Positions 1-64,000 of a DNA stretch of 64,000 bases are shown here, piece after piece. The translations under genes were made by a program, and so were the position numbers. The stretch is from a bacterium (GTDB lineage: Bacteria > Zhuqueibacterota > Zhuqueibacteria > Residuimicrobiales > Krinioviventaceae), in the NCBI GenBank assembly GCA_963693055.1, contig OY843751.1, positions 2,368,001 to 2,432,000 on the forward strand. The letters run 5' to 3'. The notes beneath the pieces were generated by a model. The model was not told the origin of the DNA, did not search any database, and saw nothing but the letters and a program-made list of their open reading frames with translations. Within the stretch, counting starts at the first letter, position 1, and each line of letters opens with the position of its first letter.

Positions 1-2
1 CA

Positions 3-1817
3 ACACCTGACGGAATACTCGTTTCAGGAAATCCATCAATGTTAAATTTATTCGGGTTCAAGAGTGAACTTGAAATTAAAGATTTTGATGTTTCAAAATT
101 GTATCAGAATAGGGAACAACGGGATAAATTTATAACCCAACTCAACAAAGATGGAACCGTTGAAGGGTATGAAATTGAATTAAAACGTCTCGATGGTAGT
201 TCATTCTGGGCATCAATTAGTACCACAACAGTCTTTGATAAACATATGGAACCTGTTTTTTATGATGGAATTATCCGTGATATAAGTGAAAAGAAACAAG
301 CAGAGATTTCAATTCGAGAAAGTGAAGAGAAATTTCGAACAATTTCTGAACAATCCATTATGGCTATTGCAATTTTGCAGGAAGGTATTATAAAGTATAT
401 GAATAATGCTTTTTGCGAATTGTTTGAATTTTCACGTGATGAAATTCAAAAATGGGGGCCGCACCGTTACTTGAAAGCGGTCCATTGGGATAGCATTAGT
501 ACAGTCTTGGATCGTGGCAGACAAATGACAAAAGATCCAGAAAATGAAGGAAATAGATTTACTTTTAAAGGTATTACTAAAACCGGCAAATTGAAATATG
601 TTGATAATTATTCAAAAATAATAATGTTTCAAGGCAAGCCTGCAATGTTAATGTCTTTGATTGATATAACTGATAGAAAATTGATGGAAGCTGAAATACA
701 AAGAGCGCAAAAACTTGAATCAACCGGTTTGTTAGCCGGTGGTATTGCTCATGATTTTAATAATCGCTTGTCCGTTATTTTAGGCAACGCCCAATTGGCC
801 CGACTTTATTTTAGCCAAAAAGACAAGTTGGTAAAGTATTTGGAAAACATTGAACAGAGCGCAGCCCAAGCTACATCACTAACGCAGCAGCTGTTAACCT
901 TTTCAAAGGGTGGTGCTCCTATAAAAACAGTCTGTAATGTAAAGGAAATGATTAAAGAGGCCATTAATTTATCGCTAAGTGGTTCAAATGCTTTCTGTAT
1001 TACAAATTTTCAAGATGATTTGTTTAATATAGATGTAGATAAGGGACAAATTACCCAGGTTTTGAATAATATTTTAATTAATGCCGATCAGGCAATGCCT
1101 AGCGGTGGGAAAATTCATATTACAGGTGAGAATCATGATCATTCCCCAAAAGATCCCATTCAGTTGCGTGGCTCAAAATATGTTCGAATAACAATTAAAG
1201 ATCAAGGTACCGGAATTCCTGCAACAATTTTAGATAAAATATTTGATCCATATTTTACTACAAAACAAAAAGGTAGTGGATTAGGATTAGCAGTTGCTTA
1301 TTCTATTGTTGAAAAGCATAAAGGGTTTTTAATGGTAGAATCAGAGTTGGGCCAGGGTACAACTTTTCTATTGTATCTTCCGGCTACAAATGAACAAATT
1401 TCACTGGAGAAAGTAATGGATATTAACACATCAAAAGGATCCGGCTATATCCTTGTGATGGATGATGAAGAACTTGTGTTGGATATGGTGGGGGATATAC
1501 TTTTAGAAGCTGGATATGAAGTAGCACTGGCTAAAGATGGTCAGGAAACTCTTGATATTTACATGAATGCTAAAAATAGTGACAAGCCTTTTCAGGCGGT
1601 AATTATGGATTTAACAATACCTGGAGGTATGGGGGGCAAAGAAACCATGGTTGAATTAAAGAAATTTGATCCAAATGTAAAAGCAATTGTCTCAAGTGGA
1701 TATTCAAATGATCCTATTATGTCAGATTATGAATCGTTTGGATTTGCAGGGGTAATTGCAAAACCCTACAAGATTAAGGCGCTTCAAGATACGCTTAATC
1801 AGGTGTTAAATCAATAA
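3..1817 (+). CDS. PAS-domain hybrid sensor histidine kinase/response regulator (5' truncated by window edge)
   Basis: Frame open from position 3; PAS/PAC repeats, H-box GGIAHDFNN, N-box QVLNNILINADQA, G-boxes DQGTGI / FDPYFTTK / GSGLGL, C-terminal receiver (ILVMDDE...IMDLTIPG...IAKP). Confidence 0.93.
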   Translation, partial: TPDGILVSGNPSMLNLFGFKSELEIKDFDVSKLYQNREQRDKFITQLNKDGTVEGYEIELKRLDGSSFWASISTTTVFDKHMEPVFYDGIIRDISEKKQAEISIRESEEKFRTISEQSIMAIAILQEGIIKYMNNAFCELFEFSRDEIQKWGPHRYLKAVHWDSISTVLDRGRQMTKDPENEGNRFTFKGITKTGKLKYVDNYSKIIMFQGKPAMLMSLIDITDRKLMEAEIQRAQKLESTGLLAGGIAHDFNNRLSVILGNAQLARLYFSQKDKLVKYLENIEQSAAQATSLTQQLLTFSKGGAPIKTVCNVKEMIKEAINLSLSGSNAFCITNFQDDLFNIDVDKGQITQVLNNILINADQAMPSGGKIHITGENHDHSPKDPIQLRGSKYVRITIKDQGTGIPATILDKIFDPYFTTKQKGSGLGLAVAYSIVEKHKGFLMVESELGQGTTFLLYLPATNEQISLEKVMDINTSKGSGYILVMDDEELVLDMVGDILLEAGYEVALAKDGQETLDIYMNAKNSDKPFQAVIMDLTIPGGMGGKETMVELKKFDPNVKAIVSSGYSNDPIMSDYESFGFAGVIAKPYKIKALQDTLNQVLNQ

Positions 1818-1837
1818 TTAGAAAGAATGGTGTACCC

Positions 1838-2212
1838 ATGAATAATGGACATAAAGTGCTGGTTGTTGAAGATGAATCAATTATTGCACTTAGTATTCAG
1901 GAAAAATTAATGTCACAAGGGTATGAAGTACCAGCTATTGCTTCAACAGGTGAGATGGCTGTAGAATTGTACAAAAAATACCAACCTCATGTAATTTTAA
2001 TGGATGTAGTACTTGCCGGTTTAATGGATGGTATTGAAGCTTCTCGTGAGATACGAAAGAATTCAAATGTGCCCATTGTTTTTTGCACGGCATACTCTGA
2101 TGAACAAACAATGGAACGCGTTATGGCTGTATCTTTGTCTGATTTTATCCTCAAACCCATATCAGAGTCTGAATTAGACACCAAACTTCAGCATGTTCTA
2201 AATATAAAATAA
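1838..2212 (+). CDS. single-domain response regulator receiver
   Basis: VLVVEDE, ILMDVVL, CTAYSD, ILKP receiver motifs. Confidence 0.9.
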   Translation: MNNGHKVLVVEDESIIALSIQEKLMSQGYEVPAIASTGEMAVELYKKYQPHVILMDVVLAGLMDGIEASREIRKNSNVPIVFCTAYSDEQTMERVMAVSLSDFILKPISESELDTKLQHVLNIK

Positions 2213-2231
2213 TCTTTTTTTTGTTTACAGA

Positions 2232-2259
2232 TGAATCTTTTTCCTACATGGCACATCTA
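2232..2259 (+). promoter_or_regulatory. possible ECF-sigma promoter upstream of trxA
   Basis: TGAATC-N16-CATCTA, resembling ECF -35/-10 spacing. Confidence 0.3.
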
Positions 2260-2300
2260 AACATTAGAACGTAAATAAACTAATATTTGGGAGATTAACC

Positions 2301-2678
2301 ATGGCAACAATAAATTTGAAAATGGATGAACTGGAAAGCACACTTCAAAATAATGATATCGTATTTATAGATTTTTGGGCTTCCTGGTGTGGCCCCTGTA
2401 AAATGTTTGCACCGGTTTTTGAAAAAGCATCTGAACAGCATCCTGATATTGCATTTGCTAAAGTTGATACCGAAAAAGAACAACAGCTTGCAGCTGCTTT
2501 TGGAATTCAATCTATTCCTACATTGGCTATTTTTAGAGAAAACATCTTGTTGTATAAACAACCAGGTGCTTTACCAGAACAAGCATTGACAGATTTGATC
2601 AAACAAGTTAGTGATTTGGACATGGAAAAGATTAAGGAAGAGGTTAAAGCAGCTGAAAAAGAAAATGCTAACGCCTAA
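2301..2678 (+). CDS. trxA: thioredoxin
   Basis: DFWASWCGPC active site, IQSIPTL cis-Pro motif, GGGAG RBS. Confidence 0.95.
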   Translation: MATINLKMDELESTLQNNDIVFIDFWASWCGPCKMFAPVFEKASEQHPDIAFAKVDTEKEQQLAAAFGIQSIPTLAIFRENILLYKQPGALPEQALTDLIKQVSDLDMEKIKEEVKAAEKENANA

Positions 2679-2699
2679 GTATTGACATATTGGAATTTG

Positions 2700-2734
2700 A
2701 GGCAGCTTTGTTTTTTCAAGCTGCCTTTTTTTTT
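2700..2734 (+). terminator. intrinsic terminator
   Basis: AGGCAGCTT...AAGCTGCCT hairpin plus T-tract. Confidence 0.85.
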
Positions 2735-2809
2735 ATATTTTCCTTTTATTCATAAATAAAAGTTTTTATATTATTAAAATTTAATACACACCTTGGGACA
2801 GGGATACTT

Positions 2810-3211
2810 ATGAAAACCTTGATTGTTGATGATGAACCTATCAATTTAAAATTGTTTATAAAGTATATGCAGCTTTATGGTCAATGTGTTCCTGCAATGA
2901 ATGGCCAGGAAGCAGTAGAAAAATTTAAACATGCTCTGGATGTAAACATCCCTTTTGAGTTGGTTCTGTTAGATATTATGATGCCTCAGGTTGATGGTCA
3001 TGAAGCTTTGAGGAATATCCGCAGTCTTGAGAATGAATATAATATTCCAACAGAAAACAGAGTCAAGATTATTATGACTACTGCATTATCTGATTTTAAA
3101 AATGTTCAAACTGCTTTTAATGAATTGGCTGATGGGTATTTGGTTAAACCTATTGATAAACCCAAGCTCATTCAGGAGATTAACAAACTTTGCAATACAA
3201 ATTTATCTTAA
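2810..3211 (+). CDS. single-domain (CheY-like) response regulator
   Basis: LIVDDE, LLDIMMP, MTTA, YLVKP. Confidence 0.9.
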   Translation: MKTLIVDDEPINLKLFIKYMQLYGQCVPAMNGQEAVEKFKHALDVNIPFELVLLDIMMPQVDGHEALRNIRSLENEYNIPTENRVKIIMTTALSDFKNVQTAFNELADGYLVKPIDKPKLIQEINKLCNTNLS

Positions 3212-3224
3212 TGTTGTCAGATTA

Positions 3225-4001
3225 ATGAAGAAAATTATTGTTTTTTTTGTTCTAGCTTTTTTTTCAATGCTTTTTGCTCAAGATCCTCTAATAACTGATC
3301 GTCCTGATCAAACCGAATCTTCTATTACAGTGCCCAAAAAATCCATTCAAATTGAGACCGGTGTATTGTTTGAGCGTGATAAAATTCACATAGGTTTTTC
3401 TGATGCAAATGTCAGACAATCATCGTTTTCAATTGCTACTACATTGTTGAGATATGGAATTTTTGATAATTTTGAACTCCGTATGGCCAGTGAATATCTT
3501 TATAAAAAAGTTAAACTCTCAAATTTTGACAAAACATCAGATGGATTGCCAGGTGTTATGCTGGGTGGTAAATTTAAGCTGTTTGATGAAAATGGATTGA
3601 TACCTGAGTCGGCAATTCTTTTGGAATTAACTTTTCCCGTGGGCAATGAACAGCTTGCGCCTGATAATACAGAAACAAAATTATTGTTTGCTTCATCTCA
3701 TACAATTTCACCTACTTTGGGTGTTGGGTATAATATTGGAGTTGAATGGATAGATGATAATAATTATTTATATTTATACAGTTTAGCAATGGGAAAGAGT
3801 TTGACAAATAGTTTGTCTTTTTTTATTGAAAGTTTTGGCTCTCTCTCAGAGCATAATGGATGTCCTCTTTCAGTTGATGGTGGTATTACTAAACTATTAT
3901 CACCCATTTTTCAGGTTGATTTTTCAACAGGAGTTGCTTTAAATCAAGATGCCTCAGATTTTTTTACTAGTATTGGTTTTTCTTATCGTTTCCCCCATTA
4001 A
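3225..4001 (+). CDS. outer-membrane beta-barrel transporter (MetA-pathway/phenol-degradation porin-like family)
   Basis: Signal peptide from ATG 3225 (MKKIIVFF...FAQ), ITDRPDQTES motif, LLRYGI, C-terminal GFSYRF; ORF-track start 3102 overlaps the previous gene. Confidence 0.75.
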   Translation: MKKIIVFFVLAFFSMLFAQDPLITDRPDQTESSITVPKKSIQIETGVLFERDKIHIGFSDANVRQSSFSIATTLLRYGIFDNFELRMASEYLYKKVKLSNFDKTSDGLPGVMLGGKFKLFDENGLIPESAILLELTFPVGNEQLAPDNTETKLLFASSHTISPTLGVGYNIGVEWIDDNNYLYLYSLAMGKSLTNSLSFFIESFGSLSEHNGCPLSVDGGITKLLSPIFQVDFSTGVALNQDASDFFTSIGFSYRFPH

Positions 4002-4034
4002 ATAGAAATTGTAATAATAGAGAATAATTAAAAT

Positions 4035-4973
4035 ATGTTACAAACAATATGTAGCAATTGGGATATAATATACCAAACTCAAAGACCAGATATTTTAATT
4101 GCCGGTAGCCCGGATCGAACAGAATACAGGGTTGTTGTTCAGGATGTACATGAGCGTTTATATGTGCTGGAGAAAATAAATCCAGATAATTACAAAGTAA
4201 AAGAAAATATAACTAAAGCTTTATCATTTCTTTACAAGAAAAATCTATCTTTTGTTCAGCCTTATTTAAAGACAAGTTCAGGTGACTCATTGATTTCTCA
4301 TAATGATGAATATTGGCAGTTGATCCCTTTTATTAATGGGGTTGAACTTGACAGACCCAAATATCTTAAAGATGCCTGTCGAGGACAAGCCCTTGCAGAG
4401 TTTATGATTGATCTTGACGAAAAATCAACTGGTATTGAAGAGGTTGTAGATTTGGATTATTTTTCAATTATAGAATTTATTGATGATTTTAAAATCAAAC
4501 TTGAAAAGAATAATCCTAAAATATTTAACCATTTAAAGGAATTATTCGACTATTTGGATTCAGAGTTTGTATATCAACATCAAGAGTTGTCACAAGGATT
4601 CTGCCATGGAGATATACATCCCTTAAATATCATCTGGGGCAAAAATGAAATACGCTCTGTTATAGATTGGGAATTTCATGGAAGAAAACCTCAACTTTAT
4701 GATCTGGCTAATTTAATTGGTTGTCTGGGAATGGAAGCGCCAGATGGTTTGTTATCAACCATGATTTTACAAATGTTTAGAGTGCTAAAAGATAGAGATT
4801 ATATTGAGCCATTAGGCAATAAAGTTTTATTGGATTTTGTTCTTGCAATACGCTTTGCATGGTTATCAGATTGGCTGAGAAGAAAAGATAATGATATGAT
4901 TAATTTGGAAATTGCATACATGTTTCTTTTGTTTGATAATCGAAAAACTATTACATCCAGATGGAATTTATAA
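4035..4973 (+). CDS. APH/type II homoserine kinase-like phosphotransferase
   Basis: Brenner motif CHGDIHPLN and VIDWE. Confidence 0.8.
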   Translation: MLQTICSNWDIIYQTQRPDILIAGSPDRTEYRVVVQDVHERLYVLEKINPDNYKVKENITKALSFLYKKNLSFVQPYLKTSSGDSLISHNDEYWQLIPFINGVELDRPKYLKDACRGQALAEFMIDLDEKSTGIEEVVDLDYFSIIEFIDDFKIKLEKNNPKIFNHLKELFDYLDSEFVYQHQELSQGFCHGDIHPLNIIWGKNEIRSVIDWEFHGRKPQLYDLANLIGCLGMEAPDGLLSTMILQMFRVLKDRDYIEPLGNKVLLDFVLAIRFAWLSDWLRRKDNDMINLEIAYMFLLFDNRKTITSRWNL

Positions 4974-5094
4974 TTCAGCATGTTGTTGGTTTTTTATAAA
5001 ATAATTGTTCCGAATTATACGTTATTTTTGTATATTATTGTCTTGTTCTTTGAAATGAAGTGGATTCACTACACATATAGAATAGAAAGTTATT

Positions 5095-5931
5095 ATGAAC
5101 TGGTGGCAAAACCTTCCTTCCCATATTGATCCTGTATTTTTCTCTCTGGGATCATTCCAAATCCGATATTATGGACTAATGTACGTAGCAGCATTTACTA
5201 CAGTTTACCTGTTGATAAAATATCGTCTGAAACATGAAGCCTATTCCTATACTTTGGAAACAATTCAATCCTTTATGGTTTGGGCAATTCTTGGCGTATT
5301 GATAGGTGGAAGGTTGGGTTACATTTTGTTTTATGATCTTTCATATTTTATCTCTAATCCATTGAAAATGATCATGCCTGTCGAGTTTTCTAATGGTTTT
5401 CGTTTTACAGGTATTAGTGGTATGTCTTTTCATGGTGGTGTATTGGGAGTCTTTTTTGCTTCATTATGGTTCTGCCATCGGGAGAAAATTAATTTTTTTC
5501 ATCTTGGCAGTTTAATTTTACCGGCAATTCCATTGGGATATACATTTGGTCGTATTGGTAATTTCCTTAATGGTGAATTGTATGGCAGAACAACAACAGT
5601 GCCTTGGGGAATGTATTTCCCTTTGGATGTTACGCATCAATTACGACATCCGTCGCAATTGTATGAAGCATTTTTTGAAGGTATTGTTCTGTTTATTGTT
5701 CTTTGGAGTTTGAGAAATAATTTGTATATTCATAAATATTTATTGGCTCTGTTTTTGATTGGTTATGGAGTTTTTAGATTTTTTATAGAATATGTCAGAG
5801 AACCAGACGCACATTTAGGATTAATTGCCCTCAATTTATCCATGGGGCAGTTGTTATGTCTGGGAATGATTATCAGTGGAGTTGCACTGATAATTTTGCA
5901 GAAATATATTATAAAAAATAACAATAGTTGA
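5095..5931 (+). CDS. lgt: prolipoprotein diacylglyceryl transferase
   Basis: RYYGLMY, GGRLGY, GMSFHGG, GRIGNFLNGELYGR, RHPSQLYE, RFFIEYVREPD. Confidence 0.97.
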   Translation: MNWWQNLPSHIDPVFFSLGSFQIRYYGLMYVAAFTTVYLLIKYRLKHEAYSYTLETIQSFMVWAILGVLIGGRLGYILFYDLSYFISNPLKMIMPVEFSNGFRFTGISGMSFHGGVLGVFFASLWFCHREKINFFHLGSLILPAIPLGYTFGRIGNFLNGELYGRTTTVPWGMYFPLDVTHQLRHPSQLYEAFFEGIVLFIVLWSLRNNLYIHKYLLALFLIGYGVFRFFIEYVREPDAHLGLIALNLSMGQLLCLGMIISGVALIILQKYIIKNNNS

Positions 5932-5952
5932 ACCAGGAAAAGGAGAAGGGGA

Positions 5953-6378
5953 ATGGCCGAGGAAAAAAACGCTGCTTCTACAGATAAAAGTCAGAATGAG
6001 CGCATAACCCCGTTTAGCGATGAAGAGTTGGATCGTTTTCGCGAATTGATTGAGCAAAAACGTAAAGAAGCCCTTGAAGAAATTGATCGCTGGAGGAGTT
6101 TTTTGTCGACCGATAACCGTGAGGAACTAGATAGCGATTCCGGTTACAGCTTCCACCTTGCGGATTCTGCTTCAGTGGGCACTGATCGCGAACAAGCTTA
6201 TATGATGATTGACCGTCAGCAAAAATTAATCGGTTATCTTGATAGAGCGCTTGAAAGGATTAATAATAAAACATATGGTATTTGTCGTGTTACCGGCAAA
6301 CCTATTAATCCTGAACGGTTAGAAGCAATTCCACATACAGAAATTTCTGTTGAAGCGAAATTAAAAAGTAAACGTTAA
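5953..6378 (+). CDS. dksA: TraR/DksA family transcription factor (Zn-finger lacking most Cys)
   Basis: Coiled coil with HLADSAS tip; ALERI..KTYGICRVTGKPINPERLEAIPHTEISVEAK. Confidence 0.85.
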   Translation: MAEEKNAASTDKSQNERITPFSDEELDRFRELIEQKRKEALEEIDRWRSFLSTDNREELDSDSGYSFHLADSASVGTDREQAYMMIDRQQKLIGYLDRALERINNKTYGICRVTGKPINPERLEAIPHTEISVEAKLKSKR

Positions 6379-6410
6379 TATTTAATAGAATATCAAAATC
6401 TTTTGATTCT

Positions 6411-6465
6411 AAGGGGTATATTGTGCCCCTTTTTCTTCAAGCCCCTTTTTAGGGGCTTTTTTTTT
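6411..6465 (+). terminator. tandem intrinsic terminators
   Basis: AAGGGGTA...TGCCCCTTTTT followed by AAGCCCCT-TTTT-AGGGGCTTTTTTTTT. Confidence 0.85.
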
Positions 6466-6523
6466 CTTGAATTGAATCCAATTTTTATTTATTCTTAAAT
6501 CTATTAATTTTGAGATTAGTAAT

Positions 6524-7033
6524 ATGAATGTTAAAAAAATTATAAAACAAATGACAACCAACGCGCTTATTCTTGATACAATGACTAAAAGTATTTCTCA
6601 TGATCAAGCTGTTTGGAAACCGGCTCCCCAGAAATGGTCTGTGCTTGAAGTGGTTCACCATCTTTTGGATGAAGAAAAATCGGATTTTAGAGCAAGGTTA
6701 AAATTGACGCTAGATGGAAAAGGCGAACCGTGGCCGCCGTTTGATCCTTTGAGATTGGTAACTGAGCATAAATATAATGAGCAGGACTTTGACAAAATCA
6801 TGTCTCTGTGGCTTGATGAGCGAGCTGAATCTTTGGTGTGGTTGCAGAAATTAGAAAAGCCTCAATGGGAACTTTATTATAATCATCCCCAAATTGGTAT
6901 TATAAGAGCAGGGGATTTGTTGGTATCCTGGTTGGAGCATGATCTGTTACATTTTCACCAGCTTTTAAATTTGCAAATTGAATATCAAAAGAGTCAATAT
7001 GCACCTTTTAATAGTAAATACGCATCTCCATAA
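6524..7033 (+). CDS. DinB/YfiT-like family protein
   Basis: KWSVLEVVHHLLDEE and WLEHDLLH His triad. Confidence 0.85.
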   Translation: MNVKKIIKQMTTNALILDTMTKSISHDQAVWKPAPQKWSVLEVVHHLLDEEKSDFRARLKLTLDGKGEPWPPFDPLRLVTEHKYNEQDFDKIMSLWLDERAESLVWLQKLEKPQWELYYNHPQIGIIRAGDLLVSWLEHDLLHFHQLLNLQIEYQKSQYAPFNSKYASP

Positions 7034-7261
7034 CAAATTGAGGGGGAAGAGATGAAAGCTGTATTTTGATAATACCATTTCTACTGGTTTTGTTTTTTTG
7101 TTTGTAATTATAAATCTTGTAGGCATAAATTTTATCCTGATAATGAGAGCCAACATTTCAGTTTTAACAGAATCATGAAAATGAATTTTATTGAATTCTT
7201 GATTGACTTTCACATTGCATTTCATTAATATTCCCCATAATAATTATTAGAGTGGTTCATA

Positions 7262-8215
7262 TTGTTATCAATATCTTTTCAACAAATTAAAGAATCATAC
7301 AAACGAATTCGTTCTTATATACATCATACCCCGGTAATGAGCTCATCCCAACTTGATTCAGAAACAGGGTGTTCTCTTTTTTTTAAATGTGAAAACCTGC
7401 AAAGAACCGGTGCGTTCAAAATACGTGGTGCCATGAATGCAGTGCTCCAGTTGAATGATAAAGAGCGAAAATGCGGCGTTACAACGCATTCATCCGGAAA
7501 TCATGCTGCTGCGTTGGCATTTGCAGCCAAAACATTTGATATACCTGCATATATGGTTATGCCCGATAATGCGCCAATTGTGAAACAACAGGCAGTAAAA
7601 GGTTATGGTGCTGAAATTATTCCATGTAAACCAACGATGGACGATCGCGAACGTATGCTCAATCACGTTGTCTGTGAAACAAGTGCTGCTGTTATTCCAT
7701 CATATAATGATCATCGAATAATATCCGGACAAGGAACAGCGGCTCTGGAATTCCTTGAGGAATATCCTGATTTGGATATGCTGCTTGCCCCGGTTGGTGG
7801 AGGAGGCTTGATCAGTGGTACGGCAATTGTGGGAAAGTCTGTAAATCCGAATTTAAGAGTGATAGGTGTTGAACCTTTATTAGCTGACGATGCAAAACGA
7901 TCATTAAAAGCAGGTAAAATTATTCCTTCCACTTATCCCAATACAATTGCTGATGGACTGCGTACATCATTGGGAGATATAACGTTTCCTATAATCCAGA
8001 ATTATGTGGATGAAATTACAACGGTAACAGAACAGGAAATTATTGATGCCATGTTTTTGATTTGGGAGCGAATGAAGATTATTATTGAACCTTCATCTGC
8101 TGTTCCTGTTGCAGCATTATTATTTCATGATATAAAACAAGCAGGAAAAAATGTTGGGGTTATTCTTAGTGGTGGTAATGTTGATTTAAAATCACTTCCC
8201 TGGATGAAAGCATAA
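7262..8215 (+). CDS. PLP-dependent serine/threonine dehydratase (serine racemase-like)
   Basis: FKCENLQRTGAFKIRGA, SSGNHA, PVGGGGLISG, EPSSA, ILSGGNVD. Confidence 0.92.
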   Translation: MLSISFQQIKESYKRIRSYIHHTPVMSSSQLDSETGCSLFFKCENLQRTGAFKIRGAMNAVLQLNDKERKCGVTTHSSGNHAAALAFAAKTFDIPAYMVMPDNAPIVKQQAVKGYGAEIIPCKPTMDDRERMLNHVVCETSAAVIPSYNDHRIISGQGTAALEFLEEYPDLDMLLAPVGGGGLISGTAIVGKSVNPNLRVIGVEPLLADDAKRSLKAGKIIPSTYPNTIADGLRTSLGDITFPIIQNYVDEITTVTEQEIIDAMFLIWERMKIIIEPSSAVPVAALLFHDIKQAGKNVGVILSGGNVDLKSLPWMKA

Positions 8216-8256
8216 ATTTGTTAACGCTAAAATTATGTTCAAGATCTGAAATATAT

Positions 8257-8284
8257 TGTAACCTGATCTGTTTTTTTGCGTCTA
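8257..8284 (+). promoter_or_regulatory. ECF-sigma-type promoter
   Basis: TGTAAC-N16-CGTCTA, 33 nt upstream of the 8318 ATG. Confidence 0.55.
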
Positions 8285-8317
8285 TATGCATGAATAATTA
8301 ATAGATTTAGGTGAAAC

Positions 8318-9523
8318 ATGGTTGCAGATACAGAAAACATAATAACGTATACGTTGAAAAATAACAATGACTCTTCTGTTTCTTTCTATCAGGATTTGTC
8401 AGGTTTTACGACCAGGTTTGAAGTTTATTTCAATGAAACATTTGGTCTGGTACTTGATGATTATTTGAATTTTTTAAATCTTCATCGTATCGAGACTTTG
8501 CGTGATCGTCGCGAATATATGTTTGACTGGCTTGCTTTTGGTGTTTTATGGCGTCAATATATATCAACTGCTGTGGGTGTGAATGCGGTTTCAACCCGCT
8601 TGTTAACCAATCTTTATTTCCTCAGAAGGAAATATAAAAAGTTTAAACCTGCTATTGACAGGGTACGTGGTATTTTATCTACTCTTTTGTTAACTCCCAA
8701 TACTACCAGGCATTTTTCAAATATCCCTTTGAAAATTTCTACAGTTCACAAGTTTATAAATTATTTAGACGCTACCGGGGAATTCCGTGAAGAAGTTAAG
8801 CGACTAAATGTTATATTAAAATTCTTGAAGCATGTTGGAGCAGAAAAAACAGAATCAATTATTGAAAAGACGATTGAATTTTCCGGGTGGTTCAAAGACG
8901 TTTCACAACAAGAATTTAATACTTGTACACCATTTGTAGAATCTTTTATTGCAACCCGGGCCCAATCTCATCGTTGGCAAGAAGACTATTTATTCTGTAG
9001 ACGGGGAAAGATTGAATATTTTTTGAATATGGTGGGCAGTGAACTGATGAACCGGGCATTTGCTTCAAATTTCCATCAGACCAACCAAAAAGCTGTATTG
9101 TTACCTGCTTGTATGCGTAAACATGCTAATGACGGTCAATGCAAAGCAAAACGGATAAGCCTGGATTATGTATGTTCCGGTTGTGATAAAGCTTGTAATA
9201 TTTATCAATATAGCCAAATGGGTAAGGAATACGGATTCAATGTACATATCATTCCGCATTCATCTGATTTTACAGCCTGGCTTGAAAATTTTGCAAAGGA
9301 CCGGCAGGTTGGTGTTGTTGGTGTAGCATGTTTATTAAATTTAATCACCGGCGGTTTGGAATTGAAATCTTTGAACATTCCTGCTCAATGTGTTTTTCTT
9401 GACTATTGCGGCTGTACAAATCATTGGCATGAATCCGGTATCGCAACGGATATTAATCCTAATCAATTATTAAAAGTACTTGATGTTTCCAGTAATATCC
9501 GGAAACTCGCGGCAGTTGCATGA
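8318..9523 (+). CDS. DUF116-domain protein with long N-terminal helical region
   Basis: C-terminal LLPACMR...C...CSGCDKAC...VGVACLLNL...GC Cys pattern typical of DUF116. Confidence 0.7.
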   Translation: MVADTENIITYTLKNNNDSSVSFYQDLSGFTTRFEVYFNETFGLVLDDYLNFLNLHRIETLRDRREYMFDWLAFGVLWRQYISTAVGVNAVSTRLLTNLYFLRRKYKKFKPAIDRVRGILSTLLLTPNTTRHFSNIPLKISTVHKFINYLDATGEFREEVKRLNVILKFLKHVGAEKTESIIEKTIEFSGWFKDVSQQEFNTCTPFVESFIATRAQSHRWQEDYLFCRRGKIEYFLNMVGSELMNRAFASNFHQTNQKAVLLPACMRKHANDGQCKAKRISLDYVCSGCDKACNIYQYSQMGKEYGFNVHIIPHSSDFTAWLENFAKDRQVGVVGVACLLNLITGGLELKSLNIPAQCVFLDYCGCTNHWHESGIATDINPNQLLKVLDVSSNIRKLAAVA

Positions 9524-9689
9524 GTGTATAGACAGCCCCCCCATATTTCATTATCATCCTATTAAAAATTTCTATTTTCTATTAGAATTTTTCCATTTCT
9601 GGTTTTTTATTTGCTTTATTGCTATATATTTGCTTTATTCGAATACATTATATTAAACTAGTTTTGTATTTATGATTATGGAGCATTGT

Positions 9690-10712
9690 ATGCGAATTTT
9701 TGTCAAAGTAAATATTCTCATCTTGATTTTTTTATCCGTTTTGTTTGCGCAAACAGATTTCAATATTACCCATGTTGAAGCCGTGCATTTAACAGAATAT
9801 CAACTCAAGCGAATAGATAAACAAATAGACTTGTTTGCTACAGAGGTTACTCGAGGCTCATCTGATCAGGACCCTGCCCTTATAGTTGTTGGACATGATG
9901 GAGCAGATGGATTTCGTGCTGTGATTAATGCCAGAACAGCCAGAGTCATGGAGATATATAAAAATGGAACTGTTTTTTATACCTGGCCAGGAATAAAAGT
10001 TGTGGGGCATAGAGGCAATGTCAAGCATACTCCTGAAAACACAATCCCGGCTTTTGTAAAAGCTATCGAGTTGGGTGTAGATTTAATTGAAATGGATGTT
10101 CGCCAAACAAAGGATGGAGAGCTGGTAATCCTTCATGATATTACTGTTAATCGTACAACTGATGGTCATGGTAATGTATTTGATATGACCTTGTCTGAAA
10201 TCAAAAAACTGGATGCCGGTTCATGGTTTGGTGACGAATTTAAAGGTACGCGTATACCTACACTCAAAGAAGCCCTGGATACTATAAAGGACAAAGCACT
10301 CCCGGATATTGATTTCAAAGGTGGTGACCCGCAAATACTGGTTGAGTTATTGCGTAACGAAGGTTTATTGGGCAAAATAACCATGTATTGCGGCAACTGG
10401 AATTTAATGAAAGAAACATTACAGATTGATAATGGTTTTATGGTGCGTCCTTCTGTACCGGTGGGATTCGCTGGTTTACCTACAGTGTTAGACAAGGTTA
10501 ATCCACCCATTATAAATATTGACTGGATGCAGTTTTCGGAACGCCTGGTACGAGATGTACATTTGAGTGGCAGGGCTTCTTTTGTAAACGCCATGTCTCA
10601 TGATAATGCGTTTGGTATTGGGGCAATGGTAAACACTATGCCGGATTATATTCAAACAGATGAAATGGAAATTTTAATGCCCTTGTTGCGGGCCAAAGGA
10701 TATCATAAATAA
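9690..10712 (+). CDS. secreted glycerophosphodiester phosphodiesterase family protein
   Basis: Signal peptide; VGHRG, PENT, IEMDV, ILHD, RTTDG, IPTLKE, IQTD; start 9690 or 9672. Confidence 0.88.
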   Translation: MRIFVKVNILILIFLSVLFAQTDFNITHVEAVHLTEYQLKRIDKQIDLFATEVTRGSSDQDPALIVVGHDGADGFRAVINARTARVMEIYKNGTVFYTWPGIKVVGHRGNVKHTPENTIPAFVKAIELGVDLIEMDVRQTKDGELVILHDITVNRTTDGHGNVFDMTLSEIKKLDAGSWFGDEFKGTRIPTLKEALDTIKDKALPDIDFKGGDPQILVELLRNEGLLGKITMYCGNWNLMKETLQIDNGFMVRPSVPVGFAGLPTVLDKVNPPIINIDWMQFSERLVRDVHLSGRASFVNAMSHDNAFGIGAMVNTMPDYIQTDEMEILMPLLRAKGYHK

Positions 10713-10733
10713 ATGGAAGCGTAGGGCAACGTT

Positions 10734-12533
10734 ATGAAAAAGGCTTTTATAAGAATCATTTTTTTATTAGCAGGTTTAAATGTTATGGTTTATTCTCAAA
10801 TAGAGTTTTATGGTGAATTTTCAAAACGTATTGAACTTGTTGAAAAACGCCTAAACAATGATTCTCCATATGAGCTGGATCTGGTTGTGCAGGATGTAGC
10901 TCGTGTCCCTGAAAACAAACGCAGATTTGAAGAATACGAGGGTGATATTTCTGGACGAATTTTAGGTGCCTGGAGCAGCATGGCCCGCATAACCGATGAA
11001 CGTCCGACAAAACTGGACTCTATTGCGGAACGTGTTTTACAATATCAGCATCCCGAAGGCTATTTCGGTATCAATCAGAAAATCATTGGCTGGGACTATT
11101 GGGGCAGGCAGATTTTTGGACATGGTCGTTTATTGCTTGGGCTTGTTGAATATTATAAACTTTCTGGCGATGAAAGGTTTTTAGAATCTGCTAAAAAATT
11201 GGGTGCCTATCTGGTTAAAGCTGTACCAGAATTAACAACAACTCACGAAGGAAATCCCTGGACCGATACCCGGCGCACAGTTGACTGGTCAAACTCTGAT
11301 TCAAATCGTCGACACTTTGTCAAGACTCACCAAACCAGTATTCTTGAAGGTCTGGTTTCGTTATACAAAATTGCTCCTGATCCTGATCTGTTAAAAACGG
11401 CTGAATATTTAGTATCATTGTTCCCCGAGTTTGGTACCTATCATTCCCATTCATATATGAATACCATGGTGGGTATGGTTATGCTGTATCAGGTAAATCA
11501 GGACCATGAATTACTGCACAAAATATTGGATATCTATTGGCAAAAAATTCTGCCAAAGGGAATTCGGATGGATGGTGCGGTTTGTGAATTTTTTCCTGAT
11601 GATGAGCGTACCGAAGGATGTTCTTTGACAGACTGGGTTCGATTAAATTTATACCTGTGGGATGTGACTCATGAAGCGGTATATCTGGACCAGGTGGAAC
11701 AGTGCTGGCTGAATTCACTATACTATCATCAAACGGCCAACGGCGCGTTTGGTCATGCTTTTCTTACTCATGAAGGCTATGGTGATCGGTATTCTGAATC
11801 CTGGTGGTGCTGTTTGATGCATGGATTATATGCTTTTGCGGATATTGCAGAACGATGTGTTGTTCGAGATAACGAGACATTGTATATTAATTTTTATACA
11901 TCTTTGGATCTCAAATCCACTGATACAATAATGGATGAAATTAAAATAGAGACAGAGTATCCGGAAAAAGGAAAGGTCAAGATTGAATTGTCAGCTTTAA
12001 CCAATAATCGGTCTGTATGTAAAGTGCGGATTCCTGACTGGGTTGAAGATTATAATATTTCAGTGAATGGTAAAGCAGTTGATGCTAAAAGAGATAACGG
12101 ATATCTGGTCTTGAATGGTGAATGGAACACAAATGATATCATAGAGCTGTCATTTGAAAATGGACTGCGCTTTGTTGATGGAGCCGGTAATAATATCCAG
12201 GACCGGCGTTCAATTGATGAGATAACAGAACCGGTTTACTTTTTTCATGGCCCCATGTTATTGATGATAGATAATAATATAAACAATCAATTCCCCAACT
12301 ATATCAATTTAGATATCAAGAAAGCATATACTGAACATAAAAACCATGAACCTCAATACACATTCCCTGCTGCAAACAAGAGTGGAGAATTTAAAGTTGT
12401 AATGGTACCTTTGAAAGATGAAACCTGGAACGACAAGTGGACTGACGAGTGGAAGAATTTTATTCGAAATGGTGAAACACCCATTAAAAGACATGATATT
12501 AAAATTAAACAAAAGATTAAAAAAGTGGAGTAA
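10734..12533 (+). CDS. secreted GH127-like beta-L-arabinofuranosidase family glycoside hydrolase
   Basis: Signal peptide; TEGC and WWCC Zn/Cys catalytic motifs; TEYPEKG, RIPDW, GPM. Confidence 0.8.
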   Translation: MKKAFIRIIFLLAGLNVMVYSQIEFYGEFSKRIELVEKRLNNDSPYELDLVVQDVARVPENKRRFEEYEGDISGRILGAWSSMARITDERPTKLDSIAERVLQYQHPEGYFGINQKIIGWDYWGRQIFGHGRLLLGLVEYYKLSGDERFLESAKKLGAYLVKAVPELTTTHEGNPWTDTRRTVDWSNSDSNRRHFVKTHQTSILEGLVSLYKIAPDPDLLKTAEYLVSLFPEFGTYHSHSYMNTMVGMVMLYQVNQDHELLHKILDIYWQKILPKGIRMDGAVCEFFPDDERTEGCSLTDWVRLNLYLWDVTHEAVYLDQVEQCWLNSLYYHQTANGAFGHAFLTHEGYGDRYSESWWCCLMHGLYAFADIAERCVVRDNETLYINFYTSLDLKSTDTIMDEIKIETEYPEKGKVKIELSALTNNRSVCKVRIPDWVEDYNISVNGKAVDAKRDNGYLVLNGEWNTNDIIELSFENGLRFVDGAGNNIQDRRSIDEITEPVYFFHGPMLLMIDNNINNQFPNYINLDIKKAYTEHKNHEPQYTFPAANKSGEFKVVMVPLKDETWNDKWTDEWKNFIRNGETPIKRHDIKIKQKIKKVE

Positions 12534-12550
12534 TTTATACTCCACTTTTT
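12519..12550. terminator. bidirectional terminator between convergent genes
   Basis: AAAAAAGTGGAGTA-ATTTA-TACTCCACTTTTT. Confidence 0.8.
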
Positions 12551-12556
12551 ACAATA

Positions 12557-13426
12557 TTATTGTTTGGGTATCCATGAATCAACAACTTGCATATTGTTGT
12601 TCATCCATTCACGTGCAACGGTTTCAACATCTTGATTAGATTCCTGGATTTTGACCATAAGATCAGAAAGTTGTGCGTCAGTAAATGAAAGGTTCTTTAA
12701 GAAATTAAAGAGCTCAGGTTTATCTTGCTCAAGGGTTTTGCGTCCCATAATGTGAATATTGCCTTTTTTCCACATCATTTTATCTTCATCTTGTTTAAGG
12801 AATTTAAGATCCCAGCGACCAAATTTCCAATGTGGTTTCCAACCCGTTACAACAATCCATTCCTTGTTGTCAATGGCTTCTTTGAGTGCTGCTGCCATTG
12901 CCGGGCCGCTTGAAGAAAGCAATTTAAAGTCGAGATTATACAGATCAATCAACTCTTCTGTAGTTTTCATGATTCCCGCACCGGCATCAATTCCAGTAAT
13001 TTGACCATTGAATTTTGCCTTGTTGGCATTCATTTCTGATATTTTATCAATCGTGACATAGGTGGGCACAACCAAACCGCTCTGTGTACCTTCATAAACA
13101 TGTCCCAGATCTACAATGTCATTTTTAAATTTTTCTACATAGTCTTTGTGCAGAACCGGCAGCCAGGTTTCCATAAACGCATCCTGGTCGCCTTGTGCTA
13201 CTGAAGTATAAGCAGGTCCCACATCTGCAGCTGTTAATTTAACAGTATAACCCATTTTATCTTCAAGTACCACTTTTGCCAGGTTGGTATAAGCAATACC
13301 TTCTGCCCAATTTACATAAACAAGATTTGCAGTTTTACCTGATTCGGTACTTTTTGAACATCCTGTAAATCCTGCCGTAAATATTATTGCAGCAAGAAAG
13401 AGTATTATTGTTTTTTTAATATTCAT
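12557..13426 (-). CDS. proX: glycine betaine/proline ABC transporter substrate-binding lipoprotein (OpuAC/ProX)
   Basis: Lipobox FTGC; NWAEG, ETWLPVLH, GIDAGAG, TGWKPHW aromatic cage. Confidence 0.92.
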   Translation of the reverse strand: MNIKKTIILFLAAIIFTAGFTGCSKSTESGKTANLVYVNWAEGIAYTNLAKVVLEDKMGYTVKLTAADVGPAYTSVAQGDQDAFMETWLPVLHKDYVEKFKNDIVDLGHVYEGTQSGLVVPTYVTIDKISEMNANKAKFNGQITGIDAGAGIMKTTEELIDLYNLDFKLLSSSGPAMAAALKEAIDNKEWIVVTGWKPHWKFGRWDLKFLKQDEDKMMWKKGNIHIMGRKTLEQDKPELFNFLKNLSFTDAQLSDLMVKIQESNQDVETVAREWMNNNMQVVDSWIPKQ

Positions 13427-13428
13427 TA

Positions 13429-14268
13429 TTAACTCCTTTTCGTTTGTTGTGTCTTTGAGCCCAAAGCATGAGTGACTCTATCTAAAAATATTGCTAAAAT
13501 GACAATTGAAATTCCGCTTTCAAAACCCAAACCAATATTGAGTTGTGTAATACCTTTTAATACTTCGTTACCCAAGCCACCAGCCCCAATCATACCAGCT
13601 ATAACCACCATAGATAAGGCCAGCATAATGGTTTGGTTAACGCCTGCCAGTATAGTTGGCAGTGCCACCGGCAACTCTGCTTTGAATAGTATTTGGTTTG
13701 GAGTAGAGCCAAAAGACTTGGCAGCTTCTTTTATCTCATGAGGAACTTGACGTATGCCAAGGTTCGTCAAGCGTACCGCAGGCGGCATAGAGAAAATTAA
13801 TGTAGCTACAACACCTGGTACCTCACCCAGTTTGAAGAATAATACAGATGGAATCAGGTATACAAACGCTGGTAGTGTTTGCATAAAATCCAATATGGGA
13901 CGTACAATACTTTCAACCAGATCGCTTTTAGATGACCAAATACCCAAGGGTATAGCAATGACAAGAGCAATGATTACTGATGTAATAACCAGGCTCAGGG
14001 TTTGCATTGTTGGTTCCCAAAACCCCATGGTATAGATAATAAACATTCCAATGAATGTGAAAATGGCTATACCTCGTTTTGCTGTAACCCAGGCAATAGC
14101 ACTAAAGATAACTATAACCAGAATGGGATGCAGAAAGAGTAGAACATTGGTAAATGTATTCAATATTGTTGAAATGGTTAATCCCATTCCATCAAATACA
14201 GGTTCAAAATTATTAGTTAACCAGTTGATTACATGCTCAAAAGTTTCACCAATTTTTAAATCTATCAT
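13429..14268 (-). CDS. proW: glycine betaine/proline ABC transporter permease (OpuAB/ProW)
   Basis: LDFMQTLPAFVYLIP, EAA motif, GVNQTIMLALSMVVIA. Confidence 0.95.
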   Translation of the reverse strand: MIDLKIGETFEHVINWLTNNFEPVFDGMGLTISTILNTFTNVLLFLHPILVIVIFSAIAWVTAKRGIAIFTFIGMFIIYTMGFWEPTMQTLSLVITSVIIALVIAIPLGIWSSKSDLVESIVRPILDFMQTLPAFVYLIPSVLFFKLGEVPGVVATLIFSMPPAVRLTNLGIRQVPHEIKEAAKSFGSTPNQILFKAELPVALPTILAGVNQTIMLALSMVVIAGMIGAGGLGNEVLKGITQLNIGLGFESGISIVILAIFLDRVTHALGSKTQQTKRS

Positions 14269-14295
14269 TTTATTAACTCCTGTGACAATTTTAAA

Positions 14296-15522
14296 TTATG
14301 CAGAATACTCGTTCAAAGAGACCGGAGTAATAGATTCAGCGCTTTCACCACCGACTTCTGCAATAATTGATGCCTGGTCAACCACTCCTAAAAGTTTTTT
14401 ATTTTCATCTATTACTGCAAGTGGATAGTTGGCCACAAGTGCAGTTGGAAGCAAATCTGCAATAGATGTGTCTGGTGTTGTTAAATAGATATCTTCAACA
14501 AGTTCAGCTTCAACAGATTTTTCTTTATTTTGTTGCAATTTTACCATGTCTTTTACATGTACAATACCTTTTAAAATGCGGTCTGAATCAACTGCAAACA
14601 AGGTTGATTGTCCATGTTTGTCCATTGTCCTCACTGCCACACCAGGGCCATCTTTGGGAATTGTTATGGTATATGGCTTTCTCATAATTGCCGATGCTGT
14701 AATAACTTTGGTACGATCAACATTTAACAAAAATGCTTTTACATAATCATCTTTGGGCTCAGTCAATATTTCTTCCGGGGTACCAATCTGAATGATTTTT
14801 CCACCGTTACCCATAATTGCAATACGATCACCCAATTTTAAAGCCTCATCAAGATCATGAGTAATAAAAACAATCGTTTTATGCATCTTGGCCTGTAATT
14901 CAAGCAATTCATCTTGCATTTGCGTCCTAATAAGAGGATCAAGTGCGCTAAATGCTTCATCCATCAATAATATTTCCGGATCATTTGCTAAAGCTCTGGC
15001 CAAGCCTACTCGTTGCTGCATACCACCACTCAGTTCATTGATCATGCTCTCTTCATATCCTTCAAGACCAACCAGTTTAATTGCCTCAACGGCTTTTTGA
15101 GCACGTAAAGATTTTTCAATACCCGAAATTTCTAATCCATATTCAACATTATGTTGAACAGTGCGATGTGGTAATAGTCCAAAATGTTGAAAAACCATAG
15201 ACATTTTTGTTCTGCGAACCTCGCGCAATTCTTCTTTATTCATTTTAACGATATCGTTACCATCTATTGATACAGTGCCCCGGGTGGGATCAATTAATCT
15301 GTTTAAACAACGTATTACGGTTGATTTTCCACTACCCGAGAGCCCCATAATTACAAAAATTTCTTTTCTTTCTATCGAAAAAGAAGCATTGTCAATTGCT
15401 ACTGTGTTTCCTGTTTTTTTTAATATTTCTTTCTTTGAAAGGCCTTTCTCTAATAGGGGAAAGGCCTTTTCGGGCTTTTGTCCAAAAATTTTATAAAGAT
15501 TTTTAACTTCAATTACACTCAT
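14296..15522 (-). CDS. proV: glycine betaine/proline ABC transporter ATP-binding protein with CBS domains (OpuAA/ProV)
   Basis: GLSGSGKST, LSGGMQQRVG, LLMDEAFSALDP, ITHDLDEA, C-terminal CBS pair. Confidence 0.95.
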   Translation of the reverse strand: MSVIEVKNLYKIFGQKPEKAFPLLEKGLSKKEILKKTGNTVAIDNASFSIERKEIFVIMGLSGSGKSTVIRCLNRLIDPTRGTVSIDGNDIVKMNKEELREVRRTKMSMVFQHFGLLPHRTVQHNVEYGLEISGIEKSLRAQKAVEAIKLVGLEGYEESMINELSGGMQQRVGLARALANDPEILLMDEAFSALDPLIRTQMQDELLELQAKMHKTIVFITHDLDEALKLGDRIAIMGNGGKIIQIGTPEEILTEPKDDYVKAFLLNVDRTKVITASAIMRKPYTITIPKDGPGVAVRTMDKHGQSTLFAVDSDRILKGIVHVKDMVKLQQNKEKSVEAELVEDIYLTTPDTSIADLLPTALVANYPLAVIDENKKLLGVVDQASIIAEVGGESAESITPVSLNEYSA

Positions 15523-15553
15523 GGATCAATTCCTTTCTCATCAATAATGGATA

Positions 15554-16720
15554 CTAGAAATAGTATCCAAAATTTATATTGTATCTAATATTCCAATCTG
15601 CTTCGCTGTCACCTATGCCCAGGCCTTTACCAAAATTTTGGGTGATCCAGGGTTGATTTTTGCCCATGGCAACATCAAAATAGGTATATACTCCTCCGGC
15701 AACTGTAAGAAAGCCTAATATATTTTGTTGAGTATCTGTAAAGGAAGAGACTGTTTTATCTGTCAATGTATAGTCATTATAGAATTGTATACTGGATATC
15801 GGTCCCAGGCTAACAGGTACTGTATATGCAAGACCCAGAGTATATACCATTGCTTCAGCAGCAACAGCGTATGTTCCTGAACCATATGCACCCATTTGTA
15901 CAACATCCAGTTCTGTACCCAGATCATTTTTAACATCATGGTTATAATAAATGGCGTGTACCTTGGCGTTTAAGTTACCAACATTCGCATCAATGTGACC
16001 GGCAACAGCCTTATGGCTGCCTGATTTATTTAAAACAGAATTGAAGATTTGTCCATATTGTACAGATAAACCTACTTCTGAATTGCTGAATTTGTAAGCT
16101 GCTCTTGCATTGATTTGGTTTCTTTCCTGATTATGCTCACCTTCCACAGGAATGATATCGTATGAATAACGTCCTGAACCACCAACGCCATAAGAGACAT
16201 CACCTGGTGCCGGGCCAGCTGGTTCAGGTTGGAAATAATATGCTAATGCAAAATCCCAATTGTCTTTCTTATGCAGAAACTTTAATCCCATATCATAATC
16301 ATCTTCAAGTCCCATATAATAGGCACCCGAAAACCACCAACTGTGAGAAGCATAGGCTTGATCTCCAAAGGGAACCTGTGATACACCCAACTGGACCTGA
16401 GTCTGTTCAGTTATATCATAACCAAACCATCCATGGTGAATAAAATGCGTATCAAAAGTGGGATAGAAGCGATATTCAAAGCTCAAGATTATACCCGCAG
16501 AATTTTTTCCATCAATGTTTATTCTCCAGGTGTCCCAGGTAAACTGGCCATCATTTGTTGTAATATTGTCATCTTCATAATCCTGTAACATGAGATTGTA
16601 CCTAACAGCACCACCAAATTTTATTTCTGAATCAGCAGCATATATAACAGAAAAATTAGACATAATAAATATTATCAATAAAACACAATATACTCTTTTA
16701 TACATGTTTCCAAGTATCAC
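15554..16720 (-). CDS. outer-membrane porin heading the betaine ABC operon
   Basis: AGGAG RBS before GTG 16720; signal peptide; amphipathic beta strands; C-terminal NINFGYYF. Confidence 0.75.
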   Translation of the reverse strand: MILGNMYKRVYCVLLIIFIMSNFSVIYAADSEIKFGGAVRYNLMLQDYEDDNITTNDGQFTWDTWRINIDGKNSAGIILSFEYRFYPTFDTHFIHHGWFGYDITEQTQVQLGVSQVPFGDQAYASHSWWFSGAYYMGLEDDYDMGLKFLHKKDNWDFALAYYFQPEPAGPAPGDVSYGVGGSGRYSYDIIPVEGEHNQERNQINARAAYKFSNSEVGLSVQYGQIFNSVLNKSGSHKAVAGHIDANVGNLNAKVHAIYYNHDVKNDLGTELDVVQMGAYGSGTYAVAAEAMVYTLGLAYTVPVSLGPISSIQFYNDYTLTDKTVSSFTDTQQNILGFLTVAGGVYTYFDVAMGKNQPWITQNFGKGLGIGDSEADWNIRYNINFGYYF

Positions 16721-17118
16721 ATTAACTCCTTTTGTAAATAATAATAGATATATAGAATGGCATTACATTCTAAAATGAAATGAAAGATTTAAAAATATGA
16801 GTGTGAATTGAAAAGTGAGAGATTAAGGATTTGTGGGAGTAAAATCCTGAAAATAAAATAATCGAACAACTTTTAATAATTTATAAAACTTCATATTATA
16901 AGATATTAAAATTCTACGGAATAACAAGGGTTTTATGTTTTTTTCTTTACTTATGCTAAAGATGCTCAAGTATTGTGAAATATAAAAATGATATTTAATG
17001 TATTTATTTTGGCATCCTATTCTCATCAGGAATTTAACCTGCAAGCTGTATGTTTCTGATGTTTATTATTTGTATTCCATTAAATACCTAATAATTATTT
17101 CCATCAAGGAGTAGGAAT

Positions 17119-17502
17119 ATGAGCACAACCATTATTGGAAAAATTGGCTGGATTGATCTTACAGTTAAAAATGCAGATAAAATTAAAGATTTTTACCAGG
17201 CTGTAACAGGTTGGGATACCATTGGTTATCCTATGAATGGGTATGAAGATTTTGTAATGAAGATTCCAGAAACAGGCGATGCGGTTGCAGGCATTTGTCA
17301 TCCCATGGGTGCCAATTCTGATCTGCCTCCTGTATGGATTATTTATATTCATGTTGAAAATTTGGAAAAAAGCATTGAAAGCTGCCGCGAAATGGGAGGG
17401 ACGACATTATCTGACATAAAAAAGATGGGAGACGAGGGACGTTATTGCTTTATTAAAGATCCTGCCGGTACCGTATCCGCATTATACCAATCCAACAGTT
17501 AA
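17119..17502 (+). CDS. VOC/glyoxalase family protein
   Basis: IGWIDL, FYQAVTGW, PPVWIIYIHV, GRYCFIKDPAG. Confidence 0.88.
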   Translation: MSTTIIGKIGWIDLTVKNADKIKDFYQAVTGWDTIGYPMNGYEDFVMKIPETGDAVAGICHPMGANSDLPPVWIIYIHVENLEKSIESCREMGGTTLSDIKKMGDEGRYCFIKDPAGTVSALYQSNS

Positions 17503-17641
17503 TAGTATACTTGCAGTATTTTACGACAATTGTTTGTTTTCTTATTTCATGTTGAAACAACATAACTTTTAAAACATACAATTTTTAGAAATGTTTCGGT
17601 TGTAGGAACTGTTATTTTTCCCATTAAAGGAGGATACAGTC

Positions 17642-18589
17642 ATGAAAACAAAAAATATCTTGAAATTAGTTGTTTTTGCAATTTGGGTTGGAATTGTGGG
17701 TTTAAATGTGCATTTTTTAAATGCAAAGGAAGATAGCATGAAATATAACAAACTAACGCCTGATGAAGAGCGTGTCATTATCCAAAAGGGAACGGAAAGA
17801 CCCTATACCGGTCAGTATTACAAGTTTGATGAAAATGGTACCTATACCTGTAAACGTTGTGATGCGCCTTTGTATAAATCGTCAGACAAGTTTGATGCCC
17901 ATTGCGGATGGCCCAGTTTTGATGATGAAATTAAGGGAGCCGTAAAGCGCCAGACTGATGCTGACGGGCATAGAACTGAAATCTTGTGTGCCAACTGTGG
18001 TGCGCATTTGGGCCATGTTTTTACCGGTGAGCAGTTTACCATAAAAAATACACGTCATTGTGTAAATTCTATATCTTTAAATTTTGTACCCGCAGGAGAA
18101 ATGATGCAAACACAAAATGCCTATTTTGCAGGTGGATGTTTTTGGGGAACGGAATACTATTTTCAACAGGCCAAAGGAGTGAAAAGCACTACTGTTGGCT
18201 ATATGGGTGGCGACAAAGATGATCCTACTTATAAAGAGGTGTGTAATGGTACTACCGGTCACGCTGAAGTTGTAAAGGTAGAGTTTGATCCCAAGCAAAC
18301 GGATTTTGAAACACTGGCAAAATTGTTTTTCGAGATCCATGATCCTACTCAGGTTGATCGTCAAGGCCCCGATATTGGTGAACAGTACCGCTCTGTAATT
18401 TTCTTTACCAATGATGATCAGAAAATGACATCGGAAAAGTTGATAGATATTTTAAAGGACAAAGGATACAAGGTTGCAACAGAGCTGGTTAAAGCTGATG
18501 ATTTTTGGGATGCTGAAGACTATCATCAGAATTATTACCAGCACAATGGTAAAGAACCTTATTGTCATTTTTATACCAAGCGGTTTTAA
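17642..18589 (+). CDS. msrAB: bifunctional methionine sulfoxide reductase MsrB-MsrA with N-terminal signal/anchor
   Basis: MsrB: GTERP, CKRC, GWPSF, CANCGAHLGHVF, RHCVNS; MsrA: AGGCFWG, GHAE, QYRS, AEDYHQNY. Confidence 0.95.
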   Translation: MKTKNILKLVVFAIWVGIVGLNVHFLNAKEDSMKYNKLTPDEERVIIQKGTERPYTGQYYKFDENGTYTCKRCDAPLYKSSDKFDAHCGWPSFDDEIKGAVKRQTDADGHRTEILCANCGAHLGHVFTGEQFTIKNTRHCVNSISLNFVPAGEMMQTQNAYFAGGCFWGTEYYFQQAKGVKSTTVGYMGGDKDDPTYKEVCNGTTGHAEVVKVEFDPKQTDFETLAKLFFEIHDPTQVDRQGPDIGEQYRSVIFFTNDDQKMTSEKLIDILKDKGYKVATELVKADDFWDAEDYHQNYYQHNGKEPYCHFYTKRF

Positions 18590-18623
18590 AAAAAAAGCGG
18601 GATTCACTCTCGCTTTTTTTTTT
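18588..18623. terminator. intrinsic (bidirectional) terminator
   Basis: A-tract, GCGGGA-TTCAC-TCTCGC, T-tract. Confidence 0.8.
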
Positions 18624-18672
18624 GCTACTACTATATCTCGTAATCTATAAAATTTATGATCATGTTTAAGAG

Positions 18673-18701
18673 GCACCGGGATGATTAGGGCATCCCGGTG
18701 T
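18673..18701 (-). terminator. hairpin just downstream of DUF2202 gene
   Basis: GCACCGGGATG-N7-CATCCCGGTGT. Confidence 0.6.
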
Positions 18702-18716
18702 TTGATGGAGGGGTAT

Positions 18717-19760
18717 TTATTTCAAGAGAGACAGTTTGTTTACAATCTTTTGACTACCAGTATTGATTTCATAAAAGTACATTCCGCTTGACATATATTG
18801 ACCGTAACGATTGGTTCCATTCCAATTCTGACTGTGAATGCCTTCTGCAAGGTATCCCATATCATAGTCCATCACCAATTGTCCGCGAATGTTATATATT
18901 TTCAATGTTACGTTTGCCGGTTCAGCAAGAGAAAACTGAATTGTTGTTCCCGGATTTGCAGGATTTGGATAATTTGAAGCCTTGATTGCAGAATTGGCGG
19001 TTTCAATGCTACCCTGCTGATTTGCCGGATTTGTACAGCCAATATTTTTTTTACCAAGACCTTTTCCGCGTCCTTGTCCATTACCACCACGTTCAATAGC
19101 AGATTCAATAATTTCTGTAAATTCTTCTACCGAAATATATTGTGGTTCATATGTCAAACCCTGTGCTGTATAAAAGTTGTTAAACGCTCGCATATGATTT
19201 CTTGAACCTTTTAAAAGGTTAGTATAAACCAGGGTAATATCCTGATTGTCTGTACGTTCAAGTGTTTCATGCAGATCATTGATATCCAGATCTTCAATGG
19301 TTAAACCAACATACAATGCTTCTATCAGAGACTTGCTGCCTGATTCTACCAGGCTGTTATAGATTGCCTGCAAATCTGCATTACTGAATTTTCCTGCTTC
19401 TTCTAAATAAGGATCTTCAAGTTCATATTTATCGATCAAAAGTTTAACCATATCTGTGTGCTGCTGTTCACTTTTCGCGATATTGGTGAAAACTGCGGAT
19501 TGCCATTTTTCATATAATACCAGATAAACGTCTCGTGCGAGTTTTTCTTCTTCACGCATATGTAACAGATCATTTATTTCGTCTTCTGACAAATCTTCGA
19601 ACGGCAAGTCTGCTAAAATAGTAGAAGCGTTTATACCCCCGGTATTCCCTTTGTTACCGCAGTTACCAAAATTTCCTCTACCCTGAGCAAAAAGTGATTG
19701 GCTTGTAGCGAATGCAACAAGCAACAATGCTGCAATTAATAATGTTTTAGAGTTTTTCAT
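18717..19760 (-). CDS. secreted DUF2202 ferritin-like protein with C-terminal FlgD-Ig/T9SS-like sorting domain
   Basis: Signal peptide; MREEEKLARDVY, SEQQH, IEDLDI, GSRNHMRAF; tail NYPNPANPGTTIQF...IYNIRGQLV...SSGMYFY...KLSLLK. Confidence 0.85.
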   Translation of the reverse strand: MKNSKTLLIAALLLVAFATSQSLFAQGRGNFGNCGNKGNTGGINASTILADLPFEDLSEDEINDLLHMREEEKLARDVYLVLYEKWQSAVFTNIAKSEQQHTDMVKLLIDKYELEDPYLEEAGKFSNADLQAIYNSLVESGSKSLIEALYVGLTIEDLDINDLHETLERTDNQDITLVYTNLLKGSRNHMRAFNNFYTAQGLTYEPQYISVEEFTEIIESAIERGGNGQGRGKGLGKKNIGCTNPANQQGSIETANSAIKASNYPNPANPGTTIQFSLAEPANVTLKIYNIRGQLVMDYDMGYLAEGIHSQNWNGTNRYGQYMSSGMYFYEINTGSQKIVNKLSLLK

Positions 19761-19797
19761 GATGATTCTCCTTTTTGTTAGATTTTACCCCTGCTCA

Positions 19798-19813
19798 TGC
19801 AAGGGGTGTGCCA
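19798..19813 (-). promoter_or_regulatory. sigma-54 (-24/-12) promoter of DUF2202 gene
   Basis: Minus strand TGGCAC-ACCCC-TTGCA, a perfect TGGCAC-N5-TTGC, 37 nt upstream of the ATG. Confidence 0.85.
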
Positions 19814-19872
19814 TTATATCGATTTGATCTTAATGCATTGTTTTTGTGTGACTTATGGCAAGTGTCTTGGTT

Positions 19873-19937
19873 TGTCAGAACGAAAGATTTCGACGACTCG
19901 GGCGAAAAATATCGACAATTTGGTCGAAATGTCGAAC
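19873..19937. promoter_or_regulatory. putative upstream activator sites (CGAAA..TCGA repeats)
   Basis: CGAAAGATTTCGAC, CGAAAAATATCGAC, GTCGAAATGTCGAAC clustered midway between two sigma-54 promoters. Confidence 0.55.
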
Positions 19938-20004
19938 AAGAGCATTTTGTCTAAATTGATTTAAGTATCTAATAAATAGTTATTTATCTCATTGAATAAG
20001 GTTT

Positions 20005-20020
20005 TGGCATAACAATTGAA
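20005..20020 (+). promoter_or_regulatory. sigma-54-like promoter of the Fe-S operon
   Basis: TGGCAT-AACAA-TTGAA (GA instead of GC at -12), 61 nt upstream of ATG 20082. Confidence 0.6.
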
Positions 20021-20081
20021 TAAGCAAAAGAAATTTCTATCAAGAGAGAATTAAAATTATAAAAATTTTTTAGGAGGGCCA

Positions 20082-20465
20082 ATGAAGGCAAAGTTAATAT
20101 TGTCTGCAATATTTGTTTCAATAGCTCTTAATTTTACAATCGCGTCTGCTTGTGAAATTGAGGTTACCGTTAAAGGAGAAAATGCAGCTATATATAATCC
20201 CGGGCAAGTAGTGGTTTTGCAAGTCAAAGTATTTCTAACTCATAAAGATTGTCCTGAAGGAATCAAGTCAACGAAAATGAATCCAACCGGTATGACCTTG
20301 CTAGGTGCAACCAAATGGAAGCAAATATCTGAATTGGAATTTATTCGATTGGTGCAGGCAAAAATTGATTCTTCTGTCACAGAAGCAATTCTAAATGTTG
20401 GCCGCTCTTGTGATAAAGAGGGTGGTATAGGTAAAATACTATTAAAAGTTGGTCAGGGCTCATAA
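20082..20465 (+). CDS. small secreted hypothetical protein with Cys/His residues
   Basis: AGGAGG RBS; signal peptide ending ASA-C; LTHKDCP and RSCDKEGG. Confidence 0.75.
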   Translation: MKAKLILSAIFVSIALNFTIASACEIEVTVKGENAAIYNPGQVVVLQVKVFLTHKDCPEGIKSTKMNPTGMTLLGATKWKQISELEFIRLVQAKIDSSVTEAILNVGRSCDKEGGIGKILLKVGQGS

Positions 20466-21490
20466 TGAGGAACATCTTAATTATTGTTTTATTGTTTATG
20501 AGTGGAATCTCTTTTGCTCAGGATACAGATTCTGCGGAATTATCATTTGAAGATTTTGGTGCTGAATTTGAATCCATTTCAGATACTGAATTGGGGGATA
20601 TATCTACTTCAACCCACTCTTGTTCTACCATTGCAGGTATGCCAAAAGGATTGTACTATTCTCTTATTGCACTATCAATGACTTTAATTGCTGGTATTTT
20701 TGTCAAATTCAAAGCCCTGCGCAAATTCCGTTATCTTTTTCTATTGTTGTCATTGGTTGTTTTTGGATTTTGGAACGGTGGCTGTCCCTGCTCTATTTCA
20801 AGTTTTCAGAATGTATTTTTAACGATTTTTGGTGCAACCGTTAACTGGCACAGTCTTGTATGGTTTTTAGGATTAATTCCCATTACCTATATTTTTGGCA
20901 AAGTCTGGTGTGGTTGGGTTTGTCATTTGGGTGCCTTTCAGGAATTTTTGTACAGAATTACAGATGTGAAAATTGTAAAATCTAAAGGTTTCCAAAAATT
21001 TCTAAAAATTTTACAATATAGCGTTTTCGTAATTCTTGTGATTCAGTTGTTTGTAACCAAAACCAATATTTTTATCCATTATGATCCATTCAAAGTTGCT
21101 TTCAATATGATTTCTTTTCATACATCTGGCTGGATTTTGCTTGGCGTATTACTTGTGAGTTCATTATTTATTTACCGACCTTTTTGTAAAGGGTTTTGTC
21201 CTGTTGGTTTGGCATTAGGTTGGGTTGGCAAGATACCCGGTGCACATAAACTCCAGATTTCCGGCAGCTGTTCAAGCTGCAAATCCTGCATCCGTCATTG
21301 TAATATGCAGGCAATCACGGATGACTTTAAAGCCGACAGTCATAGCTGTATTTTATGCGGTGATTGTCTGGACTATTGTAAAAAAGAATCTATTAAAGTT
21401 ACGTATAAAGGATTACAGAATGAAAAAAATATTGATCTTGTTGTTCCTGATTTCAAGCTTGAAACCATTGATAGCGAGAGACTGTCATAG
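20465..21490 (+). CDS. NapH/MauN/YccM-like membrane 4Fe-4S protein (putative quinol oxidoreductase module)
   Basis: Signal peptide, several TM helices, GCPCS, WCGWVCHLG, FCKGFCPVG, C-terminal CSSCKSCIRHC and CILCGDCLDYC; TAATG coupling with upstream gene. Confidence 0.88.
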   Translation: MRNILIIVLLFMSGISFAQDTDSAELSFEDFGAEFESISDTELGDISTSTHSCSTIAGMPKGLYYSLIALSMTLIAGIFVKFKALRKFRYLFLLLSLVVFGFWNGGCPCSISSFQNVFLTIFGATVNWHSLVWFLGLIPITYIFGKVWCGWVCHLGAFQEFLYRITDVKIVKSKGFQKFLKILQYSVFVILVIQLFVTKTNIFIHYDPFKVAFNMISFHTSGWILLGVLLVSSLFIYRPFCKGFCPVGLALGWVGKIPGAHKLQISGSCSSCKSCIRHCNMQAITDDFKADSHSCILCGDCLDYCKKESIKVTYKGLQNEKNIDLVVPDFKLETIDSERLS

Positions 21491-22721
21491 CGATATTGGG
21501 ATTCATTTAAAACCCATCATACCCAATTTACAATGGGCTGTTGAAACCTCCGCTGCAATTGGTCAGATGTCTGGTAGCGGTATTGATAGAAGACTAAATA
21601 CTGAATCTTTATTTTGGGCTTTGGATTTTACACCTGAAAAATTTGAGATCTATCTTGAAGGTGGACTCAAGTACTGGCAAAAGTCTGATGATGGCCCCGG
21701 TTTGGGTGCAATAGTGAGTGGCTGGGAAAGTTTACCCAAGCCTGAACAACGTAATTTTGGTATGCGCGAAGCCTATTTCAGATTCAATTTATTGAATACC
21801 AAGGTAACCATGGGTTTGCAGTCAATGACTTTGGGAACAACCATGCTGCTTGATGAGCGTGTGTTAGGTGTTGCAAATAGTTATGAAAAAGGACATTACA
21901 AACTCGAATTAAAAGGTGGTACTGTTTCTACTGACTTTGCACGCATGAATGATTTTTGCGGAACGCGTCATGTTTACAGGTTGTTACGAGGTGGACGGTT
22001 TGATATGGTAGCTACAGAACCTGGTAAAACCAATTTTTATGCTGCATCGATAACTTGGAATGCCGAAGAGCCTGTAGAAGTCGTTTCAGGCGATGAGAGT
22101 GAATTTGAAATGGAATCTTTTTCGGATTTATCATTTGAATCTTTCGACGAAGAAGAGAAGCAAATCGTTAAAAATGCCGGTCTGTTATTTTATCAGGAAT
22201 TTGGCTCAGGTTTTTTTGACTACAAGTATTATGGCGGTGCTTTTTCTGATGTCCTTTTGCCATTTGATGTTGATATGCATTTGGAAATGATATATCAATA
22301 TATCTGGCATGAACAGACTGCTGCCTTTAAAGGACAATTTAGCAAAAATTTCAGTATTTTTCCTGCATATCCCTTTTCTACAAGCCTCTCATATTATGGA
22401 GTTTATGAGGTAAGTCAGGATGCCCGGTTTTTTCCGGCATTCAGCAACCTTTATCTGGGTGAAGTCAGCCGGTTGGATGCATTGCATATGCCCTTATTGG
22501 TTGTTGATGTTAAGCAATACTTGCCTGGCAAGCTGGAGCCAACACTCCGTTTGCAGTATGTAAACCAGATCAAATTTGATCACAACACCGAGTTGGATTT
22601 TCAATTATCAGCCAAATTGTTTAAAGGATTCAGAACAATTATCACATTGAGTAAAATTGATTCAGATTTACTTTCAGAATCAGTAATGCTCAATAAACTT
22701 GAATGTCGTTGGTCATTCTAA
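21420..22721 (+). CDS. putative outer-membrane beta-barrel protein
   Basis: Signal peptide MKKILILLFLISSLKPLIA from ATG 21420; porin-like REAYFRF...VTMGLQ; alternating strands; C-terminal aromatic LECRWSF. Confidence 0.7.
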   Translation: MKKILILLFLISSLKPLIARDCHSDIGIHLKPIIPNLQWAVETSAAIGQMSGSGIDRRLNTESLFWALDFTPEKFEIYLEGGLKYWQKSDDGPGLGAIVSGWESLPKPEQRNFGMREAYFRFNLLNTKVTMGLQSMTLGTTMLLDERVLGVANSYEKGHYKLELKGGTVSTDFARMNDFCGTRHVYRLLRGGRFDMVATEPGKTNFYAASITWNAEEPVEVVSGDESEFEMESFSDLSFESFDEEEKQIVKNAGLLFYQEFGSGFFDYKYYGGAFSDVLLPFDVDMHLEMIYQYIWHEQTAAFKGQFSKNFSIFPAYPFSTSLSYYGVYEVSQDARFFPAFSNLYLGEVSRLDALHMPLLVVDVKQYLPGKLEPTLRLQYVNQIKFDHNTELDFQLSAKLFKGFRTIITLSKIDSDLLSESVMLNKLECRWSF

Positions 22722-22734
22722 TCAGGAGAACAGA

Positions 22735-23556
22735 ATGAATTCGGATAGAAGAATTTTTATTAAAAATTTAGGTGTGCTTGCTGCATCATCAGCAGTAGGT
22801 ATACTTGCAGCATGTACCAAACATGGTGTGAATCCTTTAGAATATGTTGATATCTGTCAAAACACCTGTACCGGCTGTGGTGATTGTGTTGAATCCTGTC
22901 AGGATAATGCAATTCTGCTCGAACAAAAATCAACATATATCATTGATAAAGATGATTGTACTGAATGTGGACAGTGTGTTCCTCACTGCAAGCTTGAAGC
23001 TATCCATATCTCTTCAAGTCAATATATCCTGGATTCTAAAGAATGTATTGGATGTGGTTTGTGTATTGATGTGTGTGATCAGGAAGCAGAGGCAATTGTT
23101 TGGGAGAGAGAAGAGTACCTGGTACGCGGAAAATGCCGCAACACCCATTGTAATTTTGAATGTGCTGCAGCTTGTCCTGAAAATGCAATAACCATTGTCA
23201 ATAATACAGCCGTTATAGATATGGAAAAATGCACACGTTGTGGATTGTGTATCGCTCCATGTCCAGCAGATGCAATTAATCCTGCTCATGTTGAAATGGT
23301 TGTTGATCAATGTACCCGATGTGGAAAATGTTTTGATGTATGTGAATTTGATGCAATTAGCAAAGTTGAACCGGAAGGATATTTTGATCCTCATATAGAT
23401 GATGAGGTTTGTAATGCATGCTCGGAATGTAAAGATTCCTGCCCCGAAAATGCTATTTATGGTAAATTGTACAAGGCACAAATTGATAGCGAAAATTGTA
23501 CAGCATGTGGTGAATGCTTTGAAAAATGTACGTATGATGCCATACGGCATGTATAA
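22735..23556 (+). CDS. Tat-exported lipoprotein polyferredoxin (8 x 4Fe-4S motifs)
   Basis: AGGAG RBS at 22724; DRRIFIK twin-Arg, lipobox LAAC; seven CxxCxxCxxxC motifs plus one variant. Confidence 0.88.
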   Translation: MNSDRRIFIKNLGVLAASSAVGILAACTKHGVNPLEYVDICQNTCTGCGDCVESCQDNAILLEQKSTYIIDKDDCTECGQCVPHCKLEAIHISSSQYILDSKECIGCGLCIDVCDQEAEAIVWEREEYLVRGKCRNTHCNFECAAACPENAITIVNNTAVIDMEKCTRCGLCIAPCPADAINPAHVEMVVDQCTRCGKCFDVCEFDAISKVEPEGYFDPHIDDEVCNACSECKDSCPENAIYGKLYKAQIDSENCTACGECFEKCTYDAIRHV

Positions 23557-23557
23557 A

Positions 23558-24496
23558 TTATATATCTCTCACACAGCGGAATCCCATATTGCCTGACGAG
23601 CTGTCGGGAGAATTTGAACTTCGTGCAGCAACACGATACCGATTACAATAAGATTTATGACATAGATATGAACCACCCCGCATAACCCTGTTGGTACCAT
23701 CCGATGGGCCAACAGGATTTACTCTAGTATTATTGATATGAAAAGTAGGGTGGAACCAATCCGCGCACCATTCCCATACATTCCCGCAAACATTATATAA
23801 TCCAAAATCATTCGGAATAAATGATTTTGCCGGAGCTGTACCTATAAATCCATCATCGACTGTGTTTTGAGTAGGAAATGTACCTTGCCATACATTGCAC
23901 ATGTGCTTACCTTCAGGTTCGAGCTCATTGCCCCAGGGAAAGATGGTTTGTTCTCTGCCTCCTCGTGCGGCAAATTCCCATTCGGCTTCTGTGGGTAAGC
24001 GTTTACCGGCCCATTGGCAATAGGCATTTGCATCATTCCATGATACATGTATTACCGGATGGTCCATTTTGTTACTGATAGTTGAAAGCGGACCTTCAGG
24101 TCTTCTCCAGTTGGCCCCTTTAACAGCAAACCACCAGGGTGTTTGTGCTGCCTGTTGGCTGTTTTTTGTAATAGCGGGAGGTAGAAACATGTGGAAAACA
24201 TAGGTCCAGCCAAATGATTCAGCTTCGGTTTTGTATCCTGTTTCTTTAACAAATTCAGCAAATTGTTGATTGGTTACTGTTGTTATATCAATCATAAATG
24301 GAGATACCGTAACCTTGCGAACCGGTCCTTCACCATCTGCGGGAAAACCTTTTTTATCATCTGTACCCATAAGAAATGTGCCGCCCGGCAGCTCTATCAT
24401 TTCATTGGATTCTGGAATATGTGTTGAAACACCAATGTTAATTATTTCCCTGGTTGATTTACTATTCCTGGGCGGGCCGCAACATTGCTTACTCAT
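23558..24496 (-). CDS. formylglycine-generating enzyme (FGE/SUMF1)
   Basis: FLMGTD, HPVIHVSWNDA, RLPTEAEWEFAARGG, GNVWEW, RGGSYLCHKSYCNRYRVAAR, GFRC. Confidence 0.92.
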   Translation of the reverse strand: MSKQCCGPPRNSKSTREIINIGVSTHIPESNEMIELPGGTFLMGTDDKKGFPADGEGPVRKVTVSPFMIDITTVTNQQFAEFVKETGYKTEAESFGWTYVFHMFLPPAITKNSQQAAQTPWWFAVKGANWRRPEGPLSTISNKMDHPVIHVSWNDANAYCQWAGKRLPTEAEWEFAARGGREQTIFPWGNELEPEGKHMCNVWQGTFPTQNTVDDGFIGTAPAKSFIPNDFGLYNVCGNVWEWCADWFHPTFHINNTRVNPVGPSDGTNRVMRGGSYLCHKSYCNRYRVAARSSNSPDSSSGNMGFRCVRDI

Positions 24497-24726
24497 TGTA
24501 ACCTCTTTATTTTATTAACTTATAGAGTGTAAGGATGTTTAAAACGTTTAATGATATCCATATATTCCTGTCATTTTTGTTAATAAGATAATTGTTGTTG
24601 GTAATGACATACAATGTTTTACAATTATTGTCCATAATAGAGTGTTAATCACAGAACTTGCATGTGGTTAATACGTTATGGTTAAGAACGGAACGGAACA
24701 CGTGTAAACAACTGAGAGGAAAGCTC

Positions 24727-27165
24727 ATGAATAGACGGTTAATATACTTTATATTATTGTTATCCATATCAATCGTTTTTGCTCAACCAGGTCAAAGGTC
24801 TGGATCTGCGCGGGGTACAATAATCAAAGGGCTGGTTCAGGATAACCAGTTAAAGACACCCATTGAATATGCCAATATTATTCTTTATAAACAAAAAGAT
24901 ACCGACCAGGTTACCGGTACGGTTTCAAATAAAGAAGGTCTGTTCACATTGACTGGTGTACAACCTGGGCTTTACAAAATAAAAATCAAGTTTATGGGAT
25001 ATTATGAAAATACAGTGGATAGTGTCCGTGTTAGTGCAAACCAACCTGCAATTGATGTAGGCAAGGTGGGTTTGAATCAAACAGTGTTGATGCTTGAAGG
25101 TGTTCAGGTTGAAGCGGAAAAGGCACCGGTTGAATACAAGATTGATAGAAAAGTGATTAATGTTGATCATCAAATAACTGCTAGTGCCGGCTCTGCAGTA
25201 GATGTGCTTGAAAATGTTCCATCTATTACGGTTGATATTGAGGGTAATGTACAATTAAGAGGTAGCGGAAGTTTTACCGTATTGATTGATAATCGGCCTA
25301 CTGTTATGGACGCAAGCGATCTTTTGCAACAGATACCTGCCAGTACAATTGAGAATATCGAAATTATTACCAATCCTTCTGCCAAATATGAACCCGATGG
25401 TATGACCGGTATAGTTAATATTATTACCAAAAAGAATTCTTTACGTGGATTTAATGGTATTGTTAATTTGAATTCAGGTGTTGATGACAAGTACGGCGGT
25501 GATTTTTTGTTTAATTATCGTATGAATAATGTTAATACCTATTTTGGTATGAACTATAACCACAGATACTTTCCTGGAGATCGTATTGGAGAAAACTGGA
25601 CCGCTCAAAATGATACCATACATTACTTAAATACCAATGGTAGTAATTCAATGGATTTTACTTCTTATGGTGTTCAGGCAGGTGTTGATATTGCTCTGTC
25701 AAAACAGGATAATTTCAAAGTTGGCTTGAATTATCGTGGAAGAGGGATGGAGCATGCGAATAAATCAAATTATGAAGAATGGATTAGCACACTGACAGAC
25801 CGTGATTATTATTCAAGCACGGGTAGTTCTGAAAGAAGTGGCCCTTCTTATAATATGAATTTGGATTATCTTCACCGATTTGAAACCAAAGGACACGAGT
25901 TATCAGCTTTGTTGAATTTATCTTCAAGAAGTGGTGATGAAGAATCGCTTAATGAAAATTATAATGCTAACGGAGCAATTACAAATGGACAACGATCTGT
26001 TGAAAAAGGTCCATCCATGCGTGCTGATTTGAAATTAGATTATACCCGTCCACTAGGTGAAAACAACAAGCTTGAAGCAGGTTACCAGGGTCGATTTAGC
26101 CGCTCTAAAGATGAAAATGAACTCTATGAATATGATTTAGGTATTAGTGATTATGTGTTTCTACCACAATATAGTTATCTAACAAATTATAATCGCGATA
26201 TTCATGCAGTGTATTCCATGTATGCGGGTGAAACCGGTCCTATTGGTTACCAGGCAGGACTTCGTGGTGAATACACGAATCGAAATATTACACTGGATGC
26301 TGAAAATCAGGAATTTGCAATTGACAGATGGGACCTTTTCCCAACAGCTCATTTGTCTTTCAAGGGCGAATCCGGGCATCAAATGATGGCCAGTTATACC
26401 CGCCGCATTGACAGACCACGCGGCTATTATTTTGAACCATTCCTAACCTGGATGGATGCGTATAATGTGCGTACGGGTAATCCTGCAATCAAGCCTGAAT
26501 ATATTGATTCTTATGAAATGGGTTACCAGAAACAAGTTGGACAAAATCTATTTTCTGTAGAAACTTATTACCGCATTACTCATGACCGTGTTGAACGTGT
26601 GCAATCTGTATATGATGAAAATGTTCTGTTGCATTCAGTTGCGAATGTTGGTCAGGATTATGCATTGGGTGCCGAGTTTATGATCAACTGGGACCTGTTG
26701 TCAAACTGGAATATGAACCTGATGGGCAATATGTATGATTATCGTATAGAAGGTGAATTGTTGGGGGCAGATTTTTCACGTAGCAGCTTTAACTGGAATA
26801 CGCGTATGAATAATACATTCAAGTTAACCCAAAATTCCAGAGTACAATTTAATCTAAGATATAACAGTCCATCCGTATCTGCTCAAGGCAGACGTGAAGG
26901 CTTTTTCTCTTCAAGTATTGCCTATAGACATGATTTTCTTGACAAGCGTATTTCCATGACATTACAGGCTCGTGATGTTTTTGGAACAGAGGTACATGAA
27001 AGAATTTCAGAAGGTGATGGATTTTATTCTTATTCAAAATTTGACCGTAATACGCCTATAATCACCATGACAATGAGCTATAAAATAAACAATTTCAAAG
27101 CAAACCGTGGAAAAGGCAATGATGGTGGTGGTGGTGATGATTTTGGTGGTGAAGGTGAATATTAA
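24727..27165 (+). CDS. TonB-dependent receptor with N-terminal carboxypeptidase-regulatory-like domain
   Basis: GAGAGG RBS; signal peptide; plug IENIEIITNPSAKYEPDG..GIVNIITKK; barrel GNPAIKPE. Confidence 0.92.
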   Translation: MNRRLIYFILLLSISIVFAQPGQRSGSARGTIIKGLVQDNQLKTPIEYANIILYKQKDTDQVTGTVSNKEGLFTLTGVQPGLYKIKIKFMGYYENTVDSVRVSANQPAIDVGKVGLNQTVLMLEGVQVEAEKAPVEYKIDRKVINVDHQITASAGSAVDVLENVPSITVDIEGNVQLRGSGSFTVLIDNRPTVMDASDLLQQIPASTIENIEIITNPSAKYEPDGMTGIVNIITKKNSLRGFNGIVNLNSGVDDKYGGDFLFNYRMNNVNTYFGMNYNHRYFPGDRIGENWTAQNDTIHYLNTNGSNSMDFTSYGVQAGVDIALSKQDNFKVGLNYRGRGMEHANKSNYEEWISTLTDRDYYSSTGSSERSGPSYNMNLDYLHRFETKGHELSALLNLSSRSGDEESLNENYNANGAITNGQRSVEKGPSMRADLKLDYTRPLGENNKLEAGYQGRFSRSKDENELYEYDLGISDYVFLPQYSYLTNYNRDIHAVYSMYAGETGPIGYQAGLRGEYTNRNITLDAENQEFAIDRWDLFPTAHLSFKGESGHQMMASYTRRIDRPRGYYFEPFLTWMDAYNVRTGNPAIKPEYIDSYEMGYQKQVGQNLFSVETYYRITHDRVERVQSVYDENVLLHSVANVGQDYALGAEFMINWDLLSNWNMNLMGNMYDYRIEGELLGADFSRSSFNWNTRMNNTFKLTQNSRVQFNLRYNSPSVSAQGRREGFFSSSIAYRHDFLDKRISMTLQARDVFGTEVHERISEGDGFYSYSKFDRNTPIITMTMSYKINNFKANRGKGNDGGGGDDFGGEGEY

Positions 27166-27183
27166 TAAATAATTGTTTATATG

Positions 27184-27211
27184 GCCCGGCAAATTTACCG
27201 GGCTTTTTTTT
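27184..27211 (+). terminator. intrinsic terminator
   Basis: GCCCGG-N8-CCGGGC plus T8. Confidence 0.85.
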
Positions 27212-27280
27212 ACTGTAAAACCCTGCAAATTAATAATTCCTGACATATTCCCATTGTAAATTTTGTTTATTATTAGTAAA

Positions 27281-27297
27281 TGAAACAAATTGTTTCT
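27281..27297. promoter_or_regulatory. TGAAAC-N5-GTTTC palindrome upstream of sigma-54 activator
   Basis: TGAAAC-AAATT-GTTTCT; the same motif recurs at 28654 and 28731. Confidence 0.55.
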
Positions 27298-27323
27298 ATG
27301 TTGTTCGTTTATTTGGAGATGTT

Positions 27324-28643
27324 ATGGATTTACCCAATTGTATTTCCAGTGAAATTTTAGATTCTATTGGTGAAGGTATATATACAATTGATAAAAAGTT
27401 CAAAATCAGCTTTATAAATAAAGCTGCAGAGGAAATACTTGGCGTTAGACGTGAAAAAGTAATAGGTAAATTTTGTAAACATGTCTTCAGTTCCGAAGAG
27501 TGTTTGGAAAAATGTCCCATTAGCAAGGTGTTAGATTCCGGTGAGAATGTTTATGATCATATTACAAAGTTTTATCATACCAATGGCATATCGAAAAATG
27601 TAAGGGTAAATGCTTCATTACTCCATAATTCAGATAATGAAATAGTGGGCGGGGTTGTATCATTTCGTGATCTTTCAAATGAAGAGAGTTCTGTATTAAA
27701 ATCCAAAACCATGCAGGATTTTTATGGCATTGTAGGACAATCAAAACCTATGATGGAATTATATGACCTTGTTACAGAAATTGGCAGCACATGCGCTACT
27801 GTATTGATTCAGGGTGAATCCGGAACGGGTAAAGAAATGTTTGCTAATGCAATACAGGCCTCCAGTCAGCGTAACAAAATGCCTTTTATTAAAGTCAACT
27901 GTTCGGTTTTTCCGCCGCAATTGCTTGCAAGTGAATTATTTGGACATGTCAAGGGTGCGTTTACTGATGCAATTCAAAACCGTAAAGGCCGTTTCGAGAT
28001 TGCAGACAAGGGCACATTGTTTTTGGATGAAGTTGCTGAAATGCCGTTGTCAATGCAATTACAGCTCTTACGTGTTCTGCATGAAGGAACCTTTGAAAGA
28101 GTGGGTGAATCTTTGACACGCTCTGTGGATGTAAGAGTGATTGCTGCTACAAACAAGGATTTGGATACCGCTATTAATGACGGATCATTTAGAGAAGATT
28201 TGTTTTACCGATTAAATGTGATTCCTATGCATATTCCTGCGCTTCGTGAAAGAAGAGCTGATATACCGCATCTAGTTAATTTTTTTGTGAAAAAGTTTTC
28301 ATCAACTTATCATAAAGAAATACAGGAAGTAGATGATGAAGCTATGGATTATCTAACCGCTTATAATTGGCCAGGTAATGTTCGTGAATTGGAAAATGCA
28401 ATAGAATATTCATTTATAAGAACTCATGATGATGATGTGATTTCCGCCAAAAAATTACCCGCAAATATCCGCCAGAAAAATGGCAAGTTTTTTACAACAG
28501 GGGATAGCAAGTTTTCTGAACGAGATGAAATTTTAGAAACCTTGAAAAGACATCATTGGAATAAAAGCAAAGCTGCAGATGAACTACGTATGGGCCGTAC
28601 CACTTTATGGCGTAAAATGAAAGCTATGGGCATTGAAACATAG
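27324..28643 (+). CDS. PAS-domain sigma-54-dependent transcriptional activator (bEBP)
   Basis: PAS; GESGTGKE, SELFGHVKGAFTDA, LFLDEV, FREDLFYRLNV, WPGNVRELEN; Fis-type HTH. Confidence 0.95.
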   Translation: MDLPNCISSEILDSIGEGIYTIDKKFKISFINKAAEEILGVRREKVIGKFCKHVFSSEECLEKCPISKVLDSGENVYDHITKFYHTNGISKNVRVNASLLHNSDNEIVGGVVSFRDLSNEESSVLKSKTMQDFYGIVGQSKPMMELYDLVTEIGSTCATVLIQGESGTGKEMFANAIQASSQRNKMPFIKVNCSVFPPQLLASELFGHVKGAFTDAIQNRKGRFEIADKGTLFLDEVAEMPLSMQLQLLRVLHEGTFERVGESLTRSVDVRVIAATNKDLDTAINDGSFREDLFYRLNVIPMHIPALRERRADIPHLVNFFVKKFSSTYHKEIQEVDDEAMDYLTAYNWPGNVRELENAIEYSFIRTHDDDVISAKKLPANIRQKNGKFFTTGDSKFSERDEILETLKRHHWNKSKAADELRMGRTTLWRKMKAMGIET

Positions 28644-28747
28644 TATGAAACAGTGAAACAATTTGTTCTGCATCGTAACTAACCTATTAATAATATTTTA
28701 AGTTTGATTTTTATATATTTATTTTTATATTGAAACGTTCTGTTTCA
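28634..28747. promoter_or_regulatory. enhancer array (TGAAAC half-sites and TGAAAC-N5-GTTTCA palindrome)
   Basis: TGAAAC at 28634, 28646, 28654 (with GTTCTG) and perfect TGAAAC-GTTCT-GTTTCA at 28731-28747. Confidence 0.6.
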
Positions 28748-28789
28748 TGAGTCTTCTTTGTAACCTCTTGTTTTTTATGGTCTTGTTTT

Positions 28790-28805
28790 TGGCAAGGTCT
28801 TTGCC
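28790..28805 (+). promoter_or_regulatory. sigma-54 promoter of TPR gene
   Basis: TGGCAA-GGTCT-TTGCC; IHF-like TAACCTCTTGTTT at 28761. Confidence 0.75.
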
Positions 28806-28833
28806 TGATTTACCCCAAAAAAATGGAATTGTC

Positions 28834-29286
28834 ATGTACGAAATGCTTGGTAATCAGTATTTTATGTCCCGTCAGTATAGCCGTGCTACAATGGCTTTAG
28901 AAAGGGCATTACAGTCTGATCCTGATAATATGGGGATTCAGCGCAAGCTGATTATTTGTTATTGTCAAATTGGTAAAGTTGATGATGCATTGCACATGTT
29001 TATATCGCTTATAAAATCAGATATTGACTTTATTATGTCTGCTGATCCTATATTAGATGATTGTCCTTGTCCTGATTTGATTTATAATATGGAAGCACAA
29101 ATATCAGATGAGCGCCAATCTTTGGATTTTAATTTGATAATTGGTATTTTGTGGTTGTTTTGTGATCTTGAACGTTCTTTTGAGTATTTTCATAAAGCAC
29201 AAGTTATGGATCCTAATAATACCAATATAAAATCTATAATGCTTTTTCTTTCAAATCGTTTAGAAAAAGAGAAAACCCGCCATTAA
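28834..29286 (+). CDS. TPR-repeat protein with DDCPCP motif
   Basis: LGNQYF...ALERALQSDPDN and FHKAQVMDPNN TPR helices; start moved from 28747 because the sigma-54 promoter lies inside the longer ORF. Confidence 0.75.
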   Translation: MYEMLGNQYFMSRQYSRATMALERALQSDPDNMGIQRKLIICYCQIGKVDDALHMFISLIKSDIDFIMSADPILDDCPCPDLIYNMEAQISDERQSLDFNLIIGILWLFCDLERSFEYFHKAQVMDPNNTNIKSIMLFLSNRLEKEKTRH

Positions 29287-29394
29287 ATATTTTTTCCTTT
29301 TAATATATCCCTAAATATCTACTTGCTATAGTATATTGCAAATACATTTGTTTTTTTTATTGGCCTTGTCATTATTTATATGTACTTTATTTAC

Positions 29395-29757
29395 ATGAAA
29401 AAAATTATGACATACACATTAATTTCTATTTATTTTAGTTTTTTCCCAATTTATCCCTATATTCATTTTCATTTGAATTGTGATGTTGATAAAGTATGTC
29501 ATCATGTTGATTTCAGTGAATGTGAACATTTTCATCATTCTGAACATCAGGAACATAAGCATTTCAAGGGTGACTGGCAGCATACCATAACCAAAGATGA
29601 TCCCGGTAAAATCCAGTCCATAAACCTTGTACATGAATACAGTTTTTACTATTCTGTAATTACCGGTGCAAGGTTACCCGAGTTCACCAATCATCTCAAA
29701 GATTCCATTCTTTACAGTCCCGATGTTTCACGGGCACCCCCTGCATTACTCGTATAA
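29395..29757 (+). CDS. His/Cys-rich leader protein with C-terminal RAPP motif (DUF2946/CruR-like)
   Basis: MKK plus hydrophobic N-terminus; HFHLNC...CHH...CEHFHHSEHQEHKH; ends SRAPPALLV. Confidence 0.7.
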   Translation: MKKIMTYTLISIYFSFFPIYPYIHFHLNCDVDKVCHHVDFSECEHFHHSEHQEHKHFKGDWQHTITKDDPGKIQSINLVHEYSFYYSVITGARLPEFTNHLKDSILYSPDVSRAPPALLV

Positions 29758-29824
29758 TTTACACCAGACAATTTCAAAATTTATTACATGAATTTCAATC
29801 TCTTTCATTAATGGAGAATTGTAT

Positions 29825-31045
29825 ATGAACCGCATTGCGAGTATTCTTCTCGTAGCAAGTGCATTGGTTCTGGCTGGGGATAATACTATTCAACTCTCGT
29901 ATACCGAGTTGGATACACTATTGTCAAACAGTCCTGTTTACCATTCACTTGACTATGAGTTTAGTGCCAAACGATATGATGTTAAACATCATTTAAACTG
30001 GCAAAATCCTGAATTTGAATTTGAACGGGACGCATTGAGCGAAAATGGTGATAAAGAAAACGAATCTGTTTTTCTGCTTGGTAAAGATTTTATGCTTCCT
30101 TGGGCTGGCTATTATCATCGTTCTGCAAAAAATGCTGAACTTGATGCAATTCAATTTTCGCAAAAAGATGGCTATTTGTTACAGTTGAACACCTTCAAGA
30201 GTTATTATATAACTCTTGCACTGTTGCAGCAAAAATCCAATCGATATATTGAATTGGACAGCTTGATGAACAAAGCATTGAATATTGCTCAGGAGCGATT
30301 TGAGCAAGGTACATTGTCCGGAATTGAAAACCGTCTTGTGCAGCTGAGCAAGTTTAATGTGCAACGAGATCGTTTTGTTTTACAACAGGAATATAAAGAG
30401 CTGCTTGCTCAATTTGCTATAAGTTTGGGATTTGGTGCTGATGATTCTCTGGATTTCTGTACGGATATTACTTTTTTACCTTTTAAATTAAAACCACTTG
30501 CAGCCTATGCGCAAGCTCTTAACAATCATCCTGTATTGGCATCTATAGCAGTTTCTCAAGATGCAAAAAAACAGCAGGTCCGTTTTGAAAAAATGGCACC
30601 CGTTTCTTCTGTGCATCTTTCAGGTGGCTATAAACAATTAAATGACACAATGGATGGGTATGTGGCCGGTATTTCAATTCCTCTTCCCATATTGAATCAG
30701 AATAAAACGGGTATTCAGAAAACAAAAGCCGAGTTGAATCAATTGCAAATTGATAATCAAATGATAACCCAAAAGTTAAATTTGCGCCTTGAGCAGCTTT
30801 ACTCAGCTCAGGAGGTTCAGCAAAAACATATGCAAACCTTTTCTGAATCATTTCATTCTGCATCACAAATTATTGATGATATTGTGTATACATTTTATCA
30901 AGGCTCTGCTGATTTTGGAGATATTCTGGATACATATCAGGTTTATACTGAGAGCATGAGCACCTATTATGATCAACTCTTGTTGTATTATAATTACCTG
31001 TTGGAACTGGAATACCTGACTCAAGAGAAAATTATTGAATTTTAG
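29825..31045 (+). CDS. TolC/CzcC family outer-membrane efflux protein
   Basis: GGAGA RBS; WQNPEFEF, AQERFEQG, GISIPLPILNQN; first structural gene of RND operon. Confidence 0.85.
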   Translation: MNRIASILLVASALVLAGDNTIQLSYTELDTLLSNSPVYHSLDYEFSAKRYDVKHHLNWQNPEFEFERDALSENGDKENESVFLLGKDFMLPWAGYYHRSAKNAELDAIQFSQKDGYLLQLNTFKSYYITLALLQQKSNRYIELDSLMNKALNIAQERFEQGTLSGIENRLVQLSKFNVQRDRFVLQQEYKELLAQFAISLGFGADDSLDFCTDITFLPFKLKPLAAYAQALNNHPVLASIAVSQDAKKQQVRFEKMAPVSSVHLSGGYKQLNDTMDGYVAGISIPLPILNQNKTGIQKTKAELNQLQIDNQMITQKLNLRLEQLYSAQEVQQKHMQTFSESFHSASQIIDDIVYTFYQGSADFGDILDTYQVYTESMSTYYDQLLLYYNYLLELEYLTQEKIIEF

Positions 31046-31054
31046 AGGGATATT

Positions 31055-32614
31055 ATGAAATATATAAAATTAACGAGTTTATTATTGGTTGCCTTGATCG
31101 CATGTAGTAAACCGGGTGTAGATGAACATGCAGGGCATGACCATGGTGAAGAAGCTGTTTCCTTAACAACCTGGACTGATGATTACGAGTTTTTTGCCGA
31201 GTTTTCACCTAATGAAGATCATTCTCAGAATGCGTTGATACATGTAACGCAATTAAAGGATTTCAAACCCCTTGTTGATGATCATATTGCGATCATTTTT
31301 GAATCTGAGAGTGATCAGGTACTTTTTGATCAAGAGCTTGAATTAGCCCGACCCGGTATATATAGCAGTGCTATTGAATTACCTGAAACGTCAGAACATT
31401 ATCACGTTGCTCTGAGAATAGGGAATGAGATGTTTGATTTAGGGCATGTAGCGTTTGATGAACATGAGCTTGAGGGACTCGCTGAATCAGAAAATGGTGA
31501 GCATGATCATGAACATGATGCGGAAGCGAATGAAAATAATCATAATACTGATATCAAGGGAGAAATTGTACCTTTTTTAAAAGAACAACAGTGGGTTGCT
31601 GATTTTAATGTTTATAAAAGTAAAGTTGGGGATGTTCGTTCCGTTGTATATGCTATTGGTCAAGTCATTCCGCATCAACAGGGCTTGTCAGAAATTGTTT
31701 CACCCGTTGAAGGTTATTTAAATGTCAACCACAATCAAAATATGGTTGTAGTGGGTGCGCGGGTTAAAAATGGCCAGATACTGGCTACACTATGTCCGCC
31801 AATTGGGCGTTCAAATACATGGACAGAACGATACCTTTCATTTCAACGAGCTGAAAAAAATTACCAACGCGCTCAGGAATTGAAAAAACGACAGGCTATA
31901 TCAAATACAGAATTTGAACAAATTGAACAAGACTATCTTGTTGAAAAAGCCGGATTTGAAACCCTTTTAAACGCATACAATATTACTCCGGATATGAACA
32001 ACAAGGAATGTATGCATTTTTATGTCAAAGCTCCTATTGATGGAATTGTTTCGGAAATGAATATTAAACCCGGACAGAATATAGGCGCAGGTGATCAAAT
32101 GATGACCCTGGTTGATCCTGATGTGGTTTGGATCCATGCGGATTTGTATGAAAAAGAATATTATAGATTGGGCAAGCCGGATGGAGCTACGCTTGAACTA
32201 CCTGGTAGGGATGAAAAACTCCATCTTGATAAAAATGAAATCAAAATGATTAATAAAGGTGAAATTGTTGAACAGGAAACACGCACTATACCCGTGCTGT
32301 TTCAACTCCAAAATAAAGATAGGGTGCTAAAAATCGGTCAAACATTACAGATGAACATATATTCTGCCAGTGATGATAAAGCTGTTATTGTACCTGTATC
32401 CGCTATTCTTGATGAAGATATTCAAAAATTTGTTTTTGTACAACATTCTGGAGAATCTTTTGAAAAGAGGCTGGTGAAAACGGGCCCAGTATATAAAGAC
32501 AATATTGCTATTCTTGAAGGATTGAATCCCAATGAACGTATTGTGACAAAAGGTACCTATTTGTTGAAACTGGCAACAGTTACAACAGCTGTAGGGCACG
32601 CTCACAGTCATTAA
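31055..32614 (+). CDS. CzcB/CusB-type RND membrane-fusion lipoprotein, His-rich
   Basis: Lipobox LIAC; HAGHDH, HDHEHD; VKAPIDG, ETRT, VPVSAI, GLNPNERIVTKG; C-terminal GHAHSH. Confidence 0.9.
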   Translation: MKYIKLTSLLLVALIACSKPGVDEHAGHDHGEEAVSLTTWTDDYEFFAEFSPNEDHSQNALIHVTQLKDFKPLVDDHIAIIFESESDQVLFDQELELARPGIYSSAIELPETSEHYHVALRIGNEMFDLGHVAFDEHELEGLAESENGEHDHEHDAEANENNHNTDIKGEIVPFLKEQQWVADFNVYKSKVGDVRSVVYAIGQVIPHQQGLSEIVSPVEGYLNVNHNQNMVVVGARVKNGQILATLCPPIGRSNTWTERYLSFQRAEKNYQRAQELKKRQAISNTEFEQIEQDYLVEKAGFETLLNAYNITPDMNNKECMHFYVKAPIDGIVSEMNIKPGQNIGAGDQMMTLVDPDVVWIHADLYEKEYYRLGKPDGATLELPGRDEKLHLDKNEIKMINKGEIVEQETRTIPVLFQLQNKDRVLKIGQTLQMNIYSASDDKAVIVPVSAILDEDIQKFVFVQHSGESFEKRLVKTGPVYKDNIAILEGLNPNERIVTKGTYLLKLATVTTAVGHAHSH

Positions 32615-32636
32615 TTATTCATTGAGGAGAATAAAT

Positions 32637-35600
32637 ATGTTAGATTTTATAATGCAAAATAGTCTGCGAAACCGGTTGATTGTGGTTCTGGCCGGTATTG
32701 CAGTTCTGGTGATGGGAATTCTCATTTCCGGCAAGCTGCCGGTTGATGTTTTTCCGGATTTAACCGCACCAACTGTTACAGTTATGACCGAAGCACATGG
32801 TATGGCCCCCGAAGAAGTAGAGATGCTGGTTACGTTTCCTATTGAAACTGCGGTGAATGGAGCAACAGGGGTAAGGCGGGTACGGTCCACTTCAATTCAG
32901 GGATTCTCTACGGTCTGGGTTGAATTCGAATGGGGCATGGATATTTATCGTGCTCGTCAAATCGTTAATGAAAAAATGCAGAATCTTCAAGGTGCATTAC
33001 CTGATGGTGTAGATTCACCTGTGCTGGCACCTATAACTTCGCTTATGGGCGAGATTATGACCGTTGGTTTGACCAGCGACTCGTTATCTCTGATGGAATT
33101 GCGCTCATTATCTGATTTTCAAATACGACGCAGATTGCTTGCTGTGCCCGGAGTTGCACAAGTCAAGGTCTATGGTGGCGAAGTCAAACAATATCAGGTC
33201 CTGGTAAATCCTAATATGTTACGCAAGTATGATCTTACTTTGCATCAGGTGCATGAAGCTGCACAAAATGCAAACTTGAATGCTGCGGGAGGATTTTATG
33301 TACAATCCGGTCAGGAATACCTTATCCGGGGTATGGGCCGTATCCACGATATTAAAGAGCTGGAACGTGCGGTGATCAGCACGCATAATAATATTCCGGT
33401 ATTGATGCGTGATATCGGTAGGATTGTTATTGGTCCTGCAACAAAGATTGGTGAAGCATCTATCAACGGTGACCATGGTGTGCTGATTGTAATCAGCAAG
33501 CAGCCGGACGCAAACACATTGAAACTGAATGAGCGATTGAATACGGTTATTGCCAACATTGCTGATACCCTGCCAAAAGGAACGAAATTGCATCCCAACC
33601 TCTTCACTCAGGCGGGATTCATTACCCGAGCAGTGGAAAATGTTATAGATGCCCTACGTGATGGCGCATTACTGGTTATCATTATTTTGGCTTTGTTTTT
33701 GGCAAATGTAAGAACAACAATAATTTCCACGCTTGCAATTCCTTTGTCACTCATGTTTTCGGTTCTGATATTGTATTTGGCAAATTTATCTATTAATACC
33801 ATGACCTTGGGAGGTATGGCCATAGCTATTGGTGTACTGGTGGATGATGCTATTATATATGTTGAAAATGTATTCCGGCGTTTGCGGCAAAATCGGGAAA
33901 AACCAGTCAATGAACAGCAAGACGAAGATCAAGTGATTTTAAAAGCATCATCAGAAGTGCGTGCACCTATTTCAATAGCTACATTTATTGTTATAATTGT
34001 ATTTTTACCTCTGTTCTTTTTGAGTGGAATTGAGGGACGTATGCTCATTCCACTGGGTATTGCGTACATTGTTTCTATTTTTGCATCGCTGATTGTTGCT
34101 ATTACTGTTACTCCGGCACTGAGTTCTTATCTGTTAAAGCGGAACAAGAGTTCAAAAAATCGAGAGAGCTGGATCGTTTTGTTTTTGCAGTCTCTGTACA
34201 AACCGGTTTTAAACTGGTGCCTGACTCACAAAAGATGGGTTGTGGGTCTTGCCAGTATATTTTTGTTGATATCATTGTCAATTCTTCCCTTTATTGGCCG
34301 GTCATTTTTACCGGAATTTAATGAAGGCACGCTTAATATCAGTCTGGCAACTTTACCGGGTACATCTCTGGACGAATCAGACAGGATTGGTCGGATTGCA
34401 GAGAATTTATTATTGGAACATCCATCTGTTGTTACGGTGAGTAGACGTACCGGACGAACGGAAATGGATGAGCACTCGTTAGGCTCGCATGCGCATGAAC
34501 TTGAAGTTGAGATTGATTTTAGCAATATAACACAAGACCAGTTGTTAAAAGACGTGAGAGAAAAATTGAGCTTGTTACCGGGTTGCGTATTTGTCATCGG
34601 CCAACCCATTGGCCACCGTATTGATCACATGTTATCCGGTACGCGCGCAAATATTGCAATCAAGATTTTTGGCTCAGATCTTTACAAGCTTCGACAGATC
34701 GGTCTCAAAGTTCAACAAGAGATTGCGGACATACCGGGAGTAACAGATCTGTCAATGGATCAGCAAATTGACATCCCGCAGTTACGTATTCGGGCCAATC
34801 GTGAGCGCATGGCATTGTATGGTGTAACCATGGGTGATGTGGATGAAATGATAGATACCGCTTTTCTGGGAACTGCGGTGTCGCAGGTATATGAAGGTCA
34901 AAATCAGTATGATCTTGTGGTTCGCTATGACGAGTCCTTTCGCAATAACATTGATGCAATTCGTAACAGCCTGATCGATACACCCATTGGTGCCAAAATT
35001 CCACTGGATATGATAATGGATATTCAAGTGGATCGTGGCCCCAATTACATCAGTCGCGAAAACGCCCAGCGCAAGATCGTCGTTCAAGCAAATGTGGCAG
35101 AAAGAGATATAGGCAGTGTTATCAGTGATATCCAATCAAGGATATCCAATACGGTAGATCTGCCGGTCGCCTATTATGTAGAGTATGGCGGACAGTTTGA
35201 GAGTGAACAGCAAGCCACACGTGTAATTTCTTTACTGAGCTTGTTATCACTGTTGCTTATCTTTTTGGCATTGTATCTGGAATTTAAAAATCTGAGAATA
35301 CCATTTCTCATCATGTCTACATTACCTTTTGCACTCATTGGTGGAATTATTGCCATTCGGGTTACGGGTGGGGTAATGACCATTGCATCTATTGTGGGAT
35401 TTATCACCCTGTTTGGAATTGCAATTCGTAACGGTATTATCATGGTTTCTCATTACATCCAGTTACGGGATGAGGGAGTAGCGCTATCCAAAGCCGTCAT
35501 TCAGGGTTCTCTGGACCGTCTGAGTCCGGTTCTCATGACTGCGCTTACTACAGGATTAGCATTGACTCCGCTTGCCTTTGCCGGTAACAAACCCGGTAAT

Positions 35601-35711
35601 GAGATACAGGCACCGTTGTCTATTGTAATATTGGGTGGATTGATCACGTCAACGTTGTTGACACTGTTGGTACTTCCCATTGTTTACAGTTGGATTAATA
35701 AAGAGAAATAG
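32637..35711 (+). CDS. czcA: CzcA/CusA family heavy-metal efflux RND permease
   Basis: PVDVFPDL, EEVEMLVTFPIE, MTLGGMAIAIGVLVDDAII, FLPEFNEG, GFITLFGIAIRNGI, RLSPVLMTA. Confidence 0.9.
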   Translation: MLDFIMQNSLRNRLIVVLAGIAVLVMGILISGKLPVDVFPDLTAPTVTVMTEAHGMAPEEVEMLVTFPIETAVNGATGVRRVRSTSIQGFSTVWVEFEWGMDIYRARQIVNEKMQNLQGALPDGVDSPVLAPITSLMGEIMTVGLTSDSLSLMELRSLSDFQIRRRLLAVPGVAQVKVYGGEVKQYQVLVNPNMLRKYDLTLHQVHEAAQNANLNAAGGFYVQSGQEYLIRGMGRIHDIKELERAVISTHNNIPVLMRDIGRIVIGPATKIGEASINGDHGVLIVISKQPDANTLKLNERLNTVIANIADTLPKGTKLHPNLFTQAGFITRAVENVIDALRDGALLVIIILALFLANVRTTIISTLAIPLSLMFSVLILYLANLSINTMTLGGMAIAIGVLVDDAIIYVENVFRRLRQNREKPVNEQQDEDQVILKASSEVRAPISIATFIVIIVFLPLFFLSGIEGRMLIPLGIAYIVSIFASLIVAITVTPALSSYLLKRNKSSKNRESWIVLFLQSLYKPVLNWCLTHKRWVVGLASIFLLISLSILPFIGRSFLPEFNEGTLNISLATLPGTSLDESDRIGRIAENLLLEHPSVVTVSRRTGRTEMDEHSLGSHAHELEVEIDFSNITQDQLLKDVREKLSLLPGCVFVIGQPIGHRIDHMLSGTRANIAIKIFGSDLYKLRQIGLKVQQEIADIPGVTDLSMDQQIDIPQLRIRANRERMALYGVTMGDVDEMIDTAFLGTAVSQVYEGQNQYDLVVRYDESFRNNIDAIRNSLIDTPIGAKIPLDMIMDIQVDRGPNYISRENAQRKIVVQANVAERDIGSVISDIQSRISNTVDLPVAYYVEYGGQFESEQQATRVISLLSLLSLLLIFLALYLEFKNLRIPFLIMSTLPFALIGGIIAIRVTGGVMTIASIVGFITLFGIAIRNGIIMVSHYIQLRDEGVALSKAVIQGSLDRLSPVLMTALTTGLALTPLAFAGNKPGNEIQAPLSIVILGGLITSTLLTLLVLPIVYSWINKEK

Positions 35712-35721
35712 ATTCCTTGTT

Positions 35722-35748
35722 AAGGCCGGATATCATTCCGGCCTTTTT
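35722..35748. terminator. terminator between convergent genes
   Basis: AAGGCCGGA-TATCAT-TCCGGCCTTTTT. Confidence 0.8.
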
Positions 35749-35749
35749 A

Positions 35750-37321
35750 CTATCGCAGCAATATCATCTTTTTATTTTTTGAAATGCTACCATAATTCAT
35801 ATTATAAAAATAAACACCAGATGCTACCTTGTTTCCCAAATAATCTGTACTGTCCCATGTAATTGTATACTGTCCTGCTTGATAATGCCGATTTACCAGT
35901 GTCTTAACCATTCTACCTTTTATATCAAATACATTGATCATGATTTGCTCTGCTTTTGTAATGCTAAAATTGATTTGTGTTGTTGGATTAAACGGATTGG
36001 AATAATTCTGCATCAGTTCAAATTGTTCCGGTGTTTGATCGTGTTTTCCAATGCCAGTTTCTGGTGTGGTGATCTCAAAAACGTGGATGATGCTCTTGTC
36101 TTCATCAGCACGTCTCTCATTTATGTACAGCAAACCCCTGGACCTGTCGTAACAGCAAGCACCCAGTGTTGTCATTTTATAATTACCGTAATCGTATCCC
36201 GGACTAAACATGTATTCATTGATGTTCATCATGGCATAAGGTTGTGGCTCCCAAGGCGATTTGATCCCATTTGCCACATCTGCCAAATCTGCAGGATCAA
36301 AAAACAGAATGACGGCATTGATACTGTCTGCCCACCAGCCGCGTTCATCATGCGGCCATTCGGGAACATCGGGATAGGGAGGGTCCTGCGGCCAGACGGT
36401 TCCGTCCGAAAACCCATACCAGGAATCTCCCATAGCTTTGGTACCCACCAGAACGACTGCTGATCTATCTCCACCTGTTAACCAGGCCCCCCCTGACCAT
36501 TCATCCGGTTCTTTATAGTCGTTCATTTTCTTGTCTTGTGATGCAACCAGGTACGGATTACCGGGCTGATGTTCACCAAACATAAGCAGGGGAGTGATGT
36601 TCCACAACGTATCTCCCGCGGTTGGCAATGTGGAATGAACAACAGGTGTATACGCATACAAGGCGGGTCCCAGACCACCCCACTCACCGTCCCTGAATCG
36701 TCCGCTGGCAAGGTATTGCCCCGGCGTGTTTGCATCCGCCCATTCATGAGGAATGGCAAATAAATAATCGTTTGTTGTATAGTGACTGTAATTACCATAA
36801 TACCAGGGTCCCACAGGAGTTGGGCTGCCGAGATCCAGATTGCAATATCCATGCGATGGCACAAGCACATCCTGAAAATGTTCACCGCGACAGTAATAGA
36901 GTCCCTCAGGCAGATCACCCATTGCAGGCAAGTACTCTATACCCATCCGTGGGATTTCCTGTTCACCAAATACACCCCCGGTTATATCTCCAAAGGGTTG
37001 CAATGTTTCTGCAACGTTGAGATCGGCAGGATCTTTGGCTCCGGAAATCACCGGATTCGGAATCGATATCTCTGAAACCAGTTGATGATGATCGTGTCCT
37101 AAAGCAAAGATAGATCCCGGATAATCATCCGTATTGGAGGGATCTCCATCCGGATAAAAAGTCATGGCATATCCACTGTAAATCCATTCAGAAACATCAG
37201 AAACATCCGGTAATCTAAACGCCCCAAGATAATTCAGGTCCTGCGGTTGTATTAATTCTCCCGCAGACAATAGTGTTGTTGTGCAAAACAACAGGCTGAT
37301 AATTGCTTTTAAACTTTTCAT
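35750..37321 (-). CDS. secreted hypothetical protein with FlgD-Ig/T9SS-like C-terminal domain
   Basis: Signal peptide MKSLKAIISLLFCTTTLLSA; tail QNYSNPFNPTTQINF...FDIKGRMVKTL...ASGVYFY...KKMILLR. Confidence 0.8.
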   Translation of the reverse strand: MKSLKAIISLLFCTTTLLSAGELIQPQDLNYLGAFRLPDVSDVSEWIYSGYAMTFYPDGDPSNTDDYPGSIFALGHDHHQLVSEISIPNPVISGAKDPADLNVAETLQPFGDITGGVFGEQEIPRMGIEYLPAMGDLPEGLYYCRGEHFQDVLVPSHGYCNLDLGSPTPVGPWYYGNYSHYTTNDYLFAIPHEWADANTPGQYLASGRFRDGEWGGLGPALYAYTPVVHSTLPTAGDTLWNITPLLMFGEHQPGNPYLVASQDKKMNDYKEPDEWSGGAWLTGGDRSAVVLVGTKAMGDSWYGFSDGTVWPQDPPYPDVPEWPHDERGWWADSINAVILFFDPADLADVANGIKSPWEPQPYAMMNINEYMFSPGYDYGNYKMTTLGACCYDRSRGLLYINERRADEDKSIIHVFEITTPETGIGKHDQTPEQFELMQNYSNPFNPTTQINFSITKAEQIMINVFDIKGRMVKTLVNRHYQAGQYTITWDSTDYLGNKVASGVYFYNMNYGSISKNKKMILLR

Positions 37322-37473
37322 GTTAATCCCCTGATTAAACATTGTGATTATGAAATATATTACAATATCTGTGAATAATGCCAGTCTTTTTTACTTGATA
37401 TTCATGAAATCAATCACTATAGTTCAATATCCTGTTATTGAACAATTCAATCATTTTTACCGGGAGGGTAAAC

Positions 37474-38613
37474 ATGAGATTCATCGTTCCATTTTTACTG
37501 GTTCTGAGCGTATTGTTATCCTGTACATCTACACCGCCAGGATTAAATGTAAAACATGTAGTGGTTTACCAGGAAAAAGGGCATTTTGGCGGCTGGCCGG
37601 CCAACCATGGCATTTGGAGTTGGGGAGACGAAATTCTGGTTGGGTTCTCTGAAGGTGAGTACAAAGATCTGGGTCCTGACCGGCATCACATAGACCGGGA
37701 AAAACCCGAGCGTCATTTTCTTGCCCGCAGTATGGACGGTGGAGAAACCTGGGAGATTATTGATCCTGCTTTACAGGGTGATTTGATACCGGAAGGCGGT
37801 TTCCTGCATGGAGTACCTCGTGAGGATGTTGAGGTTCCACCTTTAATGGATTGTCCCGGTGGCATTCCTTTTACCCATCCCGATTTTGCCATGACCTTGC
37901 GTACCAATAATATTGATGCCGGTTTATCTCGTTTTTGGTACTCTATCGATAAAGGGCATGACTGGCTGGGTCCCTATCGCTTACCTGATTTCGGATTTAC
38001 CGGCACTGCAGCCCGTACCGATTATCAGGTAGAAGGACCGTCAGACTTGACACTCTTTTTAACAGCTGCTAAAAGTGACAGTAATGAGGGACGCCCCTTT
38101 TGTGCCCGCACTCATGATGGTGGAAAATCCTGGGAATTGGTGTCAAAGATTGGTCCTGAACCCGATGGATTTAGTATTATGCCGGCTTCTGTAAAACTGG
38201 ATAAAGACTCTTATTACGTTGCCGTCCGTAGAAGAGAAGGCGACAAGCGCTGGATAGGTGCCTGGCGCACGGATGATGATTGTAAAACCTGGCAAAGTAT
38301 GCCTGATCCCGTTGAAGATTGTGGAGAAGGGAATCCCCCCAGTCTTATCCGTTTACAGGATGGCAGACTTTGTTTGAATTATGGCTATCGTGCCGAACCG
38401 TTCAGTATCCTTGCAAAACTGAGCGATGATGAAGGCCGGACATGGAGTGATCCCATTGTATTGCGACAAGATGGGGCGGGACGGGATATTGGCTATTGCC
38501 GTGCAGTCCAACGCCCGGACGGCAAAGTAGTGACGCTGTATTACTTTACTGATCCTGTAACAGGGCCCGAGCGTTCAATCGTTGCAACCATCTGGCAACC
38601 GCCGGCCAAGTAG
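37474..38613 (+). CDS. BNR/Asp-box sialidase-fold lipoprotein
   Basis: GGGAGG RBS; lipobox LLSC; Asp boxes SMDGGETW, SIDKGHDW, THDGGKSW, TDDDCKTW, SDDEGRTW. Confidence 0.85.
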   Translation: MRFIVPFLLVLSVLLSCTSTPPGLNVKHVVVYQEKGHFGGWPANHGIWSWGDEILVGFSEGEYKDLGPDRHHIDREKPERHFLARSMDGGETWEIIDPALQGDLIPEGGFLHGVPREDVEVPPLMDCPGGIPFTHPDFAMTLRTNNIDAGLSRFWYSIDKGHDWLGPYRLPDFGFTGTAARTDYQVEGPSDLTLFLTAAKSDSNEGRPFCARTHDGGKSWELVSKIGPEPDGFSIMPASVKLDKDSYYVAVRRREGDKRWIGAWRTDDDCKTWQSMPDPVEDCGEGNPPSLIRLQDGRLCLNYGYRAEPFSILAKLSDDEGRTWSDPIVLRQDGAGRDIGYCRAVQRPDGKVVTLYYFTDPVTGPERSIVATIWQPPAK

Positions 38614-38632
38614 AAATACAAATATAAAATTT

Positions 38633-38668
38633 AATGCCCGAGTAGTTTTTCTATTTAGGGCGTTTTTT
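38633..38668 (+). terminator. intrinsic terminator
   Basis: AATGCCCGAGTAG...CTATTTAGGGCGTT imperfect hairpin plus T-tract. Confidence 0.65.
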
Positions 38669-38826
38669 ATTTTATTTGTTGATATATAAGTAATAATTTA
38701 CTATAGTAAACTGTACCAATTCAAATTGTGGGATCATTTCTATTCATGTATTACAAGAAAGATAAATAACAAAGAATCTTGTTGGTGCATTACCAGCTAT
38801 AATTATTCTATTGGAAAGGGGTTGTT

Positions 38827-39423
38827 ATGACTTTATCTCAAACCGAAAACAAAGTATTAATGGCACAAGCACGGGAATCCTTATCCGGGAAATGGAAACT
38901 TGCAATTGGAACATGTCTTGTTTATGTCTTATTGACAGTTGGAATTGCTTATATTCCCGGAATAGGATTTATTGCGCAATTAATCGTAGCAGGACCTCTA
39001 ACTGTAGGTATATCTATTTTCAGCCTATCCATTGCGAGAAATCAGGAACCCAAGTTTGATCAATTGTTTGAAGGATTTCAGAATTTTGGTGTTACTTTGG
39101 GTACGTATTTGTTAATGATTTTATTTATTTTGCTCTGGATGCTGCTGCTTATCATTCCCGGGATTATTGCTTCAATAGCATATTCGCAAGTATTTTATAT
39201 TCTTGCGGAAGATAAAAATATTGGTCCTATGGATGCTTTGGCAAAAAGCAAACAAATGATGCAAGGCAACAAGTGGAAATATTTTTGCCTGGGCCTAAGA
39301 TTGATTGGCTTGGCATTACTTTGTGTATTAACATTAGGAATTGGGCTTTTATGGTTAGAACCTTATGCGAATGTTAGTTTTGCCAAGTTTTATGATGATT
39401 TAAAGGATGTTAGCGAGGCCTAG
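38827..39423 (+). CDS. DUF975 family integral membrane protein
   Basis: ARESLSGKW, LWMLLLIIPGII...YSQVFYIL, SKQMMQGNKW, LWLEPY..AKFYD. Confidence 0.88.
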   Translation: MTLSQTENKVLMAQARESLSGKWKLAIGTCLVYVLLTVGIAYIPGIGFIAQLIVAGPLTVGISIFSLSIARNQEPKFDQLFEGFQNFGVTLGTYLLMILFILLWMLLLIIPGIIASIAYSQVFYILAEDKNIGPMDALAKSKQMMQGNKWKYFCLGLRLIGLALLCVLTLGIGLLWLEPYANVSFAKFYDDLKDVSEA

Positions 39424-39559
39424 AACCATTTGGTAATGTTGTATTTTTTTAAGCGTTTGCAGCATTCATTGTTTTGATAATTACACTTTATTTTATTGGA
39501 TTGGTAATTGATAATTGTATACCAATCATTTTTACATTCAACGATTAAGAAAGAACGCT

Positions 39560-40306
39560 ATGGTTAAAAAATGGTTGGTAATTCTGGTATTATCTATGGT
39601 TTCTTTAACATTTTCTGAAAACAATTCTTCTTTTGTTAAAATGAAAAATGGTCATCTTTACAAGTATAATGTCAAGCAGGTTAATGATTGGGGGATAACA
39701 TTTACCAATAACCGTTCTGTTTTATATAAAGTTATTGACAGAATTGTATTAAAAGATGAACTCTATGCAAATCAGATAAAAGGCTATATTCCGGATATTG
39801 AAATTCAGTATGAGAATGAGTTATATGTTCTGGATTTTAATAATATTACAATCCCCAAAGTTGAAAGAAAAGTAGAGTATTTATTTGATTTTGTTTCATT
39901 TTCTTATGACATCAAGAATGATAGTAAAGCCGGTGACAGACTTTTGGTAATGTTAAAACCACGGAATACAAATTTTACCACAAGATTTGGAATGCTGGAA
40001 GCACATACTGACATGGATAATCCTCAATTGGAAACAGTTTATGGATATTTCCTGGGAGTAGGTTATCAATTCAGAAATCTGGTACAATTTTATACAGATA
40101 TAGCTGGTTATTCAACAACTTTTACAGAAGAAAAATATTATCCTGAATGTTTTGCTGTTAGCGGTATTGAATTTGAACTACCATTATTTACTGATATGTT
40201 TTGTGTGAAATTCGGGTACGAATATAAATATTGGGAAACTCCAAAGCTGGATATGATTGGAGGTGATCTGTTTCTAGGATTATGTTTTAATTATATGCTT
40301 AATTAA
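39560..40306 (+). CDS. secreted hypothetical protein (possible small beta-barrel C-terminus)
   Basis: Signal-like N-terminus from ATG 39560; no recognised motif. Confidence 0.6.
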   Translation: MVKKWLVILVLSMVSLTFSENNSSFVKMKNGHLYKYNVKQVNDWGITFTNNRSVLYKVIDRIVLKDELYANQIKGYIPDIEIQYENELYVLDFNNITIPKVERKVEYLFDFVSFSYDIKNDSKAGDRLLVMLKPRNTNFTTRFGMLEAHTDMDNPQLETVYGYFLGVGYQFRNLVQFYTDIAGYSTTFTEEKYYPECFAVSGIEFELPLFTDMFCVKFGYEYKYWETPKLDMIGGDLFLGLCFNYMLN

Positions 40307-40357
40307 TGATGATTTTTTATTGATATCTAATTGTTGTAAAGTCTGTATACAAGCATT

Positions 40358-40393
40358 AAAAAGCCCGGTGTAATTATGCACCGGGCTTTTTTT
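40358..40393. terminator. bidirectional terminator
   Basis: AAAAAGCCCGGTGTA-ATTA-TGCACCGGGCTTTTTTT. Confidence 0.88.
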
Positions 40394-40394
40394 A

Positions 40395-41366
40395 TTATGA
40401 TTTGAATTTGCGCGTAGTTGGATCAATTTTTAATATCTCTGCTATTGTATGTCCCCACATTTTCTTACGGTCATTGTCCGGTACATTATTCGCATCCAGC
40501 ATCATCTGAAATCGTTCTATATTGCCTTTTAAGCCGGTTGGTTTTTCATCCGTACCGAACAGAATATGTTCCCATGCTCCGGGTCCGCCTTTGAGTGTGT
40601 GAGGATTGTTTTCCGATTCATCATCACTCCACCAAAGAATTTCACTCATACGTTCCAGTTTGCCCAGTTTGATAAACTTTAACAGTGTTGAACCGGTTAC
40701 ATCAAAGTAGAGTGTTGGGTTCCATCTTGCAGCTTCCGCGGCTTCATCATACCAGGGATTTCCCAAATGCGCGCCTTGAACTGTCAATCTTGGGAATTGA
40801 CGACATATGGTATCCAGATACATGGGACGCATTCGCGCTGAAGAGCCCCATTGGGGTTCATCTGTGATACGATGTGAGGAAATACCCGTGTGGAACAATA
40901 GATGGAATCCCAGTTCCTCGCATAAACGATAGACGTGGAAATAGGAGGGATCGTCATAATTTTTTTGCGGACTGTGAAATTTCATGCCCACAAAGCCATT
41001 CTTTTTAAAATCCTCAATTTCACGTACCGAATTAACATCATCAAGGTTTACACGGCCATACCCAATGAAAATTTCGGGGTGCGATTTCATGGCATCTATC
41101 ATTAACTGCATATCTTTATGCCAGGTCAGCACACATGCCATGGCTTTGTAGGGTTTATAGTTGGTAATCATATCCCTGACCCACTGTTCATTACTGCCAC
41201 AATGGATATGAGAATCAATAATGAAATCTGGTATTTTAAAATCCTTTTTTTCTTCCGCAGCCCGAGAATCACCTGGCTGGGTAATCATGCCCGCGGCTGC
41301 GGCAACTGCTGTATATTTGGCGGTTCTGGAGAAAAAATCACGTCGTGCTAATTTTTCATCATTCAT
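40395..41366 (-). CDS. Tat-exported amidohydrolase_2 family metallo-hydrolase
   Basis: ARRDFF; IDSHIH, GMKFH, LFHTG, GAHLG, LFGTD. Confidence 0.88.
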   Translation of the reverse strand: MNDEKLARRDFFSRTAKYTAVAAAAGMITQPGDSRAAEEKKDFKIPDFIIDSHIHCGSNEQWVRDMITNYKPYKAMACVLTWHKDMQLMIDAMKSHPEIFIGYGRVNLDDVNSVREIEDFKKNGFVGMKFHSPQKNYDDPSYFHVYRLCEELGFHLLFHTGISSHRITDEPQWGSSARMRPMYLDTICRQFPRLTVQGAHLGNPWYDEAAEAARWNPTLYFDVTGSTLLKFIKLGKLERMSEILWWSDDESENNPHTLKGGPGAWEHILFGTDEKPTGLKGNIERFQMMLDANNVPDNDRKKMWGHTIAEILKIDPTTRKFKS

Positions 41367-41389
41367 GTTGTCACCTCTGTTTTATACTT

Positions 41390-42745
41390 CTAACTTGCCG
41401 GAGGTATCTCTGTAATTTCTTCGTTTTGCCGATCCCAATATAATTTTTTACCAGTACGGTATGCCTGTGTTGCCATTGCAGCGCCAACCGAATGCCAGAA
41501 TCCCGTATGGATGTGTCCATTGGTCATCATGTTTCTGCTGCGAATACAATCAATCCAATTATCCAGATGCGGTTTGCTGTCATCACTTTGGGAAGGTGGT
41601 GGTACATTATTGTTTCCTTCTATGGTAACCAATTCCGCTCGACCATTTTGTACAGCTTCTTTAAATCCTTCGTAAAAACGATAACGACCGGATTTATTAC
41701 CGCCCTCGGGAATCAAGAACCAACGCGGACTGCCTTCACCACCATCAGAAAAGAGAGTTGCTTCTTTTCCACGTATTACTGAATAATCGCCAAACAGATT
41801 ACCATAGGTCGAGTTGTATGAATAGAGAAAATTCTGATCTTCATATGTTGCCAGGGCTTGAAATGTATCCGGATTCTGCCGTATATCCGGCCATGAGAAT
41901 ATGCCGCCACTGGCTACCATGGTATCCGGAATTGCGGTATCCATAAAAAAGTGGACCAAGCCAATACCGTGGCTCATCCATTGACTGGTAATACCGCCCG
42001 AATATTCGCGAAATATTCTGAATTCAAAATACGCCCAGGGATTAAAGGGCTGGTAGGGTTTGTTTAAAAGCCATCTGTTCCAATCCGTATCCTCTTCCCG
42101 AATCGCAGCCACATCCGGATCACTGGGTTCATGCCAGCGATGGTTGTTGTCGTTCCAGCATTGTTCTATTTTAGATATTTCTCCCAGTCTCCCTGAACGG
42201 ATAATTTCTCTGACCTTGAGATGGTAGGGGTCAGATACCCATTGAGAACCCATTTGTACAACCTGATTGGAATTTAGTACAGCTTTACGAGCATACTTTG
42301 CTTCTTCAATATCCAGCGCCATGGGCTTTTCACAGTAACAGTCTTTGCCAGCTTGAACAACTTCAGCCAGAAGGTAACCGTGTTGGAAATCACCTGTTGC
42401 GATCATGACGCCATCCAGATCTTTCATGGCAAGCATATCTTCAGAATACTGGAATTGTTTAACATCCGTATCAAATCTTTTTTTACAGTCTGCTGCTGCT
42501 TTTTCCCGGTTTTTTTCCCAGATATCACAAACAGCTACTACACCCAGGTTTTTGTCTTTAATTGAGGTTTCAACCATTCTGCGGTGTCCTCTGCTGCGTG
42601 CGCCACAACCCAGAAAGCCAATATTGATCCTGTCGTTTGCACCTTTAACTTTTGCATAAGATTTTGCGCTCATGGCTGTTACCGCTCCTGCAACGCCCAG
42701 TGCGGATTTATTTATAAATCCCCGTCTACTTAATTCTTTTTTCAT
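41390..42745 (-). CDS. Tat-exported Gfo/Idh/MocA family oxidoreductase
   Basis: SRRGFI; IGFLGCGAR, YCEKPM, QMGSQ; start moved to MKKELSRR (GAGG RBS). Confidence 0.9.
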   Translation of the reverse strand: MKKELSRRGFINKSALGVAGAVTAMSAKSYAKVKGANDRINIGFLGCGARSRGHRRMVETSIKDKNLGVVAVCDIWEKNREKAAADCKKRFDTDVKQFQYSEDMLAMKDLDGVMIATGDFQHGYLLAEVVQAGKDCYCEKPMALDIEEAKYARKAVLNSNQVVQMGSQWVSDPYHLKVREIIRSGRLGEISKIEQCWNDNNHRWHEPSDPDVAAIREEDTDWNRWLLNKPYQPFNPWAYFEFRIFREYSGGITSQWMSHGIGLVHFFMDTAIPDTMVASGGIFSWPDIRQNPDTFQALATYEDQNFLYSYNSTYGNLFGDYSVIRGKEATLFSDGGEGSPRWFLIPEGGNKSGRYRFYEGFKEAVQNGRAELVTIEGNNNVPPPSQSDDSKPHLDNWIDCIRSRNMMTNGHIHTGFWHSVGAAMATQAYRTGKKLYWDRQNEEITEIPPAS

Positions 42746-42783
42746 TTTCCAACCTCGTGAATTTACAATTGAATTATTATCAA

Positions 42784-44136
42784 TTACCATTTCCATTTTA
42801 ATGGAATGTTTACCAGATCAGCTATTTTTACTCTTTCACCTGTTTGAATCGATTTTCTTGCAGCAATACCAATCAGACTGGACATAACTCCGGCCCTGCT
42901 GCCAGCCAGTTTGGAAAGGGGATCAGTCTCACCCGGAACAAATAAAAGTCTTTTCAGTTTTGCATCTGCACCACCGTGTTCACCTTCTCCTTCTTTGAGT
43001 GTCCAGCTACGGGATTTTCCAAAGCTTTTTGAATAGCGCAATTCCGTATCATATTCTACATCCCAGGCTTGTCTCTGGAAATTACGGATATCCAGTCTGC
43101 CATTTTCTCCGTTAAAATGGATAGACTGTCCTTCATAAGGTGCATAAGCATTCAAAGTATAGGCCAAGATGACTCCGCTGTTATATTTAACTTCAACAGT
43201 CATCGAATCATAGGTATCAATATCATTGTCCCAAACACAACCGTCACGCAGGTAGCCGTCTGCATCTTCATTATTGACATACAAATCAACCATACGTTTG
43301 CTTTGTGTGATGTCCCAGTAGAATTTACATTTGCTTGTAAAGGGACAGCTTCTACAATTCCGTCCGCGGAAGGCATTGTTCTTGCCGTAAAAATCGACTT
43401 TACCAAAAGCATGAACTTCTACAGGTTCAGCATCCAGCCACCAGTTCATTTGATCAAAATGGTGCGATGCCTTGTGAACGAGCAAAGACCCGGAATACCT
43501 TGCTTTGCCATGCCATCTCCTGAAATAGCTAGCGCCATGATCAATGTCCAGATATTCATGATACTCTGCAGAAATTATTCTACCCATTTCTCCTGAAAGT
43601 ATGAATTTCTTGATTTCTTCGGCATATGCTGAATGGCGTGCGTTAAAGGTGGTTGTAACGGTTTTACCAGTTCTAATTTCTGCGTCCAGTAATTTTTGGC
43701 ATTGTTCTGATTCTGTTGCCAGTGGTTTTTCAGACATTGCATTGCAACCCAGCTCCAGAGTCCTTACTACATATTGTGCATGGAAGCAATCGGGGGTTGT
43801 TATTATAACCGTATCCGGTTTGGTTTCTTGAATCATCTTTTCAAAATCTTTTGCCTGGTAAAGTGGTGCGTTTGTGCCAATATATCCTTGTGCATATTTT
43901 ACCCGCTTGGGATTAATGTCGCATAATCCTACCATTTCAATATGATCTGGTAATTGTTGCAGCAAACGTCGTCCCCAGGTTTCGCTGCCACGTGAACCAG
44001 TCCCTATTAATGCGATTCGGGTTTTATCTGTAGATGCTTGAGCATTTTTTATAGATCCCATTGCAGCTGCAGCGGCAACCAGTTTTGTACCTTGCCCCAA
44101 AAATTCTCTGCGTGCCATATTTGACTTTTCAGACAT
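42784..44136 (-). CDS. Tat-exported Gfo/Idh/MocA oxidoreductase (YteT-like, Cys-rich insert)
   Basis: ARREFL; LIGTGSRG, SEKPL, HGASYFRRWH, LLVHKASHHFD, CRSCP..C..DGC, HGGAD. Confidence 0.9.
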   Translation of the reverse strand: MSEKSNMARREFLGQGTKLVAAAAAMGSIKNAQASTDKTRIALIGTGSRGSETWGRRLLQQLPDHIEMVGLCDINPKRVKYAQGYIGTNAPLYQAKDFEKMIQETKPDTVIITTPDCFHAQYVVRTLELGCNAMSEKPLATESEQCQKLLDAEIRTGKTVTTTFNARHSAYAEEIKKFILSGEMGRIISAEYHEYLDIDHGASYFRRWHGKARYSGSLLVHKASHHFDQMNWWLDAEPVEVHAFGKVDFYGKNNAFRGRNCRSCPFTSKCKFYWDITQSKRMVDLYVNNEDADGYLRDGCVWDNDIDTYDSMTVEVKYNSGVILAYTLNAYAPYEGQSIHFNGENGRLDIRNFQRQAWDVEYDTELRYSKSFGKSRSWTLKEGEGEHGGADAKLKRLLFVPGETDPLSKLAGSRAGVMSSLIGIAARKSIQTGERVKIADLVNIPLKWKW

Positions 44137-44446
44137 TTTAGACTCCCTGTAATATTGTTTACTACCTATGATTTGTCTAACTGAAAATAAGAAACAGATT
44201 TATATTTATAAAATTAAGAAATAAATTTATTGTAAAAGAATATCTCAATTGCACGTAGGTATATGTATTTAAAATAGCTAATTTGTTATCATGAGTCAAG
44301 TATAAATATTTTCTTACAATTGGGGTAGTTATTTTCTGAATGGATTACGTCCGCAATATGATTTCTTAATTCATTTATTGCATTCATATAATTAAATGAT
44401 TATTTTTATTTAATTCATTCAAGAAAACACATCAGTTGGAGGGATT

Positions 44447-45460
44447 TTGAAAAAGTTAACTTTCCTACTACTTATCCTCATGATTTCTATCTTGTCTTGT
44501 AAAAATGCACCTGTTAACAAGGGTAAACCTGCGCCAAAACCGTTGTACCGTGATCCTATTTTTGATGGAACTGCTGATCCGGTTGTATTGTGGAACCAGC
44601 ATGAAAAAAAATGGTTCATGTTTTATACTAATCGTAGAGCAAATGCAAAAGGTGAAACCGGGGTAACCTGGGTACATGGTACACGTATAGGCTTGGCCGA
44701 ATCCTTTGATAATGGTGCCACCTGGAGATACAGGGGGACCTGTAATATCCCATTGCGTACAGATGAGGATACTCACTGGGCACCGGAGGTCATTGAACAT
44801 GATGGTGTATACCATATGTACCTTACATATGTCCCCGGCATTTTTCAAAATTGGGACCATCCACGCTATATAGAACATCTTACCAGTACAAACATGATCG
44901 ATTGGAAGATAGAGTCGCGGTTGAATTTGGTTAACGAAAAAGTTATTGATGCCTGCGTTTTTAGATTACCTGATGGAACTTGGCGTATGTGGTACAATAA
45001 TGAGATTGACGGTAAATCCATTTATTATGCAGACAGCAAAGATCTTGATACCTGGGAAGATAAAGGTAAAGCTATTGGAGATCAGAGTGGTGAAGGCCCC
45101 AAGGTTTTTTCATGGCATGATTCCTATTGGATGGTTACCGATGTGTGGGACGGACTCGCACTTTATAAATCTGATGATCTGCTTGATTGGAAACGCCAGC
45201 CCGGGAATTTGCTACAGGGTGTGGGGATAGGCAAAGATGATGGTGTAAATGGCCAACACCCGGATGTGGTTGTAAATAATGGCAGAGCTTATTTGTTCTA
45301 TTTTACCCATCCCGGACGGGTAGATTCAATTCCCCGTAGTGACTGGTATCAAAAACGACGCAGTTCTATACAGGTTGTAGAGCTTGAATATAAAAACGAC
45401 AAGATCACATGCGACAGGGATAAAACCACATATATTAATCTGTTACCACCAATAAAATAA
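44447..45460 (+). CDS. GH43-like five-bladed beta-propeller glycoside hydrolase, lipoprotein
   Basis: GGAGG RBS with TTG start; lipobox ILSC; DGTADP, WAPEV, VIDAC, GEGPKV. Confidence 0.8.
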   Translation: MKKLTFLLLILMISILSCKNAPVNKGKPAPKPLYRDPIFDGTADPVVLWNQHEKKWFMFYTNRRANAKGETGVTWVHGTRIGLAESFDNGATWRYRGTCNIPLRTDEDTHWAPEVIEHDGVYHMYLTYVPGIFQNWDHPRYIEHLTSTNMIDWKIESRLNLVNEKVIDACVFRLPDGTWRMWYNNEIDGKSIYYADSKDLDTWEDKGKAIGDQSGEGPKVFSWHDSYWMVTDVWDGLALYKSDDLLDWKRQPGNLLQGVGIGKDDGVNGQHPDVVVNNGRAYLFYFTHPGRVDSIPRSDWYQKRRSSIQVVELEYKNDKITCDRDKTTYINLLPPIK

Positions 45461-45490
45461 AAGTATTAGAGTAGATATTGGGAGTTTTAG

Positions 45491-46465
45491 ATGAGAAAAT
45501 TAATTGTATTGAGTTTAATTCTGTATTCTATACTTTTAGCACAACCCAAAGCAGAGAATATAAACCTTGATGATATAAAAATGAGAGATGTTTGTATTTT
45601 AGCAGATGATGCAACGCAAACCTATTATATGATTGGCCCGGCATGGCGTAATGGAGTAAGAGCATATACCAGTAAGGATTTAAAAAACTGGTATGGCCCA
45701 ACAGTGATTTTTCAGGCTCCTGATGATATTTGGGGTGATATTGAAATACGTGGTATCTGGGCACCCGAGTTGCATAAATACAAGGGGAAATATTACCTTT
45801 TTCTCACGTTTAATACCAACAACGAATTTCTTGAACAATGGCGTGACTGGCTCCCAAGAGTTACCCGTGGCTCTCAGGTACTTGAGGCTGATTCTCCCAT
45901 GGGTCCCTTTAAACCCTTTCAAAATCGTTCTACACTTCCACCAGATATGATGACTTTGGATGGCACACTTTGGGAAGAGGATGACACTCCATACATGGTA
46001 TTTTGTCATGAATGGGTACAAATCAAAGATGGTACTGTGGAATATGTACAATTAAAAGATGATCTTTCTGAAATTGTAGGCGAGCCCAAGCGTCTTTTTG
46101 ACGGTAGTGATGCGGTGTGGAGTCAAAAATCTCCTCAATATGGATGTCATGTGACTGATGGCCCTTATCTGTATACCGGCAAGACCGGCAAGCTCTATAT
46201 GATCTGGACTAGCGGTGGATATACGGGATATACGTGTGGTATTGCTATTTCACAGTCAGGCAAGCTGGAAGGTCTCTGGGAGCAACAGGAAGAACCTTTG
46301 TATGGTGAGGATGGCGGGCATGGAATGCTGTTTACAACTTTTGACGGCAAACTGATGATGGTATTGCATTCACCCAATAATCGTGATGCTCAACCCAGAC
46401 TTTTTGAAATGGAAGACACGGGTGAAACATTAAAGGTTGTTAAACCCTTTACTGGACGAGAATAA
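45491..46465 (+). CDS. GH43 family glycoside hydrolase
   Basis: Signal peptide; MRDVCI, WAPELH, TLDG, HEW, TDGP, GGHGMLF. Confidence 0.88.
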   Translation: MRKLIVLSLILYSILLAQPKAENINLDDIKMRDVCILADDATQTYYMIGPAWRNGVRAYTSKDLKNWYGPTVIFQAPDDIWGDIEIRGIWAPELHKYKGKYYLFLTFNTNNEFLEQWRDWLPRVTRGSQVLEADSPMGPFKPFQNRSTLPPDMMTLDGTLWEEDDTPYMVFCHEWVQIKDGTVEYVQLKDDLSEIVGEPKRLFDGSDAVWSQKSPQYGCHVTDGPYLYTGKTGKLYMIWTSGGYTGYTCGIAISQSGKLEGLWEQQEEPLYGEDGGHGMLFTTFDGKLMMVLHSPNNRDAQPRLFEMEDTGETLKVVKPFTGRE

Positions 46466-46514
46466 ATATTTTATTAAATCAATTGTCTTGCTCGTTTTTC
46501 TTTAAGGTATAATA

Positions 46515-47735
46515 ATGGTTAAAATCAAAACTGCCCTAAGATCCATAGGTCCAGGATTCATCACTGCTTCGGTAGTACTGGGCCCTGGAAGTATTGCTGT
46601 TGCTTCGCGAATTGGTTCAGTATATGGTTACGCTCTGTTGTGGATCATTTTAATCGCTGCGATCAGTATGGGGATCTTTACAGCAATGGGTACCCGGTTT
46701 GCCATTGCGTCAAATTCTTCTATTTTAAAAGCCATTAAAGACGTATATGGTAAATGGTTTGCCGGTCTTATTGGCATTTCTGCTTTTATGGCGGCAGCGA
46801 GTTTTCAATTCGGCAATAATCTGGGAATTGCTACAGCCATGCACGGATTAACAGGAATTGGGATCAATATCTGGCCTCTTGTTTTTACTCCATTGGGTTT
46901 AATTCTTTTATTCTGGGCAAAGAATGTTTATGCTATTATAGAAAAATTAATGATGGCTCTCGTGATGGTTATGATTCTTGCTTTTATAACCAATTTGTTT
47001 TTTGTAAAGCCCCATCTTTTTAATATTCTTAAAGGCTTTAATCCGTTTTCATTTCAAACCAGCCAGTTGGATGAAATCGCTGCACTGGTTGCTACCACTT
47101 TTAGCCTGAATGCCTGTATATACCAGTCTTATCTGGTTCGCAATAAGGGGTGGGGGAAAAGTGATCTTAAAACCGGAATTCGTGATACTGTAGCCGGTAT
47201 AACCGTTTTAGGGTTAATTTCAAGTTTTATCATCATCACATCTGCTACTGCCCTAAAACCCCAGGGAATAACCGTAGCAACTGCAGGAGATATGGCGATA
47301 CAACTCGAATCATTATTTGGGAGTTTTTCCAAGTATATTTTTAGTTTGGGATTGTGTGCCGCAGCGTTTTCTTCACTATTAGTCAATGCTGTTATTGGTG
47401 GTGGACTTTTATCAGATAGCTTGGGATATGGACGATCCATGCAGGATAAAGTGCCCAAAATATTGTCTGCAATTATTATGATCATAGGTATGACTATCGC
47501 TGTTTTTTTCAAGGGGAACATTGTCTATGCTCTGGTAATGGCTCAGGCATCTTCATTGCTGGCGATACCTTCTGTAGGATTGGGATTATTTTTAATTGCC
47601 AATAATAAAAAGATAATGGGTGATTTGAAAAACACCAAAACACAAAACGTTTATGCTTTATTTGGATTTATATTAATAATTATTATGGTAATTTATATGT
47701 TTTCCAAAGTGTTTAACATGATCAAAGCTTTGTAA
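46515..47735 (+). CDS. Nramp-superfamily (YcsG-like) transporter
   Basis: IGPGFITASVVLGPGS, YGYALLW, FQFGNNLG, about 11 TM helices, NNKKIMG. Confidence 0.82.
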   Translation: MVKIKTALRSIGPGFITASVVLGPGSIAVASRIGSVYGYALLWIILIAAISMGIFTAMGTRFAIASNSSILKAIKDVYGKWFAGLIGISAFMAAASFQFGNNLGIATAMHGLTGIGINIWPLVFTPLGLILLFWAKNVYAIIEKLMMALVMVMILAFITNLFFVKPHLFNILKGFNPFSFQTSQLDEIAALVATTFSLNACIYQSYLVRNKGWGKSDLKTGIRDTVAGITVLGLISSFIIITSATALKPQGITVATAGDMAIQLESLFGSFSKYIFSLGLCAAAFSSLLVNAVIGGGLLSDSLGYGRSMQDKVPKILSAIIMIIGMTIAVFFKGNIVYALVMAQASSLLAIPSVGLGLFLIANNKKIMGDLKNTKTQNVYALFGFILIIIMVIYMFSKVFNMIKAL

Positions 47736-47784
47736 TAAATTAGAAAAATAAACTGGTTTTTATCAATAATATCAAGCAGGTAGT

Positions 47785-49824
47785 ATGAAAAACATATTAT
47801 TATTCCTCTTGCCCGTTATATTATTCAATTGTACGCACAAAGATTCTAATACTGTTCATTATGAGAATTCATTATGTAAACTGGAATATAATAATCCGGG
47901 ATTACTGGTTGATCTTGATGCAGGATTTAAAGCTTTACCCATGCCAATGGATTTTGATGGTGATGGAGATACGGATTTATTGATTTCAGAATCGGGTAGT
48001 TATGCAGAGTCCGGTATATTTTATTTTGAAAATATCAGTGGAAATGTGGAAATGCCGGTTTTCAGGCGGGCAATGAAAGTGTCTTATGAGAGAAGACGCC
48101 TGGGTTCTGATGGAAGCTTGTTCCAGGTATCAACCTTGAATGGTGGAACACATGTAATAACACCGGACAATGTACGCGAAAAGCTATTGATCTATCGTAA
48201 TGTTCCACAGAATGTTTTCTGGGATATGAATGAGATTGTGCTACCCAATAAGGGATATGATTATTTACACAGTTTTAAATTAACCCAATGGCTTTTGATT
48301 GATTTTGATGGTGATGACATAAAAGATCTGTTGTGTTCTGCCGCTAGTCCACACATAACAACTTTACGTGGTGCGGGCTCATTACAGAGACAGCAAGCTT
48401 TTGACAAACTCCCCAAACATTCACAGTTATTATTTTTCAAGAACAAAGGTACCGATATTGATCCGGTATTTGTGGATCCGGTTGAAATATTAAAACAAAA
48501 TGGCGAGTCCCTGGCATCAGAACTTTCTGTTAAACCTACCTTTGCTGATTATGATAATGATGGAGACGTAGACTATATTGCTATAGGTCTGGTTGATAAA
48601 CAGTTTAAATTTTTTGAAAATATAGGTACTCTTGAAAAATATCTTTTTTCAGAGGGAAAAACGATATCATTCAACGGAAATCCTGTCTATATGGAATCTC
48701 GTGCTACGATTCATTCCACAGCCATAGACTGGAACAAGGACGGGCGTGTAGATCTCATTGCCGGAGATGAGGATGGTAAAATATCTTATTTGAAAAATGT
48801 AGGCAAATCAGAGAAAGGGGTATTGCAATTTGAACCACCCCGTTTTTTTCGGCAGGAAGCAAAGTATGTTGATTTTGGTGCATTGACTGCTCCACGAGTA
48901 TTTGATTGGGATGGCGATGGACTTGATGATATTGTTAGCGGCAATGGAGTGGGGCATATAGGGTTTATCAAAAATCTGGGTGGCAAAGTGCCGGTTTGGG
49001 ATGCTCCTAAATTACTCACTGTAAATGATGAACCTATCCGAATTATTCCTGATAAAGCTTTATGGGGATACACTACGATTGATGTTGCAGACTGGGATCA
49101 TGATGATCTACCCGATATTCTGGTGAATCATCATCATGGGAATGTTTTATGGTTTAGGAATATTGGAACACGCACATCCCCCAAACTGTCAGAACCGCAA
49201 CCCATTACCGTACAATGGGGAGATAATGGACCTTTAAGGCCGGCATGGGTCCCCGGAACAGCACAAGACAATGAATTGCTTGCGCAATGGAGAACATCAC
49301 CTCTGGTACGTGATTTTAATGAGGATGGTCTTAATGATCTGGCTATGTTGGACCATGAGGGATATCTTGCTGTTTATTTGCGATATCGTGATGAGAACGG
49401 CACTTTGCAGCTAAATTCCTCAGAACGTCGTTTTGTTAATCCCTCCGGTGAGCCCATCTTGCTGAATCAGCGCACAGGTTCCAGTAGCGGGCGATTAAAG
49501 ATTACCTTTGCTGACTGGGATGGTGATGGTCTGGATGATTTGATTATTTCATCCAAACCCGCAGTTGACTGGATGAAAAACATGGGGACCCGTGATGGAA
49601 ATATGGTTCTGCAATATATGGGAAGGGTGTTATCTCGTACACTCATGGGTCATACTGATGGTCCTGTTGTTTCTGACTGGAATCGTGATGGTATTCCTGA
49701 TCTTTTGGTGGGAACCGAAACAGGTACATTTTATTACTGGCAGCGGAGTAGTTATGATATAACGACAACAATGACTACAACGGGAAAACAGGTACCAGCA
49801 AACTATTCATATTTCAAGCGGTAG
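47785..49824 (+). CDS. FG-GAP/VCBS repeat lipoprotein
   Basis: Lipobox LFNC; repeated DxDxDGxxDL motifs (DFDGDGDTDL, DWNKDGRVDL, DWDGDGLDD, DWNRDGIPDL). Confidence 0.85.
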   Translation: MKNILLFLLPVILFNCTHKDSNTVHYENSLCKLEYNNPGLLVDLDAGFKALPMPMDFDGDGDTDLLISESGSYAESGIFYFENISGNVEMPVFRRAMKVSYERRRLGSDGSLFQVSTLNGGTHVITPDNVREKLLIYRNVPQNVFWDMNEIVLPNKGYDYLHSFKLTQWLLIDFDGDDIKDLLCSAASPHITTLRGAGSLQRQQAFDKLPKHSQLLFFKNKGTDIDPVFVDPVEILKQNGESLASELSVKPTFADYDNDGDVDYIAIGLVDKQFKFFENIGTLEKYLFSEGKTISFNGNPVYMESRATIHSTAIDWNKDGRVDLIAGDEDGKISYLKNVGKSEKGVLQFEPPRFFRQEAKYVDFGALTAPRVFDWDGDGLDDIVSGNGVGHIGFIKNLGGKVPVWDAPKLLTVNDEPIRIIPDKALWGYTTIDVADWDHDDLPDILVNHHHGNVLWFRNIGTRTSPKLSEPQPITVQWGDNGPLRPAWVPGTAQDNELLAQWRTSPLVRDFNEDGLNDLAMLDHEGYLAVYLRYRDENGTLQLNSSERRFVNPSGEPILLNQRTGSSSGRLKITFADWDGDGLDDLIISSKPAVDWMKNMGTRDGNMVLQYMGRVLSRTLMGHTDGPVVSDWNRDGIPDLLVGTETGTFYYWQRSSYDITTTMTTTGKQVPANYSYFKR

Positions 49825-49831
49825 GAGAGCA

Positions 49832-50197
49832 TTGCTCGTGCCTGTTCAATATATCGGCTGTTGTGGCGCGTTCTGCAAAACCTGTCCCGAGTATGTCAAC
49901 TCGAATTGTAAAGGATGCAAACTGGGATATGATGATGGCAAACGGGATATCAATAAAGCCAGATGTAAAATAAAACTCTGCTGTTTTCGTGACAAGCAGT
50001 TATCTACTTGTGTAGATTGTGCTGAATTGGATACATGCAATGTTATACAATCCTGGTTCAGTAAAAATGGCTATAAATACAGAAAATACCAGGAATCCAT
50101 AAAATTCATCCGTCAATTTGGATATGATAGATTTTTAGTTTTTGCAAACAGTTGGAAACGTCACTACGGCAAGCTGGATTGGGATCCAGAACAATAA
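49832..50197 (+). CDS. DUF3795 family small Cys-rich protein
   Basis: GCCGAFCKTC, CKGC, CKIKLCC, TCVDC. Confidence 0.78.
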   Translation: MLVPVQYIGCCGAFCKTCPEYVNSNCKGCKLGYDDGKRDINKARCKIKLCCFRDKQLSTCVDCAELDTCNVIQSWFSKNGYKYRKYQESIKFIRQFGYDRFLVFANSWKRHYGKLDWDPEQ

Positions 50198-50361
50198 ACT
50201 CTATTCAATAATTTTTGTTAGAGAACAAGGATTATGCAAAAAAAATCATTGTTCTTTAGGCATGTTTCTCTTATTTTACTTTTAATAATATGTCATTATA
50301 AATACAAATTTTAATTGATAGTGGTTGCAGTACGGTTGTGAAATTCAAAAAGAGGCTACCT

Positions 50362-53300
50362 ATGAAATTCCTATGTCGCGATTCCAAAAATTTTCCCCGA
50401 TTATTGTTTTTTACTTTATTCTTGTTTTTTATCAGTACTCATTTTTCTTTGTTTGCTGCTGAATGGCAGAAAAAGTATGATTATGATCAGACCCGTCAAC
50501 AGTTTGAGCAACCGCCGTTATGGTATGCACCCCATGCATTCTGGTTCTGGGATGATACTCTGGATGTTTCTGTAGCTGAATCTATGGCTAAAGAAATGAC
50601 AACGCAGCGTTTGAATCCCGGTTACGCGCATCCACGTCATAGTGATGCGCCAGACAAACCATACCCATCCTTACCCAAAGCAGAATGGTTGTCCCCAAAA
50701 TGGTTCGAATGCTTTTCTGCCGCATTGACTAATTCTGAAAAAGCAGGAATGACACTGGGTTACTGTGATGAATACTGGTGGCCCAGTGGTCAGGCAGCTG
50801 GCAGGGTATTGGAACAACATCCCGAGTTGGCTTCCCAATCCCTCTCTTGGAAACGTCAGGTCTTTCAAGGCCCCAAAGTTGTTAACTTACCAGATAACAA
50901 GTTTACAGTTGCAGCTCAATTAAATGATAAAGATACAATTATTGCCAACACTCTACAGGCTATTGGTGAGGGTGGTTCTTTTAACTGGAATGTTCCCGCA
51001 GGTAAATGGGTGATATATTCATATTCAATCTATCATCACCCTGGTGTAGACAATGGTCAAGTAAATTACCTGGATCCCAAGTTAATGGATGTGTTTATTC
51101 CCATTGCTCACGAGTCTTATGAAAAATCATTAAAAGATAAGATGGGCAATTCAATTCCCGGTGTGTTTGTGGACAATGAGGGCGATTATGGTTGGCAAAT
51201 GGCTTGGTCAGAATATCTGCCTGTACGCTATAAGGAAATGAAGAATCGTGATATTCGTTTGTGGATGCCATTGCTTACCGAGGAGGACGAAAGCGGACTG
51301 TGGGCAAAAGCAAGATATGACTGGTTTGATGTGGTTTCTGATATCTATTCCAACCAATTTTTGGGCAGGCTAAGTAATTGGCTGGAAAAACGAGATATGT
51401 ATTATATCTCTAATTTATGGGAAGAAGATTTAATGCTTCAAACCCGTGCGGTGGGTGATTTTATGCGCGCGCAGCGTGCAGTTTCACTACCCGGGAATGA
51501 TTGTTTGCAAATGAAATCGCTACAGGTTCATGATTTCAAGGAAACCCAATCTGTTTGCGAGTTTGAAAATCGTCCCTTTATGAGCGAGTTGATGGGGGTA
51601 GCCGGCTGGGAGCAAACACCGGTTCAAATGAAAATGACCCTGAACGCCGTTACTGCATGGGGTATAACCCATACGGTACCTCATGGTATTAATTTAAACC
51701 GACAAGTTGAAACCATTCCTTTTCCTGCTGACTGGTTTTCGGAAAATCCATTTTGGCGCTATCTGCATCTTTGGACAGATTTTGCGCGTCGTGCTTCATT
51801 TGTTAACCGGCAAGGGAAATTGGTTGCAGATATCTTGCTTGTTAATCCATTTGAAAGTGCATGGGCATTGTCTGAAGGATATTTTACCAGTCATGATGGT
51901 AAAGAATGGCCGGATAAAGTTATTGAAATAAATAATACCTATTCCGATGCGATGCAAGTCCTTTCAAATTCCCGTTTGGACTATTTGATTGCAGACAAGT
52001 ATTATTTGGAAAAGGCAACCATTACAAAATCTACACAAAAAAGTGTTTCTCCGGAATTGAATATTGCTGATCATAATTTTTCCGTTATTGTTCTACCACC
52101 AATGTTTATTTTGTCTCAATCTTTAGCTCAAAAGATACTGGATTTTGCAAATAGTGGTGGTACAGTTGTTTTATTGGGCGATTTACCACAGGGCTCTCCT
52201 GAGGTTGGTTCCAATGATCCTGTAATTGTTTCCAAATTTGAGAATCTGGTTTCTCTACCCTCTGTAATCAATTTGGCAAATGACCCGGAAAAGATTAACC
52301 TACTCCCCGCAAAAATCAAGGATGTAATCACTCCTCAGGTTGAAATGCGATCTGGTGATTTTCCATTGTTGGTATCTCACCGCAAAATAGATGGTAAGGA
52401 TTTCTATTGGATGGTGAACAATACCAATCAGAAACAAATCTGTTCACTCTTGTTGCGAGATGGTTCCGGTAAAGCAGAGATTTGGGATTGTGAAACGGGT
52501 GATATACGTAATGTTTCTTCTGGTACAATAGATAACCGGGTTAAAGTTGATCTGTCATTTCAACCGTATGAAGCATACTGGGTTGTTCTGGATCCCGCTG
52601 AGAAGTCTGTCAATTTTGCTGAAAATGATTCCAAGTTGAAAGAAATTCAACTTGGCAGCAATTGGTCAGTTTCGTTTCCTGAAACAGATTCTGTACTGGT
52701 AACATCCGCCAGATCTTTTATTTCTCTAAATGAAAACAATTTACCGAATGTACTGGAACCGGATTTTGATGATTCAAACTGGCGTAATCTCAATATATTG
52801 GGTGAAACGCGGTTTATTGATACCTGGCGCGCTAAAATGTTATATATCCCATTTGCTGACACTAGACGTTATTATAGATATAACTTTGATTTGAACGATG
52901 ATGTGGAAAAATCACTCATCAATATAAACGCTGATAACAGTGTGCGTTTCTGGGTTAATGGTACAGCAGTTGAGCCGGGTTTTCTTTCAAGCAGTATGAG
53001 GGATGCGGATATACATGATATTTCACCATTGTTGAAAAAAGGCAAGAATTGTATTGCAGTAGAAGCTACCAACCGTCCCGGATTTGGTTGGATGTTGTTT
53101 CAAGGACAAATTCTCTTGAAAAATGGAACAATCATTGAAATCCTTTCAGATTCTACATGGAAGGAATCGGAAACAGAGACCCCAGGATGGTACACGCTGG
53201 ATTTTAATGATGCTGCATGGGGTCAACCCCTTTTGGCTAATGAGTTGCAAATGCAAGAAATTGCTAAAATGCGGGAACCGCAAAAATTGGTTCCTTCCAC

Positions 53301-53898
53301 AGGAATACTGTGGTGGCGAATGGGAATCCCTCCCGGTGCAAATACATGTCGGCTTTATGGCTTGTCCAAAAAAGCGGAAATGTTTATTGACGGTAATAAA
53401 ATCAAAGCCCATAATAATTTAATTTCTATTCCCTCTGATGCAAAGGTGCTGGTTGTTAAAAATTATATGGGTGAAAACGGTTTGTCACAACCCGCTGCAT
53501 TTTATTGTGAGAATTCCAGTAACAGACAGCTTTGTTCATGGATCGATATGGGATTAAGAAGATTTACCGGTTTTGTTGATTATGAAACAAGTTTTAATGT
53601 CACTGATAATAATTCCAAATTGCAAATAGATCTGGGCAAAGTTTTGCATATGGCTGAAGTTTGGGTCAATGATGAAAAGGTTGGCGAACGTTTGTGGCCA
53701 CCTTTTACATTTACCGTCAAGACTCCAGTCAAGAAAGGTGAAAATACGCTACGCGTTCGAGTTGGAAATTTAATGGTTAATGAAATGGGACTCAAAGATG
53801 ATCTGGGAGAGCTTCGTACCTGGGGATGGGTGGGTACACCACCAGATTCCTGTTATGTTGCCGGTTTGTTTGGCCCTGTCAAGTTGTATGTTGAATGA
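50362..53898 (+). CDS. large secreted GH106-like (alpha-L-rhamnosidase-like) glycoside hydrolase with sugar-binding domains
   Basis: FWFWD, WLSPKWF, CDEYWWPSGQA, C-terminal DLGKVLHMAEVWVN...GLFGPV; start 50362 or 50338. Confidence 0.75.
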   Translation: MKFLCRDSKNFPRLLFFTLFLFFISTHFSLFAAEWQKKYDYDQTRQQFEQPPLWYAPHAFWFWDDTLDVSVAESMAKEMTTQRLNPGYAHPRHSDAPDKPYPSLPKAEWLSPKWFECFSAALTNSEKAGMTLGYCDEYWWPSGQAAGRVLEQHPELASQSLSWKRQVFQGPKVVNLPDNKFTVAAQLNDKDTIIANTLQAIGEGGSFNWNVPAGKWVIYSYSIYHHPGVDNGQVNYLDPKLMDVFIPIAHESYEKSLKDKMGNSIPGVFVDNEGDYGWQMAWSEYLPVRYKEMKNRDIRLWMPLLTEEDESGLWAKARYDWFDVVSDIYSNQFLGRLSNWLEKRDMYYISNLWEEDLMLQTRAVGDFMRAQRAVSLPGNDCLQMKSLQVHDFKETQSVCEFENRPFMSELMGVAGWEQTPVQMKMTLNAVTAWGITHTVPHGINLNRQVETIPFPADWFSENPFWRYLHLWTDFARRASFVNRQGKLVADILLVNPFESAWALSEGYFTSHDGKEWPDKVIEINNTYSDAMQVLSNSRLDYLIADKYYLEKATITKSTQKSVSPELNIADHNFSVIVLPPMFILSQSLAQKILDFANSGGTVVLLGDLPQGSPEVGSNDPVIVSKFENLVSLPSVINLANDPEKINLLPAKIKDVITPQVEMRSGDFPLLVSHRKIDGKDFYWMVNNTNQKQICSLLLRDGSGKAEIWDCETGDIRNVSSGTIDNRVKVDLSFQPYEAYWVVLDPAEKSVNFAENDSKLKEIQLGSNWSVSFPETDSVLVTSARSFISLNENNLPNVLEPDFDDSNWRNLNILGETRFIDTWRAKMLYIPFADTRRYYRYNFDLNDDVEKSLININADNSVRFWVNGTAVEPGFLSSSMRDADIHDISPLLKKGKNCIAVEATNRPGFGWMLFQGQILLKNGTIIEILSDSTWKESETETPGWYTLDFNDAAWGQPLLANELQMQEIAKMREPQKLVPSTGILWWRMGIPPGANTCRLYGLSKKAEMFIDGNKIKAHNNLISIPSDAKVLVVKNYMGENGLSQPAAFYCENSSNRQLCSWIDMGLRRFTGFVDYETSFNVTDNNSKLQIDLGKVLHMAEVWVNDEKVGERLWPPFTFTVKTPVKKGENTLRVRVGNLMVNEMGLKDDLGELRTWGWVGTPPDSCYVAGLFGPVKLYVE

Positions 53899-53902
53899 TA
53901 TT

Positions 53903-53931
53903 AAAACCCGGATTTATTTCCGGGTTTTTTT
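53903..53931 (+). terminator. intrinsic terminator
   Basis: AAAACCCGGA-TTTATT-TCCGGGTTTTTTT. Confidence 0.85.
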
Positions 53932-54280
53932 ATATGATATTATTCCCGAGTTTAAATTTTTACATTTTTTACGCTATTGATTTTTTTAATTGACAGTTAT
54001 TTTAGAATTATATACATTTAAAATACACTTTGGGGCGCATCCAATGCTGAAAATTCAATATGCTTATTATGACTGCTTCTACGGCCAAAAGTAATTTGTT
54101 AAAATTAAATATTACATGACAAATTTACAGTATAATATAAATATTAATTTTACTAGTTAGATTATATTTCTTTAATAAATAATTCATAAATCATTGTTTA
54201 CGATTAACAGTTGTTCTGTCATTGGGTTAATCTTGATCATGTATAATCTTTTTCATTCAATTGTAAAATTCGAGGTGATC

Positions 54281-56017
54281 ATGAAAAAAATTATCATCTA
54301 TTTACTTTTCTTTTTTATTACTTCATTTGCTCAAACAGCAATCAAGCCTCAACTTTTGGTAATGGATTTTGATTTGACTGATGTTAAGCAATCAGAATTT
54401 TCCAAACTTTATGATATTTTTCTAACTGAATTGAATAATACCGGACGTTTTGATGTAATGACAGTCCATGATCGGTCAAGTATTTTTGAACAAAATGGCA
54501 TCAGTCCGAAAACATTATGCAATGATGTTGATTGTTTTGTCAATGTAGGGAGAATTGTTCAGGCAGAACGTGTTATTGGTGCAGTAGTCAAAAAACAAAA
54601 AGAGAATTTTCAATTAACCGTTAAAATGATTGATGTTGAAAATTCCAAACCCATGCTGATCAGAACAGTGGATTTTAATAATCCCGATAACTCGTTTTTT
54701 GATTACGAATTAAAAAAAATCGCCAGAGAAATGGCCGGAGTAACAAACTGGCAATTGCCTACAGGTGGAGCTGTTGATACTGAAATTAAAGGCAAGGGAA
54801 CACTGTATTTAAATTCAAATCCATCTCAGGCCAGTATTTACATTGATGGTAAAGACATGTCTTTAAAAACACCGGCAACTATTAAAGATCTGCAGGCAGG
54901 TGTTCATTTTATCCGTATTGAAAAAGAGTCTTTTTCAGCATCAACCCCTGTATATTTGGAAGCGGATGAGTTTGAAAAAATTGGACTACAACTGGATGAA
55001 ATAAAACCCAGTTTGAAAATTCTTACAAAACCCACAGAAGCAGAGGTGTTTATTGATAATGAAGACCATGGTGTATCTCCTCTTTTAGCCAGTAGGCTTG
55101 ATGCCGGTGAGCATTTGATACGAATTCGTAAACAAGGTTTTGTTGATTATATCAGCACAGTATCTGTCTCTGGTGAATTTATTAACGATCTAATTGTTGA
55201 TTTGCAAAAGTGGAGCTCTCTTACCGTGTTATCAGAGCCCGCTGATGCAGATGTCTATATTGATGATATTTATCTTGACAAATCACCCGTAAATGACAAG
55301 TTGATAGCTCCGGGAAAACACATGATTGCAGTTAAAAAGAAGGGTTTTAAAAGTTATTATCAATATATAGATGTTGAACCTGGAAAATCTTCACTGGTCA
55401 AGTCAAAATTAGAAAATATTTCTCAACCTGCAAAAAAAGTTGAAACAAGCTCTGCTGCACCTGCACCCAAAAGAAAAACACAGACAGTAGAATCTCAACG
55501 TCCCAAACAGGAAGAAATGCCGGTAACAGATGAACAAATTAATGAAATACAATCTGTTTCTCCCAAAACGACAAAAGGCGCAGTCTTGCGCTCAGCTTTA
55601 GTACCTGGATTGGGACAACATTATTCAGGTTGCAATAAGCGATCTATCATTTATCCGGCTTTGGAGATCTTGATGATAGGGGGCATTGTGTGGGCAAATA
55701 GTCAATACAATACATCGATTGATGATTATGATGTTATCAAGATTGATTATTTGAATTCCGTTTCAGATAATCAAATTAATTCCAACCGAGATCTCATGTT
55801 GTCTACATATGATGATATTGAAAGCTATGAAAACCAACGTAACTATTTTATCATTGCTGCAGTAGGAGTTTGGATTGTAAATATTCTGGATGCTGCTTTT
55901 TTTGAACCCAAACTTGAGAGCAATAACTCAATGGGGAATGTGAAAAATTCTGAACCTAAAATATGTCTATCGTTAAATAAAGAATGTACTCGAATTGGTT
56001 TTTCATTACATTTTTAA
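54281..56017 (+). CDS. secreted PEGA-repeat protein with CsgG/TolB-N-like N-domain and DUF5683-like C-domain
   Basis: GAGGTGA RBS; PEGA repeats (SNPSQASIYIDG, TKPTEAEVFID, SEPADADVYID); AVLRSALVPGLGQHY...WIVNILDA; ends SLHF. Confidence 0.8.
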   Translation: MKKIIIYLLFFFITSFAQTAIKPQLLVMDFDLTDVKQSEFSKLYDIFLTELNNTGRFDVMTVHDRSSIFEQNGISPKTLCNDVDCFVNVGRIVQAERVIGAVVKKQKENFQLTVKMIDVENSKPMLIRTVDFNNPDNSFFDYELKKIAREMAGVTNWQLPTGGAVDTEIKGKGTLYLNSNPSQASIYIDGKDMSLKTPATIKDLQAGVHFIRIEKESFSASTPVYLEADEFEKIGLQLDEIKPSLKILTKPTEAEVFIDNEDHGVSPLLASRLDAGEHLIRIRKQGFVDYISTVSVSGEFINDLIVDLQKWSSLTVLSEPADADVYIDDIYLDKSPVNDKLIAPGKHMIAVKKKGFKSYYQYIDVEPGKSSLVKSKLENISQPAKKVETSSAAPAPKRKTQTVESQRPKQEEMPVTDEQINEIQSVSPKTTKGAVLRSALVPGLGQHYSGCNKRSIIYPALEILMIGGIVWANSQYNTSIDDYDVIKIDYLNSVSDNQINSNRDLMLSTYDDIESYENQRNYFIIAAVGVWIVNILDAAFFEPKLESNNSMGNVKNSEPKICLSLNKECTRIGFSLHF

Positions 56018-56043
56018 AATGTACCGATAAAAAGGGTGGAAAA

Positions 56044-57888
56044 ATGAATAGAAAAATTGTTGTTATACTATTGTCCTTTATTGTCGCTTTTATGAGTTGT
56101 AAAGACAAACCCACCGAACCGGATATGTTGAATCCTCTGGATACTCAAAATAAACAAACTGCTGGTGACCCTTTCGGGCTCGCCGTTACTATTGGTAATG
56201 GCGGTGTGTTGCTGGAATGGGAAGAGGTAGACGTTAAAAGTATTACAAATTATTATATATATCGATCAGCTGAATCCAATTCCGGATTCCTAAAAATGGG
56301 GCAGGTGACATTTGAAACTAGAACGTTTACGGATACTACCGTTCAAAATGGTAACAGCTATTGGTACAAAGTCTCTGCCCTTGATGAAAACGGACAGGAA
56401 AGCAATTACACCCATGTTGCGTCTATCCGTATCAATACAGAACCGGTCATTGATATCAATAATGGAAACAAATATATTACATCGGGTAATATTGATCTCA
56501 CCATACTTGCCATGACTGCGAAACAAATGTGGATTTCGAATAACAAGGATTTTTTAGATGGTGAATGGGAAGCGTATTCCACCCGTAAAAGCTGGTCCAC
56601 AAGTGAAATTGAAGGTCAGAAAATTATATATTTAAAAGTTAAATATGATAACGATGAAATATCCACAACATCTTCTGACACTGTTTATTATGATACAACT
56701 CTGCCTGTTGCTGCATTTAGTATTTCTCCCGAGATAGGTGTCTTTACTGAAACTCCATTTCAGTTTGATGCATCTCCATCTACTGATAACCTTACTCTGG
56801 ATGAGGATATGAACTATCGTTGGGATTGGGACAATGATGGCATTTTTGATACGGGCTGGACCCATGATGAAATAACCTATCATAATTTTGATATAGGTGG
56901 TGGATATACTCGTGTAAAATTACAAGTTATGGATGGTGCCGGTTGGCAGGCTGAAATTGTGGATTCGGTATATGTAAACACTGCGCCGGTTGCCAAATTT
57001 GATTGGGATTATGATAGGGACAATGTGAAAGTGGTCTATTTTGATGCTTCCAAATCAACCGATTTGGAGGATGGGCAGGAATTGCAATATCGTTGGGATT
57101 GGGAAGGTGATGGTGTTTGGGATACGGATTTTGTATCTTTACCTGAAATTTCTCATGAATTTGGTGAATCTAATGATACGGTTTCGGTTGTACTGCAAGT
57201 TCAGGATTTACATCAAGGGAAAAGTACAAAAGTAAATTATTTTGATTTTTTAAATGCGATTTTATTTGATATTGATGGAAATCTTTACAAAGTCGTTTGT
57301 ATTGGCAACCAGTGGTGGACGGTCGAAAACCTCAAAACGACCCATTATCGAAATGGAGAGCCAATAGAAGAAGTTACAGATAATGCTGAATGGACAACCC
57401 TGACTCGCAGTGCGTATTGTGCCTGGGGCAATTTTTATTCACTGGTTGAGGAATATGGATTGCTATACAACGGCTATGCCATTGAAGACAGCCGGAATCT
57501 GGCACCCGAAGGATGGCATGTTGCAACAGATGAAGATTGGAAAGAACTTGAAATGTTTGCCGGTATGAGTAAAGAGGATGCGGATTATTATGGCCCTGTG
57601 CGCGGAACAACTGAAGGCGCAAAACTTAAAGAAGAAGGCTATGAACATTGGGATAAACCCAATGTTAATGCCAGTAACGAATTTGGATTTACAGCTTTAC
57701 CTGCCGGATACCGTGATTATAAGACCGGAATTTCTGTATATATGTTAAGAAAAACTTATTTCTGGGGTGCAGGCAATTCAACAGAGACTCATGCAATTAT
57801 GCGAAAGATGAATTATTATGTTACCTTTATTTATCGGAATTTATATGATAAAAGATTTGGTGCTTCTGTAAGACTGGTTAAAGATTGA
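56044..57888 (+). CDS. surface lipoprotein: FN3 + 2 x PKD + Fib_succ_major (FISUMP) domain
   Basis: Lipobox FMSC; FN3 YYIYRS...YWYKVSA; PKD FDASPSTD/YRWDW twice; DIDGNLYKVVCIGNQWWTVENL, YGLLYN, APEGWHV, GFTALPAGYR, GASVRLVKD. Confidence 0.88.
   Translation: MNRKIVVILLSFIVAFMSCKDKPTEPDMLNPLDTQNKQTAGDPFGLAVTIGNGGVLLEWEEVDVKSITNYYIYRSAESNSGFLKMGQVTFETRTFTDTTVQNGNSYWYKVSALDENGQESNYTHVASIRINTEPVIDINNGNKYITSGNIDLTILAMTAKQMWISNNKDFLDGEWEAYSTRKSWSTSEIEGQKIIYLKVKYDNDEISTTSSDTVYYDTTLPVAAFSISPEIGVFTETPFQFDASPSTDNLTLDEDMNYRWDWDNDGIFDTGWTHDEITYHNFDIGGGYTRVKLQVMDGAGWQAEIVDSVYVNTAPVAKFDWDYDRDNVKVVYFDASKSTDLEDGQELQYRWDWEGDGVWDTDFVSLPEISHEFGESNDTVSVVLQVQDLHQGKSTKVNYFDFLNAILFDIDGNLYKVVCIGNQWWTVENLKTTHYRNGEPIEEVTDNAEWTTLTRSAYCAWGNFYSLVEEYGLLYNGYAIEDSRNLAPEGWHVATDEDWKELEMFAGMSKEDADYYGPVRGTTEGAKLKEEGYEHWDKPNVNASNEFGFTALPAGYRDYKTGISVYMLRKTYFWGAGNSTETHAIMRKMNYYVTFIYRNLYDKRFGASVRLVKD
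56815..57127 (+). repeat. intragenic direct repeat (PKD domain duplication)
   Basis: TATCGTTGGGATTGGGA exact at 56815 and 57088, continuing ...TGATGG...GATACGG. Confidence 0.8.
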
Positions 57889-57893
57889 TACAT

Positions 57894-57934
57894 ATCCCAT
57901 GTATCGTCAAGCGTTTGTTGATGATACATGGGAT
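57894..57934. terminator. 17-bp-stem hairpin between convergent genes
   Basis: ATCCCATGTATCGTCAA-N7-TTGATGATACATGGGAT. Confidence 0.75.
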
Positions 57935-57939
57935 TTATT

Positions 57940-60066
57940 TTATTTTTCAATGAGAATAAATTTTGCTTCATTTGCGTCAAACCGCATTTTAATTTCTGAC
58001 ATATTTTCAGGTTTTTCAATTGCTGATATTGCTGTTGTTACTCCACTTAAAATATTCAACTCTTTAATGGTTCCACTACCTTTTAAACTTGCCTGACAGG
58101 TAATGGGTTTTTCACCTTCATTAAAGAAAAAGTAGAGTTCACCATCAGGAAACGTCCGGTGCATATAAAAAAGTTCAGGTTGATTGCTGTCCAGTAATAC
58201 ATCTGCATGTGGCAGTTTTTCTATCTGTTCCCGGGTAAATTCATGCATCAGGTATTCTTGCATCCAGTTCGCCGGGGCTGGAGCTGTTGCCTGCATGAAG
58301 GATTTATCTGTAATTAATTCAGGTGTCTTGTTCAAAAAGATTAATGTACCGCCTGCTTTTGCAAATGCTTTCACACGTTCAAGTGAGGCTTGGGAAATTG
58401 CACTCACACCTGGGATAATCAAGGTAGAATAGTATTGATAACTTTGATTCACAAATTTACCATCTTGTAATGTTAATACCTCGCTTAGTGCCTGTTCATC
58501 AACAATATCAAAATCGCGTTGATTGCTTACGAGTTTGTGAGCAGTCTCCCACAATATATCGTTCGCTCTCCAGTCATCCAGCCAGTAACTCTGCGTGGGA
58601 AAGTAAATTCCAATGTTTGCCGCCGGTCGTCCTTGAGATAGTAAAAAGGATGCCGCGTTTGTGAATTGCATTACTTGCGGGAATTTTTCTTCTCCCATAT
58701 AACCGCGTATGTTAACCTGACCTTTTGACGAGGCTCCATAAAACATGAATTCAAAAAGATTTATACCGCGTACCAGTTGATAGTTAACTCCCCACAATAC
58801 CTGCTCACAGTCGGGACGGGGATTATATGCCGCGTAACTTTCGCTGAGTGCTCTGGGTCTGCCATACAAGTGAGAGGCAGAGGAGGCCAGCTTTACAAAA
58901 TCCGCAACAGTACCCGGCCATACCTGGTTCCAGATTGCATCTACACCCGGTATTTGTACCTTACGCATAGGTCTGAAAAAATCTCCTGTGGATCGAAAAA
59001 GTTTGGGGAGAACATGCTCATTGTTTAAATGGGTCATGTATTCAACATTATTTTGCGCACACCAGTCAGCCTGCATCCCGAAAAAGTGATTACCAAAAAG
59101 CTCTGACCATACATCCCAATAGTCTGCTCTGGCGCGTTTTTCTTTATCTGTTCGGGTAGGAGCAAAGAATGATGCAAGGTAGGGTTTAACATCGTATCCC
59201 TTTTTGTTCATAAATGTATCCAGCATGCCTGTTGTCCAGGGAATGTGACCAAAATCCGGTTCATCACCTCTGAAGCCCAGAACCGTTTTTCCAAACTCGT
59301 CGCCAAGGAATTGTTTGTATCCTTCATGCGTCCAATTGATAAATTGGGCCACTGCCTGTGGATCCAGTAAATTGCCCATGGAATTTTTTGTGGTTTTTGC
59401 ACCGGTTGAATCGTTTACTGCACGTGTAACCGGGGTCCTGAACTGGTGGTCAATGATACGTATTTCCCATTTACCGGATGGTGCCTGCCAGTGCAGTTTG
59501 TTGTTTTGGGTATCCAGTATTGTACTGGTTTCATTGTCAAGGTTTACTGCAACAGCACTTACTACATTGTCAGCCAGGTCTTTGTCTATGCTCTGATTGT
59601 CGGTTAATTCGATTTTTTCTGCAATGCCCAATCCCTGCATACGCAGATCAGGACGCTCCTGGCTGAATTTACCACCTGCAAATCCGCTGGGATACTTACC
59701 CTCATCAATGATCCATACTCGCATATTCCGTTTTTTGGCTTCATCCACTGCATACCGTATCATTGCAAACCATTCATCAGAGAGATAAGGTGCATTATTC
59801 ATCCGGTAACCGGCTTCAATAGTGACGGTGCGAAAGCCCCTTTTGTATAGGGCATCCAGGTCGCGCTCAATAACCTTGTGAGACATGGGCCCATTCCAAC
59901 CCCAGGTTACGGTGGCGCAATATTCGGATGGAGGTTCTTGCGCTTGTTTTACAGCATCACTTAATTTAATGTCTGACAAGTGCTGCCAGGAACGATCAGA
60001 ATTGCAGGAGAACATCAACAGGGTGATTATCAATAAATGGAAAAATAGAATTGTTCGGGTTTTCAT
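57940..60066 (-). CDS. GH106-like glycoside hydrolase lipoprotein
   Basis: Lipobox MFSC; WGWNG, YLSDEWF, IIDEGKYPSGFAGG, FRGDEP, ASSASHLYG, ALSES. Confidence 0.78.
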   Translation of the reverse strand: MKTRTILFFHLLIITLLMFSCNSDRSWQHLSDIKLSDAVKQAQEPPSEYCATVTWGWNGPMSHKVIERDLDALYKRGFRTVTIEAGYRMNNAPYLSDEWFAMIRYAVDEAKKRNMRVWIIDEGKYPSGFAGGKFSQERPDLRMQGLGIAEKIELTDNQSIDKDLADNVVSAVAVNLDNETSTILDTQNNKLHWQAPSGKWEIRIIDHQFRTPVTRAVNDSTGAKTTKNSMGNLLDPQAVAQFINWTHEGYKQFLGDEFGKTVLGFRGDEPDFGHIPWTTGMLDTFMNKKGYDVKPYLASFFAPTRTDKEKRARADYWDVWSELFGNHFFGMQADWCAQNNVEYMTHLNNEHVLPKLFRSTGDFFRPMRKVQIPGVDAIWNQVWPGTVADFVKLASSASHLYGRPRALSESYAAYNPRPDCEQVLWGVNYQLVRGINLFEFMFYGASSKGQVNIRGYMGEEKFPQVMQFTNAASFLLSQGRPAANIGIYFPTQSYWLDDWRANDILWETAHKLVSNQRDFDIVDEQALSEVLTLQDGKFVNQSYQYYSTLIIPGVSAISQASLERVKAFAKAGGTLIFLNKTPELITDKSFMQATAPAPANWMQEYLMHEFTREQIEKLPHADVLLDSNQPELFYMHRTFPDGELYFFFNEGEKPITCQASLKGSGTIKELNILSGVTTAISAIEKPENMSEIKMRFDANEAKFILIEK

Positions 60067-60332
60067 TTCTACTCCTTGATTATTACTATAATAATATCAA
60101 TTTTATAAAATCAAAACAATGAAAAATATTAAACACATATATTGCCTGGGAATTTGAATAGTTTCAAATCCGTTATTAAACTATATGCAGAATACCTGAT
60201 TTTGATTTGTAATACGATTTTAGCCTGGCTATACTTTAATTAAATATGTTTGATTCCCAGGGGAATTCATATATATTCTAATACTAAAACTCTAAAATTT
60301 ATTTGTTCTAACCTCAGGAAAGCTGGTATATC

Positions 60333-61259
60333 ATGATCGCGAAAAAAATTCTGGAAGCAATTGGTAATACCCGACTTTTGAAATTAAATCGGGTCGTTCC
60401 TCAAAACTGTGCAAATATATATGTAAAATTGGAATGGGAAAATCCCACCGGCAGTATGAAGGACCGTGCAGCACTTGCCATGATTGAAAGGGCCGAGGCT
60501 GATGGTAAATTAAAATCCGGTGATACCATTCTGGAATATACAGGCGGCAGTACCGGTATTTCTCTTGCCATGGTTTGTGTAGCAAAGGGATATCCGTTGG
60601 AAATTGTAACGTCCGATGCATTCAGCAATGAAAAATTGAACCAGATGAAATCTTTTGGCGCTGAACTGACAATGGTACCCAGTGAGGACGGACTCACAAC
60701 CAAAAAGCTGATTCAGGATATGGTTGCAACCGCCAAAGAGATGAGCATGAAACCCAATACGTATTGGACAAACCAGTTGGAAAATGTTGACAGCATATCG
60801 GGGTATTATGCGCTTGCAGAAGAGATATTGCAGCAGACATACCAAAGCATTGACGCGTTTGTTCATAGTGTTGGAACGGGTGCGTCATTGCGTGGAGTGG
60901 CAACGATTTTGAAAAAGCATGCTCCCAACTCTCGCATTGTTGCTGTAGAGCCCGCGGAATCTCCGGTATTGTCCGGCGGGCAGCCGGGACCACACAAGAT
61001 CGAAGGCGTGGGAATTGGTTATACGCCGCCTCTCTGGAAACCCGACCTTGTGGATGAAATTGTACCTGTAGCTACGGATGATGCTAAAGCCATGTGCAGA
61101 CGTTTGGCAAAAGAAGAAGGGATCTATGCGGGGACCTCTTCCGGCGCAAATGTTATTGCTGCCATAGAGATCGCAAAAACGCTTCCTCCTGATGCCAATG
61201 TAGTAACGCTGATGGTTGACTCGGGATTAAAATATACCAGTACGGACGTGTTTCGATAG
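60333..61259 (+). CDS. cysK: cysteine synthase family PLP enzyme
   Basis: IGNT, KLEWENPTGSMKDR, VGTGA, HKIEGVG, GTSSGAN, DSGLKY. Confidence 0.85.
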   Translation: MIAKKILEAIGNTRLLKLNRVVPQNCANIYVKLEWENPTGSMKDRAALAMIERAEADGKLKSGDTILEYTGGSTGISLAMVCVAKGYPLEIVTSDAFSNEKLNQMKSFGAELTMVPSEDGLTTKKLIQDMVATAKEMSMKPNTYWTNQLENVDSISGYYALAEEILQQTYQSIDAFVHSVGTGASLRGVATILKKHAPNSRIVAVEPAESPVLSGGQPGPHKIEGVGIGYTPPLWKPDLVDEIVPVATDDAKAMCRRLAKEEGIYAGTSSGANVIAAIEIAKTLPPDANVVTLMVDSGLKYTSTDVFR

Positions 61260-61316
61260 AAAAGTTATGAGAATGAATCGAGAATAAATATATTTGAATA
61301 TTAAAAGCGAGTATTT

Positions 61317-61847
61317 ATGAGTACATATATAGCACTATTCAGAGGGATCAATATTGGTGGCAAGAATTTGTTGCCCATGAAAACGCTTGTTCCTTCACTT
61401 GAAGAGATGGGGTGCAGCGGCATTCAAACCTATATACAAAGCGGCAATGTTGTGCTGGAATGGGAGGGAGAATCTGCTGAATCCCTTGCACGGGATATCA
61501 GTTCGGCTATACAAAAGCAATTTGGATTTGAACCGAGGGTCGTGCTCCTTACCGCGGATGAGCTTGAACAAGCCATTGCCAATAATCCCTTTCCCACGGA
61601 TAACGGCAAGGTGCTAAGCTTCTTTTTTCTGGATGAAATTCCTGCACATGCTGATTTTGAGAAAATGGACGAAATCAAAATTGCATCAGAAGCCTATAAA
61701 CTGCATGACAAGGTATTCTACTTTTGCGCACCCGACGGATTTGGCCGGTCCAAACTCGCCGCGAATGCAGAAAAGCTGCTGGGTGTACCGGCAACTGCCC
61801 GAAACTGGAATACGGTTAACAAGCTGAGAGAGATGGTGGGGGGATAA
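61317..61847 (+). CDS. DUF1697 domain protein
   Basis: YIALFRGINIGG, TYIQSGNV, NNPF, ATARNWNTVNKL. Confidence 0.9.
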   Translation: MSTYIALFRGINIGGKNLLPMKTLVPSLEEMGCSGIQTYIQSGNVVLEWEGESAESLARDISSAIQKQFGFEPRVVLLTADELEQAIANNPFPTDNGKVLSFFFLDEIPAHADFEKMDEIKIASEAYKLHDKVFYFCAPDGFGRSKLAANAEKLLGVPATARNWNTVNKLREMVGG

Positions 61848-61880
61848 ATAATATATAAATTTTTGTAGAGTAGTAGGTTG

Positions 61881-62258
61881 TTACAACTCTTCAATCTGAC
61901 GTTTTTTAAATTCCAGTAATTCTATTTTGCGATTGGTGATTTTGTGGGCCCGGTTAATCTGTTCTTTTTCTTTCATATCTATTTTCAGCATCATTTCAGT
62001 TGCCGTGCTTCCGGTAAGATTCCTTTTCGCCAATTCTCTTTTGGCTTCAATGCGCGTATTTCTGAATCTCTGTTCAAGCTTTAAAAGATGTTCTTCTAAA
62101 TCCTGTTTCACATGTTTAATTTTAATATCCATTTCTTCAGGCGTACTGAGCTTGAAATATTGCTCAATCTTTTTCATTTGGAGGGTTTGTCTATACGCAA
62201 AGATTGCAAGGGTAAGTGAGCCGAGACTGATAAATAGTGCCAATATGCCTAATATCAT
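61881..62258 (-). CDS. hypothetical N-terminally anchored coiled-coil protein
   Basis: AGGAAG RBS; TM helix then charged heptad-like region. Confidence 0.6.
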   Translation of the reverse strand: MILGILALFISLGSLTLAIFAYRQTLQMKKIEQYFKLSTPEEMDIKIKHVKQDLEEHLLKLEQRFRNTRIEAKRELAKRNLTGSTATEMMLKIDMKEKEQINRAHKITNRKIELLEFKKRQIEEL

Positions 62259-62384
62259 ATTTCTTCCTGTTTACTGAGGGATTAATAATTAAATATAAAT
62301 TCGTTCAGGATAAATGCTTAATATTATACAAATTGTAAGGATATATGTCAAGGACATTGATGTGATTTCGGGATGTATCTAAAC

Positions 62385-62411
62385 AAAAAAAGCCCGCTTT
62401 AAAAGCAGGCT
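62385..62411 (-). terminator. terminator after tRNA-Leu
   Basis: Minus strand AGCCTGC-TTTTAAA-GCGGGCT plus T-tract. Confidence 0.8.
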
Positions 62412-62415
62412 CCAG

Positions 62416-62499
62416 TGCCGAGGGGGGGAATCGAACCCCCATGGGATTGCTCCCGCTGGATTTTGAATCCAGTGCGTCTACCAATTTCACCACCTCGGC
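62416..62499 (-). tRNA. tRNA-Leu(CAA), CCA not encoded
   Basis: GCCGAGG acceptor, TGGTAGAC D-loop, CTGGA-TTCAAAA-TCCAG anticodon arm, long variable arm, GGTTCGATTCC T-loop. Confidence 0.97.
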
Positions 62500-62663
62500 G
62501 TGAATTGAACGTCGAATAATATAGCTAATCTAAAATTAAATGTCAAGAAAAAGATATTAATTTGTTGATTTGTTTTTCATTGATTTTTAATCAGGAATGA
62601 TTAAATTAAAAGATTCTTGTAAATTTGATGTTTTTTATATAACCCATATCTTCAGGAGATATA

Positions 62664-63890
62664 ATGAAAAAACAAACAATTGACGATCTTGCCTTAAAAG
62701 GCAAACGCGTTATGATGCGCGTGGATTTTAATGTTCCGCTGACTGCTGATAAAACGGTTGCGGATGATAAACGAATTGTTGCTGCATTACCTTCAATTAA
62801 AAAAGTTGTGGATGAAGGCGGTAAAGCTATTTTAATGTCTCACCTGGGTCGTCCCGGTGGAAAAGTTGCTCCCGAGTTTTCATTAAAGCCGGTTGCCGAT
62901 CATCTGGGTACCCTGTTGGGTAAACCCGTTGTTTTTGCTCCCGATTGTGTTGGAGATAAAGTAGATGCACTGGTAGCCAAAATGAATGACGGCGATGTTC
63001 TTTTGCTTGAAAACCTGCGTTTTCATCCTGAAGAAGAAGGCAAAAAAGATGGCACCAAAATGACAACCGAAGAACGCCAATGGTTCATTGATGGATTGGC
63101 TAAAAATGCTGACCTGTATGTGGATGATGCTTTTGGTACCGCGCACCGCGCGCACGCTTCCATGTCTGGTGTGCCTGAAAAATTGGGACAAGGAGCTGCC
63201 GGTTACCTGCTGCAAAAAGAACTTGAATACTTTGCCAAAGTATTTGATGCACCTGAACGTCCGTTACTGGCTATTCTGGGTGGTGCCAAAGTTAGCGACA
63301 AAATCCTTGTGATTGAAAATTTACTTGAAAAAGTAGACAGTCTTATGATTGGCGGTGCAATGGCATATACCTTTTTAAAAGCCAAAGGTATTGCTGTTGG
63401 TAATTCACGCGTTGAAGAAGATTTTGTAGAAAAAGCAAAAGATTATATTGAAAAAGCCAAAGCAAAAAATGTAACACTGTTGTTGCCTGTTGATCACGTT
63501 GTTGCATCAGAATTTCCCGCAGCAGGCGTCGATGTAACTCCGCAGGTTACAGAAGGTGAAGCCATTGCAGATGGTATGATGGGACTGGACATTGGTCCTA
63601 AATCAGTTGAACTGTATGTTGCTGAAGTACAAAAATCAAAGACCGTTGTTTGGAATGGACCTATGGGTGTATTTGAAGTCAAAGGTTTTGATAACGGTAC
63701 TTATACACTGGCAGAAGCTATTGCAGAAGGCGATTGTGTTTCTGTTGTAGGTGGTGGTGATTCAGCAAGCGCGGCTAAAAAATCCGGTCATGGCAGCAAG
63801 TTTAGCCACATCTCTACCGGTGGTGGTGCCAGTCTTGAATTGATGGAAGGCAAGCTTTTACCCGGTGTTGCCGCTCTAACCGAAAAGTAA
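62664..63890 (+). CDS. pgk: phosphoglycerate kinase
   Basis: RVDFNVP, SHLGRP, LLENLRF, DAFGTAHRAHAS, GGAKVSDK, WNGPMGVFE, HISTGGGASLE. Confidence 0.98.
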   Translation: MKKQTIDDLALKGKRVMMRVDFNVPLTADKTVADDKRIVAALPSIKKVVDEGGKAILMSHLGRPGGKVAPEFSLKPVADHLGTLLGKPVVFAPDCVGDKVDALVAKMNDGDVLLLENLRFHPEEEGKKDGTKMTTEERQWFIDGLAKNADLYVDDAFGTAHRAHASMSGVPEKLGQGAAGYLLQKELEYFAKVFDAPERPLLAILGGAKVSDKILVIENLLEKVDSLMIGGAMAYTFLKAKGIAVGNSRVEEDFVEKAKDYIEKAKAKNVTLLLPVDHVVASEFPAAGVDVTPQVTEGEAIADGMMGLDIGPKSVELYVAEVQKSKTVVWNGPMGVFEVKGFDNGTYTLAEAIAEGDCVSVVGGGDSASAAKKSGHGSKFSHISTGGGASLELMEGKLLPGVAALTEK

Positions 63891-63904
63891 TAATATTGAT
63901 TTTT

Positions 63905-63939
63905 AAAAAGCCGGGTATGTAGATATCCGGCTTTTTTTT
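63905..63939 (+). terminator. intrinsic terminator
   Basis: AAAAAGCCGGGTAT-GTAG-ATATCCGGC-T8. Confidence 0.85.
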
Positions 63940-63987
63940 GTAACATTCACACATTCTCTCCGTTTAAGATGCTGTAAATGAATTTTA

Positions 63988-64000
63988 TGGAGGCATCATG
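63988..64000 (+). other. RBS and start codon of next gene (runs off window)
   Basis: TGGAGGCATCATG at the window end. Confidence 0.55.

Follow-up and report, generated by a model that had tools for sequence, protein, structure and literature searches.

Four closely spaced genes and their products

The window, by which we mean the whole stretch of 64,000 nucleotides of bacterial DNA that was analyzed, contains four tightly packed genes that we refer to as A, B, C and D (Table 1). A and B overlap at the sequence TAATG, the frames of B and C share 71 nt, and C and D are separated by a gap of 13 nt; these coordinates and junctions, reported by an earlier sequence-only reading of the locus, all held when we re-checked them. 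Longer open reading frames beginning at TTG codons were rejected for C (21225) and for D (22699), because the signal peptides of these proteins begin at 21420 and 22735. The same reading described the cassette as heme-free, and none of the four products contains a CxxCH motif.

Table 1. Positions of genes and other features in the window.
Feature	Position	Strand	Description
DUF2202 gene	18717..19760	-	divergent; secreted ferritin-like domain, Gly-rich linker, T9SS-type/FlgD C-terminal domain
Sigma-54 -24/-12 motif	19798..19813	-	faces DUF2202 gene; TGGCACACCCCTTGCA; kept in L002
Palindrome WTCGAC-N6-GTCGAW with extra half-sites	19887..19935		palindrome itself 19911-19928
Sigma-54 -24/-12 motif	20005..20020	+	faces operon; TGGCATAACAATTGAA; kept in L002
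A	20082-20465	+	127 aa; C24, H54, C57, C110
B	20465-21490	+	341 aa; five hydrophobic segments besides the signal peptide
C	21420-22721	+	433 aa; signal peptide; C-terminal end WSF
Acidic DEF-repeat loop of C	22059..22169	+	after strand 8; low pLDDT
D	22735-23556	+	273 aa; Tat lipoprotein polyferredoxin

Protein A is a basic, Sec-exported Ig-like beta-sandwich of 104 residues, from a family that has no Pfam name. Its AF2 model has a pLDDT of 86 and hits only generic Ig-like folds (Z up to 9.9), and by sequence it has no match among solved structures at E <= 10. The residues C24 (the first of the mature protein), H54, C57 and C110 are shared by every one of the 120 aligned sequences, and net charge is positive in 95 of these 120 homologs. 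Names such as Draconibacterium and Prolixibacteraceae occur among the homologs of A. Judging from the strand order, the N-terminus and two loops of the predicted Ig fold would bring the Cys3-His set together at one of its tips.

Protein B is an inner-membrane Fe-S protein of the NapH/NosR type, with a signal peptide, an acidic DEF-repeat periplasmic tail, about five transmembrane helices and a C-terminal 2[4Fe-4S] domain. [DE][DE]F repeats are present in 41 of the 43 B tails examined. On the periplasmic side B has the motifs GGCxC, CX3CH (CGWVCH) and CX3CP (CKGFCP), and it carries two CxxCxxCxxxC motifs; the sequence-only reading was thus correct about the ferredoxin motifs and mistaken about the first of the others, which it had read as CxxxCP. 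The CxC is present in 50 of 57 homologs, and we rejected the idea that CPC is invariant, since it is kept in 43 of 57 in a wider set. Pfam finds two Fer4_5 domains, and sequence matches to solved structures are confined to the ferredoxin domain. Like NapGH, MauMN and NosGH, the cassette combines a Tat polyferredoxin with a PF12801 membrane protein that has two CX3C motifs (the first being CX3CH in B) and a C-terminal 2[4Fe-4S] domain. B differs from these systems in its cleavable signal peptide, acidic tail and periplasm-side CxC, and it scores below the family cut-offs (71.8 bits against 213.05 for NapH, TIGR02163, and 52.7 against 234 for MauN; the NosR model gives 52 against a cut-off of 1000). 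The same membrane module lies behind a periplasmic N-terminal part, with presumed outward electron flow, in NosR, NirI, RdhC (PceC) and "NapH-like" flavinylated systems, and NapH/NosR modules feed extracytosolic acceptors, as described in parts of PMC8238504 and PMC5928378. B has no FMN_bind match (E <= 0.1) and has an N-terminal tail of ~40 acidic residues in that place, so that the cassette has an acidic DEF tail and protein A in its stead. By analogy with its family only, B may oxidize quinol.

Protein C was proposed to be an outer-membrane beta-barrel, and its signal peptide and AF2 model (18 strands, pLDDT 90.9, pTM 0.88) agree with that prediction. Fold comparison with Foldseek and VIA-align places the model with AlgE, OprD/Occ, Campylobacter MOMP and Wzi (Z 21.6-26.4, rmsd 3.2-4.2 A over ~300-320 residues), the best being AlgE (Z 26.4, rmsd 3.2, 315 aligned), whereas identity is only 8-12% and C has in addition a Cys pair, an acidic periplasmic loop and a redox context. 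Sequence searches against Pfam, NCBIfam and solved structures (E <= 10) gave no match except one to Wzi at E 0.036; Alginate_exp and OprD are absent by sequence from C and from 17 homologs, and in a language-model comparison an AlgE/OprD-type look-alike appears only at rank 15. C has 167 representative homologs at E <= 1e-3. Its only conserved cysteines are Cys22 and Cys180, at mature positions 3 (98%) and 161 (93%). The lumen has no conserved His/Met ladder, and no cofactor ligands are conserved beyond these two cysteines. Long conserved loops follow strands 7 and 13. The DEF-repeat loop is periplasmic by strand parity and is of the same motif type as the periplasmic tail of B; [DE][DE]F occurs in 83 of 100 full-length C sequences. 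With a fold otherwise seen in loop-constricted solute channels, C is predicted to be a narrow channel of the outer membrane.

Protein D was described as a Tat lipoprotein with eight Fe-S motifs, and this stands: it has the twin-arginine sequence SDRRIFIK, the lipobox LAAC27, and seven canonical motifs plus one Cx4Cx3Cx3CP, arranged 3+2+3, and the genome has a TatC gene. Homologs range from 8 to 16 motifs, with arrangements of 4+2+4 up to 7+2+7, and among 25 sequences, two of them cut by contig ends, the arms are equal in all 23 complete ones. This symmetry is as a rod would have it, and it suggests that D is a nested hairpin rod of 8-16 clusters. At loci that we call type 2, D has only 2-6 motifs and no twin arginine, and looks Sec-exported. 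In comparison with the NapGH, MauMN and NosGH ferredoxins, D is lipidated, richer in motifs (8-16) and optional.

The sequence-only reading proposed that these parts could be a trans-envelope electron conduit laid out like MtrAB. A conserved heme-free envelope redox cassette with a predicted barrel survives from that proposal; a layout with the wire inside the barrel finds no support, given an 18-strand solute-channel fold, the optional nature of D and the persistence of A-B where C is lost. MtrAB, PioAB and Pcc systems resemble the cassette in having a barrel gene beside a gene for a multi-cofactor wire, but they have 26 strands against 18, use hemes, and have neither an optional wire nor this fold. 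MtrB is a 26-strand sheath with a periplasmic aperture of ~30 A, as given in part of PMC7198977. It was not among the matches listed for the fold search with C, to which it may still be related. Complex prediction for C, A and D with D as partner scored 0.00 in both runs, a result that counts neither for nor against binding. A heme-free conduit that takes electrons along B->A->D->C and out of the cell is in our estimation improbable. Its exit would most plausibly be a thiol relay through the Cys pair of C, the conservation of which speaks for it, or a surface-exposed D; the receiving carriers would be secreted proteins, for example DUF2202 or flavinylated DUF2271 proteins. A two-cluster ferredoxin domain is ~2.5 nm long, so that D, as an extendable rod, could span ~10-20 nm. 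An 18-strand barrel with long conserved loops is unlikely to sheath such a rod. The lack of conserved cofactor ligands in C beyond two cysteines and the small D of type-2 loci also weigh against a conduit; moreover, the genome encodes 49-, 28-, 20-, 20- and 19-heme proteins elsewhere.

Conservation of the cassette and its neighborhood

A neighborhood search, which the sequence-only reading had suggested, showed that the order A-B-C-D recurs in distant lineages. A precedes B in 55 of 57 loci, B and C are adjacent in 41 of 44 loci and fused in 10 more, and C and D are adjacent in 40 of 46 (loci without room downstream were excluded from these counts). The loci are not all independent–for example, L077, L081, L085 and L089 are nearly identical, and L086 and L088 are the same by their ORF lists. 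The arrangement is beyond chance, because gene order, the invariant cysteines, the RRxF motif and the lipobox cysteine are all kept in distant lineages. The genes are mostly linked, but 6 of 46 barrels have no D next to them, which also argues against a conduit, and A-B is found without an adjacent C in L036, L048 and L058. In three relatives (G010, G024 and G032) C is deleted or decayed while the A and B frames are intact. In G063 A-B and C-D are at separate loci, and L060 has A-C-D with B not adjacent; this pairing of C with D when split from A-B favors a conduit. In G062 A, B and C lie at three separate loci; this genome and L060 speak against the reductant line that we favor below. A-B is the retained core unit of the cassette.

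In the B-C fusions an internal signal peptide is retained directly after the ferredoxin domain of B (9 of 9 junctions examined, plus P0199, P0204 and P0207; L071, of 455 aa, is among the 10 fused loci and yielded no junction), which places this domain in the cytoplasm. In a fusion, cleavage would be expected at AxA|QWEC. We rejected the fusions as proof of contact between B and C, because they can be explained if the overlapping genes lost the intervening stop codon and retained the signal peptide.

The operon was said to have no catalytic subunit, and we concur, because no terminal reductase recurs among the neighbors scanned. No NapA, NosZ or MauAB, and no multiheme cytochrome, recurs among the neighbor clusters of cassette loci, and family searches with 19 + 40 + 13 neighbor proteins found no linked catalytic subunit; one of the neighbor-protein scans covered all but 46 of the 83 co-directional clusters. 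These results bear on a second alternative, which we consider unlikely, namely that B, D and A form a respiratory NapGH-like quinol dehydrogenase feeding a reductase encoded elsewhere, with C supplying the substrate. B shares the NapH/NosR membrane module (parts of PMC5928378), D is a Tat ferredoxin like NapG, and NapH-like modules are reused with different reductases, as part of PMC8238504 relates. Against this, there is no recurring reductase, D is lipidated and optional, and the members of the regulon (see below) are secreted stress-type proteins. The cassette also differs from NapGH, MauMN and NosGH by its additional Ig-like Cys protein and barrel.

An ArsP_1/SO_0444-like permease adjoins the cassette in 15 loci, which also speaks for the reductant line that we favor below; an ArsM-like methyltransferase lies near 7, and A is directly ahead of ArsF/ArsG genes in L046. 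CcoG is a cupric reductase. A third alternative, to which we assign a low probability, is a metal or metalloid unit for uptake, storage or detoxification in which B is like CcoG, A binds the ion at its Cys3-His set, C is the entry pore, and some Cys motifs would bind cargo instead of Fe-S clusters. Apparent Sec export of type-2 D and the occurrence of DUF2202 in ferrosome clusters (parts of 10.1101/2020.01.10.902569) are in its favor. However, the permease is missing from the operon at type-1 loci, of which this is one, export of D by Tat agrees with cluster loading in the cytoplasm, and the ArsM neighbors come from closely related loci.

T9SS-tailed DUF2271 proteins adjoin 11 type-2 loci, hinting in support of a conduit that electrons reach the surface. 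The flavinylation motif [ST]GA[ST], shown for DUF2271 in part of PMC8238504, is present in 7 of 12 such proteins; a further 4 have variant motifs and one is a fragment, which weakens the point.

We found no description of the cassette in the literature searched (main texts). Supplementary file 1 of PMC8238504 could include some type-2 loci. Ca. Tenderia genes Tel_00495-00510 encode a polyferredoxin and three hypothetical proteins, a likeness by description only in part of PMC5371394.

A shared palindrome and a Zra-like locus

The divergent gene encodes a protein with Pfam matches to DUF2202 (E 7e-60) and Por_Secre_tail (E 1e-9), and its homologs also adjoin the cassette in L006, L014, L044, L072 and L080; it is probably co-regulated with the operon. 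Between the two genes lie sigma-54 motifs facing each way and, between these, a palindrome region that is likely an enhancer for a sigma-54 activator. Genome-wide, the palindrome occurs three times where 0.13 would be expected per spacing, and other spacings from 3 to 10 give 0-1. It is upstream of A in L002, G010, G025 and G028. All three sites in this genome (G000), and all five loci in five relatives, are at this operon or at a gene for a secreted DxDGDG-repeat protein. At one of the G000 sites the palindrome separates the DxDGDG gene from a divergently oriented AtoS/ZraS-like kinase gene, which is accompanied by a sigma-54 regulator at C1:6193653. G024 retains this layout (39% identity), and in L004 a DxDGDG gene (56% identical) is in the same gene run as ABCD.

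Taken as a count alone, the two sigma-54 matches in the window fall short of significance, since 7 of 100 shuffled sequences have as many, and the search pattern was widened after the site facing the operon was seen. A similar motif is upstream of the operon in G025, and among related loci only 1 of 63 has one within 300 bp of A, so this putative sigma-54 control is lineage-specific. The layout resembles ZraSR-ZraP, where two-component sigma-54 genes diverge from the gene for a small secreted protein with an enhancer between them (parts of PMC4987338), in its divergent sigma-54 promoter, shared enhancer and two-component activator, a likeness by motif only. Here, the secreted partner is instead a DxDGDG-repeat protein, which has no family match and is not a ZraP homolog by our searches, the regulon includes a redox cassette, and kinase and regulator score below the ZraS and ZraR cut-offs (235 against 479, and 441 against 760). 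The operon might instead be controlled by a PAS-sigma-54 activator encoded at 27324. At other loci an ECF sigma factor (8 loci), a CpxP-like protein (7 loci; a weak match, E 8e-4) or zf-HC2 (6 loci) adjoins the cassette. By these sequence motifs, the operon in this lineage has its palindrome in common with the gene for a secreted ferritin-like protein, with genes for Asp-repeat proteins and with a two-component locus of the Zra type, a putative regulon that points to envelope stress rather than respiration.

A candidate route for reducing power

The analysis shows how the genes are ordered and conserved, their motifs, the folds predicted for A and C, the equal arms of D and the common palindrome. 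On this basis we favor, while giving it slightly less than an even chance, a reductant line that is induced by stress and leads from the inner membrane as far as the periplasmic opening of a channel for small solutes. There, small oxidants or metal(loid) ions would be reduced, and electrons would not exit to the outside. B would draw electrons from quinol or from Fe-S donors of the cytoplasm by way of its cytoplasmic 2[4Fe-4S] domain and hand them to its periplasm-side CxC, and A would be the first acceptor or metal site. The rod D, where present, would extend the reach across the periplasm, and C, with its conserved Cys pair, would admit or hold the small substrate; basic A may serve as a docking site for the acidic DEF tails of B as well as C. 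The switch would be the Zra-like sigma-54 two-component system here, and an ECF sigma/anti-sigma/CpxP-like set in the Bacteroidota loci.

A bolder scheme, for which the chances are slim, is a heme-free line, switched on by stress, that crosses the entire envelope. From the NapH-type module it would run through an Ig carrier with its Cys3-His set and an Fe-S rod that telescopes (matched pairs, 8 to 16 clusters, fitted to the periplasm) to the thiol pair of the barrel and on to T9SS-secreted flavin or di-iron surface proteins. If electrons do cross the barrel, the cassette would represent an outer-membrane conduit of a new class, missed by heme-motif screens.

Under the favored reductant line, Bacteroidota and related environmental bacteria would possess an uncharacterized way of supplying the envelope with reducing power that needs neither hemes nor a flavin domain. 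It would consist of two protein families that have no Pfam name and a polyferredoxin that lengthens in matched pairs. The predicted regulon points to stress on the envelope or from metals as the condition in which to look for it, and it offers candidates for the acceptors.

The cassette and its families

Rechecking the reading frames confirmed the four genes A to D and their junctions (TAATG, a 71-nt overlap and a 13-nt gap), from which the sequence-only reading had proposed a heme-free trans-envelope electron conduit made of a wire and a barrel. Its cysteine motifs also stood, except that the first motif of B is CX3CH. A and C match no Pfam or NCBIfam family above cut-off, B is a distant relative of NapH/NosR that falls under every cut-off, and D, a polyferredoxin, carries a lipoprotein signal of the twin-arginine type; TatC is encoded in the same 6.5-Mb genome (G000), which has only one copy of C.

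We compared 80 loci, which are not independent; C served as the anchor for 13, taken from genomes, and A for the 67 from metagenomes. Among loci whose contig left room downstream, the order A→B is kept in 55 of 57, B→C in 41 of 44 with a separate B, and C→D in 40 of 46; B and C form a single frame in 10 further loci. The C-anchored loci carry labels including Neomarinimicrobiota, Prolixibacteraceae, Bacteroidales, Ignavibacteria and Saprospiraceae. The C family has 167 representatives (50% clustering), and the A family has 136 matches and atlas clusters with 321, 55 and 50 members. A distant branch of C (P0253-P0274, about 18% identity) has look-alike atlas clusters labelled Spirochaetota.

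The core of the cassette is A-B. C or its remnant occurs in 7 of 61 related genomes, counting the window's own, and in three genomes (G010, G024, G032) A and B are intact, C is deleted or shortened, and D is damaged or missing. Genome G063 has A-B at one locus and C-D at another, and the incomplete assembly G062 has A, B and C at separate places, with no D found. Four loci are A-B-C without D (L033, L042, L043, L055), and L060 is A-C-D.

Coordinates of the cassette and other features (C1, contig coordinates of G000; L046, a cassette locus)
Feature	Location	Strand	Description
A	20082-20465	+	exported small Cys/His Ig-like protein
B	20465-21490	+	NapH/NosR-type membrane Fe-S protein
C	21420-22721	+	predicted outer-membrane barrel
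D	22735-23556	+	Tat lipoprotein polyferredoxin
DUF2202 gene	18717-19760	-	divergent from A
MsrB-MsrA fusion	17642-18589	+	signal-peptide-like N-terminus; just past DUF2202 gene
ABC transporter	12557-16720	-	glycine-betaine-type, behind outer-membrane barrel gene (by eye)
Formylglycine-generating-enzyme-like gene	23558-24496	-	converges on D, 1-nt gap; absent from recurrent neighbours
TonB-receptor-like barrel	24658-27165	+
PAS + sigma-54 activator	27324-28643	+	4 kb downstream; alternative candidate palindrome binder
His-rich small protein, TolC/RND-type metal efflux genes	29380-32614	+	efflux by eye
49-CxxCH locus	C1:2005664-2009383
20+28+10-CxxCH locus	C1:3833823-3838467
20-CxxCH locus	C1:2681458-2683263
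19-CxxCH locus	C1:5906965-5909766
Tat ferredoxin row	C1:2740051-2745971		with second NosR/NapH-like membrane protein (29% to B) and NADH-oxidoreductase-like gene
Zra-like locus	C1:6189446-6195014		kinase with Gly-rich periplasmic insert, sigma-54 regulator, divergent DxDGDG-repeat secreted protein, 374-aa barrel-like protein
Second DxDGDG paralogue	C1:1738382-1739098		elsewhere; enhancer and promoter kept
Lone A	L046:1067-4313		without B or C; directly 5' of arsR/acr3/arsF/arsG-type genes

Predicted architecture of C, D and the B-C fusions

The AF2 model of C, built from 109 sequences, has 18 strands (pLDDT 90.9), and its closest fold in structure comparison is AlgE (Z 26.4, rmsd 3.2, 315 aligned), with OpdQ, OccAB3, MOMP and Wzi as further top matches. 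In contrast to these 18 predicted strands, MtrB is described in an excerpt of PMC7198977 as having 26, with a periplasmic aperture of ~30 Å and a wire of 80x30x35 Å. Conservation in C falls on charged residues of the strands, on two cysteines and on a pair of long loops (following strands 7 and 13) that strand parity in the model would place outside the cell; there is no His/Met ladder among the conserved positions. An acidic DEF-repeat loop, present in 83 of 100 sequences, faces the periplasm because it comes after strand 8, and the same motif occurs in the periplasmic tail of B (41/43). A is basic in 95 of 120 sequences, and our guess is that it bridges the acidic tails and loops of B and C.

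In P0199, P0204, P0207 and all 9 fusion junctions examined, an entire signal peptide (basic, hydrophobic, AxA|QWEC or QWDC) links B to C. The fusion therefore likely yields two proteins once cleaved, and its internal signal peptide likely puts the ferredoxin domain of B in the cytoplasm. Such fusions show coupled synthesis, not contact.

Among 25 type-1 D sequences, two of them cut by contig ends, all 23 complete ones have equal numbers of motifs on either side of a fixed central pair (3/3, 4/4, 5/5, 6/6 or 7/7). Equal arms are what a nested hairpin of two-cluster domains predicts; D would then be a rod, held by its lipid at one end and tipped by the non-canonical pair, that grows one domain at a time. 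In type-2 cassettes the place of D is taken by short ferredoxins that are lipoproteins, have 2-6 motifs and Ser/Thr linkers, and lack the twin arginine; after them come an A paralogue without most of the Cys/His set and a permease. At L074-L089, L039, L047, L049 and L092, such lipoproteins place Fe-S-type motifs on apparently Sec-exported proteins.

Probable regulatory sites

The sigma-54 pattern, widened after the operon site was seen, has only two matches in the window, both in the 321-bp gap, one facing the operon and the other the divergent DUF2202 gene; two matches also arose in 7 of 100 shuffles. Genome-wide, 30 of 42 matches lie ahead of a correctly oriented gene. A sigma-54 motif lies <300 bp from A in just 1 of 63 loci, which counts against the generality of this control, and in Bacteroidota ECF, anti-sigma and CpxP-like genes adjoin the cassette instead.

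Between the two promoters is a palindrome, WTCGAC-N6-GTCGAW, with three occurrences genome-wide (0.13 expected; 0-1 at other spacings). At the other two sites it stands ahead of genes for paralogous secreted proteins with DxDGDG repeats; one of these genes diverges from those of an AtoS/ZraS-like kinase and a sigma-54 regulator, much as zraP does from zraSR in an excerpt of PMC4987338. The palindrome lies 5' of A in L002, G010, G025 and G028, though the stretches of G024 and G032 lack it, and in five relatives every locus found (5/5) was at the ABCD operon or a DxDGDG gene. In L004, from another phylum, ABCD shares its gene run with a DxDGDG gene (56% identical).

Neighbouring genes and function

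The genes that turn up repeatedly beside the cassette encode an ArsP_1 permease (15 loci), DUF2271 ending in a T9SS tail (11), ECF sigma (8), a CpxP-like protein and an ArsM-like methyltransferase (7 each), zf-HC2 (6) and DUF2202 (4, plus L006). Metal(loid) handling is an improbable alternative role. At L048, A-B is close to an arsenate-reductase-like gene (recognised by eye), and CusA/CzcA-type genes lie 3' of the cassette in L013, L014 and L072.

No terminal reductase recurs among the neighbours (37 of 83 co-directional clusters and 3 other proteins searched against NCBIfam). The sole redox matches were ArsF beside the lone A and a cytochrome b in L013, several genes upstream together with a 7-heme protein. 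That the cassette feeds an unlinked reductase, encoded elsewhere, in the manner of NapGH is similarly unlikely. The MsrB-MsrA fusion is a possible periplasmic electron acceptor; it adjoins the cassette only in the window and L002.

A true conduit, carrying electrons to surface flavin or di-iron proteins, would suit the DUF2271-T9SS neighbours, 7 of 12 of which have the flavinylation motif described in part of PMC8238504. G000 is independent of the cassette for cytochrome-type conduits, since it encodes proteins with 49, 28, 20, 20 and 19 hemes. The conduit is unproven; we regard it as doubtful and think a periplasmic role more likely.

NapH/NosR modules hand electrons to extracytosolic partners, according to excerpts of PMC5928378 and PMC8238504. 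B of the cassette differs in lacking the FMN domain, and its constant partner is A with a Cys3-His set; these two features lead us to favour, tentatively, a stress-induced reductant line from B to A and, where present, on to D, which would end where a small-solute channel opens into the periplasm. The cassette is genuine; we found no description of it in the main texts of openly available papers, and we class it as an undescribed variant of the NapH-type modules for extracytosolic electron transfer.

Follow-up and report, generated by a model that had tools for sequence, protein, structure and literature searches.

A histidine-rich leader ending in RAPP as a putative metal-sensing ribosome-arrest peptide upstream of a czcCBA-type operon

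To our knowledge, experiments have so far established metal-sensing arrest peptides for copper alone, in two proteobacterial cases that use cysteine motifs, CruR and CutF. CruR (Bp2923) from Bordetella pertussis is described in PMC9426467 as having a CXXC motif, a RAPP motif three residues before its end and a fixed spacing of 45 residues, and as acting through Rho-based control. CutF from Rhodobacter capsulatus is reported to undergo copper-induced stalling during its export, which switches on the downstream gene (10.1101/2025.02.05.636593). The survey of CutF-like genes in PMC9973294 gives the outer-membrane protein (OEP, CusC/CzcC) of an RND system as their commonest downstream neighbour, and places His-only clusters next to HupE/UreJ and not next to RND pumps. 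The same paper describes CzcI from Cupriavidus metallidurans as CutF-like but lacking the C-terminal proline motif. Ribosomes are arrested by RAPP and RGPP, motifs that proteomes avoid (PMC12992588), and arrest by the RAPP motif class is also reported in PMC10951233. In ApcA, ApdA and ApdP, the arginine can be replaced by no other residue, according to PMC12992588. A class of upstream ORFs has been catalogued on this basis, whose products are shorter than 300 aa, have a localisation signal and contain RAPP or RGPP close to the C terminus (Fujiwara et al. 2025, PMC12992588).

The window, that is, the whole stretch of 64,000 nucleotides analysed here, contains a small ORF directly upstream of a czcCBA-type operon (Table 1). 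This leader is probably a cis-acting, metal-sensing ribosome-arrest peptide, similar to CutF and CruR, that would control czcCBA. The sequence-only reading had described a 120-aa ORF with a signal-like N terminus, a His/Cys block and the ending SRAPPALLV, located 67 nt before the TolC gene, and this description is borne out by the translation and by the helix in the AlphaFold2 model. The His/Cys block HFHLNCDVDKVCHHVDFSECEHFHHSEHQEHKH covers residues 24-56, and the cysteines of the leader (C29, C35, and C43) form neither a CXXC nor a CXXXC motif. The residues ALLV follow RAPP, the TAA stop codon occupies 29755-29757, and the ATG of czcC at 29825 lies 67 nt downstream of it. An alternative in-frame ATG at 29380 would extend the leader to 125 aa. 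In the AlphaFold2 model, the only confident element is the helix of residues 2-19, with a pLDDT of 82-93, and the remainder stays at 51-68 (pTM 0.26). Comparison with the leader of a congener (G001) revealed 18 synonymous and 11 non-synonymous codon differences, which corresponds to a pN/pS of 0.13, the value for czcC in the same comparison being 0.18. Purifying selection runs along the whole ORF, and the leader is a real gene under purifying selection. A spurious ORF, or a gene on the opposite strand at 29419-29634, is ruled out by the codon-substitution pattern.

Table 1. Coordinates of the features at the leader-czcCBA locus, numbered from the first letter of the window
Feature	Position	Strand	Basis or remark
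Sigma-54-dependent PAS-AAA-HTH activator	27324-28643	+	Neighbour, not a conserved part of the system
TPR gene	28747-29286	+	Just upstream of the leader
Conserved block, candidate promoter or 5' UTR	29352-29394	+	Identical in the congener but for one base
Leader ORF	29395-29757	+	120 aa plus stop; translation, family membership, substitution pattern
N-terminal hydrophobic helix, residues 2-19	29398-29451	+	Follows MKK n-region; predicted membrane anchor or signal segment
YPYIHFH motif, residues 20-26	29452-29472	+	Alignment of 53 family sequences
His/Cys/acid-rich block, residues 24-63	29464-29583	+	Ends in HFKGDWQH (29560-29583)
Non-conserved spacer segment of conserved length, residues 64-112	29584-29730	+	Distances in the family alignment
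Last 120 nt of the leader, rich in C and poor in G; candidate Rho-loading region	29638-29757	+	Base composition
RAPP arrest-type motif, R113 A114 P115 P116	29731-29742	+	CGG GCA CCC CCT
AU-rich spacer of 67 nt	29758-29824	+	SD GGAGA at 29813-29817
czcC-like outer-membrane efflux protein (OEP/TolC-type)	29825-31045	+	PF02321 OEP, E 2.1e-11
czcB-like periplasmic adaptor	31055-32614	+	PF16576 HlyD_D23; TIGR01730 above cut-off
czcA-like heavy-metal RND pump	32622-35711	+	TIGR00914 'CusA/CzcA family', 839.5 bits against a cut-off of 701.45

The downstream genes are predicted to encode an HME-RND system of the czcCBA/cusCBA type, with pump, adaptor and outer-membrane factor found together. The pump is the top of 11 RND matches in the genome, and the adaptor holds His-rich stretches at its N terminus and the sequence HAHSH at its C terminus. 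The association of leader and operon extends to relatives. Of 167 genomes of the phylum, nine proved in a reciprocal search with the czcC protein to contain orthologues, at 10 loci in total, and a leader of the same family lies just upstream of czcC in all ten, ending in RAPP (six loci), KSPP (three) or RSPP (one). Profile searches of metagenome contigs returned no loci with one alignment and two with another; in the one of these two with usable context, the leader is again followed by a czcC-like gene. The same kind of search in genome contigs gave three loci, all of them already in the set. One leader copy (G036) is broken, with a stop codon in the N terminus and a czcC-czcA fusion ORF, and is found on a short contig of a genome that is 79% complete. 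A further match, in G097, turned out by eye to be a 725-aa RecG-like ORF and was dropped as a false positive. No protein regulator is conserved beside the leader, and the genes upstream of it are unrelated between loci.

The leader has no match in Pfam or NCBIfam, and its family is thus far unnamed. It comprises 53 cluster representatives (E<=1e-3, among 1.84 billion proteins); a word-index protein search with the leader recovered only the leader itself. Mean column identity in the alignment is only 18%, and the conserved positions fall into just three motifs, namely YPxxHxH behind the helix, H-x-x-GDW and the C-terminal [RK][AGS]PP. Residue H26 is invariant, Y20, P21, H24, H56, P115 and P116 are conserved in at least 90% of the sequences, and the pattern [YFL][PA]xxHxH is present in 52 of the 53 representatives. 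The distance between H26 and H56 varies from 30 to 69 residues across the family, and H56 lies 57-64 residues (median 61) before the first proline of PP in 44 of 45 sequences. Histidine accounts for 9.3% of residues family-wide and seven of the 53 members hold no cysteine at all, two figures that fit the earlier idea of a His-based sensor. From these sequence data, it is rather probable that the histidines act as the metal sensor.

The conservation of RAPP in orthologous leaders had been put forward as a test of the original proposal, and the motif is indeed retained in the ten czcC loci and, as [RK][AGS]PP at the C terminus, in 45 of the 53 representatives. In its strict form, R[AG]PP, it is present in 27. 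More generally, xxPP occurs within the last 18 residues in 49 representatives, and the tail that follows PP measures 2-4 residues in 45 of these 49. Lysine replaces arginine in 14 representatives (KSPP in 11, KAPP in two, and KPPP in one), unlike in the leader of the window, which has arginine in the core. This Lys clade would either stall differently or not stall. The PP motif is absent from four representatives, which end in RGLP, RAAP or RASP or, in one case, are truncated.

The whole 6.5-Mb genome contains 25,947 ORFs with a minimum length of 50 aa, and in only 12 of them do the last 10 residues include [RK][AGS]PP. Because such endings are so rare in the genome and the motif is conserved in relatives, the RAPP ending of the leader is more than chance. 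In the same genome, His-containing leaders that end in RAPP also precede four TonB-dependent receptor operons. Between these receptor-type leaders and the czc-type leader, no homology was detectable beyond an alignment of the RAPP tails. The receptor-type leaders also contain a second hydrophobic segment ahead of RAPP, which the czc-type leaders lack.

The role of the leader as an arrest-peptide regulator is held with good confidence, and the following mechanism is proposed. The N-terminal helix would bring the nascent chain to the Sec translocon, and the ribosome would pause once Pro115 occupies the P site and Pro116 the A site. During this pause, the His cluster would be located about 52-91 residues from the peptidyl-transferase centre, in or just past the translocon; transmembrane helices reach SecYEG at about 45 residues from that centre and periplasmic folding takes place at about 70, according to 10.1101/2021.02.06.430026. 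Binding of a divalent metal to the histidines may then alter the pulling force on the chain and prolong the arrest, the metal being guessed to be Zn, Co, Ni or Cd from the His/Asp/Glu ligands. A metal-prolonged arrest corresponds to the polarity of CutF, as expected for an efflux pump, and was chosen from physiology only. Arrested and queued ribosomes would keep czcCBA expressed. The likeliest route is that the C-rich 3' end of the leader (its last 120 nt) and the unstructured spacer would be shielded from Rho, as in CruR, and a less likely one is that weak pairing around the SD would be loosened.

The Rho-type output is put forward tentatively. The last 120 nt of the leader show an excess of C over G of 12.5 points, about 2.7 sd above the mean of the long ORFs of the genome (mean -4.4, sd 6.3), only 0.3% of which reach 13 or more. 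Such a composition at the 3' end is a hint of Rho-based control, and a gene for Rho is present in the genome. C exceeds G in the same region in 10 of 10 loci, a count that comes from related and not independent sequences, and the bias may simply reflect amino-acid composition. In the spacers of two of the relatives (G004 and G085), G is above C.

The same sensor and arrest could instead have a translational output, as in CutF and SecM, where the stalled ribosome would melt a pairing that hides the czcC ribosome-binding site; this route is doubtful. The spacer is short, as are those of CutF-like genes, mostly below 100 nt according to PMC9973294. It is also more conserved than synonymous sites, with 62 of 67 positions identical to the congener against a pS of 0.31-0.43 in the flanking genes, and the 37 nt at its 3' side are fully identical. 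In the MFE fold of 29700-29850, the SD is paired with AU-rich segments that lie upstream of it, and the leader codons at 29747-29754 with codons 4-6 of czcC (29836-29843). However, the fold energies of 29700-29850 (z -1.67) and 29755-29840 (z -0.67) are no better than those of shuffled sequences, and the 5' arms of the MFE helices are altered in the congener without compensation, with the SD arms unchanged. The hairpin at 29796-29821 that the sequence-only reading had placed over the ribosome-binding site likewise stays at chance level (-3.8 kcal/mol, z -1.18, 27 of 200 shuffles as good; z -0.08 in a 41-nt context). When the footprint of a stalled ribosome was masked at the 10 loci, SD accessibility moved in no consistent direction (0.28 to 0.27, 0.45 to 0.49, 0.25 to 0.46 and 0.44 to 0.37, among others). 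With spacers of 59 to about 240 nt across loci, a ribosome at the stall site is too far away to reach the SD directly. Searches of the spacer revealed no intrinsic terminator, no sigma-70 promoter and no Rfam family, apart from two chance hits to snoRNAs below threshold and on the opposite strand. Altogether, an RNA structure around the spacer and the SD is not supported.

Three further explanations depart more strongly from the proposed mechanism. It is improbable that the leader product is a stable, membrane-anchored periplasmic accessory of the pump that binds metal, either a chaperone or a CzcI-like regulator, in which RAPP has no regulatory use. The protein is His-rich and first in its operon, like CzcI as described in PMC9973294, and its Lys variants are not expected to arrest in model ribosomes. 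The spacer residues also share to some extent in the purifying selection seen against the congener over the whole ORF, so a stable protein would fit this pattern equally well. Nevertheless, no fold is predicted past the single helix, and a binding protein has no need for short motifs, a fixed distance to PP or a fixed tail of 2-4 residues. Moreover, proteomes show strong avoidance of RAPP-like motifs that do not serve arrest (PMC12992588), in line with the 12 ORFs counted above, and CzcI itself lacks the proline motif according to PMC9973294. A mechanism with the polarity of CruR, where the operon stays on through arrest by default and metal lifts this arrest, so that the ligand represses the operon or another signal such as Sec or membrane stress is read, is very improbable. 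CruR is described as working so in PMC9426467, and metal repression would make sense for the four receptor operons preceded by RAPP-ending His leaders. Still, repression of a heavy-metal efflux pump by metal is physiologically unlikely, and the czc-type leaders share with the receptor-type ones only the RAPP tail and lack their second hydrophobic segment.

Finally, control could be mainly transcriptional, with the sigma-54 PAS activator in charge and the small ORF as a passenger, which is hardly to be expected. The sequence-only reading had stated that no regulator is adjacent, which holds for two-component, MerR and ArsR regulators but overlooked this activator, encoded with the TPR gene just upstream and on the same strand. 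The pair is found beside the leader only in the genome of the window and in its congener, and is missing there in G004 (where the leader is at a contig end), G011, G017, G018 (twice) and G047; it is the leader, and not the activator, that accompanies czcCBA in 10 of 10 loci. No sigma-54 promoter spacing of the type GG-N10-GC was seen by eye in 29290-29394, and no consensus sigma-70 site was found in the conserved block at 29352-29394, upstream of which the two congeneric sequences cannot be aligned.

The arrest-peptide reading, if correct, offers a compact His-based version of metal sensing, linked one-to-one with czcCBA and with no conserved protein regulator adjoining, in a phylum that is little studied and rich in uncultured members. 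The sensor-to-stall distance of about 61 residues, against 45 in CruR, may separate periplasmic from cytoplasmic sensing, and the natural replacement of arginine by lysine challenges the rule of an irreplaceable arginine. Annotation labels such ORFs 'hypothetical protein' or overlooks them, and for many RND metal pumps the regulation has therefore probably been assigned wrongly. A further, unlikely reading goes beyond this. The spacer of about 61 residues would act as a ruler: when the ribosome arrives at RAPP, the final His motif would stand where SecYEG opens into the periplasm, and the ribosome itself would thereby read periplasmic Zn, Co or Ni across the membrane. The lineage would have largely swapped protein metal regulators for at least three unrelated families of RAPP leaders that, within a single genome, govern export (czcCBA) and import (the four TonB-receptor operons) with opposite polarity, and the KSPP clade would represent a natural Lys-based arrest core, against the mutagenesis done with model ribosomes.

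Among domains of unknown function, DUF2946 (PF11162) is tied to CruR and CutF. The leader gave no match to it at E<=0.1 or E<=1, nor did anything in the whole genome of the window at E<=1, and only two of the 53 family members match it, weakly (best E 0.032). Traits of DUF2946-like leaders are nonetheless present: the C-terminal RAPP, the predicted N-terminal export signal and the first place in a metal-homeostasis operon. The ESM Atlas places the leader near Bacteroidota clusters, one of which carries DUF6769 (PF20558) on 14% of its members. This domain is functionally uncharacterised, and its name turned up in the full-text literature in a single, unrelated paper. The one member examined, a small protein in G023, has a hydrophobic N terminus, the sequence HAVIPHHHH, a His/Cys/Asp-rich stretch and the ending GLRAPPLA, and precedes a His-rich ORF that by eye is a putative RND adaptor. 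At E<=1, DUF6769 is matched by none of the 53 family members. When the family was compared with the G023 protein by hhalign, the RAPP tail alone aligned (probability 8%), and a word-index search with that protein recovered only itself.

With the catalogued RAPP-arrest class, the leader shares an R-A/G-P-P core near the C terminus, a small size and a predicted localisation signal. Two family sequences are rows 1838 and 3921 of the uORF list in PMC12992588, each a 'hypothetical protein' before a TolC family protein. Because leaders of this kind before RND efflux genes are already catalogued there, in the supplement, and in PMC9973294, the novelty claimed by the sequence-only reading was overstated. 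In PMC12992588, family members stand as table rows only, where they are neither defined as a family nor given a sensor motif, an analysis of their spacing or an experiment, and the word 'efflux' is absent from its main text. ApdA, ApdP and SecM are similar in their core, RAPP or RAGP, by which peptidyl transfer is blocked while prolines occupy the P and A sites, in their N-terminal export signal and in the release of arrest by pulling force; they differ in that they monitor Sec or YidC activity, regulate secretion genes and hold no metal-ligand motif.

The earlier analogy with CruR and CutF is accurate according to PMC9426467, PMC9973294 and 10.1101/2025.02.05.636593. Like CutF, the leader is small and probably exported, combines a putative metal-ligand motif with a proline motif of the stalling type close to the C terminus, and is encoded directly before a metal-detoxification gene. 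CutF, described as a DUF2946 member, has CXXXC and PPP motifs, is sensitive to EF-P and opens a defined stem-loop that shields the SD, whereas the leader of the window has RAPP, a candidate His sensor, no supported stem-loop and no DUF2946 match. The likeness to CruR lies in the fixed distance from sensor to RAPP, the first place in a metal-transport operon, the region of C above G at the 3' end of the ORF, the long unstructured spacer and the poor structure, which the one-helix AlphaFold2 model recalls. The differences are that CruR is proteobacterial, precedes a copper-repressed TonB-dependent importer, acts independently of its signal peptide and has its CXXC motif at 45 residues from RAPP, against about 61 for the histidine here. 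The leader is thus likely to be a His-based variant of the copper-sensing leader peptides already described.

The leader begins with MKK, a hydrophobic stretch and YPYIHFH, followed by a block rich in His, Cys and acidic residues that closes with HFKGDWQH (residues 56-63). About 50 residues lacking striking features separate this motif from the C-terminal SRAPPALLV and the stop codon; starting at an alternative in-frame ATG, at 29380, would lengthen the protein by five residues. All the coordinates and sequence strings given in the sequence-only reading proved correct. Between the genome under study (G000) and its congener G001, 18 codons differ synonymously and 11 non-synonymously, giving a pN/pS of 0.13 (0.18 for czcC in the same comparison), which indicates that the leader is translated and under purifying selection. 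In the entire 6.5-Mb genome, [RK][AGS]PP lies within the last 10 residues of 12 of the 25,947 ORFs of at least 50 aa, five of these 12 being His-bearing leaders of metal-transport operons. AlphaFold2, run with the family alignment, is confident only for an N-terminal helix (residues 2-19, pLDDT 82-93) and gives the rest of the leader no regular structure (pLDDT 51-68; pTM 0.26).

Features of the czc locus (window positions) and of contig C1 of the same genome
Feature	Position	Strand	Remarks
TonB-like outer-membrane barrel gene	24658-27165
Sigma-54-dependent PAS-AAA-HTH activator, then small TPR protein	27324-29286	+
Leader ORF	29395-29757	+	120 aa
RAPP of leader	29731-29742	+	codons CGG GCA CCC CCT
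Proposed RBS hairpin	29796-29821		-3.8 kcal/mol, z -1.18
czcC start ATG	29825		67 nt past leader stop; preceded by GGAGA
T9SS-sorted protein	35750-37342	-	530 aa; Por_Secre_tail, FlgD_ig (C-terminal sorting domain); convergent to czcA
RAPP ORF, first pair	C1 4987370-4987663 (L027:1371-1664)	+	97 aa; ends LRAPPA
RAPP ORF, first pair	C1 2105205-2105516 (L028:1206-1517)	+	103 aa; ends SRAPPILLIY
RAPP ORF, second pair	C1 1482741-1483055 (L029:7742-8056)	-
RAPP ORF, second pair	C1 552226-552828 (L030:7227-7829)	-
Second RND gene	C1 3019613-3023431	+	one 1290-aa frame

The leader has no match in Pfam or NCBIfam, and a word-index protein search returned only the leader itself. A six-frame search of relatives recovered copies in G001, G004, G011 and G036, and a profile of these four and the original sequence added copies in G017, G018 (two) and G047, with G085 matching weakly; a match in G097 was dropped, being a 725-aa ORF that is RecG-like by eye. 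The copy in G036, on a short contig (C282, L003/L018), is degenerate or misassembled: it has a TAA in the N-terminal part of the leader, the adaptor gene is missing, and in the next ORF about 100 czcC residues are fused to czcA's C-terminal half. Among 1.84 billion representative proteins, the leader profile retrieved 53 at E<=1e-3. Mean column identity in their alignment is 18%, with H26 invariant and Y20, P21, H24, H56, P115 and P116 at least 90% conserved. His accounts for 9.3% of residues overall; seven of the 53 members lack Cys.

The pattern xxPP falls within the last 18 residues of 49/53 members, and 45/53 have [RK][AGS]PP, as RAPP (22), KSPP (11), RGPP (5), RSPP (5) or KAPP (2); RPPP, HAPP, KPPP and RDPP occur once each. 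In the four members lacking PP, the end is RGLP, RAAP or RASP, or the sequence is truncated. Two to four residues follow PP in 45 of the 49, exactly three in 33. The distance from H56 to PP is 57-64 residues in 44/45 sequences, with a median of 61 (61 or 62 in 29 sequences), over a sequence that is not itself conserved; H26 and H56, marking the two His motifs, lie 30 to 69 residues apart.

The leader is followed by an OEP/TolC-type protein, a HlyD_D23 adaptor bearing His-rich stretches, and an RND pump scoring 839.5 bits against TIGR00914 (CusA/CzcA family; cut-off 701.45). The OEP, HlyD_D23 and ACR_tran genes follow the leader in G000, G001, G004, G017, G018 (contig C103) and G047, the same order holds in G011 and the second G018 locus (contig C541) up to an earlier contig end, and one metagenome locus also shows the linkage. 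The sequence-only reading had proposed a survey for RAPP-type leaders ahead of czcC homologues; a czcC protein query (E<=1e-25) found 10 loci in 9/167 genomes of the phylum, adding G141 and G022, whose leaders lie directly upstream and end in RSPPISA and KSPPLSLI. Since every locus recovered has a leader upstream, 10/10 orthologous operons carry one.

No conserved protein regulator lies beside the leader among the loci compared, and the upstream genes differ: G017 has a T9SS-sorted protein, G047 a PP2C phosphatase, and G018 an acyltransferase in divergent orientation at one locus and a DUF6064 gene at the second. In G000 the activator/TPR pair stands between the barrel gene and the leader; it is retained in G001 and absent from the loci of other genomes. 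The T9SS-sorted protein beyond czcA fits an FCB-group organism.

The leader is interpreted here as a nascent-chain sensor of the CutF/CruR type, after the published copper-sensing leader peptides. RAPP and RGPP cores are reported to halt peptidyl transfer when the P site holds their third codon and the A site their fourth, to tolerate varied upstream sequence and to resist EF-P (PMC12992588, PMC10951233). The Lys clade (14/53 members, with Lys for Arg in the motif) conflicts with the irreplaceability of Arg reported in PMC12992588. In LepB force profiles, transmembrane helices are reported to be at SecYEG when about 45 residues separate them from the peptidyl-transferase centre, and periplasmic folding is placed at about 70 (10.1101/2021.02.06.430026). 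If Pro115 occupies the P site, the H-x-x-GDW-x-H motif would be 52-59 residues away and the remaining His cluster 60-91, distances that would place the His motifs in, or just beyond, the translocon. Metal binding to the cluster would then alter the pulling force and prolong arrest, a direction that we infer from the polarity needed by an efflux pump, and the arrested ribosome would keep czcCBA on.

How arrest might reach czcC depends on the RNA. The sequence-only reading had proposed a hairpin over the GGAGA ribosome-binding site; its energy is slight, longer folds around the spacer reach z -1.67 and -0.67, and neither a terminator-like site nor an Rfam family was found in the spacer region. 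When accessibility of this site was compared at 10 loci between free RNA and RNA forced to stay unpaired as far as the 13th nucleotide after the A-site codon, masking produced no consistent direction of change. Spacer length varies from 59 to about 240 nt across loci; that of G000 is nevertheless constrained, matching G001 at 62/67 positions against a synonymous divergence of 0.31-0.43 in flanking genes. Over the leader's final 120 nt, C exceeds G at 10/10 loci. The G000 leader has an excess of +12.5 points there; 3,455 long ORFs average -4.4 (sd 6.3) at their ends, and only 0.3% of them reach at least 13 points. G000 encodes Rho (697 bits; cut-off 509). This C-rich end resembles the C>G bubble reported to mark the rut region of cruR; the bias could alternatively stem from amino-acid composition. 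Denying Rho its C-rich loading region would be the more likely output, over the opening of pairing at the ribosome-binding site. The earlier reading of a His-based RAPP arrest leader for czcCBA stands as an observation and, in silico, as an interpretation, with its hairpin discarded.

Two further paralogous pairs of RAPP-ending ORFs are found in G000. The ORFs of the first share an LHNH..DFEHH.DCP motif and two hydrophobic segments, one of them N-terminal; each ORF is first in an operon with a TonB-dependent receptor. This pair has no Pfam match and aligns to the czc-type family only over the RAPP tail. In the second, the motifs are (I/T)HIHVLPDG..HSH and (N/S)HSH(S/T)E, and RAPP is preceded by a hydrophobic segment; a TonB receptor gene follows one of its ORFs, and the other lies ahead of PepSY_TM-like, HmuY-like, TonB receptor, DUF1007 and NicO genes. 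The weak relative in G085 (E 0.0025; HVHTDENGKIVVHAHP...RRGPP, ending RRGPPVFVNAST), with a TonB-dependent receptor downstream, belongs with this second type. A second RND gene in G000 attains the CusA/CzcA cut-off only if the scores of its pieces are added together, and the genome-wide scan listed no RAPP-ending ORF near it.

In the literature searched, no description was found of the sequence family, its His motifs, the 61-residue ruler or the Lys clade. DUF6769 looks like a Bacteroidota-type analogue, a family of small proteins rich in His and Cys that end in RAPP; neither its Pfam name nor the one paper found to mention it describes a function. The family's member in G023 (L032:1495-1908, minus strand; weaker match L033 in G027) contains HAVIPHHHH, ends in LRAPPLA, aligns to the leader's family only over the RAPP tail and precedes a His-rich ORF that is an RND adaptor by eye. 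The kind of leader is already known, because such leaders are listed both in a survey of CutF-like proteins and in tables of RAPP uORFs. The survey (PMC9973294) reports 5,334 proteins (76% Pseudomonadota, 19% Bacteroidota), the OEP of RND systems as commonest downstream neighbour, two His-only clusters adjoining HupE/UreJ, and CzcI as CutF-like without the proline motif. In PMC12992588, whose main text never uses the word 'efflux', the source tables place RAPP uORFs ahead of 530 TolC family proteins, 620 RND adaptors and 50 CusA/CzcA pumps, and two sequences of the leader's family are rows in that paper's uORF list.
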